From Candidatus Saccharimonadales bacterium (GTDB lineage: Bacteria > Patescibacteriota > Saccharimonadia > QS-5-54-17), in assembly GCA_040903985.1 (NCBI GenBank), contig JBBDUI010000002.1, positions 262,038 through 326,037 of the forward strand: DNA of 64,000 nt. The letters are read 5' to 3'. This document shows, one piece after another, positions 1 through 64,000 of the stretch. Position 1 is the first letter of the stretch; each line of letters starts with the position of its first letter. The position numbers and the translations under genes were made by a program. The notes under the pieces were generated by a model that worked only from the letters and a program-made list of their open reading frames with translations, did not search any database and had not been told where the DNA came from.

Positions 1-176
1 TTATCGTCCAGCAGTCCTCGTACACTACTATCGGTTTCTTCGCGGGACTGCGACCGCTGAGCTTCATTCTTCTCGTGCAGTTGTAGCAGTAGCTTCTGCA
101 TCACCCCACGGAGGCCTAGAAATAGCGCTCCGAAGCCCAGTAGCACGATTAGTATGAGCACAACTTCCTGATTCAT
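1..176 (-). CDS. Partial CDS running off the left window edge. Only the N-terminus of a small membrane protein is present (MNQEVVLILIVLLGFGALFLGL...).
   Basis: ATG at 174-176 on the minus strand is followed by a hydrophobic TM-like segment. The frame is open to the window edge. It is shorter than the ORF-track cutoff. Confidence 0.3.
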   Translation of the reverse strand, partial: MNQEVVLILIVLLGFGALFLGLRGVMQKLLLQLHEKNEAQRSQSREETDSSVRGLLDD

Positions 177-669
177 GGTCTCTATTGTAACGGCAGTAAC
201 TTTAAATTGCGATAAAATCGGCTACAAGTCGTTAAAAGCCCGTTGACACAATATATATTATATGTTTTACTCTAATAAGTTTTTCGTTATGAAGACGCTT
301 CTTGAAGCCTTTTCACTCTAATAACGGACAACCAACCACCTTGACAGACTAGACGGAAGGAACGCATGGAGTAATTCCGGCCCATCCACCACCTCGCAAC
401 GGCTCGACGACCTTGGAGGCGCCCAGTGCGCATGGTACTCGAGAAACGCTAGCGTTTGCGCTGGATAACCACCGACTCGGCGGAACAGATCTACCGGTGG
501 CCACCGCAAACGCATCCGGGAGCAGAAGCACCCCTAAGAAAGCTCCTTCCAGGGAGCGTACAGTCCGGGGAGAGGAGAGCCACTCGACCAGGCGTCGACT
601 CGCGCGGGCGCACTTTGCCCCTCCTCTCCCCGGCCTACCCCTTTCCACACCTAGTCTGTCATCATACTC

Positions 670-692
670 GCCCTCCACCCGGAGGGCTTTTT
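670..692 (+). terminator. Rho-independent terminator-like hairpin (GCCCTCC-ACCC-GGAGGGC followed by TTTTT)
   Basis: 7-bp GC-rich stem followed by a T-run at 688-692, at the end of a GC-rich structured region. Confidence 0.45.
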
Positions 693-795
693 CCTGCCTT
701 AATTCGAATCTGAAGCCGTCACCCTCTGCAGCCACCCTACCAGTGTCATAGGGGGTAGTTGGTATAATGAAGAGAGAATAAGGGGAGGCTTAGCT

Positions 796-1026
796 ATGAC
801 CTATCAACAACGCGATGAACTACCGGAAGGCGTACGTAACGTTTTGCCAGAGCACGCCCAGGACATCTACAAGGAAGCCTACAACAGTGCCTGGGAGCAG
901 TACGAAGACCCTGCGGATCGTAAACAAGGTGGCAGCCGTGAGGAAGCCGCCCACCGGGTAGCCTGGAATGCCGTTAAACAAAAGTACGCTAAAGGCGACG
1001 ACGATAAGTGGCATCCCAAGGATTAG
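796..1026 (+). CDS. chaB: ChaB-family protein (putative cation transport regulator ChaB-like)
   Basis: 76 aa. MTYQQRDELPEGVRNVLPEHAQDIYKEAYNSAWEQY matches the ChaB N-terminal pattern. A GGAGG RBS lies about 8 nt upstream. Confidence 0.6.
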   Translation: MTYQQRDELPEGVRNVLPEHAQDIYKEAYNSAWEQYEDPADRKQGGSREEAAHRVAWNAVKQKYAKGDDDKWHPKD

Positions 1027-1490
1027 CGACCCAGATAGGCTTTAAGTTTCAAAATATCAGCCTGATCTTTGGCGCGATTAGCTACTAGCTTCCACTCCAG
1101 TACTTTCTCTAGACCTACTATCGGAATACCCTCTGTCTCTTCGGCGGACGGGAGCAGCTGCTCTAACTCCCCACCCCAATTCAACATAATCTCTACTCTG
1201 TCACAGGCTAGACCTGCATTACCATCGGGAAAGGTAATCGAAGTCCAGCCCGCCGCTTTTAGCTGATGGTAAAGATGAGACGACACTACGATATCGATAT
1301 CATCGGTCTGTCTTAAGCCGTGCAGCGCCTTAACAGCCCCGCCGACAACGACATACTCACCTTTGCCAGTGCTAACTCTACCTCTGTCGTCGGGCAGATT
1401 AAGCTCACGTATCTCACTAATAATATCTACCGCGTCCATGATCCTGAGTATAGCACTCAGTTCTTGATAGAATTTACGGCTAAGCCCCAC
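1023..1490 (-). CDS. Nucleotidyltransferase-fold protein (Lnu/ANT-like), function unknown
   Basis: 155 aa. A GG...LHGLRQTDDIDIVV motif resembles the minimal nucleotidyltransferase (Pol beta superfamily) active site. Confidence 0.4.
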   Translation of the reverse strand: MGLSRKFYQELSAILRIMDAVDIISEIRELNLPDDRGRVSTGKGEYVVVGGAVKALHGLRQTDDIDIVVSSHLYHQLKAAGWTSITFPDGNAGLACDRVEIMLNWGGELEQLLPSAEETEGIPIVGLEKVLEWKLVANRAKDQADILKLKAYLGR

Positions 1491-1685
1491 CTAGTACAGC
1501 GGCTTACTATGCAATGACAGCCCTCTCCCCACCGCACCTCTCAACTCAAACCCAAGTACACACCCCTTCCTAAGCCATGAAAAGTTGTAACAAATTTTTT
1601 GACGATCGCAAATAAATTAGTTACAAATTCGGGGTTAGAAATGGGCTGCACTAAAATGAGGTGGGTTAGGTATAATTAATCTCAT

Positions 1686-1762
1686 CGGGGTGTGGCGCAG
1701 CTTGGTAGCGCGCTGCGTTCGGGACGCAGAGGTCGCCGGTTCAAATCCGGCCACCCCGACCA
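1686..1762 (+). tRNA. tRNA-Pro (anticodon CGG)
   Basis: Cloverleaf read by eye. Acceptor CGGGGUG/CACCCCG, D-stem GCGC/GCGC, anticodon stem CUGCG/CGCAG with loop UUCGGGA, T-loop UUCAAAU. CCA is encoded. Confidence 0.85.
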
Positions 1763-1838
1763 GTAGAAGTGCTCATGATTCTATCCCCGCCCTGAGTAAG
1801 ACTGTGTCCACCCGCCCTATATCAACGGTAACTGTGGC

Positions 1839-2486
1839 TTACTCACGTTTGAGCAAGTAGCCCATCCACTGTCTGCCCTCTACTTCCGTATCGGTACTCT
1901 GTAATAATTTCAACGGCTGAAACGGTGCAACCGAAAGTAGTTCAATAAAATCTTCCTGGCTATAAAAGCGACGAAACCTAACTGATTTAGCATGAAAATT
2001 CGTCTTTTCCGCATAACCTTCACATGATACCTCATGCTGAGTGGTCGACACCAAAGCAATGCCACCGGAAGACAACAGTTGGTACATTTTCCGAACTATA
2101 GTCTCTGCATCATCTCGAGTAAACAGATGAATAAATGCAACAGCAAAGATAGCGTTAAACTTCTGCCCCTTAAAGTCGTGGCTCATAAACTCATCTACTA
2201 TTAGTTCAGCGGCAGGAGCCGTAATCTGAGCTAATCTTGCCATTGGCTCCGAGAACTCAATAGTAGTCACCTGGTACCCCCTATCACACAGTAGTTTAGC
2301 CGCGTAGCCTGAACCCGGCCCTAATTCCAGTACCCTAATATCGGTGGCTGGGTATTCTAGGTCTAAGTAGTCACTAAGCTCCCTCACTAACGCAGCTGTA
2401 TTCTCACTCCTTAGCCGTTTTTTAGCTTGAAACTCTGGGGCGGTGGCATCGTAAGCCGCTTGATTAATACTGATGTAGTCTTTCAT
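1839..2486 (-). CDS. Class I SAM-dependent methyltransferase
   Basis: 215 aa. VLELGPGSGYAAKLL is the glycine-rich SAM-binding motif I. Confidence 0.7.
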   Translation of the reverse strand: MKDYISINQAAYDATAPEFQAKKRLRSENTAALVRELSDYLDLEYPATDIRVLELGPGSGYAAKLLCDRGYQVTTIEFSEPMARLAQITAPAAELIVDEFMSHDFKGQKFNAIFAVAFIHLFTRDDAETIVRKMYQLLSSGGIALVSTTQHEVSCEGYAEKTNFHAKSVRFRRFYSQEDFIELLSVAPFQPLKLLQSTDTEVEGRQWMGYLLKRE

Positions 2487-2537
2487 CTCCTAGATGATAG
2501 CAGAGCCATAGAGGCAGTGGATATAACCGACTCTATG

Positions 2538-3044
2538 TTAGCGAAACCACTTCTGGTACAACGCTGGCAGCTGTGCCACCTGGCGCTTAGCTGGTCGTCG
2601 CTTTGGCTTGGCTTGGGGGTGATTACTCCGTATGAAGGCCCCCCAGTGCTCCTTCAGCCACTGCTGTTGCTCATCGTAGAGTGCGACCAAACCTCGCCCC
2701 GCAAACTCTTGGCGGATTACCCCGCCGGCATGCGGATACCGGTGCTGCGTCTCCTCCGCTCCGGAGTTAAACCCGTGAGCATAGTGGCAGAGCTCGTGCA
2801 CTATCACCGACTGAACTAAGAACTCCGGTATCTCCGACTGGCGAAACCACCCATTAATTCTAATTACCGACTGGCTACTCTGCTTCGGATCGACACTGAT
2901 CGAGCCCAGCCGGCGTTTAGCCCGGCGACCGAATTCTATGCGTAGATTATTCACGCGCTCGACGTCACTAAAATAGTCACGCCAGGTACGGCTTAGTAGA
3001 TCCTCCAGCCAAGCTTGATCGCGATGTAGATTAACTTTTACCAT
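2538..3044 (-). CDS. YgjP/DUF45 (SprT-like) family metal-dependent hydrolase
   Basis: 168 aa. VIVHELCHYAHG contains an HExxH zinc motif in the DUF45/WLM-like context. Confidence 0.5.
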   Translation of the reverse strand: MVKVNLHRDQAWLEDLLSRTWRDYFSDVERVNNLRIEFGRRAKRRLGSISVDPKQSSQSVIRINGWFRQSEIPEFLVQSVIVHELCHYAHGFNSGAEETQHRYPHAGGVIRQEFAGRGLVALYDEQQQWLKEHWGAFIRSNHPQAKPKRRPAKRQVAQLPALYQKWFR

Positions 3045-3331
3045 TCCCCTACTCTACACTTTTTTATGAATTCTAGCAGTCGATTTAGTGCCACTCAGAC
3101 GAAACGAACACACTAGCGTGCCAACCGAAAATCATCGATTTTCATCCTTAAATTCCAACTAGCCAAATATGGCTAGTTAGCTAAGACTGTATTTAAAACA
3201 ATAAATCCAGTATTCGATCGATTTAGGGTCAATACACACCGCTAATAGCGACGGACTTGATGGGCATGTCTCAGAGCTATAACAGATAGTTCGTAGTTAT
3301 AATTACTACGCTATTTTCAGGATATCCTGCA

Positions 3332-4930
3332 CTACATCGTTTTACGAGGCGACACACCCATAAGGGCGAAGTAAGTCTCGAAAACCTGCTCCAATTGAGC
3401 CAGGAAGTAGAGCTTTTCTGCCGCTTTTGCGGGCGGCAAATCGATGATCTTCTCCTGCTCATACCAGTCGTGAAATAACCGGGCCAATTCCTGTCCGAAG
3501 AAAGTTAACTTATGCACTTCGTAGGTGCGAGCGATAGTCCCTAGAAGCTCCGGCAGTTCCGCTACTTGGCGCACAATAGCCTGCTCACCAGCACTAAGCT
3601 CACCCAGTGCTGAACCTGGCTTCAACTGCTGCTCAGCCGCCTTATTATTAATCGCCTGCAGGCGTACATATGCATACATTACGTACCAAAACGGGTTCTT
3701 CTGACTCTGTTCAGCCGCCAAATCAAGGTCGAAATCCATATGCGTGTCGTTACTGCGCATCAACATAAACCAGCGGGCCACATCTGTTCCGACCCGCTCT
3801 ACCAACTCATCTACCGTTACATAAGTCCCGGCTCGTTTACTGATCTTAAACTCCCGTCCGTCTTTAATTAGCCGCACCCACTGAACAATGAGAAACTCGA
3901 TCTCTTTCCCTGTAAATAGCTGATTAACTGTCAACTTCAGTGATGGGACCTGACCAGCGTGATCCGCCCCCCATACCTTTATCGCGCGATCAAACTCACG
4001 GTTAACGAAAACATCGTGATGGTAGGCGATATCGTTAGCCAAATAGGTTAGGTCACCGCTAGATTTAATCAACACTCGATCACGTTCATCGCCAAAAACA
4101 GTACTCTTAAGCCATAAAGCACCCTCGCGCTCCTCTAATAAGCCTTGGGAGTCCAGCTGTTGTCGGATGCCATCGAACTCCGTGCTAATAACTCGTTCGT
4201 TAGTAAAACGATCGAAAGTGATATTAGCGGCGGCTAGGGCCGGTTTAATGTAGGTGTCAAAGATATGGTTGGTGAGCAAAATCCCTTCTTCTACTGGGGT
4301 AGACTCAACTAAACCAGCGATCTGGTGGCGCAGCTTAGGGTGCTGGGCCACTTCCTGCATATACTCTCCCCTATAAGGGGTGTCGTCGTCCACCTTGTCT
4401 GTGACATGAGCAGTATAACTCTCCAGCAGCTTGCCGATCTGGGTGCCGGCATCATTAAAGTAGTACTCCCGTGTCACCTCATACCCCTGAGAAGTAAGGA
4501 CATTGCTCAATACATCACCGATAAAGCCGCCGCGCGCATTCCCTAGGGTCAAGGGACCGGTCGGGTTAGCAGAAATGTATTCGACTTGAACTTTCTCCCC
4601 GCTACCCCTGTTACTACGGGCAAAGTTATCATCGATAGCCACAAAATAATCCCGCCAGTAAGGCTCAGACAGGCGGAGATTGATGAAGCCTGGTGCCGCT
4701 GCTTCGGCTTGGGTGATATTCTGGTCGACTAGCTCGAGTGCTAACTCTTCCGCAATCGCTAGCGGCGAGCGACCCAGTTCTTTAGCCAGCTGAAAAGCGA
4801 TATTAGTAGCATAATCTCCCTGCTCGGCAGGTGGCAACGCTATATCTACCCCTGTTATATCAAGATCATAGCACTCTTTGACCCGCTGCCGGATAGTTGT
4901 TTGTAGGCTCTCTCTTATGCTCATTACCAT
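3332..4930 (-). CDS. argS: Arginine--tRNA ligase
   Basis: 532 aa. ISANPTGPLTLGNARGG is the class I HIGH-region equivalent of ArgRS. The C-terminal KISKRAG resembles the KMSK motif. Length is typical. Confidence 0.9.
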   Translation of the reverse strand: MVMSIRESLQTTIRQRVKECYDLDITGVDIALPPAEQGDYATNIAFQLAKELGRSPLAIAEELALELVDQNITQAEAAAPGFINLRLSEPYWRDYFVAIDDNFARSNRGSGEKVQVEYISANPTGPLTLGNARGGFIGDVLSNVLTSQGYEVTREYYFNDAGTQIGKLLESYTAHVTDKVDDDTPYRGEYMQEVAQHPKLRHQIAGLVESTPVEEGILLTNHIFDTYIKPALAAANITFDRFTNERVISTEFDGIRQQLDSQGLLEEREGALWLKSTVFGDERDRVLIKSSGDLTYLANDIAYHHDVFVNREFDRAIKVWGADHAGQVPSLKLTVNQLFTGKEIEFLIVQWVRLIKDGREFKISKRAGTYVTVDELVERVGTDVARWFMLMRSNDTHMDFDLDLAAEQSQKNPFWYVMYAYVRLQAINNKAAEQQLKPGSALGELSAGEQAIVRQVAELPELLGTIARTYEVHKLTFFGQELARLFHDWYEQEKIIDLPPAKAAEKLYFLAQLEQVFETYFALMGVSPRKTM

Positions 4931-4964
4931 TCATTATACGCATTTGATAGGTATAATCGAAGGG

Positions 4965-5399
4965 ATGAAGATAATCGCGAAGAACAAACGAGCTAGATTT
5001 GACTACGATATCACCGACACCTTAACTGCCGGTCTAATTCTGCGTGGTACAGAGGTCAAAAGCGTCAAAGACGGGTCGATCAGCCTCAAGGGCAGCTATA
5101 TTCGTTTCATTAATGACGTGCCCCACCTCACCGGAGCCCATATATCCCCTTACGCCCCGGCGGCCACACAGCACGAGCCGGAACGCGACCGTCCATTGCT
5201 ACTACATAAGGCCGAGATTGCTCGCCTGCGGGCTGCGCAAAACGACGGCCAACATATATTGCCGCTGGCCGTCGGCTTAGTACGAAACTTAGTTAAGCTA
5301 GAAATCGGACTAGGTACTTCGCGCAAAAAACACGACAAACGCGAAGTACTTAAGCGCCGCGATGCTCGACGCCAAATCGACCGCGCCTTAAAACGATAA
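4965..5399 (+). CDS. smpB: SsrA-binding protein SmpB
   Basis: MKIIAKNKRARFDYDITDTLTAGLILRGTEVKSVKDG... is the canonical SmpB N-terminus. The start was chosen at the internal ATG that has an AAGGGA RBS. The basic C-terminal tail is present. Confidence 0.85.
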   Translation: MKIIAKNKRARFDYDITDTLTAGLILRGTEVKSVKDGSISLKGSYIRFINDVPHLTGAHISPYAPAATQHEPERDRPLLLHKAEIARLRAAQNDGQHILPLAVGLVRNLVKLEIGLGTSRKKHDKREVLKRRDARRQIDRALKR

Positions 5400-5425
5400 T
5401 TTTATTATAAAACGCTAAAATATTG

Positions 5426-5454
5426 TTGACACTAGCATAAGAGTTGTATATCTT
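5426..5454 (+). promoter_or_regulatory. Sigma70-like promoter candidate (TTGACA, 17-nt spacer, TATCTT)
   Basis: The -35 hexamer is perfect and the -10 is imperfect. It lies in the smpB-gspE intergenic region upstream of an A/CA-rich non-coding stretch. Confidence 0.35.
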
Positions 5455-5597
5455 AAGTATATGCACTTTGAATAACAAAAGTGCTCAAAAACAAAAACGT
5501 AAAATAAAGCTCCCTAAGCAACGGCTTACCAAAGCCGTTGCTTACCTAAAAATCAACAGACAAAATAACACACAAACACATCAAACACATCAATAAA

Positions 5598-5627
5598 AAG
5601 CCCCGAAACAAACTCGGGGTTTTTTAT
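5598..5627 (+). terminator. Rho-independent terminator (CCCCGA-AACAAAC-TCGGGG followed by TTTTTT)
   Basis: GC stem followed by a T6 run, located between smpB and the downstream ATPase gene. Confidence 0.6.
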
Positions 5628-5692
5628 TGCCGTAAGCTAAGTAGCTATGTCGCTTATGGTATTTAAGGCCAAAATCGACTACCATACACTAT

Positions 5693-7351
5693 ATGAATAA
5701 GGCGGATGAGGCGGTACGAAATAAGGAAGAGCAAGCGGCCAAAAGCCGGGCCGACTTGCTCCGTGTCAGCTACACCGATTCCCGCCAATTAGACGAGTCG
5801 AGCTTCTACCCCGACCTATTGAGCCTAGATGAAATCGATCGTTATAAAGTTGTGCCGGTTAGTGTGGACGCCCAGCAGCTCCAGGTCGGCTTTAGCCTGC
5901 AGACACCGCAAACCAGCTTGGAGGAGCTGCCAAAACTCTTTCCCGAGCACCGCGTCTTCTTTACCTATCTGTCCCAGTCCGGTTTCGACGCCTTGCGCCA
6001 ACGTCACTACGAGCATGCCCACCGTGACGATCCGAAACCGCCCAGTCCGCATGAACTAGCCGACCAGTTAGCCGACCAAATCCTCGAGACTCACCAACAG
6101 TTGAAAGATAGCACCGAGATCGATCTCTTCGGGGATACACTCGATAGCACCCAGCAGTCGGAACTGTTTAACTTCATCGCCCAGCAAGCCTACCTTCTCG
6201 ACTCCTCCGATGTGCATATCGAGCCAGAACCGAGCGGCGCCCGCATCCGCTTTCGGATCGACGGTCGGCTACACGTAGTCGGTCGACTCACAGAAGAGCG
6301 CTATAAAGTACTACTAAACGAGATCCAGATGCAGGCGCACATCCGCTGGAACGCCGACTACCCGCAGACCGGTAGCACCAAAGCTACCCTGATCGGTAAA
6401 GACAAACAGAACGTCGAGGTTAACATGCGGGTAGAGACGGTGCCGACGCTGCACGGAAGTGACGTAGTGGTACGGATCTTCAATCTTCAAGAAGAGTACC
6501 TCAGCCTCGATAACTTGGGATTAAGCGAACGCCAGCGGGAAGTGGTCGATACTATCGTCTCTCGCCCGCACGGCTTGGTGCTAACTGTCGGCCCGACCGG
6601 CTCCGGCAAAAGCTCGACTCTCTACTCTATCCTGCACCAGCTCAACTCAACCGAGGTTAAGATCATCACCCTGGAAGATCCGGTCGAGTATCAAATATCT
6701 GGCATTACCCAGATTCCGGTCGTCACTGATGACAAGGAGCTGGATACCGATGATGCCTTCATGACCAACCTACGTGCCGTCATGCGAGAAGACCCCGATA
6801 TCATCATGATCGGTGAGATTCGTGACAAAGAAACAGCCCGTACCGCCCTCCAAGCCTCTCTGACCGGCCATCTCGTCCTCTCTACCTTCCACGCTACCAA
6901 CGGAGCCGCCGCTCTTAGCCGCCTGTTGGACCTTATCGACTATAACCCTCTCCTAGCCTCTGCTATCCGCCTCATCATGCCTCAGCGGCTCCTACGCCGT
7001 CTCTGCGAACACTGTAAGGTTGCCTACACACCCGATCCTAGTGTGATAGCGACGATTACGAAGGCCATGCAGGGCCTGCCCGACCTGCCAGCCGAGATTA
7101 TGCTCTACAAGCCAGTCGGCTGCGATCAGTGCCACAACATCGGCTATCAGGGCCGACTCAGTATCCTAGAACAGTTCGAAATGAGTCCGGCTATTAACGA
7201 AGAGATCTCCAGTAACCGCGACCTCTCGGTCGAGCGCCTGCAGGAGCTGGCCATCAGCGAAGGGATGATAACTATGCTGCAGGACGGGATTACTAAAGCG
7301 CTGGGCGGGGAGACCTCAATTGAGGAAGTACTGCGCGTCGTCGACCTATAG
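5693..7351 (+). CDS. GspE/PilB-family secretion ATPase (type II secretion, type IV pilus or competence family)
   Basis: 552 aa. Walker A is GPTGSGKSST. The Asp/His boxes and the C-terminal CxxC...CxxC zinc motif (CEHC...CDQC) are present. It is a second copy, separate from the pilus cluster. Confidence 0.85.
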   Translation: MNKADEAVRNKEEQAAKSRADLLRVSYTDSRQLDESSFYPDLLSLDEIDRYKVVPVSVDAQQLQVGFSLQTPQTSLEELPKLFPEHRVFFTYLSQSGFDALRQRHYEHAHRDDPKPPSPHELADQLADQILETHQQLKDSTEIDLFGDTLDSTQQSELFNFIAQQAYLLDSSDVHIEPEPSGARIRFRIDGRLHVVGRLTEERYKVLLNEIQMQAHIRWNADYPQTGSTKATLIGKDKQNVEVNMRVETVPTLHGSDVVVRIFNLQEEYLSLDNLGLSERQREVVDTIVSRPHGLVLTVGPTGSGKSSTLYSILHQLNSTEVKIITLEDPVEYQISGITQIPVVTDDKELDTDDAFMTNLRAVMREDPDIIMIGEIRDKETARTALQASLTGHLVLSTFHATNGAAALSRLLDLIDYNPLLASAIRLIMPQRLLRRLCEHCKVAYTPDPSVIATITKAMQGLPDLPAEIMLYKPVGCDQCHNIGYQGRLSILEQFEMSPAINEEISSNRDLSVERLQELAISEGMITMLQDGITKALGGETSIEEVLRVVDL

Positions 7352-8614
7352 GAGCGTGGTGCGATAGTCCCGCACTAGCTGGGCGAAGACGGCGTTAGTC
7401 CAGCCAAAGCCGACTTGGTTAGGATAGACGCCATCTTTAGGCGGGACGGCGATATCTACTACGTTATATTTCTCGAAAAACTCACCCGAATTGATAAAGC
7501 CCTGCAGATTGTTGTGCAGCCAACGGTGAGCGATTCTAGCGGCCAATTCCTCATAGCCATATCTGGCTAGTCCTCGGATAGTTAACAGATGTAATGGCGC
7601 CCAACCGTTAGGATGAGACCACTGCGCCGGCTGGTGTTCGGCCACGTGAGGATATTCTAAGGTTGTAGCTAATCCACCGTACTCTTCGAACTTCTCGATG
7701 TGCGCCGCTAAGTGCGCCGCTTGCTCGGCACTAGCCATGCCAGACCAGAGGGCATAATAAGCCGCTAGCGACCAAACGTTCGAGTGACGACCGGTCTGGT
7801 AGTTATGATCGAAGTAAAAGCCAGCCTTAGGATTCCAGAGATACTTATCGACCGTCTTGCGCCGCTCCTGAGCCAGTTCCTGCCACTGCTCGGCCTCTTG
7901 CGGTTTGCCCAGGATTAAGGCCGCCCGGGCAAAATCACTCTCGCACTTAAACAACAGCGCATTGAGGTCGATCGGGGTGTAGTCCAGCGCTCGCCCGTGA
8001 AAGCGAGTGGTGTAGTCCCAGCCACTCTCACACTCAGCCAGATCATTGAGCACATTTATCTCGTAATTTCGGCTTAGGCCATGGAAAACATCACGCCAGT
8101 GCGGCTGTTCTCGGCCGCGCCAGACGTTACGATACTCCAGCTTGGCCAGCTCGATGCGCGGTGCCAGCCACTCCTTACTACCGTCGTGATCGTAGAGGTC
8201 GAGTAGAAGCGAGCTTAGCAGAGGTGGCTGCGAACGTGAGGTGAGATATAGCCGATTGCCGGTCGGCACCATGCCGAAGCGCTTTAGGAGGTGTAGTAGA
8301 TTGTCGGCCTGTTCGTAGGCCTGATGCTCCCGACTAGTACCGAGCAGGCTGAGGGCGATAAAGTAGGTATCCCAGTAGTACATCTCCTTATGGATAAAGC
8401 CATTTCTCGGCTTACTACCCGGGGTGAAATAAGGATGTGGAACGCCGATTAGTGTCTCAGTATCGGTCGGACAGGCTGTCTCTAACTGCCCCCACTTCGC
8501 CTCGATATAGCCCATAGCCCGCTCGACGCTAGCTTGATTCAGGCGGGGCGGCAGACGCAACAACAGGTCATCACCAGTTCTAGTTTTAATCTTAGTAGTA
8601 AGCTCTCGGGCCAC
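7346..8614 (-). CDS. treA: Trehalase (glycoside hydrolase family 37)
   Basis: 422 aa. FIHKEMYYWDTYF matches trehalase signature 1 (...Y-x-W-D-x-Y). QWSHPNGWAPLH matches signature 2 (QWDxPxGWxP). Confidence 0.8.
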   Translation of the reverse strand: MARELTTKIKTRTGDDLLLRLPPRLNQASVERAMGYIEAKWGQLETACPTDTETLIGVPHPYFTPGSKPRNGFIHKEMYYWDTYFIALSLLGTSREHQAYEQADNLLHLLKRFGMVPTGNRLYLTSRSQPPLLSSLLLDLYDHDGSKEWLAPRIELAKLEYRNVWRGREQPHWRDVFHGLSRNYEINVLNDLAECESGWDYTTRFHGRALDYTPIDLNALLFKCESDFARAALILGKPQEAEQWQELAQERRKTVDKYLWNPKAGFYFDHNYQTGRHSNVWSLAAYYALWSGMASAEQAAHLAAHIEKFEEYGGLATTLEYPHVAEHQPAQWSHPNGWAPLHLLTIRGLARYGYEELAARIAHRWLHNNLQGFINSGEFFEKYNVVDIAVPPKDGVYPNQVGFGWTNAVFAQLVRDYRTTLL

Positions 8615-8746
8615 CCTGCCTCACTTTTCTCTAGTTCTCTTGTCCACTACTATAGCGCTTGTGGTTATGAGGGTCAAAGCAAGGACGCTTAACTATTTCC
8701 TATGTTTCAGCTACTATAGCGAGAACTAACCTGTGAGGTTTTACCT

Positions 8747-8953
8747 ATGGAGCGCAAAAACCAGACATCTCTACCTCATGTATACTTAATCGGGACAGCA
8801 GCAGCTCTGCTGGTATCAGCGACTCTGGCACCAAATGAAACTACACCGGTACGGAAACCTACCCCAGAAACTGTAGCTGCTGGTCAAGTTGCAGCTTATT
8901 TACCGGAAGATGCGAGTGAGTTACCTAGACTGAAGATGAATCGGGTTAGGTAA
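8747..8953 (+). CDS. Hypothetical small protein (hydrophobic N-terminus) in the low-GC island
   Basis: 68-aa ORF. No recognisable family. Confidence 0.25.
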   Translation: MERKNQTSLPHVYLIGTAAALLVSATLAPNETTPVRKPTPETVAAGQVAAYLPEDASELPRLKMNRVR

Positions 8954-9071
8954 GCTAATGAATATATGACGAGAACTCACTGCATTCTATTTAGCCGCAA
9001 TCTACATTGTGCTATTATTAATTCTCTTTTAGATTTATAATTAAAGTTAACAATTCAAGCTGGGAGCAGCA

Positions 9072-9302
9072 ATGATATTTTCATATGATAAGGAATACAA
9101 ATCTAGAATTCTAGATTCTTTTAGTCTTGCAGCACAAGAAGGTCAGGTCGTAGACAAGAGCACCGGCAGGCCAGTGCCAGACAACCTCGGCGGAAAGCTT
9201 ACTGTAAAGAGATTTGGCGGGATAAGAAAAGGATCGCTTGAATTTATTAATAAAGACGCCTCTTCACTTATACGGCTTAGACAAAAACTAAAGGAAAAAT
9301 AA
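9072..9302 (+). CDS. Hypothetical protein (island)
   Basis: 76-aa ORF that ends 2 nt before the next ORF (9305), so the two are probably one operon. The region is AT-rich. Confidence 0.3.
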   Translation: MIFSYDKEYKSRILDSFSLAAQEGQVVDKSTGRPVPDNLGGKLTVKRFGGIRKGSLEFINKDASSLIRLRQKLKEK

Positions 9303-9304
9303 TC

Positions 9305-10117
9305 TTGTTCGAGTGGTTAAGTAACCTACTACCTGAGAATATTAACATAAACATCAATATCGTTAAGCATGTCAAAATAAATTCAGATAATACTAATCTG
9401 CCCCCTGTATCAATCGAGGACGACAAGTTAGTGATAAGCGATTCGACTCCGGAAGGTAGAGATCTAGCGGAGAGAATTATAAAAGAGCTTCCTTTGCATA
9501 TAGAGCACAACGATATTGTCATTGAAGAAGCAAACCTAGAAAGCTACAGAGAAATTGATGCAGAGTTAAGCGAAGCAGACTTTGAGAATGAACTAGACAA
9601 GTTTAGGCCAATGATTCCTAAGGGCGATGTACCTATGCTGGAGGTGGCAATTCTCGTAAAGATCAGGTTTGATTCTGGCAAGAACGTAGGTCCAATTAAA
9701 GGACAAGCTATACACAGGTATGGCCCTAGAGCCGGAATGATATGTAACTTGTACAGCTCCGGATATTTTCATAACTTAATTAAGCCTCTCTATGAATCTA
9801 TCAAGAGTGGCGAAATAGGTTTCGATGAATACCTGGAGATATATAAAACAATAGTGACAGAATCACCTTTAGCAATGTTCGTAGGACTTGGTACTCCAGC
9901 AGACAAAATGAAGGAACAACTGCTTGATAAAATTGAGCTTAACAAAAAGAGTGGGATAGGTTATTTACATATTCATGGAATTGGAGTTAGTAATACTCGT
10001 TTTATAAAACGACTTCTGACAGATGAAGACATAAAGAATCATTTCGCTGAAGATCCAGATTTAATCCTCACTGGAAGAGCACTCAAGGCAACTATATACT
10101 TAACAGAGGTAGAATGA
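9305..10117 (+). CDS. Hypothetical protein (island cargo)
   Basis: 270-aa ORF in the low-GC region. No confident family assignment. A weak HIHGIG (Smr-like?) motif is noted only. Confidence 0.45.
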   Translation: MFEWLSNLLPENINININIVKHVKINSDNTNLPPVSIEDDKLVISDSTPEGRDLAERIIKELPLHIEHNDIVIEEANLESYREIDAELSEADFENELDKFRPMIPKGDVPMLEVAILVKIRFDSGKNVGPIKGQAIHRYGPRAGMICNLYSSGYFHNLIKPLYESIKSGEIGFDEYLEIYKTIVTESPLAMFVGLGTPADKMKEQLLDKIELNKKSGIGYLHIHGIGVSNTRFIKRLLTDEDIKNHFAEDPDLILTGRALKATIYLTEVE

Positions 10118-10428
10118 ATCCCTGCATCTACCTCATCGAAGCTGTGGGGAATACCCAAATAGTATTTTCGTGGTAGAGAAAGTCCGAAAAAGTTGGCACA
10201 AAGCCCTGAACGAGTTAAAGCACTGAAGGGGTGTGCTGGGAGGAGACTACCAGAAACATAAGTTACACGCTCGAGCTTTTTCTTCAGACACATATCCCTA
10301 GCCTAAGTAGCATCCGCTCTTCCTGCTTTCACTTAATACAACTACTCCCGTGTAGTTGTGGATAGTAGTGATCTTTTAGTTCGTTAACCCCGTACATGAC
10401 GAACCACTTCCTTAGTTATCTACGTTAC

Positions 10429-10629
10429 CTACCACCGGTCTTTAGTCCATGTATTATAAATAGCCTTAATACTTACGAAAAGAAGCCCAAGAGCCAACAA
10501 AATACCGAATAAACTACCTGTTAGTGCTCCAGCATTATCTTCTGGACGAATTGACCCAAGAAACTCACCTAAAAGAGATAGGGAGAATAGACTTAAGAGG
10601 CCCCATAAAGCTATCTTTATAAATCTCAC
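10429..10629 (-). CDS. Hypothetical small membrane protein (two TM segments)
   Basis: 66 aa, strongly hydrophobic. Confidence 0.3.
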   Translation of the reverse strand: MRFIKIALWGLLSLFSLSLLGEFLGSIRPEDNAGALTGSLFGILLALGLLFVSIKAIYNTWTKDRW

Positions 10630-10830
10630 TGTGCCCTCCGTTGATTATATAACTTACTATTTATAAGCAAACACTTTGCTCTTAGCTCAAAAGTAAAATT
10701 GTTTACCATCAGTAATGTTTTAAGGGTACCATATTATGGGAATCGTTTATCTTTCTGCTCGCTCATGGTTCGCCTGCGGCTCACTCAAAGTATCCTAAAG
10801 CTGCCGCTGTCAGCTTTAGACCTCGCGGGC

Positions 10831-10900
10831 GCGATTCCCCTCTCGAAAACTAAACCAATGAAAAAGCCCGACTATGGTCGGGCACTTTCATTGGTGGAGC
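10831..10900. repeat. Direct repeat R3. It is a roughly 85%-identical copy of the tmRNA 3' terminus (gctccacca), the terminator hairpin and about 37 nt of downstream flank.
   Basis: Hand-aligned to 12601..12672 with about 60 of 70 identical positions. It contains the same AATGAAAAAGCCCGAC...GTCGGGCACTTTCATT hairpin. Confidence 0.7.
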
Positions 10901-11118
10901 ACCTCGAAAAAAGTTCACCCCTCATTATAGATGAGGTGCATCGGTGGCGGGATTTACTCTGGAACGACTATAAATACAAGCAAAAACGCTCAACAGAGAT
11001 AGATAACCCCTGAGGGTATACCACCTTATTCATTTTATAAAGATTGTACTATTTCAGTACGAGTCCTATGATGAGTGTTAGATGCATCGTGTATCTAACT
11101 TAATTATATCATTTTGGG

Positions 11119-12321
11119 TTAGCTTGCTATAAATCTCTTAATCCTAGAGACAACGTAATCCCTAATTAGTTGTTCTGACTGGCTAATTAGGTCCTTGTAC
11201 TCAGCCTTTTCGGTTGATGTTGCCTTACTGTAGCCATGAATTTCAATTTTGCCGTGAATGACTTCGTGTCTAGCATTAAACAGCTTCTCTATGTGCTTTA
11301 TGCAATTTTCTCTATCGGACTCGGTTTTTGAAATAGTCTCAGCTATTACAGGTGCCTTTTCGCTAATCGTCGGTACGATATTACTATTTGTTATACTGTG
11401 TTTCCTAGTTGGGAATAGTGAATCAACTACCGATACCAGAAAAACTAGTTGTAGGCTCCAATCTTCATTATTCAAGAACTCTAGGTACCAATAGAGAGCA
11501 TTACATAATTGAATCCGTGCATTTTCTTTATTTTTTGCAGATTGTTTTTTTGAAATATCCTTAAACAATGAATTTACGGCATTAATTCTATCCTTATCGT
11601 TCTTGAAAGAAAGCGTCGTAGCTCTAGAGGCTTTTAGCGGATTTTTGAAGTTTGAATTATATTTGTCATCTAACTTAAATACTCTCGGAGTGGGGGAATG
11701 TCTCCTAATACTATTTGTTGCGAGTGTGCCGAATACGACATGTAGCGAATAATAAAGTCCTACTAATCTATCTGGACTGTAATTTGATTCTAGAAATGCG
11801 TATTCTCCAGTCCTAACAAGACCTTTATCTTCAATGTAGAGGTACTTCTCGCCAACTTTAGGTATGTTATCGCCAAACATCTGCTCTCTCAAAGCTTTGG
11901 CAAGTCCCTGACCCTTAACTTCATTTTTACTTTTGAATTGGTTAAATCTTTTCTGGTCAACCTCAATTATCTTAATGCTATCAAGATCTTGCAGGCCACC
12001 ACAATAATCATCAGGTAATTGGTAATAAAATTTATAAATATAAGGAATTCCTGAAGCCAGCTTATGTATATCAGTTATGACTTTATCTTTTTCGGCAGCA
12101 GTCATGGCTCTAGATTCACGGTTAAAATCACTGACTTTGAAAGCACTTGTGATAAGCATGTTCCAGAAAAACGGCCAATCAATTGCCGAATCATAAAGCT
12201 TCAAATCCACTATCTTATATAGCGGGTCAAAATTAATTGTGTCCACATCTATAAAGCCATCATTTAGCTTAGCGTTGGATAAACTATTCTTTAGTAATAC
12301 TTCTGGATTCTGTCTGGCCAT
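11119..12321 (-). CDS. Hypothetical protein, island cargo. It may be an Abi-like protein with a C-terminal HEPN-like R-x4-H motif (NARHEVIHG).
   Basis: 400-aa ORF in AT-rich DNA bracketed by tmRNA-end repeats. The functional call rests only on the motif and the context. Confidence 0.5.
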   Translation of the reverse strand: MARQNPEVLLKNSLSNAKLNDGFIDVDTINFDPLYKIVDLKLYDSAIDWPFFWNMLITSAFKVSDFNRESRAMTAAEKDKVITDIHKLASGIPYIYKFYYQLPDDYCGGLQDLDSIKIIEVDQKRFNQFKSKNEVKGQGLAKALREQMFGDNIPKVGEKYLYIEDKGLVRTGEYAFLESNYSPDRLVGLYYSLHVVFGTLATNSIRRHSPTPRVFKLDDKYNSNFKNPLKASRATTLSFKNDKDRINAVNSLFKDISKKQSAKNKENARIQLCNALYWYLEFLNNEDWSLQLVFLVSVVDSLFPTRKHSITNSNIVPTISEKAPVIAETISKTESDRENCIKHIEKLFNARHEVIHGKIEIHGYSKATSTEKAEYKDLISQSEQLIRDYVVSRIKRFIAS

Positions 12322-12492
12322 ACTTACAAAATACTATACTGATACTTATTAATATATAACTGTGTCGTACAAATATTATTAACGGCGAATTTTATATAGA
12401 TAATTCTGCAAAAGTTCACACCCCCAAATTGAGCACAATTTACACCTTAGGAAAAAACAAAAAAGACCCCGAAGGATCAAATTTTGACAAAA

Positions 12493-12511
12493 TGGTGGAG
12501 CTGCGGGGAAT
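12493..12511. repeat. Direct repeat R2. It is a 19-nt copy of the tmRNA 3' end (ATTCCCCGCAGCTCCACCA on the minus strand) and looks like an att core.
   Basis: Identical to the 3'-terminal 19 nt of the tmRNA gene, located 170 bp downstream of it in the same orientation. Confidence 0.7.
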
Positions 12512-12629
12512 CGTATCATATTATGCTCGCTCGAAATGCGTTTCTCGCTCGGCCAAGCAAGGAATTCTTAAGCTGCCACCGGCAGCTTAAGCCCTCTCGG
12601 GTGCAATTCCCCACCACAAAACTAAACCA

Positions 12630-12663
12630 ATGAAAAAGCCCGACTATCGTCGGGCACTTTCAT
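12630..12663 (-). terminator. Rho-independent terminator immediately after the tmRNA CCA end
   Basis: On the minus strand it reads AUGAAAGUGCCCGAC-GAUA-GUCGGGCUUUUUCAUU, a GC stem followed by a U5 run. Confidence 0.75.
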
Positions 12664-13076
12664 TGGTGGAGCTGCGGGGAATTGCACCCCGGTCCGCAAG
12701 TTAACTTCCTATCCCGCTACGAGCGTATTCGGTTTGAAAAGTTTCAGATATTTCCCGATCAAACCGACAAAAAAGAACTATCTATAGTCACAGTAAAGCT
12801 TCAGGCGGTTCGCCTCTGACGTACGAACTGCCCTACACCGGATAAATGTCACCAGATTTCCGTTATCCAGTAATCACGGAATTGATGGCTGCGGCGGTTA
12901 GGCTACAGCTGTCGCAAGGTTTCGAGGAGTCATAGCCTCAGAAACTGAAGCTAGAAAACTGTTCACCTTACTAGTAAATGTGTTTACATTTATTTGGGTT
13001 GGTCCAACTAACGTGTAGACCGAACCGGCTCGCTGAATAGGTTGTCAAAATACTCACGTCGAAGCTAATCAGCCCC
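12664..13076 (-). ncRNA. ssrA: tmRNA (SsrA), standard one-piece form, about 413 nt
   Basis: The 5' end GGGGCUGAUUAGCUUCGACG... matches the E. coli 5' end (GGGGCUGAUUCUGGAUUCGACGGG). The 3' end ...CGGGGUGCAAUUCCCCGCAGCUCCACCA gives a T-arm and an acceptor strand with the G3·U70 alanine identity pair. An internal tag frame ends ...GCG ACA GCU GUA GCC UAA. Confidence 0.85.
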
Positions 13077-13209
13077 ATGCCACTATTTTAACACATGCAC
13101 CCCGAGAGCGGTAAGAGTTACTAGCCATAAATGGTTAGTAACTCCTGTCACGGAGCAAGGGACGATTTACTCTTATCCGAGTAATTTGCTACAATAAACC
13201 ACAAGCATC

Positions 13210-14175
13210 ATGGTGGATAAAAATACTCATAACCGGTCGCAAAGCGATGAACCGTCTCAGGTTCGTAAGCACTACTACCTTAATCAATACGTAGTCATCG
13301 CCCCTCGTCGTAACAAACGCCCACGGCCTAAATCGGAAGAAGTGCTGAGCCAGAAAACCGAGCTGCAGCCACAGATTGAGTCTAACCCCAGCCTGTACGA
13401 AGTGCCGAACGAGGAGGGAGGCTGGCGCATCAAGGTAGTAGCTAACGACTACCCGGCCCTCTCTCCCGGTAGTACCCGCGCTAAAGGGGCTCAAGAAGTA
13501 GTACTCGAGACGCCAGCCATCAACACTCCCTTCCATCAGTTATCGATTGAACAGATCCAGGCGGTGCTAGAAACCTATCAACATCGCACTCACTTACTGC
13601 GCCAACGTTACGGCTACGTCAGTATCTTTAAAAACCACGGACCGCAGGCCGGTGCTACCCTAGCCCATACTCACTCCCAGATCATCGCCAGTGAATTTAT
13701 CCCACCCGAAGTCCGTCGCGAGCGTGAAGTATTAACCGAGTATCAGCTCAAGCACGATACCTCCGCCCTCTGCGACGTCATTCGTTGGGAGCTAGAACAG
13801 GACCAACGAGCCGTAGCTCATACCCGTTTCACCACTACCATCACTCCCTACGCTAGCCAATACCCGCTAGAGATTTGGATCATTCCTAACCGCCAGTCCC
13901 ACTCTATCGTTAATCTCAGTACTGAAGAGCTGCGCTCCCTAGCCGACCACCTCAAAGGTGTCGCTACTGCCCTGGGTGGTAACGGGGTGGATTATAACTA
14001 TCACCTCCAGGAAGGCATCGCCGACGAATACAATCACTTCTTTATCAAGGTCATCCCCCGCCTCTCGATCCTGGGTGGTTACGAGCTCAACACCGGCACG
14101 CACATTAACACTATCAGTCCCGAGTATGCCTGCAAGTGGTATCAGAAACACATTAAAACCCCCGATGTTGGCTAA
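13210..14175 (+). CDS. galT: Galactose-1-phosphate uridylyltransferase-family (GalT/HIT-like) nucleotidyltransferase
   Basis: 321 aa. The H-x-H-x-Q active-site motif is present (LAHTHSQI) and the two-half GalT architecture is recognisable. Confidence 0.6.
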   Translation: MVDKNTHNRSQSDEPSQVRKHYYLNQYVVIAPRRNKRPRPKSEEVLSQKTELQPQIESNPSLYEVPNEEGGWRIKVVANDYPALSPGSTRAKGAQEVVLETPAINTPFHQLSIEQIQAVLETYQHRTHLLRQRYGYVSIFKNHGPQAGATLAHTHSQIIASEFIPPEVRREREVLTEYQLKHDTSALCDVIRWELEQDQRAVAHTRFTTTITPYASQYPLEIWIIPNRQSHSIVNLSTEELRSLADHLKGVATALGGNGVDYNYHLQEGIADEYNHFFIKVIPRLSILGGYELNTGTHINTISPEYACKWYQKHIKTPDVG

Positions 14176-15673
14176 GGTCTATACCGCTGCAAACGATGGA
14201 TTCGCCGGCCAGATAGTAGAAACTGAATGTGACATGAGCAAGGGCCTGCCCGGCATCACAGTAGTGGGCCTACCGAACAAAGCCATAGATGAGGCGAAAG
14301 AACGCGTCCGTAGCGCCATCAAGAACAGCCGACTAGAGCTGCCGCGCAAACGCATCACCCTGAACCTCGCCCCGGCCGACCTCCCTAAAGACGGTACGGC
14401 TTACGATATACCTCTAGCCGTAGCTATCTTAGCCGCTAGTGAGCAGATCGACACGGGGGCTCTAGCTAAAAGTGTATTCGTTGGCGAGCTAGCTCTCAAC
14501 GGCACCCTCCGACCGGTTCCCGGCATCCTTAACTACGTCCAAACCGCTGCTCAAGCCGGCTTTAAACGGATCTTCATTCCGGCCGCCTGTCAGGATGAGG
14601 CCCGACTGATCAGCGGCATTAAAATATATCCGGTTAAGAATCTACGGGCTCTCTACCGCCACCTAGTCGGTGAGCGCAGCTTAACGGTCGCACCAACGCT
14701 CCGGCGCCTACCGCGAAACACTCAGGCTGAGTTCGATCTCGCCGATGTACATGGCCAGCAACAGGCCAAGCGAGCCCTCGAAATCGCTGCCGCCGGAGCA
14801 CATAACATCTTACTCAGCGGACCTCCCGGTAGTGGCAAGACCATGCTCGCCCGCTGCCTGACCTCGATTCTGCCCCCACCCACTCGGGAGGAGATTGTCG
14901 CCATCACTAAGCTCCACTCCCTCGGTAGTGCCCACGATTACCGTATCGTCACTACCCGTCCCTTCCGTGCGCCCCACCACACCACTAGTGATATCGCTAT
15001 CATCGGGGGTGGAACTAACCCTACTCCGGGTGAGATATCGCTAGCCCACCACGGCATCTTATTCTTAGACGAGTTACCGGAGTTTCGCCGCCATGTACTT
15101 GAGGTATTACGCCAGCCCCTAGAGGACGGCACCGTCACCGTGGCCCGAGCTAAGCGCAGTGTCACCTACCCGGCCGAGTTCATGCTAGTCGCCACTCAGA
15201 ATCCCTGTCCTTGTGGCTTTCTCGGTGATGAACGACGCGAATGTAGCTGTGACCAGGCGGCTATCAGCCGCTACCAGAAGAAAGTATCCGGACCGCTACT
15301 AGATAGAATCGATATGCACGTCACAGTAGGCAGGGTCGAACACACCAAGCTGCTAGCTCCCCCAGCCGGTGAGCCAAGTCGCACAATCGCCGGCCGAGTG
15401 AAACGGGCTCGCGAGCGAGCGCACCGTCGCTCTCACTATCCGAACGCTAAGCTGAATAATCAAGCAGTCCGGCGCTACTGCCGGACCGATGCGACTACAG
15501 CCGAACTACTAGCCCAGGCCATGCAGCGACTGGATCTCTCTGCCCGCGGCTATATACGCACCTTAAAAGTAGCCCGCACCATCGCCGACTTGGATGATTC
15601 TGAAGAGATAAAAGTCACCCACGTCAGTGAGGCACTGCAGTATCGACAGCCGGCTCACACCTCAACCGAGTAG
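14165..15673 (+). CDS. comM: Mg-chelatase-like AAA+ ATPase, YifB/ComM family
   Basis: MLAKVYTA...MSKGLPGITVVGLPNKAIDEAKERVRSAIKNS...ITLNLAPADLPKDGTAYDIPLAVAIL aligns with the E. coli YifB N-terminus. Walker A is GPPGSGKT. The ATG at 14165 was chosen and overlaps the galT stop by 11 nt. Confidence 0.85.
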   Translation: MLAKVYTAANDGFAGQIVETECDMSKGLPGITVVGLPNKAIDEAKERVRSAIKNSRLELPRKRITLNLAPADLPKDGTAYDIPLAVAILAASEQIDTGALAKSVFVGELALNGTLRPVPGILNYVQTAAQAGFKRIFIPAACQDEARLISGIKIYPVKNLRALYRHLVGERSLTVAPTLRRLPRNTQAEFDLADVHGQQQAKRALEIAAAGAHNILLSGPPGSGKTMLARCLTSILPPPTREEIVAITKLHSLGSAHDYRIVTTRPFRAPHHTTSDIAIIGGGTNPTPGEISLAHHGILFLDELPEFRRHVLEVLRQPLEDGTVTVARAKRSVTYPAEFMLVATQNPCPCGFLGDERRECSCDQAAISRYQKKVSGPLLDRIDMHVTVGRVEHTKLLAPPAGEPSRTIAGRVKRARERAHRRSHYPNAKLNNQAVRRYCRTDATTAELLAQAMQRLDLSARGYIRTLKVARTIADLDDSEEIKVTHVSEALQYRQPAHTSTE

Positions 15674-15949
15674 GAGCTCGGTCCAAGTGTCGGGTAGCAC
15701 CCCACTCCGCAGTGACCACCAGAAGATCAACTGCACTATCGCTAAGACAGCGAAGACTAGCAGGCTCAGCTTCATTAACCGCACACGCTGTAGCTGATGG
15801 CTGTCCGGCTCATCTGATTTGTCTGTTGCTTTAGGTGGCCTCACATTAGTGGTGCGAGTTTCAACCGGGGTGGTATCGACGAACGCACTAGATCGGGGTC
15901 GAGCCTGGAGGCGTTCTTTCTGCTGGCGAGTCTTACGTTTTTTGGGCAT
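15662..15949 (-). CDS. Hypothetical small membrane-anchored protein (basic N-terminus MPKKRKTRQQK..., one TM segment)
   Basis: An ORF with a lysine-rich N-terminus and a single hydrophobic segment. The start was set at the internal Met. Confidence 0.35.
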   Translation of the reverse strand: MPKKRKTRQQKERLQARPRSSAFVDTTPVETRTTNVRPPKATDKSDEPDSHQLQRVRLMKLSLLVFAVLAIVQLIFWWSLRSGVLPDTWTELLLG

Positions 15950-16082
15950 AACTATAATTATGGTACGCAATTTGGAATATAAATTCTACCGACAAATCGG
16001 TATCATCTCTGTTAGATTTAAGTTAGGTAGTGCTGAAATAAGGTATGGGCAAAGTCCGGGCATGCGCTATACTTAAGACTAT

Positions 16083-16565
16083 ATGCTAGAACCTTATTTC
16101 TTCGCTATCGTCATCGCTACTGCTGCTGCCGCTCTCGCCCTCTTAGGACTGTGGCGGCAAGCAAAGCTCCACCGCCGCATAGAAAAACTATTCGCCGGAC
16201 TCAATGATGACGGCAACCTAGAGGAAACGATCGAGCAGTACTTTGCTGAGGTTAAGACTACCCGAGATAAACTCAGCGGCCTACAGCAGAACTACCAGCA
16301 CCTCTCCCAGATTGCGGCCACCAGTTTGCAAAAAACCGCCATCGTCCGCTTCAATCCGTTTAAGCACACCGGTGGTGATCAGAGCTTTACCCTGGCACTG
16401 CTCGATAACCATGACAGCGGCTTTATCCTTACCAGCATCCACTCTCGGGAAGGAACCCGCGTCTACATCAAGCCGATTCGCTACGGGTCGAGCGATCATA
16501 CGCTTTCTCGCGAGGAGCAGTCCGCGCTCGATAACGCTAAGAGTACGAAGAGCCCTAAGGAGTAG
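16083..16565 (+). CDS. DUF4446-family protein (N-terminal TM segment)
   Basis: 160 aa. RFNPFKHTGGDQSFTLALLD...GFILTSIHSREGTRVYIKP matches the conserved DUF4446 core. Confidence 0.5.
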   Translation: MLEPYFFAIVIATAAAALALLGLWRQAKLHRRIEKLFAGLNDDGNLEETIEQYFAEVKTTRDKLSGLQQNYQHLSQIAATSLQKTAIVRFNPFKHTGGDQSFTLALLDNHDSGFILTSIHSREGTRVYIKPIRYGSSDHTLSREEQSALDNAKSTKSPKE

Positions 16566-16653
16566 ATCGTCCCAGATGCTTTCAATTTAAGGGGTTCAGC
16601 AGTATGGTAGATGCAAGACACGAGTCAGCCCAGTACTAAGGTTAGGAGGACAA

Positions 16654-17022
16654 ATGGCTAAGAAATCATATACCCCGGCGAATTTAGCCGACACCGTCAT
16701 CGCCCATGACCTGCGAATTAAAGGCGATCTCACTAGTGACAACGATATCTGGATCGACGGTCAGGTAGAGGGCAATGTCACCACGCACGGCAACTTAAGT
16801 ATCGGAGCTAACGGCACCATTACCGGCGACTTAATCGCTCACCAGGTCCGAGTCGCCGGTACCGTCATCGGCAACATTCAGGCCGAAGGCACTCTAAGCT
16901 GTGGCGATACCGCCCAGATTACTGGCAGTCTCCAGGCCGGTGATCTAGCCGTCAGTAGCGGGGCAGTCATTCGGGGCGAAGTAAACGTGACCTCTATCCT
17001 GGCCTCCGACGAAGAGGAGTAG
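16654..17022 (+). CDS. Bactofilin (polymer-forming cytoskeletal protein, DUF583)
   Basis: 122 aa. Repetitive beta-helix-like I/V-x-G-x pattern (IKGDLTSDNDIWIDGQVEGNVTT...). Size and acidic tail are typical of bactofilins. Confidence 0.7.
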   Translation: MAKKSYTPANLADTVIAHDLRIKGDLTSDNDIWIDGQVEGNVTTHGNLSIGANGTITGDLIAHQVRVAGTVIGNIQAEGTLSCGDTAQITGSLQAGDLAVSSGAVIRGEVNVTSILASDEEE

Positions 17023-17030
17023 AGACCACG

Positions 17031-17816
17031 ATGTACTACTACATCGTCAATCCCAGTTCGGGCGACAGGAGCTTTGAATCGATCCAGGCCAAGCTTCAGG
17101 CCAAGGTACGCCAGCTCGACATCGACGGAGAGTTTGCCAAAACCCTCGATGCCGATGATGCAGCCCGTATCACCCAAGCGGCCCTGCGCCAGGGCGCCCA
17201 GACTATCGTAGTGGTCGGCGGAGACAGAACCGTCAACGAAGTCATAACTGCCGTGAACGAGTCCAGTAAGTCCTCGATCTCGGTGGGTGTTATCCCTATC
17301 GGTCACACCAATACGCTTGCCCAACAGATCGGCATTCGCGATTGGAATCATGCCGTTGAGCTCTTAGCCGCTCGACGCCTCCGGAGCTTCCGGCTGATAC
17401 ATATTAACGATCACAGTTTCATTCACTCCTGTGTTCTGGAGTCGACTAACGATTCTACTGCTGAGGCCTTGATCGAGGTCGATGGTGCTTACCGCATCCG
17501 TGGCCCAATCCTGCAGGCGCAAATCAGCAATACCCGGCTACATAATCCCAGTTTGAGCAACGAGCTATTCGTCCAGTTAGCTACCCAAAACTCTGAGACC
17601 GGTCGGCTCCAGCGCTGGCTCAAGCGTGAGACACCCCGACCAGCGCTACTTTCGCAGCTCCATGCTCGGGTAATAGTCCTGGAGTTCCCCCATCCCTACC
17701 GCGCCGTAGTAGATGGGCGCGAAATAATCGACACTCAGTTTCGGATTCGCCTCTCGGAAAAACCGATTCACATTATCACCGCCAAATACGACAGTAACGG
17801 CAGCCCGCAAAACTAG
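17031..17816 (+). CDS. Diacylglycerol/lipid kinase catalytic-domain protein (DAGK_cat, YegS-like)
   Basis: 261 aa. MYYYIVNPSSG... is followed by the GGDGT-type motif (VVVGGDRTVNEV). Confidence 0.65.
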   Translation: MYYYIVNPSSGDRSFESIQAKLQAKVRQLDIDGEFAKTLDADDAARITQAALRQGAQTIVVVGGDRTVNEVITAVNESSKSSISVGVIPIGHTNTLAQQIGIRDWNHAVELLAARRLRSFRLIHINDHSFIHSCVLESTNDSTAEALIEVDGAYRIRGPILQAQISNTRLHNPSLSNELFVQLATQNSETGRLQRWLKRETPRPALLSQLHARVIVLEFPHPYRAVVDGREIIDTQFRIRLSEKPIHIITAKYDSNGSPQN

Positions 17817-17872
17817 CTCGCCCAGCTCCACCACCACGAGTTGACCTCCGGTAGCGGAGTTGTTACAATCTT

Positions 17873-18403
17873 TTGACGGAAGAGCTTAAGGAGTCCTTGA
17901 TCAAAAAACCACGCTTAAACCAGCAGATAAAAGCACCTGAGGTGCGTTTAATCGATGCCGAAGGGAAACAGCTCGGTGTAGTTAGCTCTCAAGAAGCACT
18001 GGCGCAAGCGCAAGCAGCTGGATACGATCTGGTAGAGATGTCGCCGCAGGCAAAACCACCGGTCGTCCGCATGGTAGATTGGGGCAAGTACCAGTACGAG
18101 AAAACCAAGCAGGAACAGCAGGCTCGTCGTAAGCAGAAGACGCACGACATGAAGCAGATGCGTTTCGGGCTCAAGATCGGACAACACGATCTCGATGTCA
18201 AACTGGGACAGGTACGTAAGTTCTTAGAGCGTGGACACAAGGTCAAGCTGACCGTACGTTTCCGTGGTCGAGAGATCATTCACCCAGAATTGGGCGATGA
18301 ACTGCTCCAAACTATGGTAGAATCTCTCAGTGATGTGGCGGTAGTAGATCAAGAACCCTCACTCACAGGCAAACAACTTAATATGGTTATCAGGAAGAAA
18401 TAA
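17873..18403 (+). CDS. infC: Translation initiation factor IF-3
   Basis: APEVRLIDAEGKQLGVV...KPPVVRMVDWGKYQYE... are the IF-3 N- and C-domains. The start codon is non-AUG (TTG), as is typical for infC. rpmI and rplT follow. Confidence 0.85.
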   Translation: MTEELKESLIKKPRLNQQIKAPEVRLIDAEGKQLGVVSSQEALAQAQAAGYDLVEMSPQAKPPVVRMVDWGKYQYEKTKQEQQARRKQKTHDMKQMRFGLKIGQHDLDVKLGQVRKFLERGHKVKLTVRFRGREIIHPELGDELLQTMVESLSDVAVVDQEPSLTGKQLNMVIRKK

Positions 18404-18600
18404 TGCCCAAGCTGAAAGTACATAAAGGCGCTAGCAAGCGAATTAAGAAAACCGGTACCGGTAAGCTACGACACCGCCGAGCTTTTCGATCGCACATGCT
18501 AAGCAAGAAGCGTAATTCCCGTAAGCGTAACTTTACGCGTGAATTCGGCTTTGGCGATGGCGACAAGGCAAATGTTAAAAAGATGCTCGGAGGTAAATAA
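18403..18600 (+). CDS. rpmI: 50S ribosomal protein L35
   Basis: [31 protein letters not shown]... is canonical L35. Confidence 0.9.
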
Positions 18601-18950
18601 TGAGAATTAAGCGCGGTGTTACCGCTCGTAAACGCCATAAAAAGCTACTTAAAGCCGCGAAAGGCATGCAGCACGCTCGCACCTCCAGCCCACGAATGGC
18701 TCGCCAAGGCGTGCAGAAGGCGATGCAGTACCAGTATCGTGACCGTCGTAACCGCAAGCGTGACTTCCGTCGCCTCTGGATTACCCGCATTAACGCCGGC
18801 GCCCGCGAGAATGGCGTTAGCTACAGCGTTCTAATCAAACAGTTAGATACGGCCGGCATCCAGCTCGACCGTAAAGTGTTAGCCGAGTTAGCCGCTAACC
18901 AACCGACCACTTTCTCCGCCGTGGTTGAAGCTGCCAAAAAAGCCGCTTAG
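18600..18950 (+). CDS. rplT: 50S ribosomal protein L20
   Basis: [22 protein letters not shown]...[21 protein letters not shown] is canonical L20. Confidence 0.9.
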
Positions 18951-18973
18951 ATAAATTTCATAAATTAGCCATT

Positions 18974-19001
18974 AAAAAACTCCGGATTTCCGGAGTTTTT
19001 T
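18974..19001. terminator. Bidirectional rho-independent terminator (AAAAAACTCCGGA-TT-TCCGGAGTTTTTT)
   Basis: Perfect 7-bp stem flanked by an A-run and a T-run. It terminates rplT on the plus strand and abuts the RNase P RNA 3' end on the minus strand. Confidence 0.7.
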
Positions 19002-19237
19002 AATGCAAGATCGCCTGTAAGCCGGATTCTGTTTGCTTAAACGCCCGTTGCCGAGCGTGAAGCAAGATGACTATCTCTCTAGTCCCGCGATTGCTCGTGG
19101 GATCAAGCGGGTAAAATATGTTTGCCACCGCCTGGGCTAAGCGTATGGTGACTCACTCCTTGCAGCGGACGGGGTTTACCTCCTGCCGATGTCACCACCG
19201 GTAGCTGTGGGCTCTTACCCCACTCCTTTCACCCTTA

Positions 19238-19367
19238 CCCCGCACCTGAAAATGATAGTGCTGGCGCACAAATGTAACCTCATACCAACCATATAACAGG
19301 GGTGATTATACCTTTACTGTTGCACGGAAGTTGATGATTGCAAGATCAATCATTTTCAGGTGCGGGG
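19238..19367. mobile_element. Miniature (non-coding) copy of the TIR element. It has 19-bp perfect terminal inverted repeats CCCCGCACCTGAAAATGAT / ATCATTTTCAGGTGCGGGG and sits at the P12 position of rnpB.
   Basis: The TIRs are identical to those of the GIY-YIG element 90 bp away. The 92-bp interior has no ORF. Confidence 0.7.
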
Positions 19368-19453
19368 CGGTATCGTTTCTGTGGCACTTTCCCTAAGGTC
19401 TCCCTCGGTTGTCGTTAACAACCGTCCTGCCCATGCGCTGTCCGGACTTTCCT

Positions 19454-19752
19454 CCCCGCACCTGAAAATGCTAACCAAAGCCGAGCCTCTTCTTCAGCTC
19501 TACAAGTCCTCGACCATAACGTTTGAGCTTACGCTCTCGTTCTTGAGCCAAGGCTTTGGTTGTAAAAGCCTCATAGTAGACAAGCTCCCAGGGTACACCA
19601 CTCTTTGTGGACGTATTCATACCTTGGTTATGTTGATGAAATCGCCGTTTCAAATCTGCCGTAGATCCGATATAGAACGTACCTGTCTTTTTACTGCGCA
19701 AGAGGTAGACATAATACATAGCGATTTCATCATAGCATTTTCAGGTGCGGGG
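19454..19752. mobile_element. TIR-bounded GIY-YIG element (299 bp). It has 20-bp perfect TIRs CCCCGCACCTGAAAATGCTA / TAGCATTTTCAGGTGCGGGG and sits at the P3 position of rnpB.
   Basis: The perfect 20-bp inverted repeats enclose one 82-aa GIY-YIG ORF. The ORF stop codon lies inside the TIR. Homologous elements are at 63276..63577 and (miniature) 19238..19367. Confidence 0.75.
19471..19719 (-). CDS. GIY-YIG nuclease-family protein (YhbQ/COG2827-like, 82 aa) encoded inside the TIR element
   Basis: MYYVYLLRSKKTGTFYIGSTADLKRRFHQHNQG... has the GIY...YIG motifs and a conserved R and H/N, as in E. coli YhbQ. It is on the same strand as rnpB. Confidence 0.75.
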   Translation of the reverse strand: MYYVYLLRSKKTGTFYIGSTADLKRRFHQHNQGMNTSTKSGVPWELVYYEAFTTKALAQERERKLKRYGRGLVELKKRLGFG

Positions 19753-19794
19753 CAGCCATCCAGCGATCTTGCAAGGGAAAATTATAGGCTAGAG

Positions 19795-20490
19795 CTAGCC
19801 GTTTTGCAACTTAGCTTCTTCGTCTAGAATGATGTTCACCTGCTCATCAGCTAAGGTGTTATGTTCGCGGTATACATGCCTGAAAGTCACATTCCCGATC
19901 TCCTCGGCCAACACCTTGATCGAATTATATACCGGCCATAATTCCTTATTTTTCACCTTGAATATGCCATTTAACTGGTTAGCTACTAGTAAACTATCCA
20001 TACAGAAGTCGATAGCAGTGGGCTTAAACTTCCGAGCAGCCTCCAGGGCGTGTTTGACTGCTTGGTATTCGGCCTGATTGTTAGTAGTTATACCGAGATA
20101 CTGGCCGCCCTGCTCTAGGAGCTTGTCCTCATTTTCAGTTAAGATGACGAAGCCGCTAGCCGACGGACCGGGGTTTCCGCGAGAACCACCATCGGAATAA
20201 ATTCTAAGTTTCGTAGTATTTTCTACACTGTTTTCAGTAGTAACTGAATTTTTATTTAAAGCGGGCTCAATATTTTGTCGGGACTGTAAAGCCGTTAGAG
20301 CATCACGCCAAACATCCTTACTCTCACGGCTTTTTGATATAAGCTCTTTCGATCCATCCGGATGCAGGCCATAGATGTGGTGGCCTTTTTTGATGATGGC
20401 TATCCCCTGCTGCAAGGCCGCTAGTGCGACCGTTTCCCGTTTGGTATGTGTTGGTTTTGCGGCTGACATCTGTCTCATTATATCAGACAC
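19795..20490 (-). CDS. rnhA: Ribonuclease HI with an N-terminal extension
   Basis: IYSDGGSRGNPGPSASGFVI...NNQAEYQAV...CMDSLLVANQ...HVYREHNTLAD matches the RNase H DEDD catalytic-residue pattern. The stop is about 19 nt from the RNase P RNA 5' end. Confidence 0.8.
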   Translation of the reverse strand: MSDIMRQMSAAKPTHTKRETVALAALQQGIAIIKKGHHIYGLHPDGSKELISKSRESKDVWRDALTALQSRQNIEPALNKNSVTTENSVENTTKLRIYSDGGSRGNPGPSASGFVILTENEDKLLEQGGQYLGITTNNQAEYQAVKHALEAARKFKPTAIDFCMDSLLVANQLNGIFKVKNKELWPVYNSIKVLAEEIGNVTFRHVYREHNTLADEQVNIILDEEAKLQNG

Positions 20491-20632
20491 ACAGTGGCTT
20501 TAGCCTAGATAGGCACCAGCTTCACGAATCATCGATGATTTTAAGCTGACACAAAGTTACTGTAACGAAGTAGATAAACCTCGTAGCTAAGTCGGACTAT
20601 ATGCAAACGTAGGGATCTAATCGACTGAGATA

Positions 20633-20706
20633 TGGTCGGGGCGCCGGGAATTGAACCCGGGTTACTGCACCCCCAGCGCAGCGTAATACCATTATACGAC
20701 GCCCCG
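20633..20706 (-). tRNA. tRNA-Pro (anticodon GGG), CCA encoded
   Basis: Acceptor CGGGGCG/CGCCCCG, anticodon stem CUGCG/UGCAG with loop CUGGGGG, T-arm CCGGG-UUCAAUU-CCCGG. Confidence 0.75.
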
Positions 20707-20787
20707 TTCACAGTAATTCATTATAGATCATTCCAAGAGGAAACCTAAGATTATAACTAGATTCTACTTAACCTAGTAGCAGTAATT

Positions 20788-20817
20788 AAAAATACCGCTC
20801 CAAAGAGCGGTATTTTT
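20788..20817. terminator. Bidirectional terminator hairpin (AAAATACCGCTC-CAAA-GAGCGGTATTTT)
   Basis: Perfect stem flanked by A-runs and T-runs, downstream of the minus-strand M50 protease gene. Confidence 0.6.
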
Positions 20818-21006
20818 AGATCCCCGTATCGTCACACGAAGACTGTTTCTCCTACTTAAAGCAGGTGGGTATCCGCAAGAATAAGTCTGCGAACGAATCG
20901 CGGGACTTACCTGATGTAAGATTCCCAGAAGAAACAAATATTCAGGAAAACAATGTCAACGTGCGGGCTGATACGGAGACATACTTATTATAGCACAAGC
21001 AGAAAA

Positions 21007-21642
21007 CTAATAGGTTAGCCTAACTCCGGTAATGACCTCTGTTAATATACCGATTGCCGAACCCATAAACGGCCCTATAAAGCGAAATCCAACCATAATG
21101 AATACCGCCACTCCCAGAAGCCCGGTACTCTCGATCGTGCGCATCAGCTGGCGAACCGGTTCCGGAGCTAAAACGTAAAGTGCTCGAGAGCCGTCCAGCG
21201 GTGGAAACGGGATTAGATTGAAAATGAAGAAGGCGAGGTTGACGATGACGAACAGCATCATTACATCAAATGCTACGCTGGGCGCTCCCATCAGGCGCAC
21301 GACCGCCCCGCCCAGCAACGCTAATACCAAGTTAGTCAATGGCCCAGCGAGCGATACCATCACCATCCCGGTCTCCCCGTTACGCAGCCGGCTAGGATTA
21401 AACGGCACCGGCTTAGCCGCTCCAAACGGGGGTAAGCCGGCTAAATGCAGGAATAATGGCATCGCTACCGTCAAGAAAGGATCGACGTGCTTTAACGGAT
21501 TAAGTGTCAGTCGGCCGCTCAGCCGAGCCGTATCATCCCCGAGCCGATCGGCTATGAAGCCGTGCATAAACTCGTGCGTGGTGATCGACACCGCTAAGAT
21601 AGCGATAATCGTAATAATCTCCCCTATAACTCCAATATCCAT
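21007..21642 (-). CDS. Site-2 protease-family (M50) membrane metalloprotease
   Basis: 211 aa, polytopic. An HEFMHG (HExxH) motif sits in TM1, consistent with M50/SpoIVFB-like proteases. Confidence 0.65.
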   Translation of the reverse strand: MDIGVIGEIITIIAILAVSITTHEFMHGFIADRLGDDTARLSGRLTLNPLKHVDPFLTVAMPLFLHLAGLPPFGAAKPVPFNPSRLRNGETGMVMVSLAGPLTNLVLALLGGAVVRLMGAPSVAFDVMMLFVIVNLAFFIFNLIPFPPLDGSRALYVLAPEPVRQLMRTIESTGLLGVAVFIMVGFRFIGPFMGSAIGILTEVITGVRLTY

Positions 21643-21778
21643 ATCCTCCAGTATAACCTAGCCGCCGGCTAGCCGAAAAGTGCGCTGCCTCCCGCTCGAC
21701 TAGACAGTCTAGATTTGACTCCCAACTCTAGTCGGGGTACTATATCATTTGATTGTTTTAGAATTCAGGAGAGTGGCC

Positions 21779-22003
21779 ATGGCCTACAAATGTGAAATCA
21801 CCGGCAAAGGTAAGCAGTTCGGTAACAACGTCAGCTTTTCCCAGCGCAAAACCAAGAAAGTTTGGAAACCTAACCTGCACAAGCAGACCTTCCTACTCGA
21901 TGGTAAGAAAGTCACGATGAAAATCAGTGCTCAGGGGCTACGCACACTGAAGAAACACGGCCGCTACCAACCGCTCGCCGCTCGCACTAGCCCAGACGCC
22001 TAA
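21779..22003 (+). CDS. rpmB: 50S ribosomal protein L28
   Basis: MAYKCEITGKGKQFGNNVSFSQRKTKKVWKPNLHK... is canonical L28. AGGAGAG RBS. The start was set at the internal Met. Confidence 0.85.
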   Translation: MAYKCEITGKGKQFGNNVSFSQRKTKKVWKPNLHKQTFLLDGKKVTMKISAQGLRTLKKHGRYQPLAARTSPDA

Positions 22004-22070
22004 GTTAAGAGTAAAAACTAAAGCTCATACCCCCGCCGCAGCGGGGGTATTAATATAGGGCCCGAGAATA

Positions 22071-22706
22071 TTACTTAGTGCGCGGCTGCAGAACGATGAA
22101 GGTGGTCTCTTCCGAAGCATCCCGCGCGGTGATCTTAAGGCTATCTTCCCTGGCGGCATCACTAGAACCTACCTCTTGCAAGAAAGCCTCGACCGTATCC
22201 TGTGGCACTGGATATACAGTGCGTGAATCCTCGTAGTGCACCGGCACTACATAGCTGGGGTCAAACTGACGGACCAAATCGGAGGCAGCTTCCTTATCTA
22301 AGGTTAGACCCTTACCACCGACCGGAACGACCAAGACATCGATCCCATCGATACGTTCTACCTGCTCTTCACTTAAATTCGGATGAATATTACCACAGAT
22401 TAAGACACGTAGATCTTTGTGCGAGATTGCATACATCACACCATCCTGCTTGTCTTCGGCCTCTTCAGTGTGCAACCGAGCTGCTACGGCATCAATCGTC
22501 ACTCCTTTAATCTCATACTCACCCGGTCGGTCGATCACGAAGTCAGGATTGGATTGGGTCGACTGTTTGGGTAGCTGGGAGAATAGCACCACGTCGGCCG
22601 CTACCTTCGGGTCAGGTCCGTACTCACTAGTGATCGGATCGATCAGTATCGTAATATTCTTGGTCGTAAGAGTTAGGCAGTTTGCGCCGTAGTACATCAG
22701 TTCCAT
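22071..22706 (-). CDS. Metal-dependent hydrolase, MBL-fold-like (function unknown)
   Basis: 211 aa. ...ILIDPIT...VVLFSQ...HPNLS...VLVVPVGG has a UPF0173/MBL-like pattern. The assignment is weak. Confidence 0.4.
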   Translation of the reverse strand: MELMYYGANCLTLTTKNITILIDPITSEYGPDPKVAADVVLFSQLPKQSTQSNPDFVIDRPGEYEIKGVTIDAVAARLHTEEAEDKQDGVMYAISHKDLRVLICGNIHPNLSEEQVERIDGIDVLVVPVGGKGLTLDKEAASDLVRQFDPSYVVPVHYEDSRTVYPVPQDTVEAFLQEVGSSDAAREDSLKITARDASEETTFIVLQPRTK

Positions 22707-22722
22707 GCGAATCTTCTCCTTT

Positions 22723-23349
22723 TTAGGTCGTTTTCTTAGATTTTTTAGTCGTCTTAGTCTTAGCCGGCTCCTCGGTCACATTCAGCTTATCGATCAATAC
22801 CGTCTGCTTGGCATCGAGCGCTGAAGTTAAAAAGCGATCGTTAAGGTTACGACGGTAGTCGTACTGCTCTCGGCTCAAGACAGTATAACGTAACTCCTGA
22901 CCCTCTTCACCTTCGAGCTCCTTGATCAGCTTCTCCAACTTATTGCGGTTCACATCGCCGACAATTAAAACATCTACCGGTGAGAGCTGATCTCGCGTAA
23001 ACACTCCGCTGAGAGCGGCATACTCGACACTACCTAGCGCCTTGAAACCGGCCGTCGCGTCGTTACTGGCGAGAGTCGAATCTTTCTGAGCGTTGACCTT
23101 AGTAAACATGGCGTGTAGCGCATCGTAGTGAGGGTGCTTTTGGTTTACCTCATAATACAGCCGGTTGCCGCTGGAGTCAGATTTAATGATGCCGATAGTC
23201 AGAAGATTAGCTAGTTCCCGCCGCACCGAATTAATCTGCTCGTCGATCTTACGGGTTATCTCTCGGACGTAAAAACTCCGATTCGGGTTGTTGTAGAACA
23301 AGTGCAGTAGCTTTACCCGCGTTTTCGATCCAAATAGTTGCTCGATCAA
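22723..23349 (-). CDS. Putative winged-helix transcriptional regulator
   Basis: 208 aa. The N-terminal 80 aa have a wHTH-like pattern (RSFYVREITRKIDEQINSVRRELANL). The lysine-rich C-tail is noted. Confidence 0.35.
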   Translation of the reverse strand: MIEQLFGSKTRVKLLHLFYNNPNRSFYVREITRKIDEQINSVRRELANLLTIGIIKSDSSGNRLYYEVNQKHPHYDALHAMFTKVNAQKDSTLASNDATAGFKALGSVEYAALSGVFTRDQLSPVDVLIVGDVNRNKLEKLIKELEGEEGQELRYTVLSREQYDYRRNLNDRFLTSALDAKQTVLIDKLNVTEEPAKTKTTKKSKKTT

Positions 23350-23452
23350 GACGACTCTCCATATTCATATATTCGATATCTCACTCATTGTAGCAAAAAG
23401 TAGCTCACCGTGACACTGTCTTGACGCCAAAATAGGAACTACTTCAGGGGTA

Positions 23453-24178
23453 CTACTGTGGTCGGCGTTTAGCGACGGCCGCCGCTCGCTCCGCTAGACT
23501 ATCATCGATCTTATCAGTAATAACTAACTTATCACCTCGGCGCTCCAATGCACGACGCAGCAGCTCGTCAGTAAAGTCAGGGTTCTTAGGCAGTAATGAT
23601 CCATGTAGATAGGTGCCGAACACATTATGTACCACTGCTCCCTCGAAGCCATCCTCACCGTTGTTCCCGTGTCCCTGCACTACCCGGCCTAGAGCGCTCT
23701 GCTCTGGAGCTAAGGTCGTCTTGCCACTATGGTTCTCAAACCCAACCACCTCACCCCACGGCGTCTGCACTACTACATTACCGATTAAGCGCTCACTAGA
23801 GCCGACCGTCTCAGCATCAAATAACCCGATGCCCGGTAGTTCGGCCCCTTCTATGGTAGTGAACATATGACCAAAGAGCTGATACAAGCCGCAGACTAGC
23901 AAAAATACCGTACCCTGTTCGGCCGCGACATGAATCGCCTCCCGGTGACGCTGCAAATCATCGGCCACCGCTACTTGGCCGCGATCCTGACCGCCACCTC
24001 CGAATACGATATCGGCTCGGGAGAAGTCATACTCTGCACCTAGACCGATCGGCTCATACACCACTTCATAGTCGCGCCACTCGAGCCGTTTAGTAAGAGC
24101 TACTATATTGCCCCAATCACCATAGATATTCATCTCCCTGGGGTAGAGATGGGCAAGCACTATCTTCTTCACTCCCAA
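23453..24178 (-). CDS. gatD: Lipid II isoglutaminyl synthase glutaminase subunit GatD (CobB/CobQ-like GATase)
   Basis: 241 aa GATase1-like protein. It has a Cys nucleophile context (LLVCGLYQL) and a His. It lies immediately downstream of murT and overlaps it. Confidence 0.7.
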   Translation of the reverse strand: MGVKKIVLAHLYPREMNIYGDWGNIVALTKRLEWRDYEVVYEPIGLGAEYDFSRADIVFGGGGQDRGQVAVADDLQRHREAIHVAAEQGTVFLLVCGLYQLFGHMFTTIEGAELPGIGLFDAETVGSSERLIGNVVVQTPWGEVVGFENHSGKTTLAPEQSALGRVVQGHGNNGEDGFEGAVVHNVFGTYLHGSLLPKNPDFTDELLRRALERRGDKLVITDKIDDSLAERAAAVAKRRPQ

Positions 24179-25449
24179 GCTCCGATCTCGGTACGCCGAC
24201 CGATTAGTTTGCGCAACTCTAACATAGCCGTATAGGTGGGGACGATATAGCCACGCCCACCAGGGGGAACTTCCGCCAGCAGTTCATCCAGTGCCGCTCT
24301 TAAACTCGGCATCGCCCTACTAGGGATATCAGCGTACTGCAGCCGTAAAGCCATGTCATAACCCCGGCTACCACTAGTGATGATCGGCTGAGTATCGGCT
24401 TCCGCCCAGCTCTCGATCCGCACGTCCCACAGCCACGATACGTCCCGTCCATCGGCATAGTTATCGTTAATAGCTATCATAGTCGGTAGTGGCTCTACAC
24501 TTAAAAAGCTGGCTATAACTTGGTTAAAGCCGCTGGGATTCTTCACTAGTAGAATCTGCAATGTTTTATCCCCGATCGTAATCTCTTCCGTCCGACCGAA
24601 AGCCGGCTTTACCTCACCCAGCGCAGCTACGGCACGTGCGGTATCTATCTCTAGTAGCTCGGAAACCGCTAAAGCTAAGGCCGCGTTATAAATGTTAAAT
24701 ACCCCTGGTATCTGCAGACTAGCCGAATAGCTGCGCTGATTGATACGAAAGGATACTGCCTGCGCGGCGTCCTGATTAGCGTTGTCCTCGATAAATACTT
24801 CAGCCGCCGTGTAGTCAGGCTCCGTCGGTTCATCATCTAGATAGAGTGCTTCGTCGCTTGGCACCTGCTCCCGAACGTTACTGGCAGCGGCTGCCCCACT
24901 TACACTGTCTAGTTGAAACGAGTTCCGCAGGCGCGGATCGTCATAATTAATTACGGTGTGTTTAGCGTGAGCAGCCGCCTCAACCAGTAGATCGGCTACG
25001 CGCTCCAACTCGCCGTAACGGTCCAGCTGATCACGATGTAGGTTTAAGACCACCATTACTTCAGGCTGAAGAGCTGTCGATAGGTGCGCTGCAAAACCCT
25101 CATCGACCTCAAATAGTCCGACCTCGGCGCTCAGTTCACCCCGCCAGTCCAGCGCTGCTAGAGTGGCCGAGATGATCCCCCGCGACATATTGCTACCGGC
25201 CTGATTGTGGACAATTGTGTTGTATTTACAACGTAGTATTTCTTGCAACATTTTAGTGGTCGTAGTCTTGCCGTTAGTACCCGTTACAAGTATCACCGTT
25301 TGAAAGTGAGGCCGCAGAGAATGAATAAATTTTGGGTAGAGACGCTCGACTACCAGGCCAGGTAAGGCCGAGCCGCCCCGGCGCAGCCGACTTAAAACTA
25401 AGACCGTCTTCCCTATCCAAATGACTAATAATCGCAACATGCTTATCAT
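24169..25449 (-). CDS. murT: Lipid II isoglutaminyl synthase MurT (Mur ligase-family, DUF1727)
   Basis: 426 aa. The VTGTNGKTTTTKML Mur-ligase ATP motif and a C-terminal DUF1727-like region are present, paired with gatD. Confidence 0.75.
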   Translation of the reverse strand: MISMLRLLVIWIGKTVLVLSRLRRGGSALPGLVVERLYPKFIHSLRPHFQTVILVTGTNGKTTTTKMLQEILRCKYNTIVHNQAGSNMSRGIISATLAALDWRGELSAEVGLFEVDEGFAAHLSTALQPEVMVVLNLHRDQLDRYGELERVADLLVEAAAHAKHTVINYDDPRLRNSFQLDSVSGAAAASNVREQVPSDEALYLDDEPTEPDYTAAEVFIEDNANQDAAQAVSFRINQRSYSASLQIPGVFNIYNAALALAVSELLEIDTARAVAALGEVKPAFGRTEEITIGDKTLQILLVKNPSGFNQVIASFLSVEPLPTMIAINDNYADGRDVSWLWDVRIESWAEADTQPIITSGSRGYDMALRLQYADIPSRAMPSLRAALDELLAEVPPGGRGYIVPTYTAMLELRKLIGRRTEIGAWE

Positions 25450-26327
25450 TATACCGTGTCGAGAAACTTTTCGACGAACCGATCTGCTTCATCCACCTCA
25501 CTCACCCAGATAATGTCGCGATTACGCTTGAACCAAGTCCGCTGTCTCTTAGCTAAATCAAGCGTCGCCTTGATGATGCGGCGACGGGTCTCTTGATTAC
25601 TCTGATTACTCTCGAAATAGGCCTGCCACTCCCGGTAACCGATACCTCTCATCGCCTCCACTTCCCAGCCGTACTTCTCCGCCAACTCCCGCACCTCATG
25701 CTTTAGTCCACGCCGAAGCATGACTTCTACCCGGCTCTCGATATTCTTCCGCAGCTGGGCGCGGGGTATATGCACTCCTACTACTAGAGTGTTTTTCCGC
25801 AGTGGAGTACGCTTTGGTGTCTGGCCACGCGTCTCGATTAGCCGAATCAAGCGGCGCTTATTGCGGATATCGACCGCGGTTAAGTCGTAACCCGCGACCT
25901 CGATCTGCTTGAGCAGCTCGGGAATCGATTTCGCCTGCAGGCTAGCCCGCTCCCCGGCCTTACCCGGTGGCATAAAGGAGTAATCAAACAACACGCAGTC
26001 GATATACAGACCAGTACCGCCGACTAAGATCGGTAGCTTGCCCCGCTCTACCACTTCACTTATGGCCGTCTGAGCTAACTCCTTATACACCGCCGCCGTA
26101 AAGTCCTGATCGGGAGCGACGATATCGATTAAATGATGGGGCACTTCGCTCTGTTCCACGCTAGAAGGCTTAGCCGTACCGATGTCCATCTCGCGGTAAA
26201 CCTGCCAAGAATCAGCGTTAATAATCTCGCCATTATGACGCCGGGCCAGCTCAAGCGCTATGGCCGACTTTCCACTGGCCGTCTCCCCTACAATGGCAAC
26301 TAGCTTCGGTGGCTTACTCACATTCAA
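25449..26327 (-). CDS. miaA: tRNA dimethylallyltransferase
   Basis: LVAIVGETASGKSAIALELARRHNGEIINADSWQVYREMDIGTAKPS is the canonical MiaA P-loop and motif. Confidence 0.85.
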   Translation of the reverse strand: MNVSKPPKLVAIVGETASGKSAIALELARRHNGEIINADSWQVYREMDIGTAKPSSVEQSEVPHHLIDIVAPDQDFTAAVYKELAQTAISEVVERGKLPILVGGTGLYIDCVLFDYSFMPPGKAGERASLQAKSIPELLKQIEVAGYDLTAVDIRNKRRLIRLIETRGQTPKRTPLRKNTLVVGVHIPRAQLRKNIESRVEVMLRRGLKHEVRELAEKYGWEVEAMRGIGYREWQAYFESNQSNQETRRRIIKATLDLAKRQRTWFKRNRDIIWVSEVDEADRFVEKFLDTV

Positions 26328-26661
26328 CCTCCGCAGTTTCGGTAGCTGCTAAGGGCCACCAGATCAGACCGTTCACATCTACCCTATCGTTCTCATCCAC
26401 CGCCACTCCTTCGGCCTCTAGGTGCTGGCGCTGCCCGGACCGACCGCCGAAACTATAGGTAGCCGCCAGTTGACCTGATTTATTTACCACCCGATGCCAA
26501 GGCAGCTCCTCCGGTCCAAAATGGGCTATCTGCCCCACTACCCGGGCTGCTCTAGGGTGAGAGCTAAGAGCCGCCAGCTGACCATAGGTCATCACGCGAC
26601 CGGCCGGAATCTGCGCTACTAACGCATAGACAGCTAGTTTGAAACTATCGTTCGTCATCAC
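26314..26661 (-). CDS. atl: Alkyltransferase-like (ATL) protein. It has the MGMT DNA-binding fold, with the active-site Cys replaced by Trp (PWHRVV).
   Basis: 115 aa. MGMT/Ogt C-domain pattern. P-W-H-R-V sits where MGMT has P-C-H-R-V. Confidence 0.55.
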   Translation of the reverse strand: MMTNDSFKLAVYALVAQIPAGRVMTYGQLAALSSHPRAARVVGQIAHFGPEELPWHRVVNKSGQLAATYSFGGRSGQRQHLEAEGVAVDENDRVDVNGLIWWPLAATETAEVECE

Positions 26662-27259
26662 TAAGCAGTATCTTTAACACGTCATCCCAGTTATCGGCCC
26701 GCACCGTATGCGGTGGCAACCTATCGGTCTGGTTCCAGTGGTAGTCACCAAAGAGTATGCCTCGCATACCGCACTCAACCACTTCTGTAATATGCTTCAA
26801 TGAATCATCAATTAGATACTCAGCGGCGATTGCCTCACAGACATTACGCTTGGAAACGTTTTTCACCGTACCCCACTCGTGATCAAAATTAGAGAAGTAG
26901 ACATCCTGGAAGGTATCAGGGAAATGCTGCTGCAGCCAGCGCTGTGTCATGTTGTGCGTTATACCGGGACGAGCCGTCACGACCGTTAAGTCGTAGCGGC
27001 GCTTCAACTGATCTAAGGCGGCGACCGCCTCCTCCACCGGTGCAATAGCCGCAAACTCATCCGACTCGAGAAAGTCATGGATTTGCTGCTGGATCTCACC
27101 CTTGGTCTTACCGAACGAGTCCATCAACTCATCGAGTGAATAAAATCCCTCCATGCTCACTTGCGCGCTAAACATCCGGTTAAGATGATCGATCAAGACC
27201 TCACCATGGGGCACCAGCACATCATCGACATCGACGGCGATCGTAGTACGTCGACTCAT
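26645..27259 (-). CDS. HAD-superfamily 5'(3')-deoxyribonucleotidase-like hydrolase
   Basis: 204 aa. N-terminal DxDxV (VDVDDVL) HAD motif I. NT5C-like length. Confidence 0.5.
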   Translation of the reverse strand: MSRRTTIAVDVDDVLVPHGEVLIDHLNRMFSAQVSMEGFYSLDELMDSFGKTKGEIQQQIHDFLESDEFAAIAPVEEAVAALDQLKRRYDLTVVTARPGITHNMTQRWLQQHFPDTFQDVYFSNFDHEWGTVKNVSKRNVCEAIAAEYLIDDSLKHITEVVECGMRGILFGDYHWNQTDRLPPHTVRADNWDDVLKILLSDDER

Positions 27260-27966
27260 TTATGCGCCTCTAACTGCCGCTTCCAGTCGGACAGGAAAAG
27301 CTCCCCAGGGCAGTCGGTCTGCGGATTCACTTCCCGATGTCCCACTAGCTGGCAGCTGGGATAGTTAGTTTGTAAAAGATCTGCCACAGACTGGAGGGCG
27401 GCTACAGACGGCCGAGCCTGACTGAGATCGGCATCGAAGCAGACCGCCACGCTACGGCAGTTAACCTGCCAGTTACCGGCATGCCAGCCGATCTCGTTAT
27501 CCTCCAGTAGGCGTTCGCAGCTTCCATCTTCTCGAATTAACCAATGATAAGCGTAGAAGACCGGCCGATCGGCCTTAAAGTGACCGGAATAGATAGGCCG
27601 GCCCTTTATCTGGGACTCTGCAGCGGGTGGATGAGCATAATGGGCCGCATAGAGCCGCAATAGATGAATGGCATTTAAGCGAGCCAGGCTCATCCCAGCT
27701 GCACTACTGGTATGATGGATTACTACTGTATCTAGCTCAGCTCGTTCCTGATCGAAGTCTTCGCCCTCCCGACCGATATACAGAGTGCCGTCGGCCAGCA
27801 GCTCTTCCGTCAGGGAGTAAATTTCCGACTTAATCTTTTCTTTCGTAGCGGCATCGGAGCGTTCGGCCGTCTGCAGTAGTGCTCGATAATCAGGCTCCAG
27901 CTGTAGATACCAGTCTTCCTGAGTGGCTAATTGCCGCCATTTAGTTTCGTCAATAAATCGAGTCAT
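27256..27966 (-). CDS. N-acetylmuramoyl-L-alanine amidase (Amidase_2/PGRP family)
   Basis: 236 aa. The VVIHHTSS and GHREV...TDCPGE zinc-ligand motifs are typical of Amidase_2. Confidence 0.6.
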   Translation of the reverse strand: MTRFIDETKWRQLATQEDWYLQLEPDYRALLQTAERSDAATKEKIKSEIYSLTEELLADGTLYIGREGEDFDQERAELDTVVIHHTSSAAGMSLARLNAIHLLRLYAAHYAHPPAAESQIKGRPIYSGHFKADRPVFYAYHWLIREDGSCERLLEDNEIGWHAGNWQVNCRSVAVCFDADLSQARPSVAALQSVADLLQTNYPSCQLVGHREVNPQTDCPGELFLSDWKRQLEAHK

Positions 27967-27968
27967 AA

Positions 27969-29864
27969 CTACAGCTCGAGCAGAAAATCGGCCACCGCTT
28001 CCAGCTTAACCTTCGTCTCGCCAGCTTGGGTGCGGACGCTGACCTCGCCGGCCATCTCGTCTTTTGGCCCGACGATCAAAATCACCGGTACTTTCGCGGT
28101 TTCGGCCTCCCGAATCTTCTTACCTAGTGACTCGTTGCGATCATCGACGGTAAAGCGCAGTTCATTATATTTAACCGGTTCATTTAGTACTACCTCAGCT
28201 AATTCCGTTGTAACTTTATCTATATATGAGCTAACTGCATCGTTAATACTCAAGATGCGGATCTGCTCTGGAGCGAGCCAGAACGGGAAGCGACCGGCAG
28301 TGTGTTCGATATAGACGGAGAGGAAACGCTCAAACGAGCCGAGCAGGGCGGCATGGATCATGACCGGAGTCTGCCGCTCACCGGCCTCGTCAATATACTC
28401 CAAGCCGAAGCGTCCGGGTTGCACGAAATCTAACTGCACTGTAGCTACTTGCCATTCTCGTGCTAGCGCATCCACTGCGATGAAATCGATCTTCGGTCCG
28501 TAGAAAGCGGCCTCTCCGGCTACGACGCTATAGTCCAGCTTCTCGGCCCGGGCGATAGTCTCCAAGGTCTCCTGCGCCTGCGCCCACAGCTCTGCGTCAC
28601 CCAGCCACTTATCGCTCTCATCCTTAAAAGAAAGACTAAATCTTAACTGCATATCTACCTGAGCGTACAACTCCTGCGCGGCCTCGACCAACTCCTTTAT
28701 ACTAGCCTCAATCTGATCTGGTCGGGCAAACACGTGTGAATCGTCCTGCGTAATCGAACGCACCCGACTCAGACCGTGCAGCTCGCCCGACTTCTCGTCC
28801 CGATAGACCGTAGTATTTTCCATGTACTTCACCGGTAGATCACGATAGCTGCGCGGCTTAGAGGCGTAGAGTTGTGTATGATGTGGGCAGTTCATCGACT
28901 TAAGCACTAGGGTATCGGAGCTCTCCTGAGAGTTGATGATTAATAGCTCGTCTTTAAACTTATCCCAATGCCCAGAAGTCTGATACAGCTCGTGCTTAGC
29001 TAGATGCGGTATCCATACCGCCTCAAACCCACGCTTAGCACGCAGCTGCTGCGTGTAGCGCGCCAGCAGGTCCCGCAGCACGGTACCCTTAGGAGTGAAC
29101 AGCGGTAAGCCAGAGCCGACCAGATCAGAGAAGGTGAACAGCTCCAGATCAGCCCCTAACTTACGGTGATCCCGCGCCTTGGCCTCCTCTCGCTGCTGCT
29201 GATACGCGGCCAACTCAGCGGAACTGGAGAAGGCCAGACCGTAAATCCGAGTAAGCATCGCCCGCGACTCGTCTCCACGCCAGTAGGCCCCTGCTACGGT
29301 ATCGAGCGTGAAGGCGCAGGGATCAAGCGCCTGCGCTAGATCAGCGACATGACCACCGCGACAAAGCTCTACCGCGTGCTCAGCCCCTACAGCCTCTCCG
29401 CTCGCTTTAGTGCTAAGGATATCCTCTACCGTAGGTAGAGGATCGGCTGGACCGGAGTAGTACAGTGTAAGCGGTTGCCCCTGCTCGCTCAGTTCGGCAA
29501 TCAGCTCAAGCTTATACGGGTTATGGGCAAAAACCTGCGCTGCTGCCTCCGCTGTGACTGGAATCTCATGAAAACCGTGCCAACTCGGTAGGATCTCCCG
29601 CATCCGCTGCTCTATCTGTAGTAAGTCATCTTGAGAGATAGCCCCGTCGTTGAGATCAAAATCGTAATAAAAACCGTTACTAACGGCCGGCCCAATAGTT
29701 GGCTTTGCCTCAGGATAGAGGTCAACTACGGCGGCGGCCAACAAATGCGCCAAGCTATGACGCAAGGCTCTCAGGTCATCATTGGTCTGCTTCACACCGT
29801 GCTTCATCTGCTCCAGTATAACTGAGTCAGCCCAGATAGGTAAATCGGGGCTGACTGACACCAT
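27969..29864 (-). CDS. thrS: Threonine--tRNA ligase
   Basis: 631 aa. Class II motifs are present (FRDE-like ...TVYRDEKSGELHGLSRVRSITQDDSHVF). The N-terminal editing domain and the anticodon-binding C-terminus are recognisable. Confidence 0.9.
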   Translation of the reverse strand: MVSVSPDLPIWADSVILEQMKHGVKQTNDDLRALRHSLAHLLAAAVVDLYPEAKPTIGPAVSNGFYYDFDLNDGAISQDDLLQIEQRMREILPSWHGFHEIPVTAEAAAQVFAHNPYKLELIAELSEQGQPLTLYYSGPADPLPTVEDILSTKASGEAVGAEHAVELCRGGHVADLAQALDPCAFTLDTVAGAYWRGDESRAMLTRIYGLAFSSSAELAAYQQQREEAKARDHRKLGADLELFTFSDLVGSGLPLFTPKGTVLRDLLARYTQQLRAKRGFEAVWIPHLAKHELYQTSGHWDKFKDELLIINSQESSDTLVLKSMNCPHHTQLYASKPRSYRDLPVKYMENTTVYRDEKSGELHGLSRVRSITQDDSHVFARPDQIEASIKELVEAAQELYAQVDMQLRFSLSFKDESDKWLGDAELWAQAQETLETIARAEKLDYSVVAGEAAFYGPKIDFIAVDALAREWQVATVQLDFVQPGRFGLEYIDEAGERQTPVMIHAALLGSFERFLSVYIEHTAGRFPFWLAPEQIRILSINDAVSSYIDKVTTELAEVVLNEPVKYNELRFTVDDRNESLGKKIREAETAKVPVILIVGPKDEMAGEVSVRTQAGETKVKLEAVADFLLEL

Positions 29865-30072
29865 TTACTTCTACCGCTTCGATAAACATCGACAGTGGCC
29901 GCACCCATAGTGTCCCCTCGTCATACTCTGCCTGATACACTACCAGCTCCTCCAGAGTCTCACTATGACGAGCTATACCAATCAGCTGATAGTACTTGTC
30001 TTTATAGTGTCGATAGCGACCCAGTCGCAAGCTCTCGGCTGCCGGTGACAGTGACGGTAGATCGCTACTCAT
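29827..30072 (-). CDS. DUF1653-family protein
   Basis: 81 aa. YQLIGIARHSETLEELVVYQAEYDEGTLWVRPLSMF matches the DUF1653 core. Confidence 0.55.
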   Translation of the reverse strand: MSSDLPSLSPAAESLRLGRYRHYKDKYYQLIGIARHSETLEELVVYQAEYDEGTLWVRPLSMFIEAVEVNGVSQPRFTYLG

Positions 30073-30245
30073 ATCCCACTCCTCTTCTTACTACCTATGG
30101 TAATGCTTCTATTCTACACTTGATAACACGGACGAGGTAATTTTAAACTATGAAACTCACCCCATATATAACCCTTGCATAAGCCATAAAAAATAGCTTG
30201 CAGTAGATAGCTAGCAGCGATACTATAAGGGTACAAAACAAAAAG

Positions 30246-30300
30246 TTGGGGGCTACAGGAGCTGCGTAAATGCGCACTGTTGTAGCCCCTTTTTTGTTAT
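30246..30300 (+). terminator. Terminator-like hairpin (GGGGCTACA...TGTAGCCCC followed by TTTTTTGTT)
   Basis: 9-bp GC-rich stem with a 22-nt loop and a T-run, in the intergenic region before tRNA-Val. Confidence 0.4.
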
Positions 30301-30566
30301 CATTCTCTTCAAGAATAAGCCGGAACAGATTACAGCTGAGCTGGGAAGCGCCAAACACGTACTAAACCAAATATATGTCAGAGCTGGACAGGCTGAGAGC
30401 AACTCAAGCAGAGGGAGCCACCCCTATCTACAACGACTTTATTCCCTAAGATATCCATCACTCAGTGTAAAAAACGCAAACCACCAACCTCTTAGCAGGG
30501 GCCGGCTATACCGAGAATTAACGCTCGGTTCTTATCTGAATTATAACGCGTACAAAAAGATCGATT

Positions 30567-30643
30567 TGGTGGATCTGAGAGGACTCGAACCTCTGACCCC
30601 CTCAACGTCAATGAGGTGCTCTAGCCAACTGAGCTACAGATCC
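30567..30643 (-). tRNA. tRNA-Val (anticodon GAC), CCA encoded
   Basis: GGAUCUG acceptor, GCUC-AGUUGGCUA-GAGC D-arm, anticodon loop UUGACGU, T-loop UUCGAGU. Confidence 0.85.
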
Positions 30644-30758
30644 ATACCTATCGAATATACTACACCTCTAATCCAGTTTCCACGTTAATTGAGAATTACC
30701 CACCACCCGGCGCCAAAACCGAACATAAGGATATAACCCACTGTTCTTGACAAAAGGC

Positions 30759-30787
30759 TTGACTTATTGTGTTAGATCCACTACAAT
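30759..30787 (+). promoter_or_regulatory. Sigma70-like promoter (TTGACT, 17-nt spacer, TACAAT)
   Basis: Good -35 and -10 hexamers with canonical spacing, about 35 nt upstream of a small ORF that has a GAGGT RBS. Confidence 0.5.
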
Positions 30788-30821
30788 CAGTCCTGTTTGC
30801 TTAATATGTGAGGTAAACGTT

Positions 30822-30980
30822 ATGAGTAAACAGCGCAAGCTAAGTAGCTATCCGTTGTTTTATGAGCAGGTTCCTGCAGAGGTACCTGTGGCCGAGCAGC
30901 CCCTCAAACGGCGCCCGGGCCGAAAACCTAAGTTCCCCCGCTTGCCGGAGGACAACGTACTCGAGAATCTCGAGCAATAA
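30822..30980 (+). CDS. Hypothetical small basic protein (52 aa, MSKQRKLSSYPLF...RRPGRKPKFPRL)
   Basis: ATG preceded by a GAGGT RBS 7 nt upstream and by a promoter. The ORF-track entry 30747.. is an artefactual upstream extension. Confidence 0.4.
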   Translation: MSKQRKLSSYPLFYEQVPAEVPVAEQPLKRRPGRKPKFPRLPEDNVLENLEQ

Positions 30981-31270
30981 GCCGCTCTATACCCTACATA
31001 TCCCCATGATCCAGCGCGATTATGGGGATATTTCTATTTTGAATTACTTATAATTACCTAATGTAACAGGGGCAGAACGAGAAAATATAGACTTATCCAC
31101 AGCTTTCCACTTGTGTTTCTGACAGCGGCATGACAATATATAGTCATGGTACGAACAAAGAGACGTACCACAAAAACGAGTGATGTGAATTTGTTGTTTT
31201 AACAAATCTAAAAGAACAGTCCCGCCTCTGGCGGGACTGTTCCATAACAGATTAATAAGGAGAGATTAAG

Positions 31271-31717
31271 GTGCACTGCCCCTTCTGTGGTCACAAGCGG
31301 ACCGAAGTTTATAATAGTCGCAATACCAGCCAGTCCCGTCGTATATGGCGCAGACGCCGCTGCAGGCGCTGTCAGCGGGCCTTTACCACTTATGAAGCTA
31401 GTGACCTCAGTTGGCTCACTATCTCCAAGCAGGCGGGCCACAGCGAGCCCTACATACGATCAAAGCTACTGGTAAGCTTGCACCATGCCTGTCAGGGGCT
31501 AGACAATCACATCGAGATGATCGATGCCCTGACTAATACTGTCGAGGATCAGCTTATCGGCCTGCAACAGGAGACGATATCGGCCCGCGAAGTTGCCGAT
31601 ACCACTCTGACCATCTTGAAGCGCTTCCATACCAGTGCTTACTTACGCTACCTCTCCTACCGCGGGGACTTAGCCAGTTCGGCCCATCTCAAAGAAACCG
31701 TAACTAACTTACAGTAA
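31271..31717 (+). CDS. nrdR: Transcriptional repressor NrdR
   Basis: MHCPFCGHKRTEVYNSRNTSQSRRIWRRRRCRRCQRAFTTYE is the NrdR zinc ribbon. An ATP-cone domain follows. Confidence 0.85.
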   Translation: MHCPFCGHKRTEVYNSRNTSQSRRIWRRRRCRRCQRAFTTYEASDLSWLTISKQAGHSEPYIRSKLLVSLHHACQGLDNHIEMIDALTNTVEDQLIGLQQETISAREVADTTLTILKRFHTSAYLRYLSYRGDLASSAHLKETVTNLQ

Positions 31718-31757
31718 CGCGGCCCAGACAGGGTTCAATCCCACTCAGACGAGTAGT

Positions 31758-32459
31758 TTACTCGTCTTCCTTCTCTAGGGTAGGCTTATCATCTTCGCCC
31801 TCTTCGTCGTCAGACTCATCTGGCGCACCGTGCTCAGAAGCCACCTGCTCTTCGGCATCGGCCGCAATCGCTTCATCCAGTTCTTCTAGCTCTTCCTCAC
31901 TACGCGGTGGATCAATCTTTACGATCAGCTCTTCGGGGTCGGATAACAGTTCTACACCTTCCGGTATAGTGATGTCGCTGACATGAACGGCGGCGTTAAT
32001 CTCTTCCAGCTGCTCCAAATCGACAGTGAAGCTTTCCGGCAGCTTATTCGGCAGTGCCTTTACTTCGATACTCTCTAGGTTCTGAACTAAAATTCCATCG
32101 TGATTATAAGTGGCCGGAGCCGTACCTTCGAAGTGGATCGGAATCTCGGTCTCGATCTCCTCGTCCATCTTCACCGTATAGAGGTCGAAATGCATCAACG
32201 CCCCACTAACCGGATCGTGCTGGACATCGACAAACAAGGTGTTAAGCGCCGTCTTCTTATCATCAATCTTCAGCTGGATCAGACGGTTAGTGCCGGCGCG
32301 GTTATATACCTTAGATAGCTCTACCCCGTAAGCTGCGATAACCTGAGCGTCACCCCCCTGCCCATACACTACTCCGGGAATCAGTCCTTCACGGCGTAGA
32401 CCAGCTACGGCCTTTCCGGTCGCTTGGCGTAATTTAGCCTGTAATACTACATCTTGCAC
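31758..32459 (-). CDS. rplY: 50S ribosomal protein L25 / general stress protein Ctc, with an acidic C-terminal tail
   Basis: MQDVVLQAKLRQATGKAVAGLRREGLIPGVVYG... is the L25/Ctc N-domain. A beta-barrel C-domain and a D/E-rich tail follow. Confidence 0.8.
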   Translation of the reverse strand: MQDVVLQAKLRQATGKAVAGLRREGLIPGVVYGQGGDAQVIAAYGVELSKVYNRAGTNRLIQLKIDDKKTALNTLFVDVQHDPVSGALMHFDLYTVKMDEEIETEIPIHFEGTAPATYNHDGILVQNLESIEVKALPNKLPESFTVDLEQLEEINAAVHVSDITIPEGVELLSDPEELIVKIDPPRSEEELEELDEAIAADAEEQVASEHGAPDESDDEEGEDDKPTLEKEDE

Positions 32460-32538
32460 GGGGTGCGAACTCCTTTAAACACTCGAAGCATAATTATACA
32501 CATAGTAGTTTAAGGTGACAAACTCCCACCCATTCCCC

Positions 32539-33576
32539 TTATTGGGCGCCCGCAGCTCGCAAACGCACTAAACTGACGGTTACCACTAGTAGGATCATCA
32601 ACACCAGAAAGGCCGCCACCCCGCCGTAGATGAGGGCCGTTAGGCCGATCGCTGCTGCCACCAGATAGAGATGTGTGACGACTTGCGGCTGAGTCAGGCC
32701 GGAATCGAGCAGTAGATGATGGATATGCCCCCTATCCGGCGAGAACGGTGAGCGGCGATTATATAGCCGCCGCGTCACAGCCCAGATCGCATCGAAGATG
32801 GCCACGCCCAGCACTAGTACACCAACCGCTATCTTCGAACCGGAATAGATAGTTATAACGGCCAGAATCAGGCCGATCGTATAGGCCCCGCTATCACCCA
32901 TAATGATAGAGGACGGATGCCAGTTATAGAGCAGAAAGCCTAGCAGTGAACCAGCTAGGATAACCGCCATCATCGCTAGTCCCGGATCGTCGATCGCTGG
33001 TGTCAGCGCTAGCACAAACAGTACCACAGCCGCTATCACGCAGACCCCCGCCGCTAGCCCGTCCATACCATCAAGAAAGTTAACGGTATTCACGATACCG
33101 ACGATCCAGAGGATGCTGACCAGATTAGCTACCGGAAGAATATTAAAGCTAAGACTACCTAGCTCCATCGGAATCCGCCAATCATCTAGAAAAATAGAGC
33201 CCCCACCGAAGGGATTAGTAGCGGCCACTATACCGATTCCTCCGGCTAAGACGGCGATGGCGGCCACTATCTGCCAGGGCAGTTTTCGCCAAGCGCTGAG
33301 ACCTTTGATATCATCCACCAGACCAACCACAAACATTATCACCAGACCGATTAGGAAACCCCACAGTCGTCGATCCAGTTCAAACTGAAGCAGAAACGGC
33401 ACTATGAAGCCGAGGAATATAGCTATTCCACCGATACGTGGCAGAGGCTGAGTATGAATTTTACGTACATTTGGCAGATCTACCGCCCCGATGCGTGCCG
33501 CTAATCGCTTAACCATGGGTATGGCTACGGCGACGATAGTAAAGGCCAAAACGAAAGTAAGTAAATAGTTAAGCAC
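32539..33576 (-). CDS. Glycosyltransferase family 4 (MraY/WecA-like) undecaprenyl-phosphate sugar-1-phosphate transferase
   Basis: 345 aa, polytopic. GLVDDIKGLSAWRKL and NAVNFLDGMDGLAAG are MraY/WecA signature motifs. Confidence 0.7.
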   Translation of the reverse strand: MLNYLLTFVLAFTIVAVAIPMVKRLAARIGAVDLPNVRKIHTQPLPRIGGIAIFLGFIVPFLLQFELDRRLWGFLIGLVIMFVVGLVDDIKGLSAWRKLPWQIVAAIAVLAGGIGIVAATNPFGGGSIFLDDWRIPMELGSLSFNILPVANLVSILWIVGIVNTVNFLDGMDGLAAGVCVIAAVVLFVLALTPAIDDPGLAMMAVILAGSLLGFLLYNWHPSSIIMGDSGAYTIGLILAVITIYSGSKIAVGVLVLGVAIFDAIWAVTRRLYNRRSPFSPDRGHIHHLLLDSGLTQPQVVTHLYLVAAAIGLTALIYGGVAAFLVLMILLVVTVSLVRLRAAGAQ

Positions 33577-33579
33577 AAG

Positions 33580-33969
33580 TTATCCTAACTGGGCTAATAA
33601 GGTGTGCGTGACGACGATAGCAAAGATATTAATCACAATTGCTCCCAGCAAGAGGAAAAAGCTGGTGATCCGACTCTTCTCAAAAGCTACCACTGCTAGA
33701 GCGATATTGCCTAGAGTAACCAGTAGGCTGTAGACCCCATAACCGTAAATCAAACGCCAATCCCCCAGTCGAGTCAGACCGGCACCGCTGACATACTCGA
33801 GCGGTACCACGAAGCCGGTCGGACGCAGGCGAATCAGCAGCTGACCAATCTGCACCATACACAACAATAGCGCGATGATGAGAAACCAGCGCAGAAACTT
33901 ATCGCGCAGAATCCGCTGCTGCTTCAAAAACTCAATCGGACGCTCTATCAGAATTGCTCGTATATTCAT
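33580..33969 (-). CDS. Hypothetical membrane protein (3-4 TM segments)
   Basis: 129-aa hydrophobic ORF, co-directional with and 3 nt upstream of the GT4 gene. Confidence 0.35.
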   Translation of the reverse strand: MNIRAILIERPIEFLKQQRILRDKFLRWFLIIALLLCMVQIGQLLIRLRPTGFVVPLEYVSGAGLTRLGDWRLIYGYGVYSLLVTLGNIALAVVAFEKSRITSFFLLLGAIVINIFAIVVTHTLLAQLG

Positions 33970-34181
33970 CTGGTGGCTATTATAGCGGTTTTATGGAATA
34001 AACGGCAAAGGTTTCCTGCGACCCGCTTTCTGCTACGCAAAAAATCCGCTTCAGACCGAGGACAAGCACTCATCAGAAATTAAAAAACCACCCTAACGGG
34101 CGGTCATTAATTTCTCCTGGCGGGCCGTTACTTTGCAGGTGTGGAACTACTTTGTGCTAAACAATTCAGTTCAGACAAAAC

Positions 34182-35348
34182 TTAAGTAGCCTTATTAAAA
34201 GCTATGTTATCTGGGTTGACACCATTTGCCGTAGCAGTACGACGTGCTAAGTCACGGAACATTGCACGAGCTTCTTCACCTTGTTTGCCGGCGGCACGGG
34301 TCTTTTCGGCGGCGTAACTAAATATCTTTTCCCTATGGGACGTTAATGATGTACCTGGTATTTGTACCGGTTCGTCACCAACTGCAATTCCTTCTGCTAC
34401 ATTTTGTGGAATACGAGAAGTCTCACGGTCCTTAAAAGCGTCTGGGCTATCTTTAGCTAAGGCGATAACCATGCCAAGTACATCATCAGAGTGCTTGCCG
34501 TCCACATAGACGACAATTCCATCACCACGTAATCCACTTGTTTCATGTCCCATAGCCTTGCCTTTATGGGCACTGGCTGCTTCTGGTGCTCTTTGGAGCA
34601 TTTTAAGTTGCATAGAGATGCCCGCTTCATTAGCGGTCTGCAAAAGCTTCTCAAACAGTTCTGGCGTAGCTTCCATATCGGGGTTTAAGTAAATTCGCTT
34701 GTCTAACACCTCATCTTTGCCAGCCATTTTTTCGTGTACTCGACTATCTGTATATGCCATAACAAACACGCCGCCAAACTGGCGTTGTATCTTAAAGTTA
34801 GGTCGCACGTCGAGCGCACCTTTACTCTGAGCGTCTAGTACATCCGTACCGTCAACCTTAAAGCCACGATACTCTACAGCTCCCACAGGGAAATTACGGG
34901 TATCACCGTTACACCAATCTACGATTTCATTAGCAGCCTGTGGAGCTTCTTCGCCAAGATGGGCCAGAAATTCTTCTTTGGCTTGCCAAACCTGTCCACG
35001 TCGTTCTTGAGCTTGTTCAGGACTGCTACTGCGGGCTACGGCAACTTTAAGGTTACGAGCAAGCATTTCTGTTGTACGAAGATACAGTCCTGCAATGCGT
35101 TCTGGGCTCTCAATAACTTCTTTATCTTTTGCGATACTCTCAACATTATCAAGATAGCCTTTAATTCCAACCTTTTCGTTACCTAACCGTAAATCACCGC
35201 CAATAGCTCCGTCAATGAAGGTGTCAGAAAGGTGTTTTTTGGCTTCTTGAGCTTGCTCAAAAGTCTCGTACCTAACTTTTAAGTCAGTAGCCGTGATGTT
35301 TCCACCTAGCTGGGAAGGGTCAGCAGCAATATACTCTTGAGCCGTCAT
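34182..35348 (-). CDS. Hypothetical protein (388 aa), no family recognised
   Basis: Long ORF with consistent codon usage. No diagnostic motif was identified by eye. Confidence 0.45.
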   Translation of the reverse strand: MTAQEYIAADPSQLGGNITATDLKVRYETFEQAQEAKKHLSDTFIDGAIGGDLRLGNEKVGIKGYLDNVESIAKDKEVIESPERIAGLYLRTTEMLARNLKVAVARSSSPEQAQERRGQVWQAKEEFLAHLGEEAPQAANEIVDWCNGDTRNFPVGAVEYRGFKVDGTDVLDAQSKGALDVRPNFKIQRQFGGVFVMAYTDSRVHEKMAGKDEVLDKRIYLNPDMEATPELFEKLLQTANEAGISMQLKMLQRAPEAASAHKGKAMGHETSGLRGDGIVVYVDGKHSDDVLGMVIALAKDSPDAFKDRETSRIPQNVAEGIAVGDEPVQIPGTSLTSHREKIFSYAAEKTRAAGKQGEEARAMFRDLARRTATANGVNPDNIAFNKAT

Positions 35349-35451
35349 ATTGTGACGTTGAGCTGTTTCTGGTGAATATGGGTAAGTTCTGACATGTTTT
35401 TATTTTAGCGTAATACTAAAATAGTACCACAAAAATGGTACTAAGTCAATC

Positions 35452-35529
35452 TGGCGGGCCCGACCGGATTCGAACCGGCGATCTCCTCCGTGACAGGGAG
35501 GCGTGATAGGCCTACTTCACTACGAGCCC
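35452..35529 (-). tRNA. tRNA-Asp (anticodon GUC), CCA encoded
   Basis: Acceptor GGGCUCG/CGGGCCC, D-arm GUGA...UCAC, anticodon stem CCUCC/GGAGG with loop CUGUCAC, T-loop UUCGAAU. Confidence 0.8.
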
Positions 35530-35664
35530 GCGTCAATCACCAGTTAATTGTAGATGAGAGTGGGTCAGCATACAATTAACAAGCTCATATATAGTAACAA
35601 CAATGCTATATCGAGGGCAATTGCCCTCGATATAGCATTAAATATATACTGATACGGATCACTT

Positions 35665-35740
35665 GCCACCTTAGCTCAGTTGGTAGAGCGACACTTTCGT
35701 AAAGTGTAGGTCGCCGGTTCGATTCCGGCAGGTGGCTCCA
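35665..35740 (+). tRNA. tRNA-Thr (anticodon CGU), CCA encoded
   Basis: GCCACCU/AGGUGGC acceptor, GCUC-AGUUGGUA-GAGC D-arm, anticodon loop UUCGUAA, T-loop UUCGAUU. Confidence 0.85.
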
Positions 35741-35890
35741 CGTCGGAACTCATGTTTAGTTTCCACCATTGCAACACCAGCTAACGCTCTGCTTGCAATG
35801 GCTCCAACTTAACATGGTTCCTCCTTACAAACTGAAAACACCATAAGATGTTTCCAGTTTGGCTTAAGCTTCGTAGAACTAAGCGAAGTA

Positions 35891-35930
35891 AAATCCCTCC
35901 ATAGCCTTGGCGACGGAGGGATTTTTGTTT
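35891..35930 (+). terminator. Rho-independent terminator (AAATCCCTCC...GGAGGGATTT followed by TTGTTTT)
   Basis: 10-bp stem followed by a T-run, downstream of tRNA-Thr. Confidence 0.5.
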
Positions 35931-36053
35931 TCAAGCAGAAATTCTACTTTTTTACGCGATTGCGTATTTTAGTAAAACCCCCGCAAGACTAAGTATCCAA
36001 GCAATAGCCTCGCTAATTAGCGAGGCTATTTTATTACACTAAGTAACTAGTCT

Positions 36054-37208
36054 TTACTCTTCAGTACCCTCTTCCTGGGGTGGCTCGGTGGTCTCTGGCT
36101 GCTGGGGCTCGGATGAGACACCGATGTAGTTTCTAACCTCGACCTCATCAAGTCGGCGCTGGATCTCACCTTGAACCGAGCTAGGGTCGATAAGAATGTG
36201 GGACACCCGTAAGCCCTCCTCCTCATCTCGCTCTGTAGCCTTGATGATGTGGTAGCCGTACTGGCTCTCGACTAGGCCGCTGACCTCCCCAGGCTCTAAA
36301 GCGAGAGCTGCGTCAAGGAATTCCGGCACAAACTGGGTTTCGTCGGTGACAAAGCCTAAGTCTCCACCTTCACTAGCACTACCATCACTTGAGAACTCAC
36401 GGGCTAATTCAGCAAAGTCCTCGCCAGCTTCCACTCGGGCTAATACCACCTCGGCCTCCTGCTCTGCTAACTTCTGCTGTAGTAGCTGTACGTGGATTAC
36501 GCTACGGAAATCGCTTAGATTCCAGCCGTAAAAGCTCTCGATAGCTTCTTCTAATTGCTCTTCCCCGCCCTCATTCTCAATGTACTGCTGGATGGTTTCA
36601 TCTAGCTCTTCTTTAGATACACTCACCTCACGCTCCCGGGCTAGCTCTTCGACGACTACCTTGCGCTGGGCTTCTGCCATAGCGAGCGTACGTAAGGTCT
36701 CAAGCTGAGCCTGACCCTCCTCAGTGGTAAAGTCGATGCCCTCACCACCGCCGATCGGATTAGAGGAGTAGCTCTTCAGCGAACGTAGCTCAAACAGATA
36801 CTCCCGGTAGGTCACATAAGACCCCCCAGCACAAAGTGCCGGATATGGTAGTAGCTGGGCCGAACCATCTACACATGCAGCTGGATACGGGATGATGCGA
36901 GAAGCTCCGTACACCAGATCACTATCACTTTTAAAACGATAGATTAGGAGAGCGAACAGCAGCACGATACCGACTAGCAACACACCGATGATAATACCGG
37001 TGATCTTCAGTGCCTTTTGTGGGTTGAGGCTCATCGGCTTGATGTAGTTCTTGCCCCGCTCTAGGATACTGGCACGTTCGGCATCTATATCGTTATCTAC
37101 TGGAGTATCGGCTAACGCATCCGCAGGAGCTTCCGCTACACCTTCATCCCCTTTACGGTTGAGTTTACGCTTCAGCTGTTCTAGCTTCTTTTTCATCATC
37201 TCCTCCAT
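36054..37208 (-). CDS. Membrane-anchored parvulin-type peptidyl-prolyl cis-trans isomerase (PrsA/SurA-like)
   Basis: 384 aa with an N-terminal TM segment. A C-terminal parvulin domain is present (FSSDGSASEGGDLGFV...QYGYHIIKATER). The C-tail is acidic. Confidence 0.6.
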   Translation of the reverse strand: MEEMMKKKLEQLKRKLNRKGDEGVAEAPADALADTPVDNDIDAERASILERGKNYIKPMSLNPQKALKITGIIIGVLLVGIVLLFALLIYRFKSDSDLVYGASRIIPYPAACVDGSAQLLPYPALCAGGSYVTYREYLFELRSLKSYSSNPIGGGEGIDFTTEEGQAQLETLRTLAMAEAQRKVVVEELAREREVSVSKEELDETIQQYIENEGGEEQLEEAIESFYGWNLSDFRSVIHVQLLQQKLAEQEAEVVLARVEAGEDFAELAREFSSDGSASEGGDLGFVTDETQFVPEFLDAALALEPGEVSGLVESQYGYHIIKATERDEEEGLRVSHILIDPSSVQGEIQRRLDEVEVRNYIGVSSEPQQPETTEPPQEEGTEE

Positions 37209-37707
37209 TTATAGTGGCCGGATCGACCGGTACCACATCTCTAATTATCCTGTTCAAGTGTTGCTGGACCTCTTCCGGATGATGGATATAGTGCAGAATT
37301 AAATCTCCAGCGAATGTCTGCACCGTAACCGTCCCGAACTTCATAAACGTCGCCTGCAAACCCTTAATGGTATAGTTTACACTCTGAATTCGGTTATGAC
37401 TAATGTCCTGAACACTGCGGTTAAATAGACCTACCTGTTTAATCTGAATCAGCCGCTCATCAGTAATGATATAGACGCTGAAGTACCAACCGAGAAACCA
37501 ATAACTGAACACTAACAGACTGAGAACGAGTCCGGCTAGCGCGCACCACCAAGACCAGGTCTCAAGCGGCCAGATACTAGAAGGCACCAGCCCGACTGCA
37601 AAGACGCCGAGGGCAACCGTCACCCCCTTTCGCATTACTACCGGATGTTGACGAAAGACGAAATCGATCGTCTCATCAGGGTGTTGGCCAGGGAATGTGT
37701 TTGCCAT
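37165..37707 (-). CDS. bPH_2 (YdbS/YdbT-like, DUF304) membrane protein
   Basis: 180 aa with two TM segments and a PH-like domain (RLIQIKQVGLFNRSVQDISHNRIQSVNY). Confidence 0.55.
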   Translation of the reverse strand: MANTFPGQHPDETIDFVFRQHPVVMRKGVTVALGVFAVGLVPSSIWPLETWSWWCALAGLVLSLLVFSYWFLGWYFSVYIITDERLIQIKQVGLFNRSVQDISHNRIQSVNYTIKGLQATFMKFGTVTVQTFAGDLILHYIHHPEEVQQHLNRIIRDVVPVDPATINGGDDEKEARTAEA

Positions 37708-37930
37708 GAGAGTAGTATATAGGTTTTAGGTTTTCGGGTGTAGTCTGCCCCTACAGCTACCGGATTCGACTCTATGTCAGCGCCATACCAAAAAGTAGAA
37801 ACTATAAAAACTAAAATGGCTGTTCACCAGCTAAAACGATACTGTTTTAGCTGGAAGAGGAAGACAAACCGTAAGCTGAAAGTAAAACAGCTTCCGCTGT
37901 TTTAGAGGAAGCTGTAGGTTTAGTCTGACG

Positions 37931-38007
37931 TGGTGCCCCGGGCGGGAGTCGAACCTGCGACCTTCTCCTTAGGAGGGAGACGCTCTATCCTGCTGAGCTA
38001 CCGGGGC
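37931..38007 (-). tRNA. tRNA-Arg (anticodon CCU), CCA encoded
   Basis: GCCCCGG/CCGGGGC acceptor, GCUC-AGCAGGAUA-GAGC D-arm, anticodon stem UCUCC/GGAGA with loop CUCCUAA. There is one A·C mismatch in the T-stem. Confidence 0.75.
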
Positions 38008-38068
38008 GTAAATCCACTATCAATGTAGCAGCAATTTACTCACGATGGCAGTCACTGAACAAAATCAG

Positions 38069-38551
38069 CTAACTAACTTGCGGCCTACCCTCACGTTCGT
38101 TATCTTCATACACATGCAGGTACTCACTCTTATCGTAACTGAACAACTCGGCACCGCTAAAGAAGCGCTCCACCTCTGTCATTCCACTCTCGGCATTATC
38201 GGAAGCATGGATTAGATTCCGGCCCTGCCCCATGGCAAAGTCCCCGCGAATGGTACCGGCATCTGCTGCCCGTGGGTTAGTAGCGCCTACGATCACTCGC
38301 ACACTAGCGGTACACTCATACCCTTCCCATGCCATTGCGACTAAGGGAGAGCTCTTCATAAAGCTCTTAATTCCACTAAAAAACGGCTTATCGGTCAGAT
38401 GCGAATAGTGCTGCTCCAGTATCTCATCATCAACTGAAATCATTTTTAATCCGATTAACTTCAGACCTTTACGCTCAAAGCGAGTTATAATTTCGCCAAC
38501 CAGTCCCCGCTGTACGGCATCAGGCTTGGCTAAGATCAGTGTTCGTTCCAT
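38069..38551 (-). CDS. ndk: Nucleoside diphosphate kinase
   Basis: MERTLILAKPDAVQRGLVGEIITRFERKGLK...NLIHASD (His active site) is canonical NDK. Confidence 0.9.
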   Translation of the reverse strand: MERTLILAKPDAVQRGLVGEIITRFERKGLKLIGLKMISVDDEILEQHYSHLTDKPFFSGIKSFMKSSPLVAMAWEGYECTASVRVIVGATNPRAADAGTIRGDFAMGQGRNLIHASDNAESGMTEVERFFSGAELFSYDKSEYLHVYEDNEREGRPQVS

Positions 38552-38562
38552 AAATATATCCT

Positions 38563-39348
38563 CTAAATTACTAGTATTAACACCAAGGCGCCAGCTAAAA
38601 TCAGGCGGTACCAGGCGAAGACGGCCAGCTTATGCGTGCTGAGGTAGTCCAGTAAGAAGCGTATCACAAAATAGGCGCTAGCTGCGGCTACCAAGAAACC
38701 GAGTATATAATATGGCAACTCAGCACTGAGCTCACTGAGCACATCTGAGCTACTTAGGACCCTTAAGTTAGCACCGAGCAAGATTGGTACCGCCATCAAA
38801 AAACTGAAGCGAGCTGCCTCGGCGTTATTAAAACCTAGCCATGAACCGGCCACTAATGTTGCCCCGGCGCGCGAAGTACCGGGGATTAAAGCCAGTGCCT
38901 GAGAAAACCCGATGATAACGGCGTCGCGCAGTCTCAGTTCACCTAGCTCCCGGGAGCCTCGCCGACGGTCTACGAGGAACATCACCAGTGCACCGACTAC
39001 CAGCATGACGACTATCACCCACAGAGAACGGAGAGCGCTTTCGATCAAATCACTGGCGAAAAAGCCGACGATCGCGGCCGGCAAGGTGGCGATCACCAGG
39101 TAGCCAAGCAGTTTACGCGACGCACCCGGGTGAAATACTGCCCGCCCCAGGGTGATCAGCTCCGCTCGAAAATAGATCAGTAGTGCCGTCAGCGTACCTA
39201 AATGCAGCACTACGTCGTAAGCTAACCCACCGAAGTTAGCGTCCACCCCCTCTTCGGCGATAATTAAGTGAGCCGAACTCGATACGGGGATAAACTCCGT
39301 TAGCCCTTGCAAAAGTCCCAGCAGTACCGCCTGTAATAGTTCAATCAT
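38563..39348 (-). CDS. uppP: Undecaprenyl-diphosphatase
   Basis: 261 aa, polytopic. GLTEFIPVSSSAHL is the BacA signature. Confidence 0.85.
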   Translation of the reverse strand: MIELLQAVLLGLLQGLTEFIPVSSSAHLIIAEEGVDANFGGLAYDVVLHLGTLTALLIYFRAELITLGRAVFHPGASRKLLGYLVIATLPAAIVGFFASDLIESALRSLWVIVVMLVVGALVMFLVDRRRGSRELGELRLRDAVIIGFSQALALIPGTSRAGATLVAGSWLGFNNAEAARFSFLMAVPILLGANLRVLSSSDVLSELSAELPYYILGFLVAAASAYFVIRFLLDYLSTHKLAVFAWYRLILAGALVLILVI

Positions 39349-39392
39349 ACGCCCCTAAGTATCTTTGATTTAGAAGTATAAATCAAAGATAC

Positions 39393-39842
39393 TTAGCGAA
39401 TAACTGGTTCAGTTAGGAAAATAGTCCGCTCGAAGCAAGCCCGGCCGGCCGGATGATAAGCGAAAGTGTATTCATGTGACTGCTCATCGGCCAGCGCCGT
39501 GGTGTCGGTCCGAAAAACGGCGCAAAGCTCAATACGGTATTCATCCACAGCCTCATCCTTAAGTAGTGGCCACACCTCATACCCGTTAGCCTCAACTCTC
39601 TCTTCGACTGCACGGGGGAGATCTAAAGCAGCTAAAGAATAAGGCGCTACAGTTAAACTGGCCGTAGGCTCAGGCTCAGGCTCCCCTTCTAGCTCTAAAC
39701 GCAGCTGTTCTTCGATTAAAGTTAGATCACGCTCAATCTGTTGGTCGTGGCGAACATCGATAGTTAGAATGAACTGTAGCACCACTAAAGCGATGAAGAA
39801 CAACCCCAAACCGGCCGCGAGAAGGTAGTAGCGTCGCATCAT
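39393..39842 (-). CDS. Hypothetical membrane-anchored protein
   Basis: 149 aa with an N-terminal TM segment. No family recognised. Confidence 0.35.
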   Translation of the reverse strand: MMRRYYLLAAGLGLFFIALVVLQFILTIDVRHDQQIERDLTLIEEQLRLELEGEPEPEPTASLTVAPYSLAALDLPRAVEERVEANGYEVWPLLKDEAVDEYRIELCAVFRTDTTALADEQSHEYTFAYHPAGRACFERTIFLTEPVIR

Positions 39843-40507
39843 TCTAGCCGTGACTGTTCTCGGAAATACTTCCAGAAGATACCGCCGGCCAGACCGATAG
39901 TTACTGTCGCATGCAGTGTCTCAGCGACCAAATTGATGCCGTCTACCCCACCTAAAGTTAAAATATTATAAACATAGGCCACCAGCTTGGCTACACCGAT
40001 AATGAAGGTGACTAACAGCAGCAATTGTACCGCCCGTCGCCGGGACGGATCGTGTAGTATCTCAGCTCGAGCGGCCTCCTTGCGACGCAAGCGTAGCATC
40101 AAACCAAGGTAGATCGGACCGGCCACTACTAAGGCAGCGCTAGCGGTGGGGATCACATCTTGGTAGAAGCTAAACTTCTGCGTTACGACCAGAACGTTAA
40201 TGATATTGTGCAGCATTGAGCCTACTGATAGCGCTACCACACCCAGGGCTAGGAAGTAGATCATATATTCAAAACCGTTACCAGAAAAACCACTATTGAC
40301 CACGTTAATCGGACCGGACGCAGTGGGATGAGCTGAAACAGATTGCTGACCACTCGGGGTAGGCGGGACTAAACTATCATCTCCATCCAGAGCCGTATAG
40401 ATCTCCCCAACCTCCCAGCCGGCATCTAGTAGGCGTTGGCGAATAGCCGCATCGTCTAATCCCTTCTTGCGGGCATTTTCAACGTAGTGTTGTAGTTTAT
40501 CATTCAT
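39839..40507 (-). CDS. Hypothetical polytopic membrane protein with a cytoplasmic N-terminal domain
   Basis: 222 aa. Its stop overlaps the start of the downstream ORF. Confidence 0.35.
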   Translation of the reverse strand: MNDKLQHYVENARKKGLDDAAIRQRLLDAGWEVGEIYTALDGDDSLVPPTPSGQQSVSAHPTASGPINVVNSGFSGNGFEYMIYFLALGVVALSVGSMLHNIINVLVVTQKFSFYQDVIPTASAALVVAGPIYLGLMLRLRRKEAARAEILHDPSRRRAVQLLLLVTFIIGVAKLVAYVYNILTLGGVDGINLVAETLHATVTIGLAGGIFWKYFREQSRLE

Positions 40508-40524
40508 TGCTGTGATTTTAGCAT

Positions 40525-41469
40525 ATGCCTTTTCCGGCGTACAATATAGGTATGCTTTTATCCGATGCCATCATAGATTTTCTAGAACACCTCGAGATTG
40601 AGCAAAATCGATCACAGAGAACCATAGCTAACTATGATCATTACCTGCAACGGTTTCTCGAACTGACCGATGATATAGAAGTGACTAAGATCGACAGTGA
40701 GCTAATTCGCAAGTATCGCCTGCGGCTCAACCGGACGACCGACCGCCACGGTCGAGAGCTGTCCAAGTCGACCCAAAACTACCACCTCATTGCCCTGCGC
40801 TCCTTTCTAAAGTACTTAACTAAGCGTGATATAGATGTGATGTCGGCCGATAAAATTGAACTAGCCCGCGTCTCCCGACCCAAGGTGGCCTTTCTTGATC
40901 CGGAGGAGCTCACCCGCCTCTTCGATCAACCCGATCTCGACACCTTAATCGGACAGCGTGACCGGGCCATCATTGAGTTACTTTATTCCAGCGGATTGCG
41001 CGTCTCCGAACTAGTTAACCTCGATCGAGGCCACATCAACCTCGAGCGGCGGGAGTTTATGGTCCGAGGTAAGGGCCAGAAAGATCGCCCAATCTTCATC
41101 AGCCAGACCGCGGCCGACTGGCTGAGTACCTATCTCAAAGGGCGGATCGACAACTACCGCCCCCTCTTCATTCACTATTCTGGCACCCAGAGTGGACTAG
41201 ACGATGGGAACTACACTCGCCTAACGGCTCGCAGCGTGCAGCGCAATGTAGCTAAATATGCCCGACTAGCCGGCATCACCAAGCGAGTCACTCCTCATGT
41301 ACTGCGCCATAGCTTCGCGACCGACCTCCTGCGTAATGGAGCCGATCTGCGCAGTGTTCAGGCTATGCTAGGTCACAGCGATATCTCCACCACTCAGATA
41401 TATACCCACGTGACCGATCCCCAGCTCAAGTCAGTGCACGAGCGCTTTCACGGCCCGACCGCTAGATAG
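40525..41469 (+). CDS. xerC: Tyrosine site-specific recombinase, XerC/XerD family
   Basis: 314 aa. R...HxxR...Y catalytic residues are present (LRVSELVNL...HVLRHSFATDLL...IYTHV) with an N-terminal SAM-like core-binding domain. It lies in the chromosomal core and is not in the island. Confidence 0.8.
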   Translation: MPFPAYNIGMLLSDAIIDFLEHLEIEQNRSQRTIANYDHYLQRFLELTDDIEVTKIDSELIRKYRLRLNRTTDRHGRELSKSTQNYHLIALRSFLKYLTKRDIDVMSADKIELARVSRPKVAFLDPEELTRLFDQPDLDTLIGQRDRAIIELLYSSGLRVSELVNLDRGHINLERREFMVRGKGQKDRPIFISQTAADWLSTYLKGRIDNYRPLFIHYSGTQSGLDDGNYTRLTARSVQRNVAKYARLAGITKRVTPHVLRHSFATDLLRNGADLRSVQAMLGHSDISTTQIYTHVTDPQLKSVHERFHGPTAR

Positions 41470-41475
41470 CTCTCC

Positions 41476-42270
41476 CTATAGACCGGAGAGGCGCAAATAC
41501 CAATCGACTATTCCCTCGCCCCAGAGTAATGCTATCCAGGCCCCGAGTAGTAGAAACGGTCCGAACGGTATTAAATCCTGACGACTACGCCAGCCCAGGC
41601 CGATTAGAAGCAGACTGATGACAGCCGCTAAGTTAAAGGCCAGCAGTAAGCCGAGGGCCATCAGCTGCCAACCTAACAGGAGTCCGAGGATAAAGACTAG
41701 TTTGACGTCCCCGCCCCCCATCCAGGCACCGCGACCCAGCACGTGCAAACCATAGAATAAAGCTAACGCTCCGGAGGCGCCAATTAAAGGATCGACCAGC
41801 CAGCTGGCGAGCAATGCACCCGAGAAGGCCTGAGTCAGGAGAAAAACGATAACCACGCCAAGTAGTGCTTTCAGTAATCGGTTAGGCAGCAGCATCCAGC
41901 GCAGATCATAAACGGCCAGGGCTACAAAAAGCCCGGAGATAACGATCCAAATTCCCAGCTGAACGGCATCGGTTAGGTTACTCGGCTGCCAGGCTAATGT
42001 ACTAAGAGCGGCGGCTACACCCACTATCAGTTCCACTACGGGGTACTGTCTAGAGATAGGCTTGCTACAGTGACGGCATCTACCCCTCAGCCACAACCAG
42101 CTCACTACCGGTAGTAGATCCAGGGCAGTGAGCAGATGTTTACACCGCGGACACAACGAGCGCCCATGGCTGATAGACCGCTTGGTGTGCACCCGCCAGA
42201 TATAGGCGTTCATAAAACTACCGATCACCAACCCGAACAACGCGGCAAAGACCGGGTAGGCCAGCGGCAC
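41476..42270 (-). CDS. pilD: Prepilin peptidase (A24 family)
   Basis: 264 aa. The N-terminal CxxC...CxxC zinc motif (CPRCKH...CRHCSK), polytopic topology and GGGDVKL are present. Confidence 0.8.
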   Translation of the reverse strand: MPLAYPVFAALFGLVIGSFMNAYIWRVHTKRSISHGRSLCPRCKHLLTALDLLPVVSWLWLRGRCRHCSKPISRQYPVVELIVGVAAALSTLAWQPSNLTDAVQLGIWIVISGLFVALAVYDLRWMLLPNRLLKALLGVVIVFLLTQAFSGALLASWLVDPLIGASGALALFYGLHVLGRGAWMGGGDVKLVFILGLLLGWQLMALGLLLAFNLAAVISLLLIGLGWRSRQDLIPFGPFLLLGAWIALLWGEGIVDWYLRLSGL

Positions 42271-42275
42271 GTCCC

Positions 42276-43343
42276 TTAGCCTCGCATTAGACGGTCAAGC
42301 TCTTGAATATCGACGGCATAGTTCTTAGCTTCATCATAGGTGATCTTGCCCGCATGAATTAACTCCACCAACGTCTTATCCATCGACTGCATGCCCTGGT
42401 CCGCCCCGGTCTGGATCACGGAGTCGAGCTGGTGGGTCTTACCCTCACGAATGATATTACGTACAGCCGGGTTAGCGATTAAGATTTCGGTCGCCGGTAT
42501 ACGCCCACCTCCGATAGCCGGGACTAGACGCTGAGAAATTACACCCTTTAAGATCGAAGCTAGCTGCACACGGACCTGCTGCTGCTGGTGCGGCGGGAAG
42601 ACATCGATGATACGATCCACGCTCTGCGAAGCGGAGTTGGTGTGCAAGGTAGCAAACACCAAATGGCCGGTCTCGGCAATAGTGATAGCGGCGGCGATGG
42701 TTTCTAGATCGCGCATCTCTCCAATTAGCACGATATCCGGATCTTGACGCAAGGTCGACCGTAAAGCGGCGGCAAAGGAGTAGGTATCATAGTGGACCTC
42801 GCGCTGAACGATAACCGCTTTCTTACTGGTATGAGCATACTCGATTGGATCCTCAATGGTAATGATATGAACAGCCCGGGTAGTATTGATCTGATCGATC
42901 ATCGCCGCTAGCGTAGTCGACTTACCACTACCGGTCGGACCGGTCATTAACACCAGGCCGCGGGGGAATTCAGTAAAGCTGTTAACTACCTTAGGCAGGC
43001 CCAGTTCCTCAATCGTCTTAATCTCATTAGTAATTAGACGTAAGGCAGCGGCCATATTGCCCCGTTCGTGAAAGGCATTTACCCGAAATCGCCCAAGGTC
43101 GCCGAAGGCAAAGGAAAAATCCAGTTCCTTATCTTTAGTTAAGATCTGTTTCTGCTCCTCATCAACGATAGAGTAAAGCAGACCCTCTACTGTCTCTTCA
43201 TCTAGTGGCACCGCATCTTGGGCAGCGACCAGAGACCCGTCCAGGCGGAGCATCGGCGGTAACCCTACCTGTAAGTGGAGGTCCGAAGCACCCTTATCTA
43301 TCACTTCCTGTAGCAAAACTTCGATCCTGAGATTACTCTGCAT
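42276..43343 (-). CDS. pilT: Twitching motility / pilus retraction ATPase PilT
   Basis: 355 aa. Walker A is GPTGSGKSTT. PilT-size hexameric ATPase, adjacent to pilB. Confidence 0.85.
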   Translation of the reverse strand: MQSNLRIEVLLQEVIDKGASDLHLQVGLPPMLRLDGSLVAAQDAVPLDEETVEGLLYSIVDEEQKQILTKDKELDFSFAFGDLGRFRVNAFHERGNMAAALRLITNEIKTIEELGLPKVVNSFTEFPRGLVLMTGPTGSGKSTTLAAMIDQINTTRAVHIITIEDPIEYAHTSKKAVIVQREVHYDTYSFAAALRSTLRQDPDIVLIGEMRDLETIAAAITIAETGHLVFATLHTNSASQSVDRIIDVFPPHQQQQVRVQLASILKGVISQRLVPAIGGGRIPATEILIANPAVRNIIREGKTHQLDSVIQTGADQGMQSMDKTLVELIHAGKITYDEAKNYAVDIQELDRLMRG

Positions 43344-43364
43344 ACCTATATCCCCGCCTCTCTA

Positions 43365-45155
43365 TTACGCATCTGACGCTACCCGCATGACCTCTTCTAG
43401 GGTGGTCACACCGTTCAAAGCCTTGAGGTAGCCGTCCTGTTTCATGGTTATCATGCCGTCCTTCTGAGCCTGAAGCTGTACCTGAGTACTGGTGGTCTGA
43501 CTAGCTAGTAGCTTCTCCATCTCCGGTGTAATCGAGAAGACTTCGAAGATGCCGGTTCGTCCCTTGTAACCGTCCTGGCACTCACTGCAGCCCTTGCCTC
43601 TGTACAAAGTATAAGCGTTTTCACCTAATGAGGGCAAGTTCTCATAACCCAAGTCTTCACGTAGCTGCGCATCGGCCGTACCCGACTCCGGTAGTATCCC
43701 CTCCATCGACTTCCTGATCGACTCTACTTCCGCCGGCGAAGCCTCATAGCTCTCCGAGCACTTATCACAAATACGACGCACAAGTCGCTGTCCGATGATG
43801 GTATTAACCGTAGAGGCAATCAAGAAAGGTTCGATACCCATATCGATCAACCGGGGCAGAACACCAGAGGCCGAGTTAGTGTGCAGGGTCGAGAGCACTA
43901 CGTGTCCGGTCAAAGCCGCCTGCACCGCCAAATCAGCCGTCTCGCTATCTCGAATTTCCCCGATCATCACTACATCTGGGTCTTGACGCAAGATCGAGCG
44001 TAAGCCGCTGGCAAAAGTTAAACCGACCTGGGGGTTGACCTGCATCTGATTCACCCCATTCATCTTATATTCGACCGGATCTTCCAAAGTGATAATGTTA
44101 ATCGCCACTTCCTTAATAGTGTTGAGTGCAGCATACAAGGTCGTCGACTTACCACTACCGGTCGGACCGGTCGAAAGCGTCATACCGTGCGGACGCTTCA
44201 ACCCTTCACTAATAAGCCGTTTAGCCCGCCCAACATAACCGAGCGATTCGATACTGAGTAGGCTGGAATCTTTATCCAAGAGACGAATGACTACCTGTTC
44301 ACCCCATACTAAAGGCGCGATCGAGATACGTAAATCGATGTCACGACCCTGATGCTCGATCTGAAACTCACCGTCTTGAGGAATCCGGTGCTCGTCGATC
44401 TTTAGATTGGCAAGAATCTTTACGCGAGATACCAGAGCGGCTTCGACCTCTTTCGGTAGCGTCATGGTATCCTGCAGGATACCATCGACGCGGAAACGAA
44501 TCTTCAGCTCTTCTTCCCGTGGCTCCATGTGGATATCGGAAGCTTCCATCTGAGCGGCATAATCTAATATTGTGTTCAACGCCCGCGTAATTGGAGCGTC
44601 CTGAACTAAAGTCTTGACCTCTTGTGACCCGTTGGCCTGAAGTTTATCCTGATGCGCCTGTTCGGCTTGAGCAAACTCGTCGGCCGAACCGACTACGGCA
44701 GAGACTTCTTCTGAGACATCCGCCTTATACTGGGAGAGGACGGCATTAATGCTTTTACCCGAAACCATATGTGGTGTGACCGGGCGGCCAAGTTTACGCG
44801 TAATAAAGTCCACCGCTTGCAGGTTGGTCGGATCGATCATGCCGACCACCAATCGCCCCTCCATCACTCCAATCGGTACCACCTGATGACTGCGCGCCAA
44901 ATCCTTGGGAATCAGTTTCTTCAGCTCATCGTCGACCTGAAAGCCCTGTAAGTTAGCATAAGGCACGTTATCGGCCTTAGCTACCGTCTGTACTACCTTC
45001 TCCTCGTCAATCAAACGCCGCTCGGAAATTAGACTGAGAATAGATTTATTTGTCTCGGCCGATTCGCGCTGTAGATCCTTGAGTTGATCGGCAGAGAGAT
45101 AGCCCTGATCCAGAAGTAACTGCTCAAATGTCTTTTGGGCTTCACCGGTTAACAC
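43365..45155 (-). CDS. pilB: Type IV pilus assembly ATPase PilB (GspE family)
   Basis: 596 aa. It has the N-terminal GSPII_E_N domain, the Walker A GPTGSGKSTT and the C-terminal zinc-binding CxxC...CxxC (CDKC...CSEC). Confidence 0.85.
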   Translation of the reverse strand: MLTGEAQKTFEQLLLDQGYLSADQLKDLQRESAETNKSILSLISERRLIDEEKVVQTVAKADNVPYANLQGFQVDDELKKLIPKDLARSHQVVPIGVMEGRLVVGMIDPTNLQAVDFITRKLGRPVTPHMVSGKSINAVLSQYKADVSEEVSAVVGSADEFAQAEQAHQDKLQANGSQEVKTLVQDAPITRALNTILDYAAQMEASDIHMEPREEELKIRFRVDGILQDTMTLPKEVEAALVSRVKILANLKIDEHRIPQDGEFQIEHQGRDIDLRISIAPLVWGEQVVIRLLDKDSSLLSIESLGYVGRAKRLISEGLKRPHGMTLSTGPTGSGKSTTLYAALNTIKEVAINIITLEDPVEYKMNGVNQMQVNPQVGLTFASGLRSILRQDPDVVMIGEIRDSETADLAVQAALTGHVVLSTLHTNSASGVLPRLIDMGIEPFLIASTVNTIIGQRLVRRICDKCSESYEASPAEVESIRKSMEGILPESGTADAQLREDLGYENLPSLGENAYTLYRGKGCSECQDGYKGRTGIFEVFSITPEMEKLLASQTTSTQVQLQAQKDGMITMKQDGYLKALNGVTTLEEVMRVASDA

Positions 45156-45200
45156 TTATATGACTCCGCTCTTAGCTGTAAATAACTACCTGTCTCTAGA

Positions 45201-46238
45201 CTAGACAAACGACCGTTGGGCCAGCCCGACGGCGACCGCGAACTGCAAGGATTTACCCATCAGCATATCCTGCTGAGCAGCCGGATAACTAACGTTCATC
45301 CAGGGATTAGCAATCTCGACCGGCAGATTAAGGGTGTTGGCGACGTAAGAGGGCATTTCCGGTAAGGCGGTAGGTCCGCCAGTTAGAACTACCTTCTCCA
45401 GCGCTACACCGGCATTCTGGCTGGTAAAAAACTTAATTGATTTCGATATTTCACTCATCACGCTGTCTAAGCTACCCTTAACGGCCTTGAGTACCTGGCC
45501 TTCTAGCTTAGTCTGAGTAACACCAAACTTCTGCAGGAACTGACTGGCCTGCTCCTCGTCGATGTTGAGATTCTGAGCTACTGAACGCACTAGGGTCGCT
45601 CCGCCGATATTAACGGAACGCACCAGATGCGGTACCCGCTGCCAGATGACCGTAATCTCCGTACTGGTATTACCAAAGTCGACTACTGCTACCGGCACTT
45701 CGGTTACACTAATCACGCTACGACCGGTAGCTAGAGCGTTAATCTCCAGTGCATGTAGGTTAAGCCCAGCCTTTTCTACCACAGAGAGATACTTATCGAC
45801 GACATTCTTCGGGGCCGCTACTAGTAGTACCGACATTTCAGTCTCGCTCTTATTCGGATCGATGATGTGCCAGTCCAGCTTAGCCTCGCTCACCGGCATC
45901 GGTATATACTGATCGGCCTGTAGCTGAATCGACTTAGCTAGCTCACTCTCACTTAACTTCGGCGTAGTGATTACAGTGGTAAAGGCGTGAGCGGAGGGGA
46001 TCGCCGTAACAACCTCGTTGGTCTTAATCTGAGTCTCATCTTTCAACTGTCGGATAACGGCAGCGATCCGGTCATGATCAATCTCAGAATCACTACTGAT
46101 TAAATCGGCTGGAGCAGCCATCGCTCCGTACGCTACTAAGGCCGGTGCACCAGCACCAGCCTTAAGCTGTACCATGCGAATGCCGGTAGTACCGATATCA
46201 AGTCCGAAATAATCTGTGTTTTTATCTAAGATAGCCAT
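45201..46238 (-). CDS. pilM: Type IV pilus assembly protein PilM (actin-like ATPase fold)
   Basis: 345 aa. The FtsA/PilM-like fold begins FGLDIGTTGIRMVQL. Confidence 0.75.
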   Translation of the reverse strand: MAILDKNTDYFGLDIGTTGIRMVQLKAGAGAPALVAYGAMAAPADLISSDSEIDHDRIAAVIRQLKDETQIKTNEVVTAIPSAHAFTTVITTPKLSESELAKSIQLQADQYIPMPVSEAKLDWHIIDPNKSETEMSVLLVAAPKNVVDKYLSVVEKAGLNLHALEINALATGRSVISVTEVPVAVVDFGNTSTEITVIWQRVPHLVRSVNIGGATLVRSVAQNLNIDEEQASQFLQKFGVTQTKLEGQVLKAVKGSLDSVMSEISKSIKFFTSQNAGVALEKVVLTGGPTALPEMPSYVANTLNLPVEIANPWMNVSYPAAQQDMLMGKSLQFAVAVGLAQRSFV

Positions 46239-46279
46239 TTGGAATAACTATAAGGCATAAGCAGGTTGCACGCAACCGG

Positions 46280-46957
46280 TTAACCCCCGTGCTGAGGCAA
46301 TAAATAACGGATGTTAATCGCCTCACGTCGCATAGCTATCCAGTCGATAATCGACTCCCCTTCAGTTATCTCACCTTGTTCATCTAGCTCCTGACTAAGC
46401 TTAAACTGCAGGATCTGAGTACGCACCTGTCGTCGCACCATATCATCCCCCACCCCATGACTTGCTAGCTGCTCACTCAATTCTGTGTCACTGCCGTATA
46501 AATGCTCCAAATTGATATCGATCTCGGCCGCACTAACCGTTAGCCCTCGTTGATACGATTCGAGCTCGACGATCTTAGCGTTAATTAAACTCTCAATCGA
46601 CTGTAGGTCGATCTGCTCCTGCGTAATGGTGCTATCGGCGTCCGGTGACTCATAGGCAATCAAACCATCGAGGTAGCGCACCTGATCTAGATAGACCGAG
46701 TAACGCAGCGACTCCCCCTCCACCATAGCAGCCGGAAATGGCACTATCTGTGACACGACATGGGTAAACCGATTCTGGCGGCCGGAACCATATATACTAA
46801 CTATCGCTACCGCAAGCGCTACGATTACGGCGACAATTATAACCTTAGCTCCCTGGCGCAGGCCGGCTCGGTGATTATGAGCCCACTTCCGACCGTGATC
46901 GTATCCCTGCTTTAGCTCTTGTGGCCAGCTGGTAGGATTGGGCTGAGAGTCAGGCAT
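46280..46957 (-). CDS. Hypothetical membrane-anchored protein in the pilus cluster (SurA-N-like region)
   Basis: 225 aa with an N-terminal TM segment. After the TM it shares the motif IVPFPAAMVEG with the parvulin gene at 36054..37208 (IIPYPAACVDG). Confidence 0.35.
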   Translation of the reverse strand: MPDSQPNPTSWPQELKQGYDHGRKWAHNHRAGLRQGAKVIIVAVIVALAVAIVSIYGSGRQNRFTHVVSQIVPFPAAMVEGESLRYSVYLDQVRYLDGLIAYESPDADSTITQEQIDLQSIESLINAKIVELESYQRGLTVSAAEIDINLEHLYGSDTELSEQLASHGVGDDMVRRQVRTQILQFKLSQELDEQGEITEGESIIDWIAMRREAINIRYLLPQHGG

Positions 46958-47060
46958 GAGAGGGGCTCCGTATTACTTTAACTACTTAGTTAACCTAACT
47001 ATAAACCATAAGCTTCAATTCATTAAATCACGCGTGGTCTATCCCGAGTAAGAACTAGAA

Positions 47061-48692
47061 CTATCTAACAAACTCGAGATAGTCGACCTCTAAGCAGCCG
47101 TACCCGGAGTAGTTAACTACGTAGTACAGATTGAATTGCGAACTGCCACTAACATTGAAGGTATAGGTGTTGTAACTAGTGCTAGATACTATATGGGTAG
47201 TGCCCACATAGTTACTGCCACCGTTGATGTTTATACGCATCCTGGGGCTACCTGAAGTACTACAGCGTCTTGCCCGCACCTCGATACTAGAGTAGTTATC
47301 CTGGGGCGTGAGGTACATCCCGACCCAAGAGTGCGACGGATTCATACGCTGGGCTTGACCGCCAGAAGCACTACCGTTGTTAACTACTACGGCACCCGAG
47401 TTGACATTAAAAGTTTCAGCCTCATAAATCTCCTCATCCGGCTCAGGCGGATCATCCTGAGGCAAATCAGGTAGAGTTGGTTCTTGGCCTTGATCGACAT
47501 TACCTGCCACTAAACAGTTACCCAGAGTATAGCCCGTGCCCGGTGCACTAGGTTCATCAACCTGCTGCACGCCGACCTTACAGACCGGCAGGACTGGATC
47601 GCCGGAGTAGAGTACGTAATCGAAAATACCCAGGATACGGCCGTTGCGCTCTTTCCGGGCCACGATACGCCGCCGGATATCTCCGGACTGACCCACTACA
47701 TCGATCAGCACGGTACTTCCAGGGATATACAGCGGCGGCTGAGTGCTGCCAGGCTGGTGGGAATTAAGTCGAGTATCGATCAGCTTAGTCCGGTAGCTGA
47801 CCTGGTAAGCATTTGGATTCGAATCAGAGGCTCCGGCAAAAAGTGGTCGAACCCGAAAGATGTAGCGCCGACTGGTATCGGTGGTCGTAATGTCGATACA
47901 GTTAGCGTAGAGATCCTGCTCGGTCGGGTTGGTACCGGCCACGCTAATATTTATAAACCGACCCGACTGAACATTAGAAACTTCGGAGAACACATACTTC
48001 TCCGTCTCGATGGCCCCGGCGTTGTTACTCGGATACGAAAGAACGGTTAGCTCCAGATCCGGCAGTACAGTTACATTTCCCGGGCCTTTAGGTGTCCAGC
48101 AGTACTCGATTCCCCCAAAAGCCGCATGGATCGAGCTGCCGTCACTGTCTGTACCGTCGTTACCATAGATCGTGCCGTTAATCTCCCGACGTAATTCAGT
48201 AGTATCGAGCTGAATCGACTCATCTTTTACCTGCGTACCCAGCGGCGCCAAGGGCTCTTCATACACTCGCCGTTGCCGCCAGGACAGTCGACCGAAGATA
48301 TCGGCATGGTCGGACTCCGGATCCGCCGCGATACCGAGCGAACCACCCAAGTTACTTCCTCCATCACTATCAGTTAACTGCATACGATCACCATGCTGAG
48401 AACCACCATTAGCACCGTTAGTGTACTGTTCAGGAAATATCTCGGCCAGCTCCAATTCGACACTTGTATTGGCATCCAGGCGACGGCTGGCCTCTTCGAC
48501 ACCGGCTTCGGCCGCATAGTAAGCCGCGTCTGATAGATCGACTTCACTGGCCTGTGAGAGCTCACTAATCGCTAGCCGCGAGGCCACCACCGTAGTTGTC
48601 ATGAGTAAAATAGACATGATCATTACCAGATAGAGCGCTACACTACCCTGACTATCCATCCGGTGTTGCGGCTGCAGACTACGTACTATCAT
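47061..48692 (-). CDS. PilX-N-like pseudopilin-related protein with a C-terminal carbohydrate-binding-module-like (CBM6/35-type) domain. It is a candidate pilus-associated adhesin.
   Basis: 543 aa. It has an N-terminal hydrophobic PilX_N-like segment (SVALYLVMIMSILLMTTTVVASRLAISE). Its C-terminal ~130 aa (YEAETFNVNSGAVVVNNGSASGGQAQRM...YVVNYSGYGCLEVDYLEF) resemble CBM6/35 beta-sandwich lectins. Confidence 0.55.
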   Translation of the reverse strand: MIVRSLQPQHRMDSQGSVALYLVMIMSILLMTTTVVASRLAISELSQASEVDLSDAAYYAAEAGVEEASRRLDANTSVELELAEIFPEQYTNGANGGSQHGDRMQLTDSDGGSNLGGSLGIAADPESDHADIFGRLSWRQRRVYEEPLAPLGTQVKDESIQLDTTELRREINGTIYGNDGTDSDGSSIHAAFGGIEYCWTPKGPGNVTVLPDLELTVLSYPSNNAGAIETEKYVFSEVSNVQSGRFINISVAGTNPTEQDLYANCIDITTTDTSRRYIFRVRPLFAGASDSNPNAYQVSYRTKLIDTRLNSHQPGSTQPPLYIPGSTVLIDVVGQSGDIRRRIVARKERNGRILGIFDYVLYSGDPVLPVCKVGVQQVDEPSAPGTGYTLGNCLVAGNVDQGQEPTLPDLPQDDPPEPDEEIYEAETFNVNSGAVVVNNGSASGGQAQRMNPSHSWVGMYLTPQDNYSSIEVRARRCSTSGSPRMRININGGSNYVGTTHIVSSTSYNTYTFNVSGSSQFNLYYVVNYSGYGCLEVDYLEFVR

Positions 48693-49216
48693 CGTCGCGG
48701 CACCACTGTAGTTGTCGTCTCGTACTCATAGTAGTAAGGATCCGTCTCAACTAAGCCGGCTTGGGGCTGGGCACTACGCATATACAGCCGCAAAGGACTG
48801 GTAGCGGAAGATCCGGTAGCGATAACTTCTAGCTCAAAGTCGATTACCCTAATCACACCGCTCGTTAGGTTCTCTCCGGCAGTGGCCGAAGTCGGACAAC
48901 TCACCCCGCACTGCACTCGATAAATTCCATCGTCAACTATATAAGTGTAGCGGACTTGGGCGGACGGGGTCAGAGCGTTAGGCAGTAGGATCTGTCGCCC
49001 GTTATCACTCAGTGAGTAGGTATTGGCGTTACGGACATCACGTGTGATGGTCTCCAGGGCATACCGAGTAGTTTGCTGGACGTTACGTACCGACTCTGCC
49101 TTCTCCTGCAGGCGCACAATTGAGATAAAGCCCATAGTGGCCACCATCATGGTCACCGATAAGATAGCCATACTTATCGCCACCTCAACCAGGGTGAAAC
49201 CGTGCTGATTATTCAT
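48689..49216 (-). CDS. Prepilin-type N-terminal cleavage/methylation domain protein (minor pilin-like)
   Basis: MNNQHGFTLVEVAISMAILSV is the class III signal peptide G|FTLVE. Confidence 0.7.
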   Translation of the reverse strand: MNNQHGFTLVEVAISMAILSVTMMVATMGFISIVRLQEKAESVRNVQQTTRYALETITRDVRNANTYSLSDNGRQILLPNALTPSAQVRYTYIVDDGIYRVQCGVSCPTSATAGENLTSGVIRVIDFELEVIATGSSATSPLRLYMRSAQPQAGLVETDPYYYEYETTTTVVPRR

Positions 49217-49835
49217 AGGTAGCTCCTAGCGGAGTCGAGAGTACGCTGCGATAAACGAGCTCTCGCCGGGGCGGACCGGCCTCCTGCCATAACACTCTTA
49301 CTTCCACATCGTAGAGGAACTGGCTGGTCTGGTAGCCGCCCTGAGCCACTCCGTCTACCAGGTCCACGCTATACTCTTCTGTCTCGCATAGCTCGATAAC
49401 CCGCTCAAAGTTATCGAAGCCAACATAATCGCCACCGCTGGCAAAGTCACTCTGCTGATAAGCCGTTGGCTCCTGATAACTACTAGTCGGCTCCAGCCGC
49501 CAGCCGGTATCACTCTCTTCATCGCCCACCACTACAAAGGAAAAGCAACGGCTGCCGCTACCTTGAGCCGGCACGTTAGCCAGTAAATCGGTAATTAACA
49601 GCGTACTCTCACCACCCCCCCGCTCGGCTAGCCCGTCACGGTGATTTCGTAAGGTCTCCAGCTCACGCATTGCTAAGGCTGTCGCCTGAGTCCGCCTACC
49701 AGACTCAGTAGTTAATCGTGTAGTGCTGGTAGCTAAAGCGCCGGAGGCAGCCATGGCGATAGCTAGCAGCGCGATAGCGATTACCACCTCAATTAAGGTT
49801 AAGCCGGTTTGATCTTTAGTTAATCTAAGCTGCAT
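49209..49835 (-). CDS. Prepilin-type N-terminal cleavage/methylation domain protein (minor pilin-like)
   Basis: MQLRLTKDQTGLTLIEVVIAIALLAIA contains G|LTLIE. Confidence 0.7.
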   Translation of the reverse strand: MQLRLTKDQTGLTLIEVVIAIALLAIAMAASGALATSTTRLTTESGRRTQATALAMRELETLRNHRDGLAERGGGESTLLITDLLANVPAQGSGSRCFSFVVVGDEESDTGWRLEPTSSYQEPTAYQQSDFASGGDYVGFDNFERVIELCETEEYSVDLVDGVAQGGYQTSQFLYDVEVRVLWQEAGPPRRELVYRSVLSTPLGATYE

Positions 49836-49838
49836 CTA

Positions 49839-50534
49839 TTACTGTACCCTCGTATCAATACTACCGTTTTTCGGATCATAGGTCACATAACCTACCAGGC
49901 TGGTCGCCTCATCTTCTAGCACAAAAGTGACCGGTACCTCTTGATCATAGGCGCGTACATTAGGGTCATAGGCGTTAGGATTACCGGGACTGGCATTTAC
50001 ATAGTGTTGATCGGCGGTGTATGCACGACCATCCGGAGCCAGCAGAGCTAGCGATAACTCGCCGTGAGTAGACGCACACATAGCACCGACGTTTGATGAT
50101 AAGTCCGCTAGGTTACAGTTACTGCCGATACCGCTGAGATTCAAGCCGATATCAGTTAGGCGGTATTCCTGCCGGATCTGTTTTCCGGTCAGACCCAAGC
50201 GCTGATCGATATTATTGCTAAAACGTGAGATATCTTGCCCTAACAGTAAGTACTGCCGGTAGAGATCACCGCCGACACTATACTCGAGCACGTTGCCTCG
50301 CCAGTAGCAGTCAGCTCCTTCCGCGCAGCTACCGACCTGCGATGAGTAAGCGTTTACCTCAGCCTCTGTAATGGCGTTGGCAAACTCGTTGACGTTACCA
50401 CTGAAGCGCTCGATAGCTATATTGCTAGTACCGGAACCAACTAAAGTCATGGTAAAAATACCGATGATTGCTAGCACCACCACTATTTCGATTAAGGTGT
50501 AGCCGTCTGAGTTGAATAGTCGGTTTTTTTTCAT
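49839..50534 (-). CDS. Prepilin-type N-terminal cleavage/methylation domain protein (minor pilin-like)
   Basis: MKKNRLFNSDGYTLIEIVVVLAIIGI contains G|YTLIE. The start was set at the internal Met, because the track ORF carries a 14-aa artefactual extension. Confidence 0.65.
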   Translation of the reverse strand: MKKNRLFNSDGYTLIEIVVVLAIIGIFTMTLVGSGTSNIAIERFSGNVNEFANAITEAEVNAYSSQVGSCAEGADCYWRGNVLEYSVGGDLYRQYLLLGQDISRFSNNIDQRLGLTGKQIRQEYRLTDIGLNLSGIGSNCNLADLSSNVGAMCASTHGELSLALLAPDGRAYTADQHYVNASPGNPNAYDPNVRAYDQEVPVTFVLEDEATSLVGYVTYDPKNGSIDTRVQ

Positions 50535-50619
50535 GTTTCCGGTCTGGGTTATGTTTACGCTTATAGTAACATACACTGGTCATATCTGACTCCTGTATGT
50601 TGCGCCGCGGTGTAACGAT

Positions 50620-51051
50620 TTACTGGTTGCGAATATCTACTTCGCCGCCGACTTCCAAGCAGACACCTAGATCGTAGCTGCGACCGCCGTCCGAGCGGGA
50701 ATAGGTTATCTGATAGGTATCACCATCCTCAGTACTACAAGCATCGGCATCAAAGGCTCCAATTCGCGTGTACTTAAACCCGCCGACATCACCTTCAAGT
50801 TCCGGCAAATAGTCATCGATCTCGTCAATAACAGCGGTATTAGCTGGGTACTCGCCGCCGTTATTTGCAGAATATGACTCAAGGGCGGCGGCAATCTGGC
50901 TAGCCTCTTGGCGCCGCGTGCTGTCCCGCTGATTACGCTGAGCGGAGGAAATGGCGTTTAAGACTACTAGAATAATTAAAGCACCGATGGCTAGAACGAT
51001 AACTACTTCGATTAGGGTAAATCCGCGACTGTTTTTGGCTTTTTCTAGCAC
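50620..51051 (-). CDS. pilA: Type IV pilin (probable major pilin, PilA-like)
   Basis: 143 aa. MLEKAKNSRGFTLIEVVIVLAIGALIIL contains G|FTLIE with Glu5. The size is typical of major pilins. Confidence 0.7.
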   Translation of the reverse strand: MLEKAKNSRGFTLIEVVIVLAIGALIILVVLNAISSAQRNQRDSTRRQEASQIAAALESYSANNGGEYPANTAVIDEIDDYLPELEGDVGGFKYTRIGAFDADACSTEDGDTYQITYSRSDGGRSYDLGVCLEVGGEVDIRNQ

Positions 51052-51134
51052 GCTGTCCTCCTTAGGTAACCGACTGCTATCTGGTTATGCTTTATTGTAC
51101 TAAAGATATGTAGTTGTAGTCAATTATTCTACAA

Positions 51135-52355
51135 CTACCGTATATTTGAGACGAGATTATAGATCGGCAGTAGTACGGCCGCTACTAAGAAAGCTACGAT
51201 TCCACCTAGAACCACCATCGTGATCGGCTCGATTAGTGAGGATATATTTTCCATCGCCTCATCAACCTCGGACTCAAAGTAGCTAGCTACTCGGTTCATA
51301 CTATCGCCCACGCTACCGGTCTCTTCGCCGACCTCAATCATCTGACCTACTAACGGTAGAAACAGCGGGTTATTCTGAATCGGCTTCGAGATGGCGTCAC
51401 CGGACTTAACCCGCTCGGAGATCTCCTTAATAGCTCGCTCCAGATGGACGTTATTAATAGCTCGCGAGGTGATCTTTAAGGCCTGTAGCACCGACACCCC
51501 GCTGTTAATCAGTGAGGCCATCGTTCGGGTGAACCGCGCCATGTAGACCTTTTTGACGATGATGCTGACGGCCGGAATGTGCAATTTCAAACTATCGAAC
51601 GCGTCCCGACCCCTATCACTTTTAATGTAGGCTCGGCTGCCGTAAATCGCTAAAGCCAGCGCCGCGAGTACTACATAGAAGTATCCTTTAAAGAAATCAG
51701 AGATGGTGATTAGGATGTTGGTCAAACTCGGCAGTGGCTGGTTCAGCTCGACATACATGTTAGCTACCTGGGGAATCACCATGGTAATCATTAGACCAGT
51801 TACAGCCAACAGCACGATCAGTACCACAACCGGATAAGTTAGAGCACTACGCACCTTCGAACGAATCGCCTGATCCTTCTCCTCCTGATCTGCCAGGCGC
51901 AGTAAGGTCTCATCTAGATTACCGCTCATCTCCCCGGCCTCGACCATACTGATATAGATCATGTTAAAGACTTCCGGATACTGCGCCAACGAATTAGCTA
52001 GAGTTCCACCGCCCTGAATGTTGTTGCTCACCCCCTGCATGATCTTGCTCAGTTTCTGATTATCGATCTGCTGTACCAGGATCTGAAGCGCTTTAGCCAA
52101 TGGCAGACCGGCCCGGACCAGGGTCGCCAACTGACGGGTCAATATCACTCTATCCTTGGCCTTAATGCGACGTACATCCTGTACGTAGCGACGAAGCTTC
52201 TCCCCAAAATCCGACTCATCCAGCGGCTTAACCTCTACCGGGAACAAGTTCTTACTAACTAGTAGTTTAGCCGCTTCAGACGGGCTAGTAGCCTCTACTC
52301 GGGCCTTAACGACCTTGCCGTTAGTATCCTTGGCGATATAGGTATATTCCTGCAT
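51135..52355 (-). CDS. pilC: Type IV pilus inner-membrane platform protein PilC (GspF family)
   Basis: 406 aa with duplicated GspF domains and 3 TM segments. Confidence 0.8.
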   Translation of the reverse strand: MQEYTYIAKDTNGKVVKARVEATSPSEAAKLLVSKNLFPVEVKPLDESDFGEKLRRYVQDVRRIKAKDRVILTRQLATLVRAGLPLAKALQILVQQIDNQKLSKIMQGVSNNIQGGGTLANSLAQYPEVFNMIYISMVEAGEMSGNLDETLLRLADQEEKDQAIRSKVRSALTYPVVVLIVLLAVTGLMITMVIPQVANMYVELNQPLPSLTNILITISDFFKGYFYVVLAALALAIYGSRAYIKSDRGRDAFDSLKLHIPAVSIIVKKVYMARFTRTMASLINSGVSVLQALKITSRAINNVHLERAIKEISERVKSGDAISKPIQNNPLFLPLVGQMIEVGEETGSVGDSMNRVASYFESEVDEAMENISSLIEPITMVVLGGIVAFLVAAVLLPIYNLVSNIR

Positions 52356-52358
52356 ACG

Positions 52359-52616
52359 CTAAAACGAGAAGGGGTTAGATTTACCGGTATCGGTTTCCAG
52401 ATTAGGCCGGTTGTCATTAGCCTGCTCGACCGCATTTAGCCCGTCGAGGTTAAAGTCGGTACTAAACTCTGTACTGCGCGGGGTGATGGGACCTGGCTCG
52501 GTACTGGAGGAAGATAGGGCAAAGTAGGCTACCGCTATAAGAGCGATCACTACTAAGACTGCTACCTCATTCACAGTACGGCGCTGTTCCCGAGTTAGTT
52601 TATCTAGGACTTTCAT
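52359..52616 (-). CDS. Hypothetical small membrane protein in the pilus operon
   Basis: 85 aa with one TM segment, between pilO and pilC. Confidence 0.35.
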   Translation of the reverse strand: MKVLDKLTREQRRTVNEVAVLVVIALIAVAYFALSSSSTEPGPITPRSTEFSTDFNLDGLNAVEQANDNRPNLETDTGKSNPFSF

Positions 52617-53260
52617 TCTTGACCTCCTAGCTCATCCGCATCATCCGGTGAGATATTCTGGTAGTAGGCATCTAGGGTTAACGTCAGATTAAGTGCACTA
52701 TCGGCAATAACATCACCGGAACTGCCCGAAGCGCTAAAACTACGTACCTCGATGAAACGAGAACTACTCTCAAGTTGATCCAAGAAACTAGTGATGGCTT
52801 CGTATGAGCCAGTCAGGTTCACCGTGGCACTATAGTTAGTGTAAGTACCGGTCTCATCCTGGCTGGCTACACTACCGCTTCCGGCTATCGTCTCTGGGCG
52901 GAAATTACTTAGTAGAACGTTGTTATCTTGCGCCAGGCTACCGAGCAAAGCGATCAGGTACTGCTCTTCATTCTCTTCCGGTAGCAGGCTTAAGATTTCG
53001 TCACGCTGATCGAGCACGGAATCATAGTTCTCGCGTAGCCGTTGTGTATCGTCGATTAGTTTCTGTAGATTATCATTCTGCTCTAGGATCTGCGCTCGCT
53101 CGGTTCGGGTAGCCTGAAGGTTTGTATAAGCCGGACGGATCAAAAGATAACCAACTAAAGCCGCCACGACAAGGCCACCCAGCAGATACAAACCAAGTAA
53201 GTTATTGAGACTCATATCGTTGAGCTTCTGCTTCATGTTCTGAATCGAATTATTCATCAT
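52613..53260 (-). CDS. pilO: Type IV pilus assembly protein PilO-like
   Basis: It has an N-terminal TM segment and a coiled-coil (LQATRTERAQILEQNDNLQKLIDDTQRLRENYD), and lies downstream of pilN. The start was set at an internal Met, because the long track extension overlaps pilN. Confidence 0.55.
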   Translation of the reverse strand: MMNNSIQNMKQKLNDMSLNNLLGLYLLGGLVVAALVGYLLIRPAYTNLQATRTERAQILEQNDNLQKLIDDTQRLRENYDSVLDQRDEILSLLPEENEEQYLIALLGSLAQDNNVLLSNFRPETIAGSGSVASQDETGTYTNYSATVNLTGSYEAITSFLDQLESSSRFIEVRSFSASGSSGDVIADSALNLTLTLDAYYQNISPDDADELGGQE

Positions 53261-53939
53261 TCTCTCCCGGTGCGGCGGGTTCGGCTGCACCACTATCTTG
53301 CGCCGGAGTCGACCCCTCTGTTTCCGCAGCATCATCCTCCGGCACTTCTTCCTCCTCAGCCACCGGCCGTAACGGCACATAGCCGGCCTGAAGCTCGAAA
53401 TTAACTGCCCCGGCATCAGCTAGAGAAGCACCGAAGAGGGCTACATCACGAAAGTAGCCGAGAGTATCACGGTTAGTCTCAGCCCGAACGGCAGAATTCT
53501 TCATTGCCTGCTCGAACTCTCCGACCGCTTGGTACGATCGGGCCGTACCACTGATACTAATCGCTCCGTCACGGCCATAGATTAAATCTCGTACTCTCAC
53601 ATTGGCCGTCGAGGTATCAGCTAGTACTTGCAGGAACTGACCGGCCGATTGTCGATCGACAAAGAGCTGGGCTAAAGCCTCCAGACTGGACTGAACTGCT
53701 AACGCTTCTTCTCTAAAAGCTACACTCTCTTCCGAATTAGCGATACTCTCCAAGCGCTGCTGCTCATCGACCGCATTATTGCGCATCACTACCTGCACTC
53801 GAGCGACCGCAAAAACCCCCAGCCATATTGCTAAGAATAGTCCTAGCCAAGCTAAAACAGATAGATTAGCGATATGTCGGATGCGCGCCTGTCGTCGTCG
53901 TTCTAGAACTACGTCAGGAAGTAAGTTTATTTTTACCAT
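53250..53939 (-). CDS. pilN: Type IV pilus assembly protein PilN
   Basis: MVKINLLPDVVLERRRQARIRHIANLSVLAWLGLFLAIWL contains the conserved INLLP motif and a TM segment. Confidence 0.7.
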   Translation of the reverse strand: MVKINLLPDVVLERRRQARIRHIANLSVLAWLGLFLAIWLGVFAVARVQVVMRNNAVDEQQRLESIANSEESVAFREEALAVQSSLEALAQLFVDRQSAGQFLQVLADTSTANVRVRDLIYGRDGAISISGTARSYQAVGEFEQAMKNSAVRAETNRDTLGYFRDVALFGASLADAGAVNFELQAGYVPLRPVAEEEEVPEDDAAETEGSTPAQDSGAAEPAAPGENDE

Positions 53940-54007
53940 TATATATATTGACCCATTTGGTTGTTTTCAGTGTACCTTATACTACTTATGCTTCACAAGT
54001 ACCGACC

Positions 54008-57000
54008 CTAGTTGCGCGGTACGGTGTCGTTCCATACGGCATCAGCAGTAAAGATACGGCTGAATCCAGGTGGCGGATTGACCACGACCCGACCGTCGTA
54101 GAAGAACTGCTCTGCTCCATTGCCGAGTCGATTACTGGCACCACTTGGTTGACGGGCGAGAATGAAGTTATTGGCAATTACTAAGCCGTTAATACTAAGG
54201 GGAGAGTCATCTAGTATGCGGTTGCTGTTCCCGACCGGCTGAGCGCAGCTGCGGTTACTAGTATCAGTTAAGAGAAGGCTGCCGGAGTTGAAACAGCCGT
54301 TAGCGAAGTAACTGCCGGAGATACTGGTAACGTTTGGACTGATGTAGATATTACCGGTAACGATAAAGCCGGCTGAAGGCAAGATATCCCGATCATTCAC
54401 CAGAGCGGTGTTATAACTTACATTGTCGGTGATATACAGATCACCATCGACAATAATAGTTCCTGCACCCCCGGTAAAAGTATGGCTGCTCAGGTTGAGA
54501 TCACCGTCACAATAGAATACGTTGTCACTCTTCTGCGCACTAGCTCGCTCTAGGTTATTGGGAATGCTACAGGTGTCTGCAGCTGTGTTAACCAGCGCCT
54601 GATAGTCTTGAAATACGTAGTTAACTGGGTCTTCCCCGTCCGGATAGAAGGCGCCGACTCGGTCGCGGTTCGGGTTTATATTGTAGTCTTCAAAACTCCG
54701 GCTCTGATTACGGAAATTAATGATCTGACTATTAGAGAACAGGAAGGCCGAATTTGCTTGCGAGTCTTGGAAGTAGCTATGTAGGTTTCCCCCAGAGAAT
54801 ACGTCAGCCGCGCTGACATCCACGATCGGATTATAAATAGTGGCTAAACCGCGGCCAGCTAGAGTGGCCCGGGTCGGGTCGGTACCATACAGACGTTCAT
54901 CCCCAGTACCGCTGCGGTAGCGCGGACCGAGCTTACGCTCACGATTAGTATAGGTCTGCTCATAACGCACTCGCTGTAAGTTAGAGGCCCAACTCCAGCC
55001 GACGTCTACGAGTCCGTCGCTGTTACCATCATAGGTAGCGGCATTACCGTATTTACCATAAACATGACCATTGATTGCACTTGAAGAGGTATCTTCATAT
55101 ATCCGCTTTGCACTGGGGTAGTAAGAGGCCACACTAACGGTTGTCGTAAAGGTTGTGTGGCTCCCATTGGGGTACCGGGTGATACAGGATGAGCCAGTCT
55201 TGTACCAATCGTCCCTAAAGCTGGGCGTAATACTCTGGCTGAAGATGTGACGGTTATTGTAGGCCGGATCGCTAGTATTGTAGATCCAGCGGTTGAAATG
55301 TGACGGCTTTTGACTAGAGGCAGAGTTACTCATATTAGTAACCCCACTATCTTGCCAGAAGTTCGTCACCCCTACCCGCCCCCAAGTTGGCGTAGTACTG
55401 TAGCTACTATAGAAAGCGCTCGAAGCGTTCCCTCCATTCCCACCGTAGGGCATCTGCTGTGTAGTAGTCTGAGTATTGCGCCAACCATAGCGACTTTGGG
55501 TAGAGTCATTATAGTAGTTCAAACTATTATTACGGTAGGCCACACTGGTATTACCAACACAGTAAGTCGAGGTCGAGGTATAGCTAGTACCGGTTCGGAA
55601 GCAGTTCCACGAACCAGTGTGATGATTGTTAGGGTTAGACCCTATACTACTGTAGCTATGAGTATGCGATGAACCGGTATTACTATGTACGCAGCGCCAA
55701 TGATACGCTGTAACCTGTCTTGAACCATAGTTAGTGAGTTGGATTCGATTAACACTGGTGCTTGTGGTACCCCCGCGGGGACCCCTATCCACTCCGGTAG
55801 CCCGACGGGCCTGATTGGTGTACCAGTGCCCTTTATCGTCCACCTGACTCCAGTCGACATACTCATCCCACTGCAGGTCAACCCGATCGATACTATCAAG
55901 TGAGGCGGTATAGGTCAGCGGTTCGTTAGGATTGTCATACGGTGGATTTGAGTTATCCTGTCCGTCCTGCAGGAGTGATACGGCTGTACCGCTCGCATAA
56001 ATGCGATCGGCTGCCGTGTAGTCGGTACCGATATTTTGTGGGTCGTAAACAAAGTTTCCCACTCCGCCCGAACTCGTAACATTAGGGAAGGTTTGATTCG
56101 GACTGGTTTCGGTCACGTTAAGCAAGCCGGTACTGGGCTCGCGGATGTTATCCCAGGCTGGACCACTGTCTGGTCCTTGGCTCTGACGTGGTAAGGTCGA
56201 CTGGCTATTGTCGGTAGGAAATAACAGCGGCTGCTGCAGTAAGTCTCGGTCTATCGGGCCCTGCAAACCGCCTTCAGCTAAAAGTCCACTCATCCCGCGT
56301 CCTTCAATGTGGATATTCGACATCTCGATATTATTAATTCGATTACCCTGAAAGCCACCGACATTACTGTTCAGTCCTGAGGCCACTCCGCCACAATAAC
56401 GGTTATAGCTAGTGGTGTAGTTGCCGCAGCTAGTGACCTGGGAGCTGCTCTGAGAGCCCAGACTTTCGTCACGAATACTACGCCAATTATTCCCTCCCGG
56501 GGTAGTTGAGCCGTCCTTAGTATTAGTAGTCGCGACTCCAGTTCCGTCCGACTGCGGGACGTAGGCGGCCGGCACGCGCTTACGACAGAGTCCGGCTTCT
56601 GGCGTCGGACAGTTTGCCTCAGCAGCTAAGTTAAAACTAGTCCAGGTCTGCGGGTGGGCATTAGAAGATTGATCCCCGATTCCCATACTGTCTCCACGAT
56701 CATCACCATAAATGCCCGCTAGCCATAGGTTAGTATTGTTATCATCTCCCCGATCTAAGATACCAGCATTGGGCCAAAGATAGGCCAGCACATTAATCTG
56801 AAACTGTTCATTATCCCGCACGTAAGCCTGGGGGATGTCGACTGTAGTCGCTCCATATATCCGGTGGTCGGCCGCTTCCGGCAGCGCAGCTAAACGTTCA
56901 AAGTGCCACCACACACTCACGTAGTGCTCAACAGAATCGTTGGGAACGTTTATAGTAATCGAATTCTGCTGCAAATGACCGGCGGCATTATGATAGGCCA

Positions 57001-58330
57001 CGGTAGAGTCCTGATCCACACAAGTTGTAGCGGTTCGCACGCACATAGTTAGACCGAGAAATTCATAAGCAGCTGGATGATTACCTAAAGTATTGTTCAT
57101 ACCGAATGCAAAGGTATGATCCCCTGGCTGGAGACCATCAATTATATAGCTAGCTCCACCCTGACCCTCTTCCTGAGGTGAGCCCGGGCCGGCAGTATGA
57201 CGAATAAAAACAGAGTTTAGACCGTTATCGGTCACATGTGAACCGTCATCTTGGTGGACTACCTTGCGGCCAGTGATTAAACCGCCCGGGTCACAAGGCG
57301 AGTTATAGTTCTGACTGTCATACGGCATCCAAATCTGGATACCGTTAGTAGTAGCGACGTTACTCCAGATCCAGGTGTACTTACGGTCCATCCGAACAGT
57401 AAACTTTTCCCAGGCATACTCGTCATTACCCCCTAGCTGTGACCCTGAGAGTGAAAAGTCTTCATCCGGTACTCGATCGCCACTTTCACGATCACGGACT
57501 TCTACTCTCCAATTCAAATTATTGGGCTGATTAGAGGCACCGTAGTCAGCGTCGAACCACTTTAAGTAAGCTTCTCCATTATGTTCTTCGATGTCATCTG
57601 CATCTAAACAGCTGGTGGCGAACTCGAGTTGAAAAGTACCCGGGCCACTACCGGAGCGTTGCTGCAGAGCGAAAGATCCGTAATCGCTTCCACTCTGATT
57701 ACCGTCTGAAGGGTCTACATCATTATACTGAGTACCGTTTTGGGCTAGGTCGGCATAACCGACTATACCGCCATGGTTCAACGCCTGTACCTTAAAAGCG
57801 TTTACGCCACCACTATTAAGCCCGCCAGTGTGTAGGGCCTTTAGTAGGACTACATACTTCCCTTCACTCTCGGGTCGAATGGATTGGGTCATCGCCTCTT
57901 CCGGAATAGTGAACTCTCGATCAGGGCAGTTTGCCAGTTGACTAGAGAAATGAAAGAAAGGATTATTTTCACCTTCTCTCACTCCTAGCTCATTCACTTG
58001 AGCCCAACGAAAACTAGTCGGAGCGTTGGTATTAGTATCGACTCCGCTAGAACAGACATCACCGTTGATTAACCTGACCCTGTTACCACTGGCTTGATCA
58101 AAATAAAGCTTAAGCCATACTATCGGAGCATCAAGAGCATTTCCATTACCGTTCCTGGCTACCTCGACCCAGAAATTATTACCCCCTGGGCTGAAATCGG
58201 CCGGATTGGGCAGAATATTAACCGCATCGGCCTTGACTGGCTCGGGCTGCAAACTAACGAATGGACTAGTAAATAGACTAACCATAGCTAGAGCTAGCAA
58301 GACATCTTTTAAGTTCAGCTTAGCTTTCAT
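54008..58330 (-). CDS. Giant secreted low-complexity protein (1440 aa) with a signal peptide, rich in N/S/T/G/Y/W. It is a candidate pilus-associated or cell-surface adhesin.
   Basis: The N-terminal signal peptide is MKAKLNLKDVLLALAMVSLFTSPFVS. The frame is continuous and there are no TM segments. It sits at the head of the pilus operon, between the TPR genes and pilN. Confidence 0.6.
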   Translation of the reverse strand: MKAKLNLKDVLLALAMVSLFTSPFVSLQPEPVKADAVNILPNPADFSPGGNNFWVEVARNGNGNALDAPIVWLKLYFDQASGNRVRLINGDVCSSGVDTNTNAPTSFRWAQVNELGVREGENNPFFHFSSQLANCPDREFTIPEEAMTQSIRPESEGKYVVLLKALHTGGLNSGGVNAFKVQALNHGGIVGYADLAQNGTQYNDVDPSDGNQSGSDYGSFALQQRSGSGPGTFQLEFATSCLDADDIEEHNGEAYLKWFDADYGASNQPNNLNWRVEVRDRESGDRVPDEDFSLSGSQLGGNDEYAWEKFTVRMDRKYTWIWSNVATTNGIQIWMPYDSQNYNSPCDPGGLITGRKVVHQDDGSHVTDNGLNSVFIRHTAGPGSPQEEGQGGASYIIDGLQPGDHTFAFGMNNTLGNHPAAYEFLGLTMCVRTATTCVDQDSTVAYHNAAGHLQQNSITINVPNDSVEHYVSVWWHFERLAALPEAADHRIYGATTVDIPQAYVRDNEQFQINVLAYLWPNAGILDRGDDNNTNLWLAGIYGDDRGDSMGIGDQSSNAHPQTWTSFNLAAEANCPTPEAGLCRKRVPAAYVPQSDGTGVATTNTKDGSTTPGGNNWRSIRDESLGSQSSSQVTSCGNYTTSYNRYCGGVASGLNSNVGGFQGNRINNIEMSNIHIEGRGMSGLLAEGGLQGPIDRDLLQQPLLFPTDNSQSTLPRQSQGPDSGPAWDNIREPSTGLLNVTETSPNQTFPNVTSSGGVGNFVYDPQNIGTDYTAADRIYASGTAVSLLQDGQDNSNPPYDNPNEPLTYTASLDSIDRVDLQWDEYVDWSQVDDKGHWYTNQARRATGVDRGPRGGTTSTSVNRIQLTNYGSRQVTAYHWRCVHSNTGSSHTHSYSSIGSNPNNHHTGSWNCFRTGTSYTSTSTYCVGNTSVAYRNNSLNYYNDSTQSRYGWRNTQTTTQQMPYGGNGGNASSAFYSSYSTTPTWGRVGVTNFWQDSGVTNMSNSASSQKPSHFNRWIYNTSDPAYNNRHIFSQSITPSFRDDWYKTGSSCITRYPNGSHTTFTTTVSVASYYPSAKRIYEDTSSSAINGHVYGKYGNAATYDGNSDGLVDVGWSWASNLQRVRYEQTYTNRERKLGPRYRSGTGDERLYGTDPTRATLAGRGLATIYNPIVDVSAADVFSGGNLHSYFQDSQANSAFLFSNSQIINFRNQSRSFEDYNINPNRDRVGAFYPDGEDPVNYVFQDYQALVNTAADTCSIPNNLERASAQKSDNVFYCDGDLNLSSHTFTGGAGTIIVDGDLYITDNVSYNTALVNDRDILPSAGFIVTGNIYISPNVTSISGSYFANGCFNSGSLLLTDTSNRSCAQPVGNSNRILDDSPLSINGLVIANNFILARQPSGASNRLGNGAEQFFYDGRVVVNPPPGFSRIFTADAVWNDTVPRN

Positions 58331-58892
58331 CGAGAATACCCTCGAGCTCAGCGACTCTCGCTTGAGCCTGAGCTACCAAATAGTTACTCTCGCCAGTATC
58401 GACTGCCTCAGGTTCTGCCTGGGGTTCTAACAGCTCAATGTACCGCCGCTGGTAGTCTAGCTCCAGGGCAAACTGCTCTGTCTTTCGGGCAAGCTCGATC
58501 ACTCCGCTGACCACAAACTCACTCTCTGTTAGACCGAGCTCTTCGGCTCCTTGATAACACTCGAGAGCAGCTGCATAATCTCCCTGTTCAAAGTATAGTC
58601 GGCCCAGCTCAGCCAGAAGGTAGCTTCGCTCCTCCGCTTGAGCGGTCTCCGTCTGGGCTGTATTCAATAGCTCGATTGCTCCGTCTAAATCACCAGCTGA
58701 CCGTAGCTGTAGTGCCGTATCGATCTGTCTCTCGAAATCCGCTAATACAGCTGTATCCTGACCACCGTCCAGCACCGGCGCAGATTCGCTGTAGCGGCTA
58801 TATAGCCCGTAGCCAGCCACACCGATAAGCACTACTATAGCCACACTGACTAGTATTATTTTGGATCTAATTATTTGTTTGATATCAGGCAT
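58320..58892 (-). CDS. Membrane-anchored TPR-repeat protein
   Basis: 190 aa with an N-terminal TM segment followed by TPR-like helices (LGRLYFEQGDYAAALECYQGA). Confidence 0.5.
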   Translation of the reverse strand: MPDIKQIIRSKIILVSVAIVVLIGVAGYGLYSRYSESAPVLDGGQDTAVLADFERQIDTALQLRSAGDLDGAIELLNTAQTETAQAEERSYLLAELGRLYFEQGDYAAALECYQGAEELGLTESEFVVSGVIELARKTEQFALELDYQRRYIELLEPQAEPEAVDTGESNYLVAQAQARVAELEGILDES

Positions 58893-58981
58893 GCCATGAA
58901 CTATTCATTTTACTTTTAAGCTTATCCTTAAATATAGAGTTATTATGGGGTAATTGCAAGGTAGAAGACCGACCGGAATGA

Positions 58982-59620
58982 TTACGCTTCAAGGCTATCC
59001 TCTAGGGTCTCTACTCGGCGTTCTATCTCCTTTATCAGGTCAGGGTCAGTGGCCTCAACTGCGCCGGAGATATCGAGGTAGCGACGATAAGTAGCCAGAG
59101 CTTTCTCCGACTCACCCGTTCGCTCCGCTAACCGTCCCACTTCCAGTAAAGCTCTCGCAAGCTCGAACTGCGTCTGGGCCTCGGCGTGAGCTATCTCGAA
59201 TTGACGAAGCGCCAGCTCGTTCTTCTCTAACCCGCTATAGATTAAGCCGAGCTCGTAGTGTAGTTCATGTAACCAGTCTATATCCCGCCCTCGTTTAGTC
59301 TCGTTCTCAAGCAGAGTAATCGCAGCAAAGGTATCCCCTGAGTTAACCCGACGATAAGCCTCCCGCAGGACAGAATCAAGTGAAGCACCTGTCTGCTCAC
59401 TCGCTTCCGTCGACAGTTGAGCTGTCGTATAGAGACGACCTACCACAACGGCAGCTGCTAAGAGGAGCACAGCACCTAAAGTGAGTAATGTCGGACGGCC
59501 GATACGTGAGAACCTCTTACCGACCGACTTTAACTTGTCTGCAGAAGCTAACTTGGGTAGCCTAATACGCTTATACCCTTTAACTAACGTTTGGAATCTC
59601 TGTTTCAGCTTCATAAACAC
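58982..59620 (-). CDS. Membrane-anchored TPR-repeat protein (PilF/PilW-like?)
   Basis: 212 aa with an N-terminal TM segment and TPR-like repeats. It is the first gene of the minus-strand pilus cluster. Confidence 0.5.
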   Translation of the reverse strand: MFMKLKQRFQTLVKGYKRIRLPKLASADKLKSVGKRFSRIGRPTLLTLGAVLLLAAAVVVGRLYTTAQLSTEASEQTGASLDSVLREAYRRVNSGDTFAAITLLENETKRGRDIDWLHELHYELGLIYSGLEKNELALRQFEIAHAEAQTQFELARALLEVGRLAERTGESEKALATYRRYLDISGAVEATDPDLIKEIERRVETLEDSLEA

Positions 59621-59705
59621 ATCACGAGGTTAGGTTTTATACTTAAGCGTTATTCTAGCCCAACAGATTGCCCAATAGCAAGCAGATAGGCTAGAATAAA
59701 CAGAT

Positions 59706-60821
59706 ATGAGTCTATCTATCGGAATCGTCGGACTGCCTAATGTGGGCAAGTCCACGCTCTTCAACGCGCTTACTAGTAATAACGCCCTAGCGGCCAACTA
59801 CCCCTTCGCCACCATCGAGCCAAACGTCGGTGTCGTGGGCGTGCCGGATGAGCGCTTGGATAAACTCGCCGGAGTCTACCCTGGAGCACCGATTGTACCG
59901 GCCGATGTCCATTTCACCGATATCGCCGGCCTGGTGTCCGGGGCCAGTACCGGTGAGGGATTAGGCAATCAGTTCCTCGCTAACATTCGTGAAACCGGCG
60001 CCATCGCCCACGTCGTGCGCACCTTTGCCGATAGCAACGTTACTCATGTGGCAGAAGATATCGATCCCGAACGTGACATCTCCACTATAAACACCGAGCT
60101 CGTCTTAGCCGATCTCGCTAGCGTCGAAAAAAGACTACGCTCGATAGCCAAGGCAGCCCGAGCTCAGCCGGCACTCAAGCGGGATATAACTATATTAGAA
60201 GAACTGTATCAAGCACTTGATAACGGGAAATTGATCACAAATTTTGTTCAAAATGGTGATGTAGGATTATACCTTGAAAAAGCCAAAGTTAGTCATGATA
60301 CTCAAATTTTAGTCACTCAACTACTAACCGCTAAACCGATGCTCTACGTCTTCAACATTGATGAGCAGACTCTAACCAACGCCGCTAAAATGGCTAAACT
60401 GAGTGCCCTGGTTAGCCCTAGCCTAGCGGTCTTCATCTGCGCCCAAATCGAGGCCGAACTACAAGGACTAAGCGCAGAAGATGCTCGGGAAATGCTACAA
60501 GAATACGGTCAGCATGAATCCGGACTGAGTAAGTTAATTCACGCCGGCTTCGGCGCTCTAGGCTTGCAAAGCTTCTTTACAGCCGGTGAAAAAGAAGTCC
60601 GGGCTTGGACTATCCCCCAGGCGGCTACCGCCCCTCAAGCAGCCGGAGCCATCCACACCGACTTTGAGCGTGGCTTTATCGCCGCTGAGATCATCAACTG
60701 GGAAGACCTAGTAACGGCCGGCTCACGTGCGGCGGCCCGAACTAGCGGTAAACTCCGCACCGAAGGCAAAGACTACCAAATGCAGGATGGTGACGTAGCA
60801 GAGTTCCGCTTCAACATCTAG
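59706..60821 (+). CDS. ychF: Ribosome-binding ATPase YchF (Obg-family GTPase)
   Basis: MSLSIGIVGLPNVGKSTLFNALT... contains the G1 motif. The TGS-like C-terminus is present. Confidence 0.9.
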   Translation: MSLSIGIVGLPNVGKSTLFNALTSNNALAANYPFATIEPNVGVVGVPDERLDKLAGVYPGAPIVPADVHFTDIAGLVSGASTGEGLGNQFLANIRETGAIAHVVRTFADSNVTHVAEDIDPERDISTINTELVLADLASVEKRLRSIAKAARAQPALKRDITILEELYQALDNGKLITNFVQNGDVGLYLEKAKVSHDTQILVTQLLTAKPMLYVFNIDEQTLTNAAKMAKLSALVSPSLAVFICAQIEAELQGLSAEDAREMLQEYGQHESGLSKLIHAGFGALGLQSFFTAGEKEVRAWTIPQAATAPQAAGAIHTDFERGFIAAEIINWEDLVTAGSRAAARTSGKLRTEGKDYQMQDGDVAEFRFNI

Positions 60822-60890
60822 CCCTCCACTTCACGCAATCGCTCCATATAATAAAATTACAGTTAATTGTATGTTCGGGTGGGTTAAGAC

Positions 60891-61616
60891 TTAAGTAGCT
60901 GGCTTTATAAGGTAGAAGCGCTCGATATTACCTTTAGCTCCGGCTACGGCGGAGTCGGCCTTATCTATGACTATGAATCCATGTTGCTTCAGCCAGAGCT
61001 CAAACTCCTTAAGGATCCGCCGCCGAATAGTATCGTTCTTAATCACCCCTTTGTGCTTACTGGCCTCAGCGACCCCTGCCTCAAACTGTGGCTTACACAT
61101 AGCCATAATTATACCTTGCGGTGCTACAAACCTAGCGATATAGGGTAGGACTTGTCGCAAGGATATAAATGAGACATCGATAACGACGATATCGACTGTT
61201 TCTGGCAACTGAGCTACCCGAATATCGGTCTGCTCCATCACTACTACGCGTGAATTAGCTCGAATTCGCTCGTGCAGCTGGTTAGTCCCGACATCGACCG
61301 CATAGACTTTTGTAGCACCCTGTTGCAAGGCATAGTCACTAAAACCACCGGTAGAGGAGCCGACATCTAGCACCGTTTTTCTCTTAAAGTCTACTCCAAA
61401 CTTAGCGTTAACCGAAGCCAGCTTAAGTCCAGCCCGGGAAACATACTGCATGGCCGCCTCCAGGCTGAGATCGGCCCCTGCATCTGTCTGCCAACCCGGC
61501 TTGTCTCGTCGTACCCCATCCACCCGGACCTTGCCGGCCATAATCAGCGCTGCTGCTTGAGTGCGTGATTCAGCTAGGCCACACTGGTGCACTAGATGGT
61601 CCAGACGTATCTTCAT
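60891..61616 (-). CDS. tlyA: TlyA-family rRNA 2'-O-methyltransferase (S4 domain plus FtsJ-like MTase)
   Basis: An N-terminal S4-like domain, then VLDVGSSTGGFSDYALQQGA, the SAM motif. Confidence 0.8.
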   Translation of the reverse strand: MKIRLDHLVHQCGLAESRTQAAALIMAGKVRVDGVRRDKPGWQTDAGADLSLEAAMQYVSRAGLKLASVNAKFGVDFKRKTVLDVGSSTGGFSDYALQQGATKVYAVDVGTNQLHERIRANSRVVVMEQTDIRVAQLPETVDIVVIDVSFISLRQVLPYIARFVAPQGIIMAMCKPQFEAGVAEASKHKGVIKNDTIRRRILKEFELWLKQHGFIVIDKADSAVAGAKGNIERFYLIKPAT

Positions 61617-61621
61617 GCTCC

Positions 61622-62179
61622 CTACACCCGCTCGATGTAAGTACCAGTCCTAGTATCGATCCGGATCGTATCTCCTGCTGCGATAAAAAGCGGCACCTGG
61701 ATATCGGCCCCAGTTTCAATCCGGCAACCCTTCATCACACTACCAGCACTGTCACCCTTAACGTTAGGATCAGCGCTCTCCACCACCACTTCCACCTTAA
61801 TCGGTAGCTCCACTCCAGCCAACTCGTCGTTGATGTAGAGCAACTTCACTTCCTGTCCCTCCTGGAGATAGACCAGCTCTTCCACTACATTTTCTCGGTC
61901 CAAGCCGGTCTGCTCATAAGTATCGAGTCGCATAAAATGAGCTAACGCACCATCGCTATAGAGGTACTGGGCGGCAACTGGCTCTAAGTGAGCCGAAGCT
62001 ATCTTTTCATTGCCCTTAAAGGTCTTGCTTAGAGTCGAGCCGTCGCGCAGATTCTTTAATTTTGTCCGCACTACCGCCCCTCCTCGCCCCATACTGGCAT
62101 GGTCATAGCTCAACACTCGGTAGACGCTCCCGTCGAGCTCGATTAAAGTTCCTTTTTTTAGATCGGTAATACTATACAT
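61622..62179 (-). CDS. efp: Elongation factor P
   Basis: MYSITDLKKGTLIELDGSVYRVLSYDHASMGRGGAVVRTKLKNL is canonical EF-P, including the KPGKG-equivalent loop region. Confidence 0.9.
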   Translation of the reverse strand: MYSITDLKKGTLIELDGSVYRVLSYDHASMGRGGAVVRTKLKNLRDGSTLSKTFKGNEKIASAHLEPVAAQYLYSDGALAHFMRLDTYEQTGLDRENVVEELVYLQEGQEVKLLYINDELAGVELPIKVEVVVESADPNVKGDSAGSVMKGCRIETGADIQVPLFIAAGDTIRIDTRTGTYIERV

Positions 62180-62205
62180 GGCAGATTAACTGCGCTCCAG
62201 AGCAA

Positions 62206-62400
62206 TTACTCGGCTACAAACGGTAGTAGTGCTATATGGCGGGCGCGTTTAACAGCTTGGGATAGATCGTTCTGCATCTTTGCGCTCAAACCGGTCTTGC
62301 GGCGTGGCTCGATCTGACCAAACATGTTGGTGTAGCGCTGCAATGTTTTGACATCTTTATAGTCAAATACTTTGGGTGCTCTTCCGTGCTTCTTCGGCAT
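62206..62400 (-). CDS. rpsR: 30S ribosomal protein S18
   Basis: ...[50 protein letters not shown] is canonical S18. Confidence 0.9.
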
Positions 62401-62445
62401 ATTTATCTCCTTGTTTAAGTTAAATCTTCTATCTTCTTAGGTCGA

Positions 62446-62901
62446 TTAGAAAGGTATCTCACTGAGATCGACGTCGTCATCCTGGTCTTCGATCTGGGCA
62501 CTCTTCTTCGGGGCCGAGCTGGCTTTAGCCTTGCTGCCACTCTCCGCTGCATCGCCTCCACCTTCACTACTAGGGCCATCGAGGAAATTGATGTCGCTAG
62601 CTACGATCTCGGTACGATAGTTCTTCTTCCCATCATCACCATCCCAAGATCGAGTTTGCAAACGGCCTACGATCATGACTCGCCGTCCCTTACTTAGATA
62701 CTGGTCGGCTAGCTCAGCTAGTTTTGCCCAGGCTACTACGTTATGAAAGTCGGCCTGTTCTTGCTGATCACCGTTCTGGTCGGTCCAGACTCGGTTGGTT
62801 GCTACGGCAAAAGAGGCTACAGCACGACCACCAGAGGTGGTGCGTAACTCAGGATCCCGAGCCATATTACCTACGATTATTACTTGGTTGAAACTACGCG
62901 C
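62446..62901 (-). CDS. ssb: Single-stranded DNA-binding protein
   Basis: MARSFNQVIIVGNMARDPELRTTSGGRAVASFAVATNR... is an OB fold. The acidic C-terminal tail DDVDLSEIPF (DDDIPF-like) is present. The start was set at an internal Met. Confidence 0.85.
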   Translation of the reverse strand, partial: ARSFNQVIIVGNMARDPELRTTSGGRAVASFAVATNRVWTDQNGDQQEQADFHNVVAWAKLAELADQYLSKGRRVMIVGRLQTRSWDGDDGKKNYRTEIVASDINFLDGPSSEGGGDAAESGSKAKASSAPKKSAQIEDQDDDVDLSEIPF

Positions 62902-63250
62902 CATCCTCATCCTCCTTATCCTTATCCTTAGTCTCTCGCTTATCCTCCCGCACCTCTTCTTCCGCTGGTGGTTCATAAACCACCACCTGGTGGCGTAAGA
63001 CCTCATCGCTAAGACGTAAAGCTCGCTCTAACTCGGCCACTTTGCTCGTATCGAGGTCGATTACAAAGAATAAATAGACGGCAAAGGTCTGATTCTTAAT
63101 CGGATAAGCTAGCTTACGCTTGCCCCAGTTATCACGTTTCACTACCTTCGCATCGACGCCATTTAGAATGTCGTCCAGCCGCTTAAGTGGTGCCTCGAGA
63201 TCGATCTCGAGATCCGGATGCAGTAAAACTGCTATTTCGTATTGGTTCAT
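62894..63250 (-). CDS. rpsF: 30S ribosomal protein S6
   Basis: MNQYEIAVLLHPDLEIDL... is canonical S6 with an acidic C-tail. A GAGAGGAG RBS is present. The start was set at the internal Met. Confidence 0.85.
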   Translation of the reverse strand: MNQYEIAVLLHPDLEIDLEAPLKRLDDILNGVDAKVVKRDNWGKRKLAYPIKNQTFAVYLFFVIDLDTSKVAELERALRLSDEVLRHQVVVYEPPAEEEVREDKRETKDKDKEDEDGA

Positions 63251-63275
63251 CACCAACTCCTCTCTTTGGACTCCG

Positions 63276-63577
63276 CCCCGCACTTGAAAACGTTAACGAA
63301 AGCCAAGCCGTTTCTTGAGCTCGACTAAACCACGACCGTAACGCTTTAGTTCGCGTTCTCGCTCTAAAGCCAGGGCTTTCGATGGGAACGCTTCGTAATA
63401 GACGAGCTCCCATGGAATGCCACTCTTAGTCGCTTTACTGCGACCTAGGTTGTGTTGTTTGAATCGCTGCTTGAGATCTGCCGTGGAGCCGATATAAAAA
63501 GACTCATCTTTCTGACTCTGCAACAGGTACACAATAGTACATGAAGCGATTCTAACATAACGTTTTCAGGTGCGGGG
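63276..63577. mobile_element. Third copy of the TIR-bounded GIY-YIG element (302 bp). Its TIRs are CCCCGCACTTGAAAACGTTA / TAACGTTTTCAGGTGCGGGG, and it sits 26 bp upstream of the rpsF start.
   Basis: The 20-bp TIRs have one T/C difference and are homologous to the TIRs in rnpB. The element encloses a homologous 79-aa GIY-YIG ORF whose stop codon again lies inside the TIR. Confidence 0.7.
63293..63532 (-). CDS. GIY-YIG nuclease-family protein (YhbQ/COG2827-like), about three-quarters identical by eye to the copy at 19471..19719
   Basis: (V)YLLQSQKDESFYIGSTADLKQRFKQHNLG...RYGRGLVELKKRLGF. It has an apparent GTG start. A 1-nt indel relative to copy A removes the MYY N-terminus. Confidence 0.65.
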   Translation of the reverse strand: MYLLQSQKDESFYIGSTADLKQRFKQHNLGRSKATKSGIPWELVYYEAFPSKALALERERELKRYGRGLVELKKRLGFR

Positions 63578-63629
63578 AGAAAGGTTAACTTTATATCCAG
63601 CCTATTATACCAGATATCCGCCCCATAAC

Positions 63630-63956
63630 TCAATCTGTTCTCTCTGGCGCCTCAGCTACCCGCACCGTACGCTCTTCCGTCGTGGTCCGCCCCATACTAC
63701 TCCGAGCAACCAGCGTGAAGGTATAGGTACCTTCATCTAGGGTAACCTGATGACTAAAGCTACCGTCGTCCGCGACTATAATCGGCTGGCCGTCAATCGT
63801 CACCTCACTACCTAGACTGGTAGTGCCAGTAATAACGATCTCTCGGCTATAAATGGTCTGATCCTGAGTCGGAAACTCCACATGGAGCTGCGGGTTACCG
63901 GCCAGCAGAAGAACTTGCCAGATAATGTAGGCGATAACAGCAGCAATACCCAGCAA
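63630..63956 (-). CDS. Hypothetical membrane-anchored protein with an Ig-like/beta-rich C-terminus
   Basis: 108-aa ORF with an N-terminal TM segment. The true start may lie upstream. Confidence 0.3.
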   Translation of the reverse strand: MLGIAAVIAYIIWQVLLLAGNPQLHVEFPTQDQTIYSREIVITGTTSLGSEVTIDGQPIIVADDGSFSHQVTLDEGTYTFTLVARSSMGRTTTEERTVRVAEAPERTD

Positions 63957-64000
63957 AATACTAGCCTGCTTGATTAGACTGGTAGTAACTATCGGTGCAC

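Follow-up and report, generated by a model that had tools for sequence, protein, structure and literature searches.

Type IV pili (T4P) and their "lectin-like" minor pilins are the leading candidates for the means by which ultrasmall episymbiotic Patescibacteria locate and attach to their bacterial hosts, a process that is still poorly understood. The Saccharibacteria in cultivation are obligate episymbionts that use their pili to contact their hosts and to twitch on them (PMC12206443 / PMC11623550). In Nanosynbacter lyticus TM7x, PilX1 (TM7x_00475) has been described as a "lectin-like minor pilin" and is encoded in the layout pilV1-pilZ1-pilW1-pilX1 within TM7x_00415-00475; T4P-1, the system encoded by this homologous-type locus, is tied to twitching and essentiality and not to host binding (Grossman et al., ISME J 2025; PMC12206443 / PMC11623550). 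Modular type IV pilins provide a second precedent. In these proteins, a short linker joins a pilin carrier to an effector module of a family that is not pilus-specific, and they are predicted to act as tip-exposed adhesins. For instance, the module of Streptococcus sanguinis PilC is a ConA-like lectin and that of PilB is of the vWA type (Raynaud et al., PNAS 2021; PMC8179133), and carbohydrate-binding modules are common among such pilins, with many examples from CPR bacteria (PMC8179133). In other filaments, large tip proteins carried by the minor-pilin complex set the binding specificity, i.e. PilY1/PilC in Pseudomonas and Neisseria, CofB in ETEC and ComZ in Thermus. Finally, GspK of the T2SS and PilX of T4aP are the largest subunits of their sets and come last in the order H-I-J-K or FimU-PilV-PilW-PilX, and the absence of Glu5 is the rule for tip subunits of this class.

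Lectin-like PilX minor pilins of Saccharibacteria (Grossman 2025) have been published, as have pilins of modular build (Raynaud 2021). The protein analyzed here is a further example, and because the principle has been published, its value is incremental. By published description, it resembles TM7x PilX1 in several respects. Both come from the same phylum and from a PilT-containing T4P locus with PilB, PilT, PilC, PilM/N/O, PilD and five pilins; in both cases the gene comes last in the minor-pilin cluster and is its largest; and both have a pilX-type match only, no canonical PilD signal and a CBM/lectin-like beta-jelly-roll. However, the PilX1 jelly roll, which has been compared with L-type lectins and CBM_E1 and does not appear in CD-search, may correspond to the core body of the family described here and not to the appended CBM36/60-like module; and that module is present in only a minority of its own family. 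With the modular pilins, the protein shares the architecture of carrier, linker and module; its own linker has very low predicted confidence, its module is of the CBM clan, and relatives hold alternative modules in the same slot. While the pilins of Raynaud et al. have the N_methyl signature (IPR012902) and Glu5 and carry ConA-like, PA14 or vWA modules, this protein is of the PilX/GspK class without either feature, and its module belongs to the CBM6/36/60 clan. Lacking N_methyl, it would have been missed by the design of the 2021 survey. Like GspK and PilX, it is the largest subunit, lacks Glu5 and is encoded last; in GspK, however, an alpha-domain is inserted in the pilin fold, whereas here the body is all-beta and followed by a separate C-terminal module. 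PilY1, by contrast, is not a pilin and has a beta-propeller, CofB and ComZ have other beta-domains, and none of them has a CBM6/36/60-clan module. What the locus adds is a well-supported tip-cap pilin with a recognizable CBM-clan module; in addition, a single pilin family appears to swap its C-terminal module for ones of other glycan-binding families, always in the linker, which provides a concrete, testable handle on specificity.

The minor-pilin operon and its T4P locus

The gene for this PilX/GspK-class minor pilin with a CBM-like module occupies 47061..48692 on the minus strand of the window, i.e. the whole stretch of 64,000 nt that was analyzed, and the ORF starts with ATG and codes for 543 aa. 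That the gene is real is shown by an identical protein at NCBI (WD467_01600, from a MAG of Candidatus Saccharimonadales bacterium) and by 25 homologues of the protein at E<=1e-55. The C-terminus reads ...EEIYEAETFNVNSGAVVV...YVVNYSGYGCLEVDYLEFVR in the ORF translation, letter for letter as given in the initial annotation.

Within a complete type IV pilus locus, the gene closes an operon of GspH/PilV/PilW-like minor pilins. A 4-nt overlap (ATGA) joins its start codon to the stop codon of the minor pilin gene before it, and the gene shares a transcript and translational coupling with three GspH/I/J-like minor pilins. The cluster, all on the minus strand, begins with a putative major pilin, the smallest of the pilins (50620..51051; 143 aa, G/FTLIE, N_methyl 2.2e-8, GspG/ComGC-type matches), which is followed by a GspH/FimU-like minor pilin (49839..50576; 245 aa, N_methyl, GspH 1.3e-4), a PilV/GspI-like minor pilin (49209..49835; 208 aa, N_methyl, TIGR02523 PilV 2.2e-7, XpsI 4.4e-6) and a PilW/GspJ-like minor pilin (48689..49216; 175 aa, G/FTLVE, N_methyl 2.9e-9) with weak NCBIfam matches to HpsC, GspJ and ppd proteins. 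Over these four pilins, the N_methyl matches range from 2e-5 to 2.9e-9. The gene had been placed among four prepilin genes, and it does adjoin four N_methyl genes; strictly, it lies directly downstream of them. By profile match, the upstream order is GspH, PilV/GspI/XpsI and GspJ/HpsC-type with our gene then in the K/X slot, and the same gene order is found in four loci of relatives (L001, L002, L041 and L042).

The remaining pilus genes flank this cluster on the same strand. Upstream are the platform protein PilC (51135..52355; T2SSF 4.4e-62) and the PilN- and PilO-like alignment proteins (52613..53939; PilO 3.3e-8, and PilN 0.0015, a match below cutoff); the listed PilN and PilO ORFs overlap, and the true PilO start is therefore probably internal. 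Just downstream of the gene is a membrane-anchored SurA_N-like protein (46280..46957; SurA_N_3 3.9e-7), the position of which is conserved in locus L002, and then follow PilM (45201-46238; PilM_2 1.2e-48), the extension ATPase PilB (43365-45155; T2SSE with MshEN), the retraction ATPase PilT (42276-43343; T2SSE) and the prepilin peptidase PilD (41476-42270; Peptidase_A24). Judged by its gene content, the locus is predicted to encode a complete, retractile T4P machine. The window also contains a trehalase gene.

The C-terminal module, its linker and its alternatives

The last 126 aa (residues 418-543; 47064..47441, minus strand) form a beta-jelly-roll of the CBM6/36/35/60 clan that is nearest to CBM36 and CBM60, as confirmed by both sequence and fold. 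The isolated module scores 18.2 bits against Pfam CBM60 (cutoff 28.2; E=0.0036) and 16.2 bits against Pfam CBM_6 (cutoff 28.9; E=0.013), and no CBM model reaches its curated cutoff on the module in the Pfam scan. The isolated module gave no match in a word-indexed search, and it took an exhaustive HMMER search to detect relatives: phmmer against 1.84e9 proteins returned ten matches (E=1.2e-8 to 8.6e-4). Seven of these were scanned, and in six the matched stretch lies within CBM60/CBM_6 modules; the enzyme relatives carry these CBMs on glycoside hydrolases and lyases (GH26, GH16, GH39, PL14 and pectate-lyase), and the module aligns with its relatives over its full length with common motifs. A single-sequence phmmer search of PDB sequences with the module alone gave no match, while the profile of the module alignment (A2) matched CBM60 (2XFD/2XHH, E=1.5e-4) and CBM35 (4QB1, E=0.013). 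A "nigrin b-like" PDB match by phmmer (E=0.19) was spurious and due to the linker.

The AF2 model of the isolated module has 10 strands (pLDDT 81.2, pTM 0.80), whereas in the full-length model the module has a pLDDT of only ~50. Foldseek with the module model gave 162 matches at E<=1e-3 with CBM6 and CBM36 on top (probability 1.0). Among them are CBM6 1GMM (6.5e-6) and CBM36 1W0N (8e-6), both with probability 1.00, as well as 7AY3 (TM 0.73), 5FUI (TM 0.68) and 2WZ8 (CBM35), all likewise at 1.00; against structures of the CBM6/35/36/60 clan the TM values are 0.62-0.75. The jelly roll is common to the module and to CBM36 (1UX7, 1W0N, 7AY3), CBM60 (2XFD), CBM6 and CBM35. The initial annotation had proposed a CBM6/35-type domain and had named the lack of a beta-sandwich CBM fold, or membership of a known non-lectin family, as grounds for giving this up. 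The AF2 model and the Foldseek matches give no such grounds, and the assignment holds within the same clan, if nearer to CBM36/CBM60.

A disordered, Pro/Asp-rich linker (residues 394-417, LVAGNVDQGQEPTLPDLPQDDPPEPD; 47442..47513, minus strand), which has the lowest pLDDT of the model (25-33), joins the module to the core body, and DNA homology to the P0002 locus stops inside it, at about 47480 (residue ~405). From the aligned sequences, this linker appears to be the junction at which modules are exchanged. A gene-fusion or frameshift artefact is rejected, since the ORF is continuous, the DNA homology to the relative spans the core into the linker, and the architecture of core, linker and CBM recurs in the independent relatives P0038, P0045 and P0037. 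Most of the 36 close core homologues have no C-terminal module, which makes the module dispensable for pilus assembly. A CBM36/60-like module is present in four of the 36 (our protein, P0037, P0038 and P0045), CBM96 in two, a Gly-rich ALK_LTK_GRD module in two and a discoidin domain in one, so that the C-terminus in this family appears to be a swappable slot. A recent horizontal acquisition of the module finds no support, as its GC and GC3 contents (0.48 / 0.55) are no different from those of the core and the neighboring genes.

We consider it speculative, and on the whole unlikely, that the slot is a receptor-binding cassette for host or surface specificity that is swapped at the linker, with the module of our protein representing a new, ligand-shifted CBM subfamily. 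In that case, modules would be exchanged at the Pro/Asp linker in a manner similar to the tips of phage tail fibres; the module with reduced loops, shared only by our protein and P0045, would be the new subfamily; and Ca2+-mediated sugar binding would have been given up for a non-canonical ligand, e.g. a glycopolymer in the cell wall of the host. Were this the case, one might read the host range of an uncultured episymbiont from the type of module in its sequence, with no further data.

Calcium sites and candidate ligands

CBM36 and CBM60 are Ca2+-dependent xylan-binding modules. In CBM36-1, the structural Ca2+ site consists of Gln267, Glu269 and Asp376, while in 7AY3 (CBM36) the ligand-binding Ca2+ is held by Asp367 and Asp372 (PMC9165906). 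With residue roles taken from that paper and equivalence drawn by sequence pattern and not by superposition, the residues of the structural site are kept in our module, i.e. E-A-E at module residues 4-6, an E-x-E pattern near the N-terminus, and the Asp of the terminal VDY motif (...EVDY...), which is invariant in alignments A2 and A4. By contrast, the D-x4-D pair that holds the ligand Ca2+ is absent. The motif reads ND-ATGR-D-VQV-DY in vCBM60 and ND...C-DR[DN]-L.V-DY in relatives, and the Asp pair is kept in vCBM60 and most relatives; in our module the stretch is NY-SGYG-C-LEV-DY and has lost the DR[DN] triplet, and P0045 is alike. The module thus differs from CBM36/60 in residing on a pilin and not on an enzyme, in scoring below the Pfam cutoffs and in this missing pair. 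Because the Ca2+-mediated sugar site is not conserved, binding probably occurs via different loop residues, and aromatic residues are still present in the loops lining the CBM36 pocket.

On balance, we slightly favor a model in which the protein is the cap minor pilin of the retractile T4P and its CBM-like module binds a surface glycan at the tip. We infer that the N-terminal helix would dock the protein on the minor-pilin initiation complex, that this would place the protein, like GspK and PilX, at the distal tip of the filament, and that the linker would free the module to swing at the tip and to bind a surface glycan. The glycan may be part of the cell wall of a host bacterium or of a polysaccharide matrix, and PilT-driven retraction would then draw the cell onto the bound surface. 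A role as tip adhesin is plausible. It gains weight from the exchange of glycan-binding modules at the slot across the family and from the published work on TM7x PilX1/PilX2, and it loses weight because the canonical Asp pair for Ca2+ and ligand is gone from this module. The link of TM7x T4P-1 to twitching and essentiality counts against a host adhesin, and the model as a whole has against it the PilX_N and CBM scores below the Pfam cutoffs, the core body without a matching solved pilin and the many family members that have no module.

The loss of the Asp pair and of the DR[DN] loop in our protein and in P0045 also speaks for an unlikely alternative, in which the protein is a PilX-class pilin at the tip but its jelly roll is no lectin and instead binds a protein or other non-glycan ligand or serves as a structural spacer or shield. 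The fold lends itself to non-glycan binding, as illustrated by the Cry-toxin domain III among the Foldseek matches of the module, and the Gly-rich ALK_LTK_GRD module of two relatives is no known lectin. However, the relatives detected for the module all belong to carbohydrate-active enzymes, three of the four kinds of module at the slot are carbohydrate-binding families (CBM36/60-like, CBM96 and discoidin), and the structural Ca2+ site and the aromatic residues of the pocket loops are retained.

Alternatively, but in our judgment decidedly improbably, the module does bind glycans but has an environmental target, i.e. a plant, algal or biofilm polysaccharide, and would anchor the cell to a matrix or food source and have no part in host recognition. 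The nearest CBMs belong to enzymes for plant and algal polymers, the CBM96 and discoidin modules of relatives are likewise of types common on enzymes that degrade polysaccharides, and the trehalase gene would fit such a lifestyle; against this, the locus has no sign of polysaccharide use, and the pili of the cultivated, obligately episymbiotic Saccharibacteria serve host contact and twitching on hosts.

N-terminus, core body and place in the filament

A short polar leader, residues 1-16 (48645..48692, minus strand), resembles a class III signal and ends in Gly16 at a putative PilD site (...MDSQG16, followed by SVALYLVMIMSILLMTTTVV). It is followed by a PilX_N-type region, residues 16-66 (48495..48647, minus strand), in which a hydrophobic helix without Glu+5 (hydrophobic stretch at residues 17-37) precedes AYYAAEAG. 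Gly16 is invariant in 26/26 sequences of alignment A1 and in 19/19 of alignment A3, and the AYYAAEAG motif is invariant in both alignments, while among homologues the leader varies in length and Y, F, L or M stands at position +5. In the AF2 model, residues 15-74 form a helix. A profile search of the protein for the N_methyl motif (IPR012902, class III signal) gave no match.

The initial annotation had spoken of a PilX_N-like hydrophobic segment; the segment itself is there, but its match to Pfam PilX_N (PF14341), at 10.3-10.9 bits (E=0.5-0.74), is below the gathering score of 25.5 bits. Relatives bridge this gap. PilX_N is matched in 12 of the 26 close family members at E<=0.1 (best 0.0016), and distant relatives that share AYYAAEAG reach 41.6, 40.2, 26.1 and 25.7 bits, one of them being a genuine T2SS GspK. 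The core profile from alignment A3, which takes in distant relatives too, has remote matches that carry PF14341 and the JGI name "Tfp pilus assembly protein PilX". Because relatives above the Pfam cutoff bridge the sub-threshold match, and because the gene is in the K/X slot after GspH-, PilV/GspI- and PilW/GspJ-like genes, the protein is predicted to be a "cap" minor pilin of the PilX/GspK class, an assignment that is supported, with caveats; the earlier description as a PilX-like pseudopilin is borne out to this extent.

The core body (residues 67-393; 47514..48494, minus strand) is conserved and beta-rich, with about 20 strands in the AF2 model at a pLDDT of mostly 70-90. In alignment A1, W138, R139, R141, D331, R341-R342 and FD357-358 are invariant, and C198, C265, C371 and C393 are conserved. 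Foldseek with the full-length AF2 model found no convincing match of the core to GspK, PilX or any solved structure. This unmatched fold, the lack of Glu+5 and of an N_methyl motif, and the SignalP result without a PilD site that the authors report for TM7x PilX1/PilX2 would fit a protein outside the filament, its uncleaved helix anchoring a surface adhesin or assembly factor in the membrane that merely shares the pilin operon, but this is highly improbable given that a missing Glu5 is typical of the class, that the invariant Gly16 is at the expected -1 position, that translational coupling ties the gene into the K/X position of an operon with the order H-I-J-K, and that PilX_N homology is bridged via relatives.

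Matches of the full-length model to Cry5B, iota-toxin and ConA were rejected (TM 0.1-0.2, rmsd above 14 Å). The many weak matches of the same model to ConA/L-type lectins are kept as a lead only, because TM7x PilX1 has been likened to L-type lectins.

A probable PilX/GspK-class minor pilin in a type IV pilus locus

The minus-strand ORF at 47061..48692, which begins with ATG and encodes a 543-aa protein ending in ...YVVNYSGYGCLEVDYLEFVR, is present precisely as the initial annotation had it, including this C-terminal end. It is a real gene, because an identical protein has been deposited (WD467_01600, on a 747 kb contig of a Candidatus Saccharimonadales MAG) and 25 homologues are found at E<=1e-55. 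Between 41.5 and 54 kb of the window, every gene is on the minus strand, and together they make up a complete type IV pilus locus. It encodes PilN-like (sub-cutoff match), PilO and PilM proteins, PilC, a PilB that contains an MshEN domain, PilT and the prepilin peptidase PilD, and includes four genes whose products carry the N_methyl prepilin motif (48689-51051). The start codon of the gene overlaps the end of the minor pilin gene before it in an ATGA sequence, and the two genes immediately upstream share 8 nt; these overlaps mean that the minor pilins are coupled in translation. Homologues have the same operon position wherever the contig lets it be seen.

The three upstream minor pilins match, in order, GspH, PilV/GspI/XpsI and GspJ/HpsC/ppd-type models. 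The canonical order being gspH-I-J-K or fimU-pilV-pilW-pilX, our protein therefore occupies the K/X slot. Its N-terminus reads MIVRSLQPQHRMDSQG followed by SVALYLVMIMSILLMTTTVV..., in which Gly16, invariant across all homologues aligned, precedes a hydrophobic helix, and Glu never occurs at +5; this arrangement characterizes GspK/PilX-type tip subunits. Pfam PilX_N scores only 10-11 bits on the window protein, so that this sequence by itself falls short of strict membership; 12 of 26 family members match the model. A genome scan with the best-conserved peptides of the family, AYYAAEAG and [IV]FD[YF]..YSG, picked up distant relatives both within Patescibacteria and outside it. Nine of these were scanned: four exceed the PilX_N cutoff, at 41.6, 40.2, 26.1 and 25.7 bits, and one proves to be a bona fide T2SS GspK. 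When the core alignment is used as a profile, the search extends to proteins named 'Tfp pilus assembly protein PilX' by JGI. The earlier description as a PilX-like pseudopilin is thus sustained by the K/X slot, Gly16, the lack of Glu at +5 and the 12 relatives matching PilX_N, and the protein is very likely a PilX/GspK-class minor pilin.

AlphaFold2, run with a 26-sequence alignment, predicts an N-terminal helix of 60 residues and, after it, a beta-rich body (pLDDT mostly 70-90), for which Foldseek returned no convincing match among solved structures. With the full-length model (m710428d2e6d6), core residues ~100-360 gave many weak matches, 200-250 columns long, to legume (L-type, ConA-like) lectins, with probability 0.3-0.5 and TM ~0.2, which is too weak to use. 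These matches deserve mention because the jelly roll of PilX1 from Nanosynbacter lyticus TM7x has been likened to L-type lectins; on this modelled likeness, the conserved body might itself be lectin-like.

The C-terminal module and its putative ligand site

The C-terminal 126 residues (418-543) had been proposed to be a CBM6/35-type domain. In isolation, this module matches Pfam CBM60 (E=0.0036) and CBM_6 (E=0.013), both below threshold. A phmmer search against 1.84 billion representative proteins gave just ten relatives at E<=1e-3; in six of the seven scanned, the match lies within CBM60/CBM_6 modules carried by GH26, GH16, GH39, PL14, pectate-lyase and related proteins. The alignment covers the module from end to end, with EAE, ASGG, VRA[RK], G[AS]P and C...[VIL]D[YK] as common motifs, and its profile matches, among solved structures, CBM60 (2XFD/2XHH, E=1.5e-4) and the CBM35 of Xyn30D (E=0.013). 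With the same relatives, AlphaFold2 gave a confident all-beta model (pLDDT 81, pTM 0.80) with 162 Foldseek matches in the PDB at E<=1e-3, led by CBM6 (1GMM, 6.5e-6; 5FUI), CBM36 (1W0N, 8e-6; 1UX7; 7AY3 at TM 0.73) and CBM35 (2WZ8, 2W1W), each with probability 1.00 and TM 0.62-0.75. Sequence relatives, profiles and predicted fold all bear out the proposal and place the module in the CBM6/35/36/60 clan. Absence of a CBM beta-sandwich had been named as the finding that would count against it; given the CBM60/CBM35 profile matches and the all-beta CBM model, refutation on the basis of fold therefore failed, and the module almost certainly has a CBM-clan fold.

In CBM36-1 (7AY3), Gln267, Glu269 and Asp376 hold a structural Ca2+, while Asp367 and Asp372 hold the ligand-binding Ca2+ (PMC9165906). 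The three Asp form a D-x4-D-x3-D pattern, seen also in vCBM60 (ND ATGR D VQV DY); most relatives of the module show it too, with a loop that is longer and contains a Cys (ND...C DR[DN] L.V DY). The window protein instead reads NY SGYG C LEV DY: it retains E-x-E and the final Asp, and the canonical Ca2+-mediated sugar site is probably lost, because the protein lacks both ligand-site Asp residues and has a deletion of the DR[DN] triplet, with equivalences drawn from sequence pattern rather than superposition. Aromatic residues persist in the corresponding loops, and binding by the module may rely on other residues in its loops or be directed at a different kind of ligand.

Exchange of the module among relatives

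Among the first-round homologues, 21 of 26 stop 3-16 residues past the last conserved Cys (equivalent to C393) and five carry C-terminal extensions of 150-286 aa. Across the 36 close core homologues (E<=1e-75, including the profile search), the reduced-loop CBM-like module occurs in the window protein and in P0045, the only close relative of the window protein's module (35% identity; E=9e-8, a value valid solely for the nine-sequence tail set searched). A canonical CBM36/60-like module is present in P0038 (PF16841) and P0037, CBM96 plus a disaggregatase repeat in P0004 and P0006, and a discoidin/F5_F8_type_C domain in P0042; in P0002 (locus L001, 1177-3204) and P0013, the CBM is replaced by a ~280-aa Gly-rich ALK_LTK_GRD module (PF12810), a domain familiar from animal receptor tyrosine kinases. 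The remainder have no module. The P0002 core is 78-81% identical to that of the window protein and its module is wholly unrelated; DNA homology between the loci (69% across 2.4 kb that take in both upstream pilin genes) breaks off at window ~47480, i.e. residue ~405, within the Pro/Asp-rich linker (394-417). This is clear evidence that the module is a swappable cassette within one pilin family, exchanged at the linker. Comparison of GC and GC3 between the module and the rest of the operon revealed no difference. It is a long shot that the slot serves as a host-range cassette in which the reduced-loop subtype recognizes a non-canonical ligand.

Proposed function and other features of the window

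We suggest that the protein and the H/I/J-like minor pilins most likely prime and cap the pilus. The CBM-like module would be displayed at the distal tip on its flexible linker and would bind a surface glycan, followed by PilT-powered retraction. The analysis shows the place and coupling of the gene in its operon, the class of the N-terminus, the arrangement of domains, the family and fold of the module and its variation from relative to relative; we infer that PilD processes the protein, that it sits at the tip, that it binds a glycan and what its target is. Taken as a whole, the balance tips slightly towards a glycan-binding tip adhesin.

The concept of a lectin-like pilin is already published for Saccharibacteria: 'lectin-like minor pilins' were described in TM7x, the attachment of which is inhibited by rhamnose (Grossman et al., bioRxiv 2024 / ISME J 2025; PMC11623550, PMC12206443). 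There, PilX1 (TM7x_00475), encoded last among the pilins of the PilT-containing locus one and the largest of them, matches TXSScan pilX, shows no predicted PilD signal and contains a beta-jelly-roll similar to CBMs and L-type lectins. PilX2 has a beta-propeller and plays a part in host binding. By position and architecture, the window gene is the counterpart of PilX1, and the PilX1 jelly roll could correspond to the conserved body or to an appended module. Carbohydrate-binding modules are frequent in modular type IV pilins, with many CPR examples (Raynaud et al. 2021; PMC8179133); that survey required the N_methyl motif, which our protein lacks. What this gene and its relatives add is the CBM36/60-clan module on a PilX-class carrier, the reduced-loop subtype and the exchange at the linker within one family.

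Between this gene and pilM lies a gene for a membrane-anchored SurA_N-like protein (46280-46957, minus strand; SurA_N_3, E=3.9e-7), in the same position in the related locus L002. It may be a chaperone for a pilin or the tip protein; we know of no such SurA_N-like chaperone described for canonical T4P loci. An 85-aa ORF between PilO and PilC (52359-52616, minus strand), with one hydrophobic segment and no match in a Pfam scan, recurs at that position in the related loci L002 (93 aa) and L041 (88 aa); it is an unannotated part of the pilus locus that has been conserved. As mechanically called, the minus-strand PilO (52613-53416) and PilN (53250-53939) ORFs overlap by 167 nt; the first ~50 residues of the former are Arg/Lys-rich and of low complexity, and the real PilO start is probably an internal Met.

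Elsewhere, a stretch of low GC (8600-12650; 0.39-0.44 vs ~0.50 for the window) directly adjoins the tmRNA gene (12664-13076, minus strand) and may be a genomic island integrated there. Its orphan ORFs of 270 aa (9305-10117, plus strand) and 400 aa (11119-12321, minus strand) had no match in Pfam or PADLOC. Next to it, this reduced genome encodes a trehalase-family glycoside hydrolase (7346-8614, minus strand; PF01204, E=1.1e-83). The bacterial RNase P class A RNA (19002-19492, minus strand) matches over 491 nt against a model of 367 positions, which implies sizeable insertions relative to the consensus.

Follow-up and report, generated by a model that had tools for sequence, protein, structure and literature searches.

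A 302-bp mini-element, in which a pair of inverted ends encloses a single very small nuclease gene, was identified in the genome of a Saccharimonadales bacterium, within a 64-kb stretch of DNA that was analysed as a whole (hereafter the window). It is one of three elements found in the window, which are designated A, B and C. Copy C lies among genes encoded on one strand in the order FtsK, HTH protein, copy C, rpsF, ssb, rpsR and efp, and is separated from the rpsF start codon (ATG at 63250) by 25 nt (CGGAGTCCAAAGAGAGGAGTTGGTG) counted from its end at 63276. Its non-coding part amounts to only about 60 of the 302 nt. The initial annotation had placed a third copy bounded by terminal inverted repeats (TIRs) in the leader of the rpsF-ssb-rpsR operon, and this was confirmed, with the copy being located 25 nt before the rpsF ATG and downstream of a conserved promoter-like box. 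The coordinates of the features described are given in Table 1.

Table 1. Positions of the elements, genes and predicted signals in the window.
Feature	Position	Strand	Remarks
Element copy C	63276..63577	-	TIR, short 5' UTR, GIY-YIG ORF, TIR; 302 bp; in sense with rpsF
Copy C 5' TIR (gene sense), CCCCGCACCTGAAAACGTTA	63558..63577	-	Outer 15 nt the same as in copies A and B
Copy C 3' TIR (gene sense), TAACGTTTTCAAGTGCGGGG	63276..63295	-	Derived G->A (plus-strand T at 63284)
GIY-YIG ORF of copy C, 79 aa, GTG start	63293..63532	-	Equivalents of Y5, Y16, R26, H30 and E62 (copy B numbering) kept
Vestigial ATG-TAC-TAT and extra T	63533..63542	-	ATG frame ends after 12 codons
rpsF, 118 aa	62894..63250	-	Followed by ssb, rpsR and efp on the same strand
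AGAGAGG, rpsF Shine-Dalgarno region	63259..63265	-	3' strand of host leader helix; TIR stem stacks on helix
CCUUUCU, predicted anti-SD	63578..63584	-	Invariant in relatives; predicted pairing with Shine-Dalgarno region
Promoter-like TTGAGT-18-TG-TATAAT	63604..63633	-	Upstream of copy C; -10 box conserved in relatives
Element copy B, 299 bp	19454..19752	-	Intact 82-aa GIY-YIG ORF at 19471-19719; replaces helix P3 of RNase P RNA
Element copy A, 130 bp	19238..19367	-	ORF-less hairpin with same ends; forms helix P12 of RNase P RNA
RNase P RNA gene, re-drawn	19002..19774	-	5' strands of P1/P2 at 19753-19774
rnpB promoter-like site TTGCAA-17-TATAAT	19781-19809	-	Bounds re-drawn gene on 5' side
rnpB terminator-like hairpin	18970-19005	-	Bounds re-drawn gene on 3' side

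Read directly from the plus strand, the ends of copy C are CCCCGCACTTGAAAACGTTA (63276-63295) and TAACGTTTTCAGGTGCGGGG (63558-63577), which are inverted repeats of 20 nt each in which only T at 63284, facing G, is mismatched. When the window was searched for this end sequence with up to three mismatches allowed, six sites forming three pairs were identified, where 0.00 were expected from 100 shuffles. The outer 15 nt of the ends showed no difference among A, B and C, although the ORFs have diverged, and the inner bases were found to change by compensation (TGCTA/TAGCA in B and CGTTA/TAACG in C). As the initial annotation had noted, the mismatch of copy C is strand-asymmetric, giving U·G in plus-strand RNA and C·A in the minus (gene-sense) RNA. 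The ends are also predicted to pair as had been claimed, with 19 pairs and one C·A, and the model hairpin has an energy of -30.6 kcal/mol in gene sense (with a 1x1 internal loop) and -34.5 kcal/mol in antisense. The perfect ends of copy B gave a model hairpin of -38.2 kcal/mol.

No target-site duplication was identified, the flanks of A, B and C having no duplicated bases in common. The element encodes no transposase, its sole ORF being that of the GIY-YIG nuclease, and no match to the group I core (Intron_gpI) was obtained anywhere in the window; group I matches at related loci fall elsewhere in the rRNA gene. Furthermore, 3708 nt of the window, including the indel in copy C that is described below, were found to be 100% identical in contig JBBDOY010000002.1 of an NCBI MAG (GCA_040876815.1, Candidatus Saccharimonadales) and in a separate Logan assembly of run SRR27977662, two assemblies that are possibly derived from the same reads. 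An artefact of assembly is thus unlikely.

Alignment of copy C to copy B and to an orthologous copy in relative L211 showed that copy C reads ATGTACTAT-T-GTGTAC, with an extra T at 63533 that shifts the ATG (63542-63540) out of frame. The ancestral start is ATG-TAC-TAC (M-Y-Y), and the in-frame GTG of copy C falls exactly at ancestral codon 4. The single-nucleotide shift of the MYY start and the remaining GTG, both reported in the initial annotation, are therefore seen against two separate copies, and from the sequence the insertion of T at codon 4 appears to be partly rescued by the in-frame GTG.

Comparison of the ORFs of B and C gave a pN of 0.14 and a pS of 0.79-0.84, at which synonymous sites are saturated, with 71% nucleotide identity. 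Values for all pairs among B, C, L211 and a further relative, L001, were similar (pN 0.12-0.15; pS 0.68-0.88, saturated). The ORF of copy C has thus long been kept under strong purifying selection. Because pN is low and pS is saturated, the frameshift and the G->A change in the end of copy C are late, lineage-specific lesions and not the outcome of long decay. The earlier description of copy C as older or decaying was borne out with regard to age, as indicated by the orthologue in L211, a remnant in relative L086 and the saturated synonymous sites between B and C. Decay was only half right, given pN 0.14 against pS 0.79-0.84, the retained catalytic residues and the lateness of the lesions. No near-identical (recent) copies were seen in the window, and the copies give no sign of current transposition in this genome, B and C being just 71% identical.

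A single GIY-YIG domain was found to span the entire protein in B and C (79-82 aa). Among 40 homologs, residues Y16, R26 and E62 are invariant, with Y5 and H30 being near-invariant (at least 90%). The copy C ORF matched PF01541 with E=6e-17 and 62.2 bits, compared to 65.7 bits for copy B and a cut-off of 22.6. An AlphaFold model gave a confident minimal GIY-YIG fold (pLDDT 93), for which the nearest structures were UPF0213 protein BH0048 and the Slx1 nuclease domain (TM about 0.7, identity 30-38%), followed by I-TevI and UvrC. Searches with PADLOC, PHROGs and NCBIfam identified no defence system; the matches returned were all weak and confined to the GIY-YIG motif that homing endonucleases carry at their N-terminus, and a protein-profile scan of viral contigs yielded no relative. 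Standalone prokaryotic Slx1-like proteins have been described as the minimal form of the GIY-YIG domain (Dunin-Horkawicz et al. 2006, PMC1564403). By sequence and fold, these standalone Slx1-like/UPF0213 proteins (BH0048, 1zg2; EF2693, 1ywl; PMC1564403), which are without auxiliary domains, are the closest to the element protein. They have no assigned genomic context or association with mobile elements, unlike the element protein.

With the sigma-70 consensus, the best promoter match upstream of copy C was 10/12 and TG-extended, at 63633-63604, and no sigma-70-like site was found on the gene strand inside 63276-63577. Since the promoter-like box lies upstream and none lies inside the element, copy C would be part of the rpsF leader in the predicted transcript. 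The rpsF upstream regions of relatives were compared, as the initial annotation had proposed, and this revealed an intact copy in L211, a remnant in L086 and short hairpins in relatives L083, L085 and L089. Synteny is preserved in relatives with RpsF 67-69% identical to that of the window, in which the spacer measures only 95-112 nt. Alignment of the leaders identified, in order, an invariant -10 box (TG-TATAAT), an invariant AACCTTTCTCC, a hairpin, GGGGCGAAGNCCAAAGGAAGGAG and the ATG. In the predicted fold of all leaders CCUUUCU pairs with the Shine-Dalgarno region, the hairpin being stacked directly on this helix; in the window the stacked hairpin consists of the paired ends of copy C (leader z = -7.6). 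The predicted folds show copy C replacing the apical hairpin of a conserved leader helix that sequesters the Shine-Dalgarno region. The possible effect on rpsF expression that had been suggested earlier gains a concrete form from this model, because copy C caps the conserved CCUUUCU/Shine-Dalgarno helix, and copy C may influence expression in this manner. An S6:S18 autoregulatory RNA motif has reportedly been described in the rpsF leader, by Fu and co-workers in 2014. When the leaders of the window and of three relatives were searched against Rfam at E<=5, no family was matched, ribosomal-leader families included.

The copy in L211, in which RpsF is 48% identical to that of the window, is situated at exactly the same position, has perfect ends and encodes an intact protein of 82 aa. 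It shares with copy C a TTC before the ATG and an F-R-stop ending, in both of which copy B differs. The GIY-YIG proteins of the window and L211 are 78% identical, compared to 48% for RpsF. The leader of L086 keeps CCCCACACC and TTTTCGTTAAGTGATTTCAGGTGCGGGG, corresponding to the outer 5' end, the last codons (F-R-stop) and the 3' end, and it is therefore taken to be a remnant of the element left by internal deletion. In L083, L085 and L089 the site holds a short hairpin (CCCTTGTGACTGACACGGGGG) and nothing more. Identities of the flanking proteins place the window outside (L086, (L083, L089)), from which the simplest history would be a single old insertion that some lineages have kept and others have eroded; recurrent homing into this rpsF-leader site is a less simple, conceivable history. 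The sequence comparison shows the insertion at the rpsF site to predate the split from lineages with RpsF 48-69% identical.

Copies A and B are situated in rnpB. It was overlooked in the initial annotation that both of these copies lie inside the RNase P RNA gene, as its P12 and P3 helices respectively. The Rfam family RNaseP_bact_a matched positions 19002-19492 on the minus strand, and in this alignment copy A forms the apex of P12, with its inverted ends making the P12 stem. P1-P3 of the model were forced into the 3' end of the copy B ORF with many non-canonical pairs. After trimming of both elements to 12-bp stems, the rnpB of the window is 400 nt long and nt 2-13 pair with nt 387-398 as P1. 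Copy B sits directly before AGGAAAGUCC. The true 5' end of rnpB is placed upstream of copy B by the promoter-like site and the P1 pairing, and copy B therefore replaces P3. In unoccupied genes, native P3 (L004: CTTGGGTTTACCCAAG) and native P12 (L006, L007 and L025) are short, unrelated hairpins, which indicates that the element replaces the whole hairpin at its base. The possibility that the TIRs are merely native P3 and P12 stems was considered and rejected on the basis of these unrelated native hairpins, and also because the same sequence flanks copy C as well as copies in rRNA genes and intergenic regions.

An rnpB with an ORF-containing element at P3 and an ORF-less hairpin of 120-130 nt at P12 was identified in the window and in L001, L016 and L022. 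In the window, L001 and L016 the match between the ends of the P12 hairpin and those of the P3 element extends past the universal core, and in L022 it does not. Judged from their sequences, these pairs resemble autonomous and non-autonomous partners. 'Large extensions of helices', without ORFs, have been reported in CPR RNase P RNAs (Lui et al. 2021, PMC8172020).

A profile built from the 40 homologs identified at least 591 loci in species-representative genomes, of which 80 were analysed; statistics on the TIRs were obtained from 82 loci, namely these 80 together with copies B and C. Flanking inverted ends scored at least 12 at 68 of the 82 loci, the shuffled maximum being 10, with an element length of 291-315 bp and a median arm of 20 nt. 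Elements of about 300 bp with ends beginning CCCMKCACY (outer consensus C-C-C-[C/A]-[G/T]-C-A-C) are the rule among the 80 loci. The outer bases are conserved over Saccharibacteria, Microgenomates, Parcubacteria, Berkelbacteria and Peribacteria, and the inner bases vary by genome with complementarity being kept. RNA genes harbour 35 of the 80 loci (rnpB 10, 23S 12, 16S 12 and just 3' of 16S 1), and at all 35 the ORF is co-directional with the RNA gene. That the element family mainly inhabits structural RNA genes had also been overlooked in the initial annotation. Several of the rRNA sites, as judged by eye from the flanks, are at the variable tips of helices, for example helix 6 of 16S and helix 25 of 23S. 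The remaining loci are intergenic with diverse neighbours (IleRS, DnaE, uL1 and LysRS), and RpsF was found beside the element at none of the 80 genome loci. A scan of metagenomes with the 15-mer CCCCGCACCTGAAAA, a pattern too short for that collection, returned at least 120 stretches, nearly all of them single chance matches, and among the matches listed only L202 had paired ends.

Mismatches between the TIRs were examined on the ORF-sense strand, where 46 were G·U-compatible and 8 were A·C (p = 1.4e-7), or 28 against 6 when counted per locus. This bias was confined to copies in RNA genes (36:2, p = 5e-9), with intergenic copies at 10:6, and copy C is one of the rare A·C cases. The G·U bias agrees with selection for paired ends in host RNAs of a structural kind; the C·A of copy C gives no support for selection on an RNA-level stem at the rpsF leader. 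A mutational bias towards C->T that accompanies strong transcription and affects the non-template strand could mimic the G·U signal in rRNA genes. The plus-strand GC skew is -0.09 throughout the window, making the sense strand the probable lagging-strand template. The use of the G·U bias to tell an RNA hairpin from a single-stranded DNA hairpin was therefore rejected, as both predict the same strand.

GIY-YIG ORFs in rRNA insertions of CPR bacteria are already known. Published work on non-intron insertions with such ORFs in CPR 16S and 23S genes (PMC11270868, citing Brown et al. 2015) treats them as 'outside the context of homing' and as sparse, and 25 of the 80 loci of the present set are such rRNA insertions. 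These share the host group and the protein family with the present elements, are neither group I nor group II and are situated at the top or base of stem-loops (PMC11270868). The passages searched in that source contain no mention of inverted ends, ORF-less partners, RNase P RNA or mRNA leaders, and the insertions that they describe are in 16S and 23S, in contrast to copy C in an mRNA leader and A and B in rnpB. The conserved ends, the ORF-less partners, the RNase P sites and the mRNA-leader site of these elements appear to be new.

The rRNA IVS (Coxiella and Leptospira S23p; Salmonella helix 25/45) are similar in having complementary ends, a stem at the apex of a host helix, a small sense ORF, a host RNA that stays functional and a sporadic distribution. 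The IVS ORF, however, encodes the four-helix S23p protein and not a nuclease, and IVS are known only in rRNA; a location at the apex of an rRNA helix was found for relatives of the present elements and not for A, B or C. Excision by RNase III has been demonstrated for IVS.

Among nucleases, the Ssn proteins (Chenal et al. 2025, PMC11893778) are likewise single-domain GIY-YIG proteins of about 80-95 aa with genes flanked by inverted-repeat DNA, and the 79-82 aa of the element proteins agree with the single domain of about 90 aa of Ssn (cd10448). Ssn nucleases cut single-stranded DNA beside their own flanking hairpin repeats, and the layout of gene and repeats has been noted as IS-like; the NTS/SRM repeats occur as many dispersed ORF-less copies, with the repeat sequence co-varying with the enzyme (PMC11893778). 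The Ssn NTS is a self-contained hairpin of about 30 nt with a GTC-containing flank, whereas the ends of the present elements pair across the ORF, and no occurrence of Ssn repeats inside RNA genes is reported (PMC11893778). The Ssn SRM pattern HGTCWYN(0-2)YYVSBRHN(0-5)WNVSBRGN(0-2)RNCYNB was found at 0 of the 82 loci (ORF +/-200 nt), compared to 0.4 in shuffles.

Elements of the IS200/IS605 and REP/RAYT types and MITEs resemble those described here in their hairpin-forming ends, the absence of target-site duplication, their short non-autonomous derivatives and possible action on single-stranded DNA. The enzyme of IS200/IS605 and REP/RAYT is an HUH Y1 transposase that acts through a covalent intermediate, which a GIY-YIG nuclease alone cannot do. 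Compared to classical IS elements and MITEs with TIRs, the present elements have the terminal inverted repeats and lack both a target-site duplication and a known transposase.

The element is an IVS-like GIY-YIG insertion, which in this genome occupies RNase P RNA and the leader of an mRNA. We regard it as probable that it is an old resident of these genomes, a selfish element that is transcribed by its host, is neutral towards RNA structure and encodes a nuclease probably acting on the element's own ends. Elements of about 300 bp, with ends of about 20 bp and a gene for a nuclease of about 80 aa, would replace apical hairpins of strongly transcribed, structured RNAs in the sense orientation. 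At rpsF, a transcript from the predicted upstream box would carry copy C as part of its leader, and as the ends would pair within this transcript, the 302-nt insert would be closed off as a side-branch and the host helix could still form. The same logic would hold for B and A at P3 and P12 and for the relatives in 16S and 23S helices. The nuclease gene would have no promoter of its own and would be translated from the host transcript. By analogy with Slx1, which acts on branched DNA, and with Ssn, the nuclease may recognise the conserved ends in DNA, in the form of a hairpin or a branch, and may cause the element, along with ORF-less partners like copy A, to spread or to be retained. In this scheme we infer that the upstream box drives transcription, that the ORF is translated and that the nuclease cleaves DNA. 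Hairpins are replaced exactly, and the elements are concentrated in the most highly conserved RNA genes, both of which would also be consistent with spread by homologous recombination through the conserved sequence on either side.

Tentatively, the elements may form an undescribed mobile class, 'hairpin-swapping' elements whose ends are read by their own Slx1-like nuclease, which use host promoters and whose ORF-less partners are mobilised in trans. Whole apical hairpins would then be replaced without harm to the RNA because the ends re-form the helix. If this were true, protein genes nested in RNase P RNA or placed first in the rpsF operon would be regular features of CPR genomes.

A strict IVS, in which the end stem of about 20 bp serves as a substrate for RNase III and the insert is excised without religation, is compatible with the host-transcribed selfish element favoured above, and appears somewhat doubtful. 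The ends do make a helix of 19-20 bp at the base of the insert, and several rRNA sites resemble classical IVS sites by eye, namely 23S helix 25 (GGAGTCGGAG|EL|TGACGGCGTG) and 16S helix 6. In CPR 23S, the positions of short non-intron insertions have been reported to coincide with known IVS sites of RNase III (Tsurumaki et al. 2024, PMC11270868), and a Coxiella IVS with an ORF provides a precedent (PMC4990558). Double-stranded RNA can, however, be cleaved irrespective of its sequence, and the phylum-wide conservation of the outer 8-9 nt of the ends would not be required. A motif search found no RNase III gene in the 64-kb window, a result that is uninformative for the whole genome. Excision of this kind, a doubtful prospect likewise, would free the GIY-YIG mRNA and split the promoter-proximal anti-SD segment from the rpsF message, changing its regulation.

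It is rather unlikely that the GIY-YIG gene has been domesticated, now serving a host function (e.g. as a structure-specific DNA repair nuclease) and being parked, immobile, behind strong promoters, in which case the inverted ends would, with equally little likelihood, be a device for RNA stability or insulation. Long vertical persistence at one site and purifying selection fit such a gene equally: the same site is occupied in lineages with RpsF 48% identical, the protein is conserved above RpsF (78% against 48%) with dN/dS well below 1, and the window is without recent copies. Several copies per genome at unrelated sites are, however, not expected of a domesticated gene, nor are ORF-less partners sharing genome-specific ends (window, L001 and L016), intergenic copies near very diverse genes, or close relatives in which the ORF is gone from the site and nothing has taken its place (L086 and L083/85/89). 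Copy C also tolerates a frameshift at codon 4.

Copy C could also be a dead relic, a pseudogene forming an inert piece of the leader with no present activity. The insertion of T removes the near-invariant N-terminus M-Y-Y, and one end is mutated within the 15 nt common to all three copies. We nevertheless consider this improbable, as the remaining 79 codons are open with every invariant residue kept, an in-frame GTG is located exactly at ancestral codon 4, and pN/pS is no higher when copy C is compared to B or L211 than when intact copies are compared. It is most improbable that the element donates the rpsF promoter, an earlier suggestion favoured by its position alone, as its gene strand holds no sigma-70-like site and the only good match lies upstream (63633-63604), with a -10 box that is conserved in relatives without the element.

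With the host-transcribed, IVS-like element as the preferred reading, the scattered 'GIY-YIG ORFs in CPR rRNA insertions' become a defined element with a fixed size, conserved ends, ORF-less partners and sense orientation, and the same element also occurs in RNase P RNA helices and in the leader of a ribosomal-protein mRNA. The Rfam match to the rnpB of the window loses the true 5' end, and inserted elements of this kind explain CPR RNase P RNAs that are mis-drawn or missed by covariance models. The conserved end sequence provides a testable substrate for minimal nucleases of no known function, and their relatives, the Ssn proteins, are under development as single-stranded DNA tools. Copy C also offers a natural test of the amount of foreign sequence that an essential operon can accommodate in a regulatory hairpin of its leader. 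Taken alone the rpsF copy is a modest curiosity, and it anchors a coherent and largely undescribed family of elements.

The RNase P RNA gene of the window reaches a length of 773 nt because both its P3 and P12 helices are replaced by elements, one of which encloses an intact protein-coding gene of 82 aa in the sense orientation. The Rfam match to this gene (19002-19492, minus strand) misplaces its 5' end, setting it within the 82-aa ORF. At the related locus L004, from another genome, rnpB was found to retain a native short P3 while P12 is replaced by an ORF-bearing element, showing that the two helices are occupied independently of each other. An additional ORF-less hairpin, CCCCTCAC...GTGAGGGG, lies 3' of this P12 element. 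ORF-less hairpins of ~110 nt with ends of the form CCCCGCACCT[G/A]AAAA were also identified at positions assigned by eye as P3 and P18 in the high-GC RNase P RNA gene of metagenome contig L202, the source organism of which may lie outside the CPR.

Features identified in the window and at related loci (each locus in its own coordinates)
Feature	Locus	Coordinates	Strand	Remarks
RNase P RNA gene	window	19002-19774	minus	773 nt
rnpB	L004	2880-3350		native short P3; P12 replaced by ORF-bearing element
RNase P RNA gene	L202	about 8300-9000	minus	high-GC; metagenome contig
GIY-YIG element	L002	2966-3264		~25 nt 3' of TATAAT-like box
GIY-YIG element	L003	1777-2090		~25 nt 3' of TATAAT-like box
GIY-YIG element	L005	2966-3266		~25 nt 3' of TATAAT-like box
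tmRNA gene (ssrA)	window	12664-13076	minus	
Direct repeat	window	10786-10900, 12558-12672		115 nt, copies 85% identical
400-aa ORF	window	11119-12321	minus	bracketed by the 115-nt repeats
Direct repeat pair	window	42708-42776 / 43947-44015		
Direct repeat pair	window	42913-42945 / 44140-44172		

Plus-strand GC skew was negative throughout the window (1-64000; -0.05 to -0.11), making it probable that the leading strand is the minus one, on which both rnpB and the rpsF operon lie. One copy of the 115-nt direct repeat adjoins the tmRNA gene at its 3' end, and these repeats with their 400-aa ORF resemble a small island with ssrA as its integration site. The copies of the other two repeat pairs are each about 1.23 kb apart and probably represent two neighbouring paralogous genes; one repeat seems, on visual inspection, to code for a Walker-A-like motif.

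Among the related loci, L078 (3414-3710) was found to possess another GIY-YIG ORF 139 nt 3' of the first, and these thus form a tandem pair, being either two elements or paralogs. Group I introns were observed at L047 (3601-3885) and L071 (5091-5359), in rRNA genes that hold a GIY-YIG element elsewhere.

The elements of L002, L003 and L005 sit within a putative short transcript with the layout AGCCRTGTGYRGGCT-element-CTCCTCYGTACAGACT. At L002, an ORF-less hairpin, CCCAGCACTTAGCACCGAG...CTCGGTGCTAAGTGCTGGG, was also observed ~100-180 nt 5' of the element, immediately after the upstream gene; this may be a non-autonomous copy serving as a terminator-like structure. Rfam gave no match to the short transcript around the three elements, and their host may be another structured RNA or a leader.
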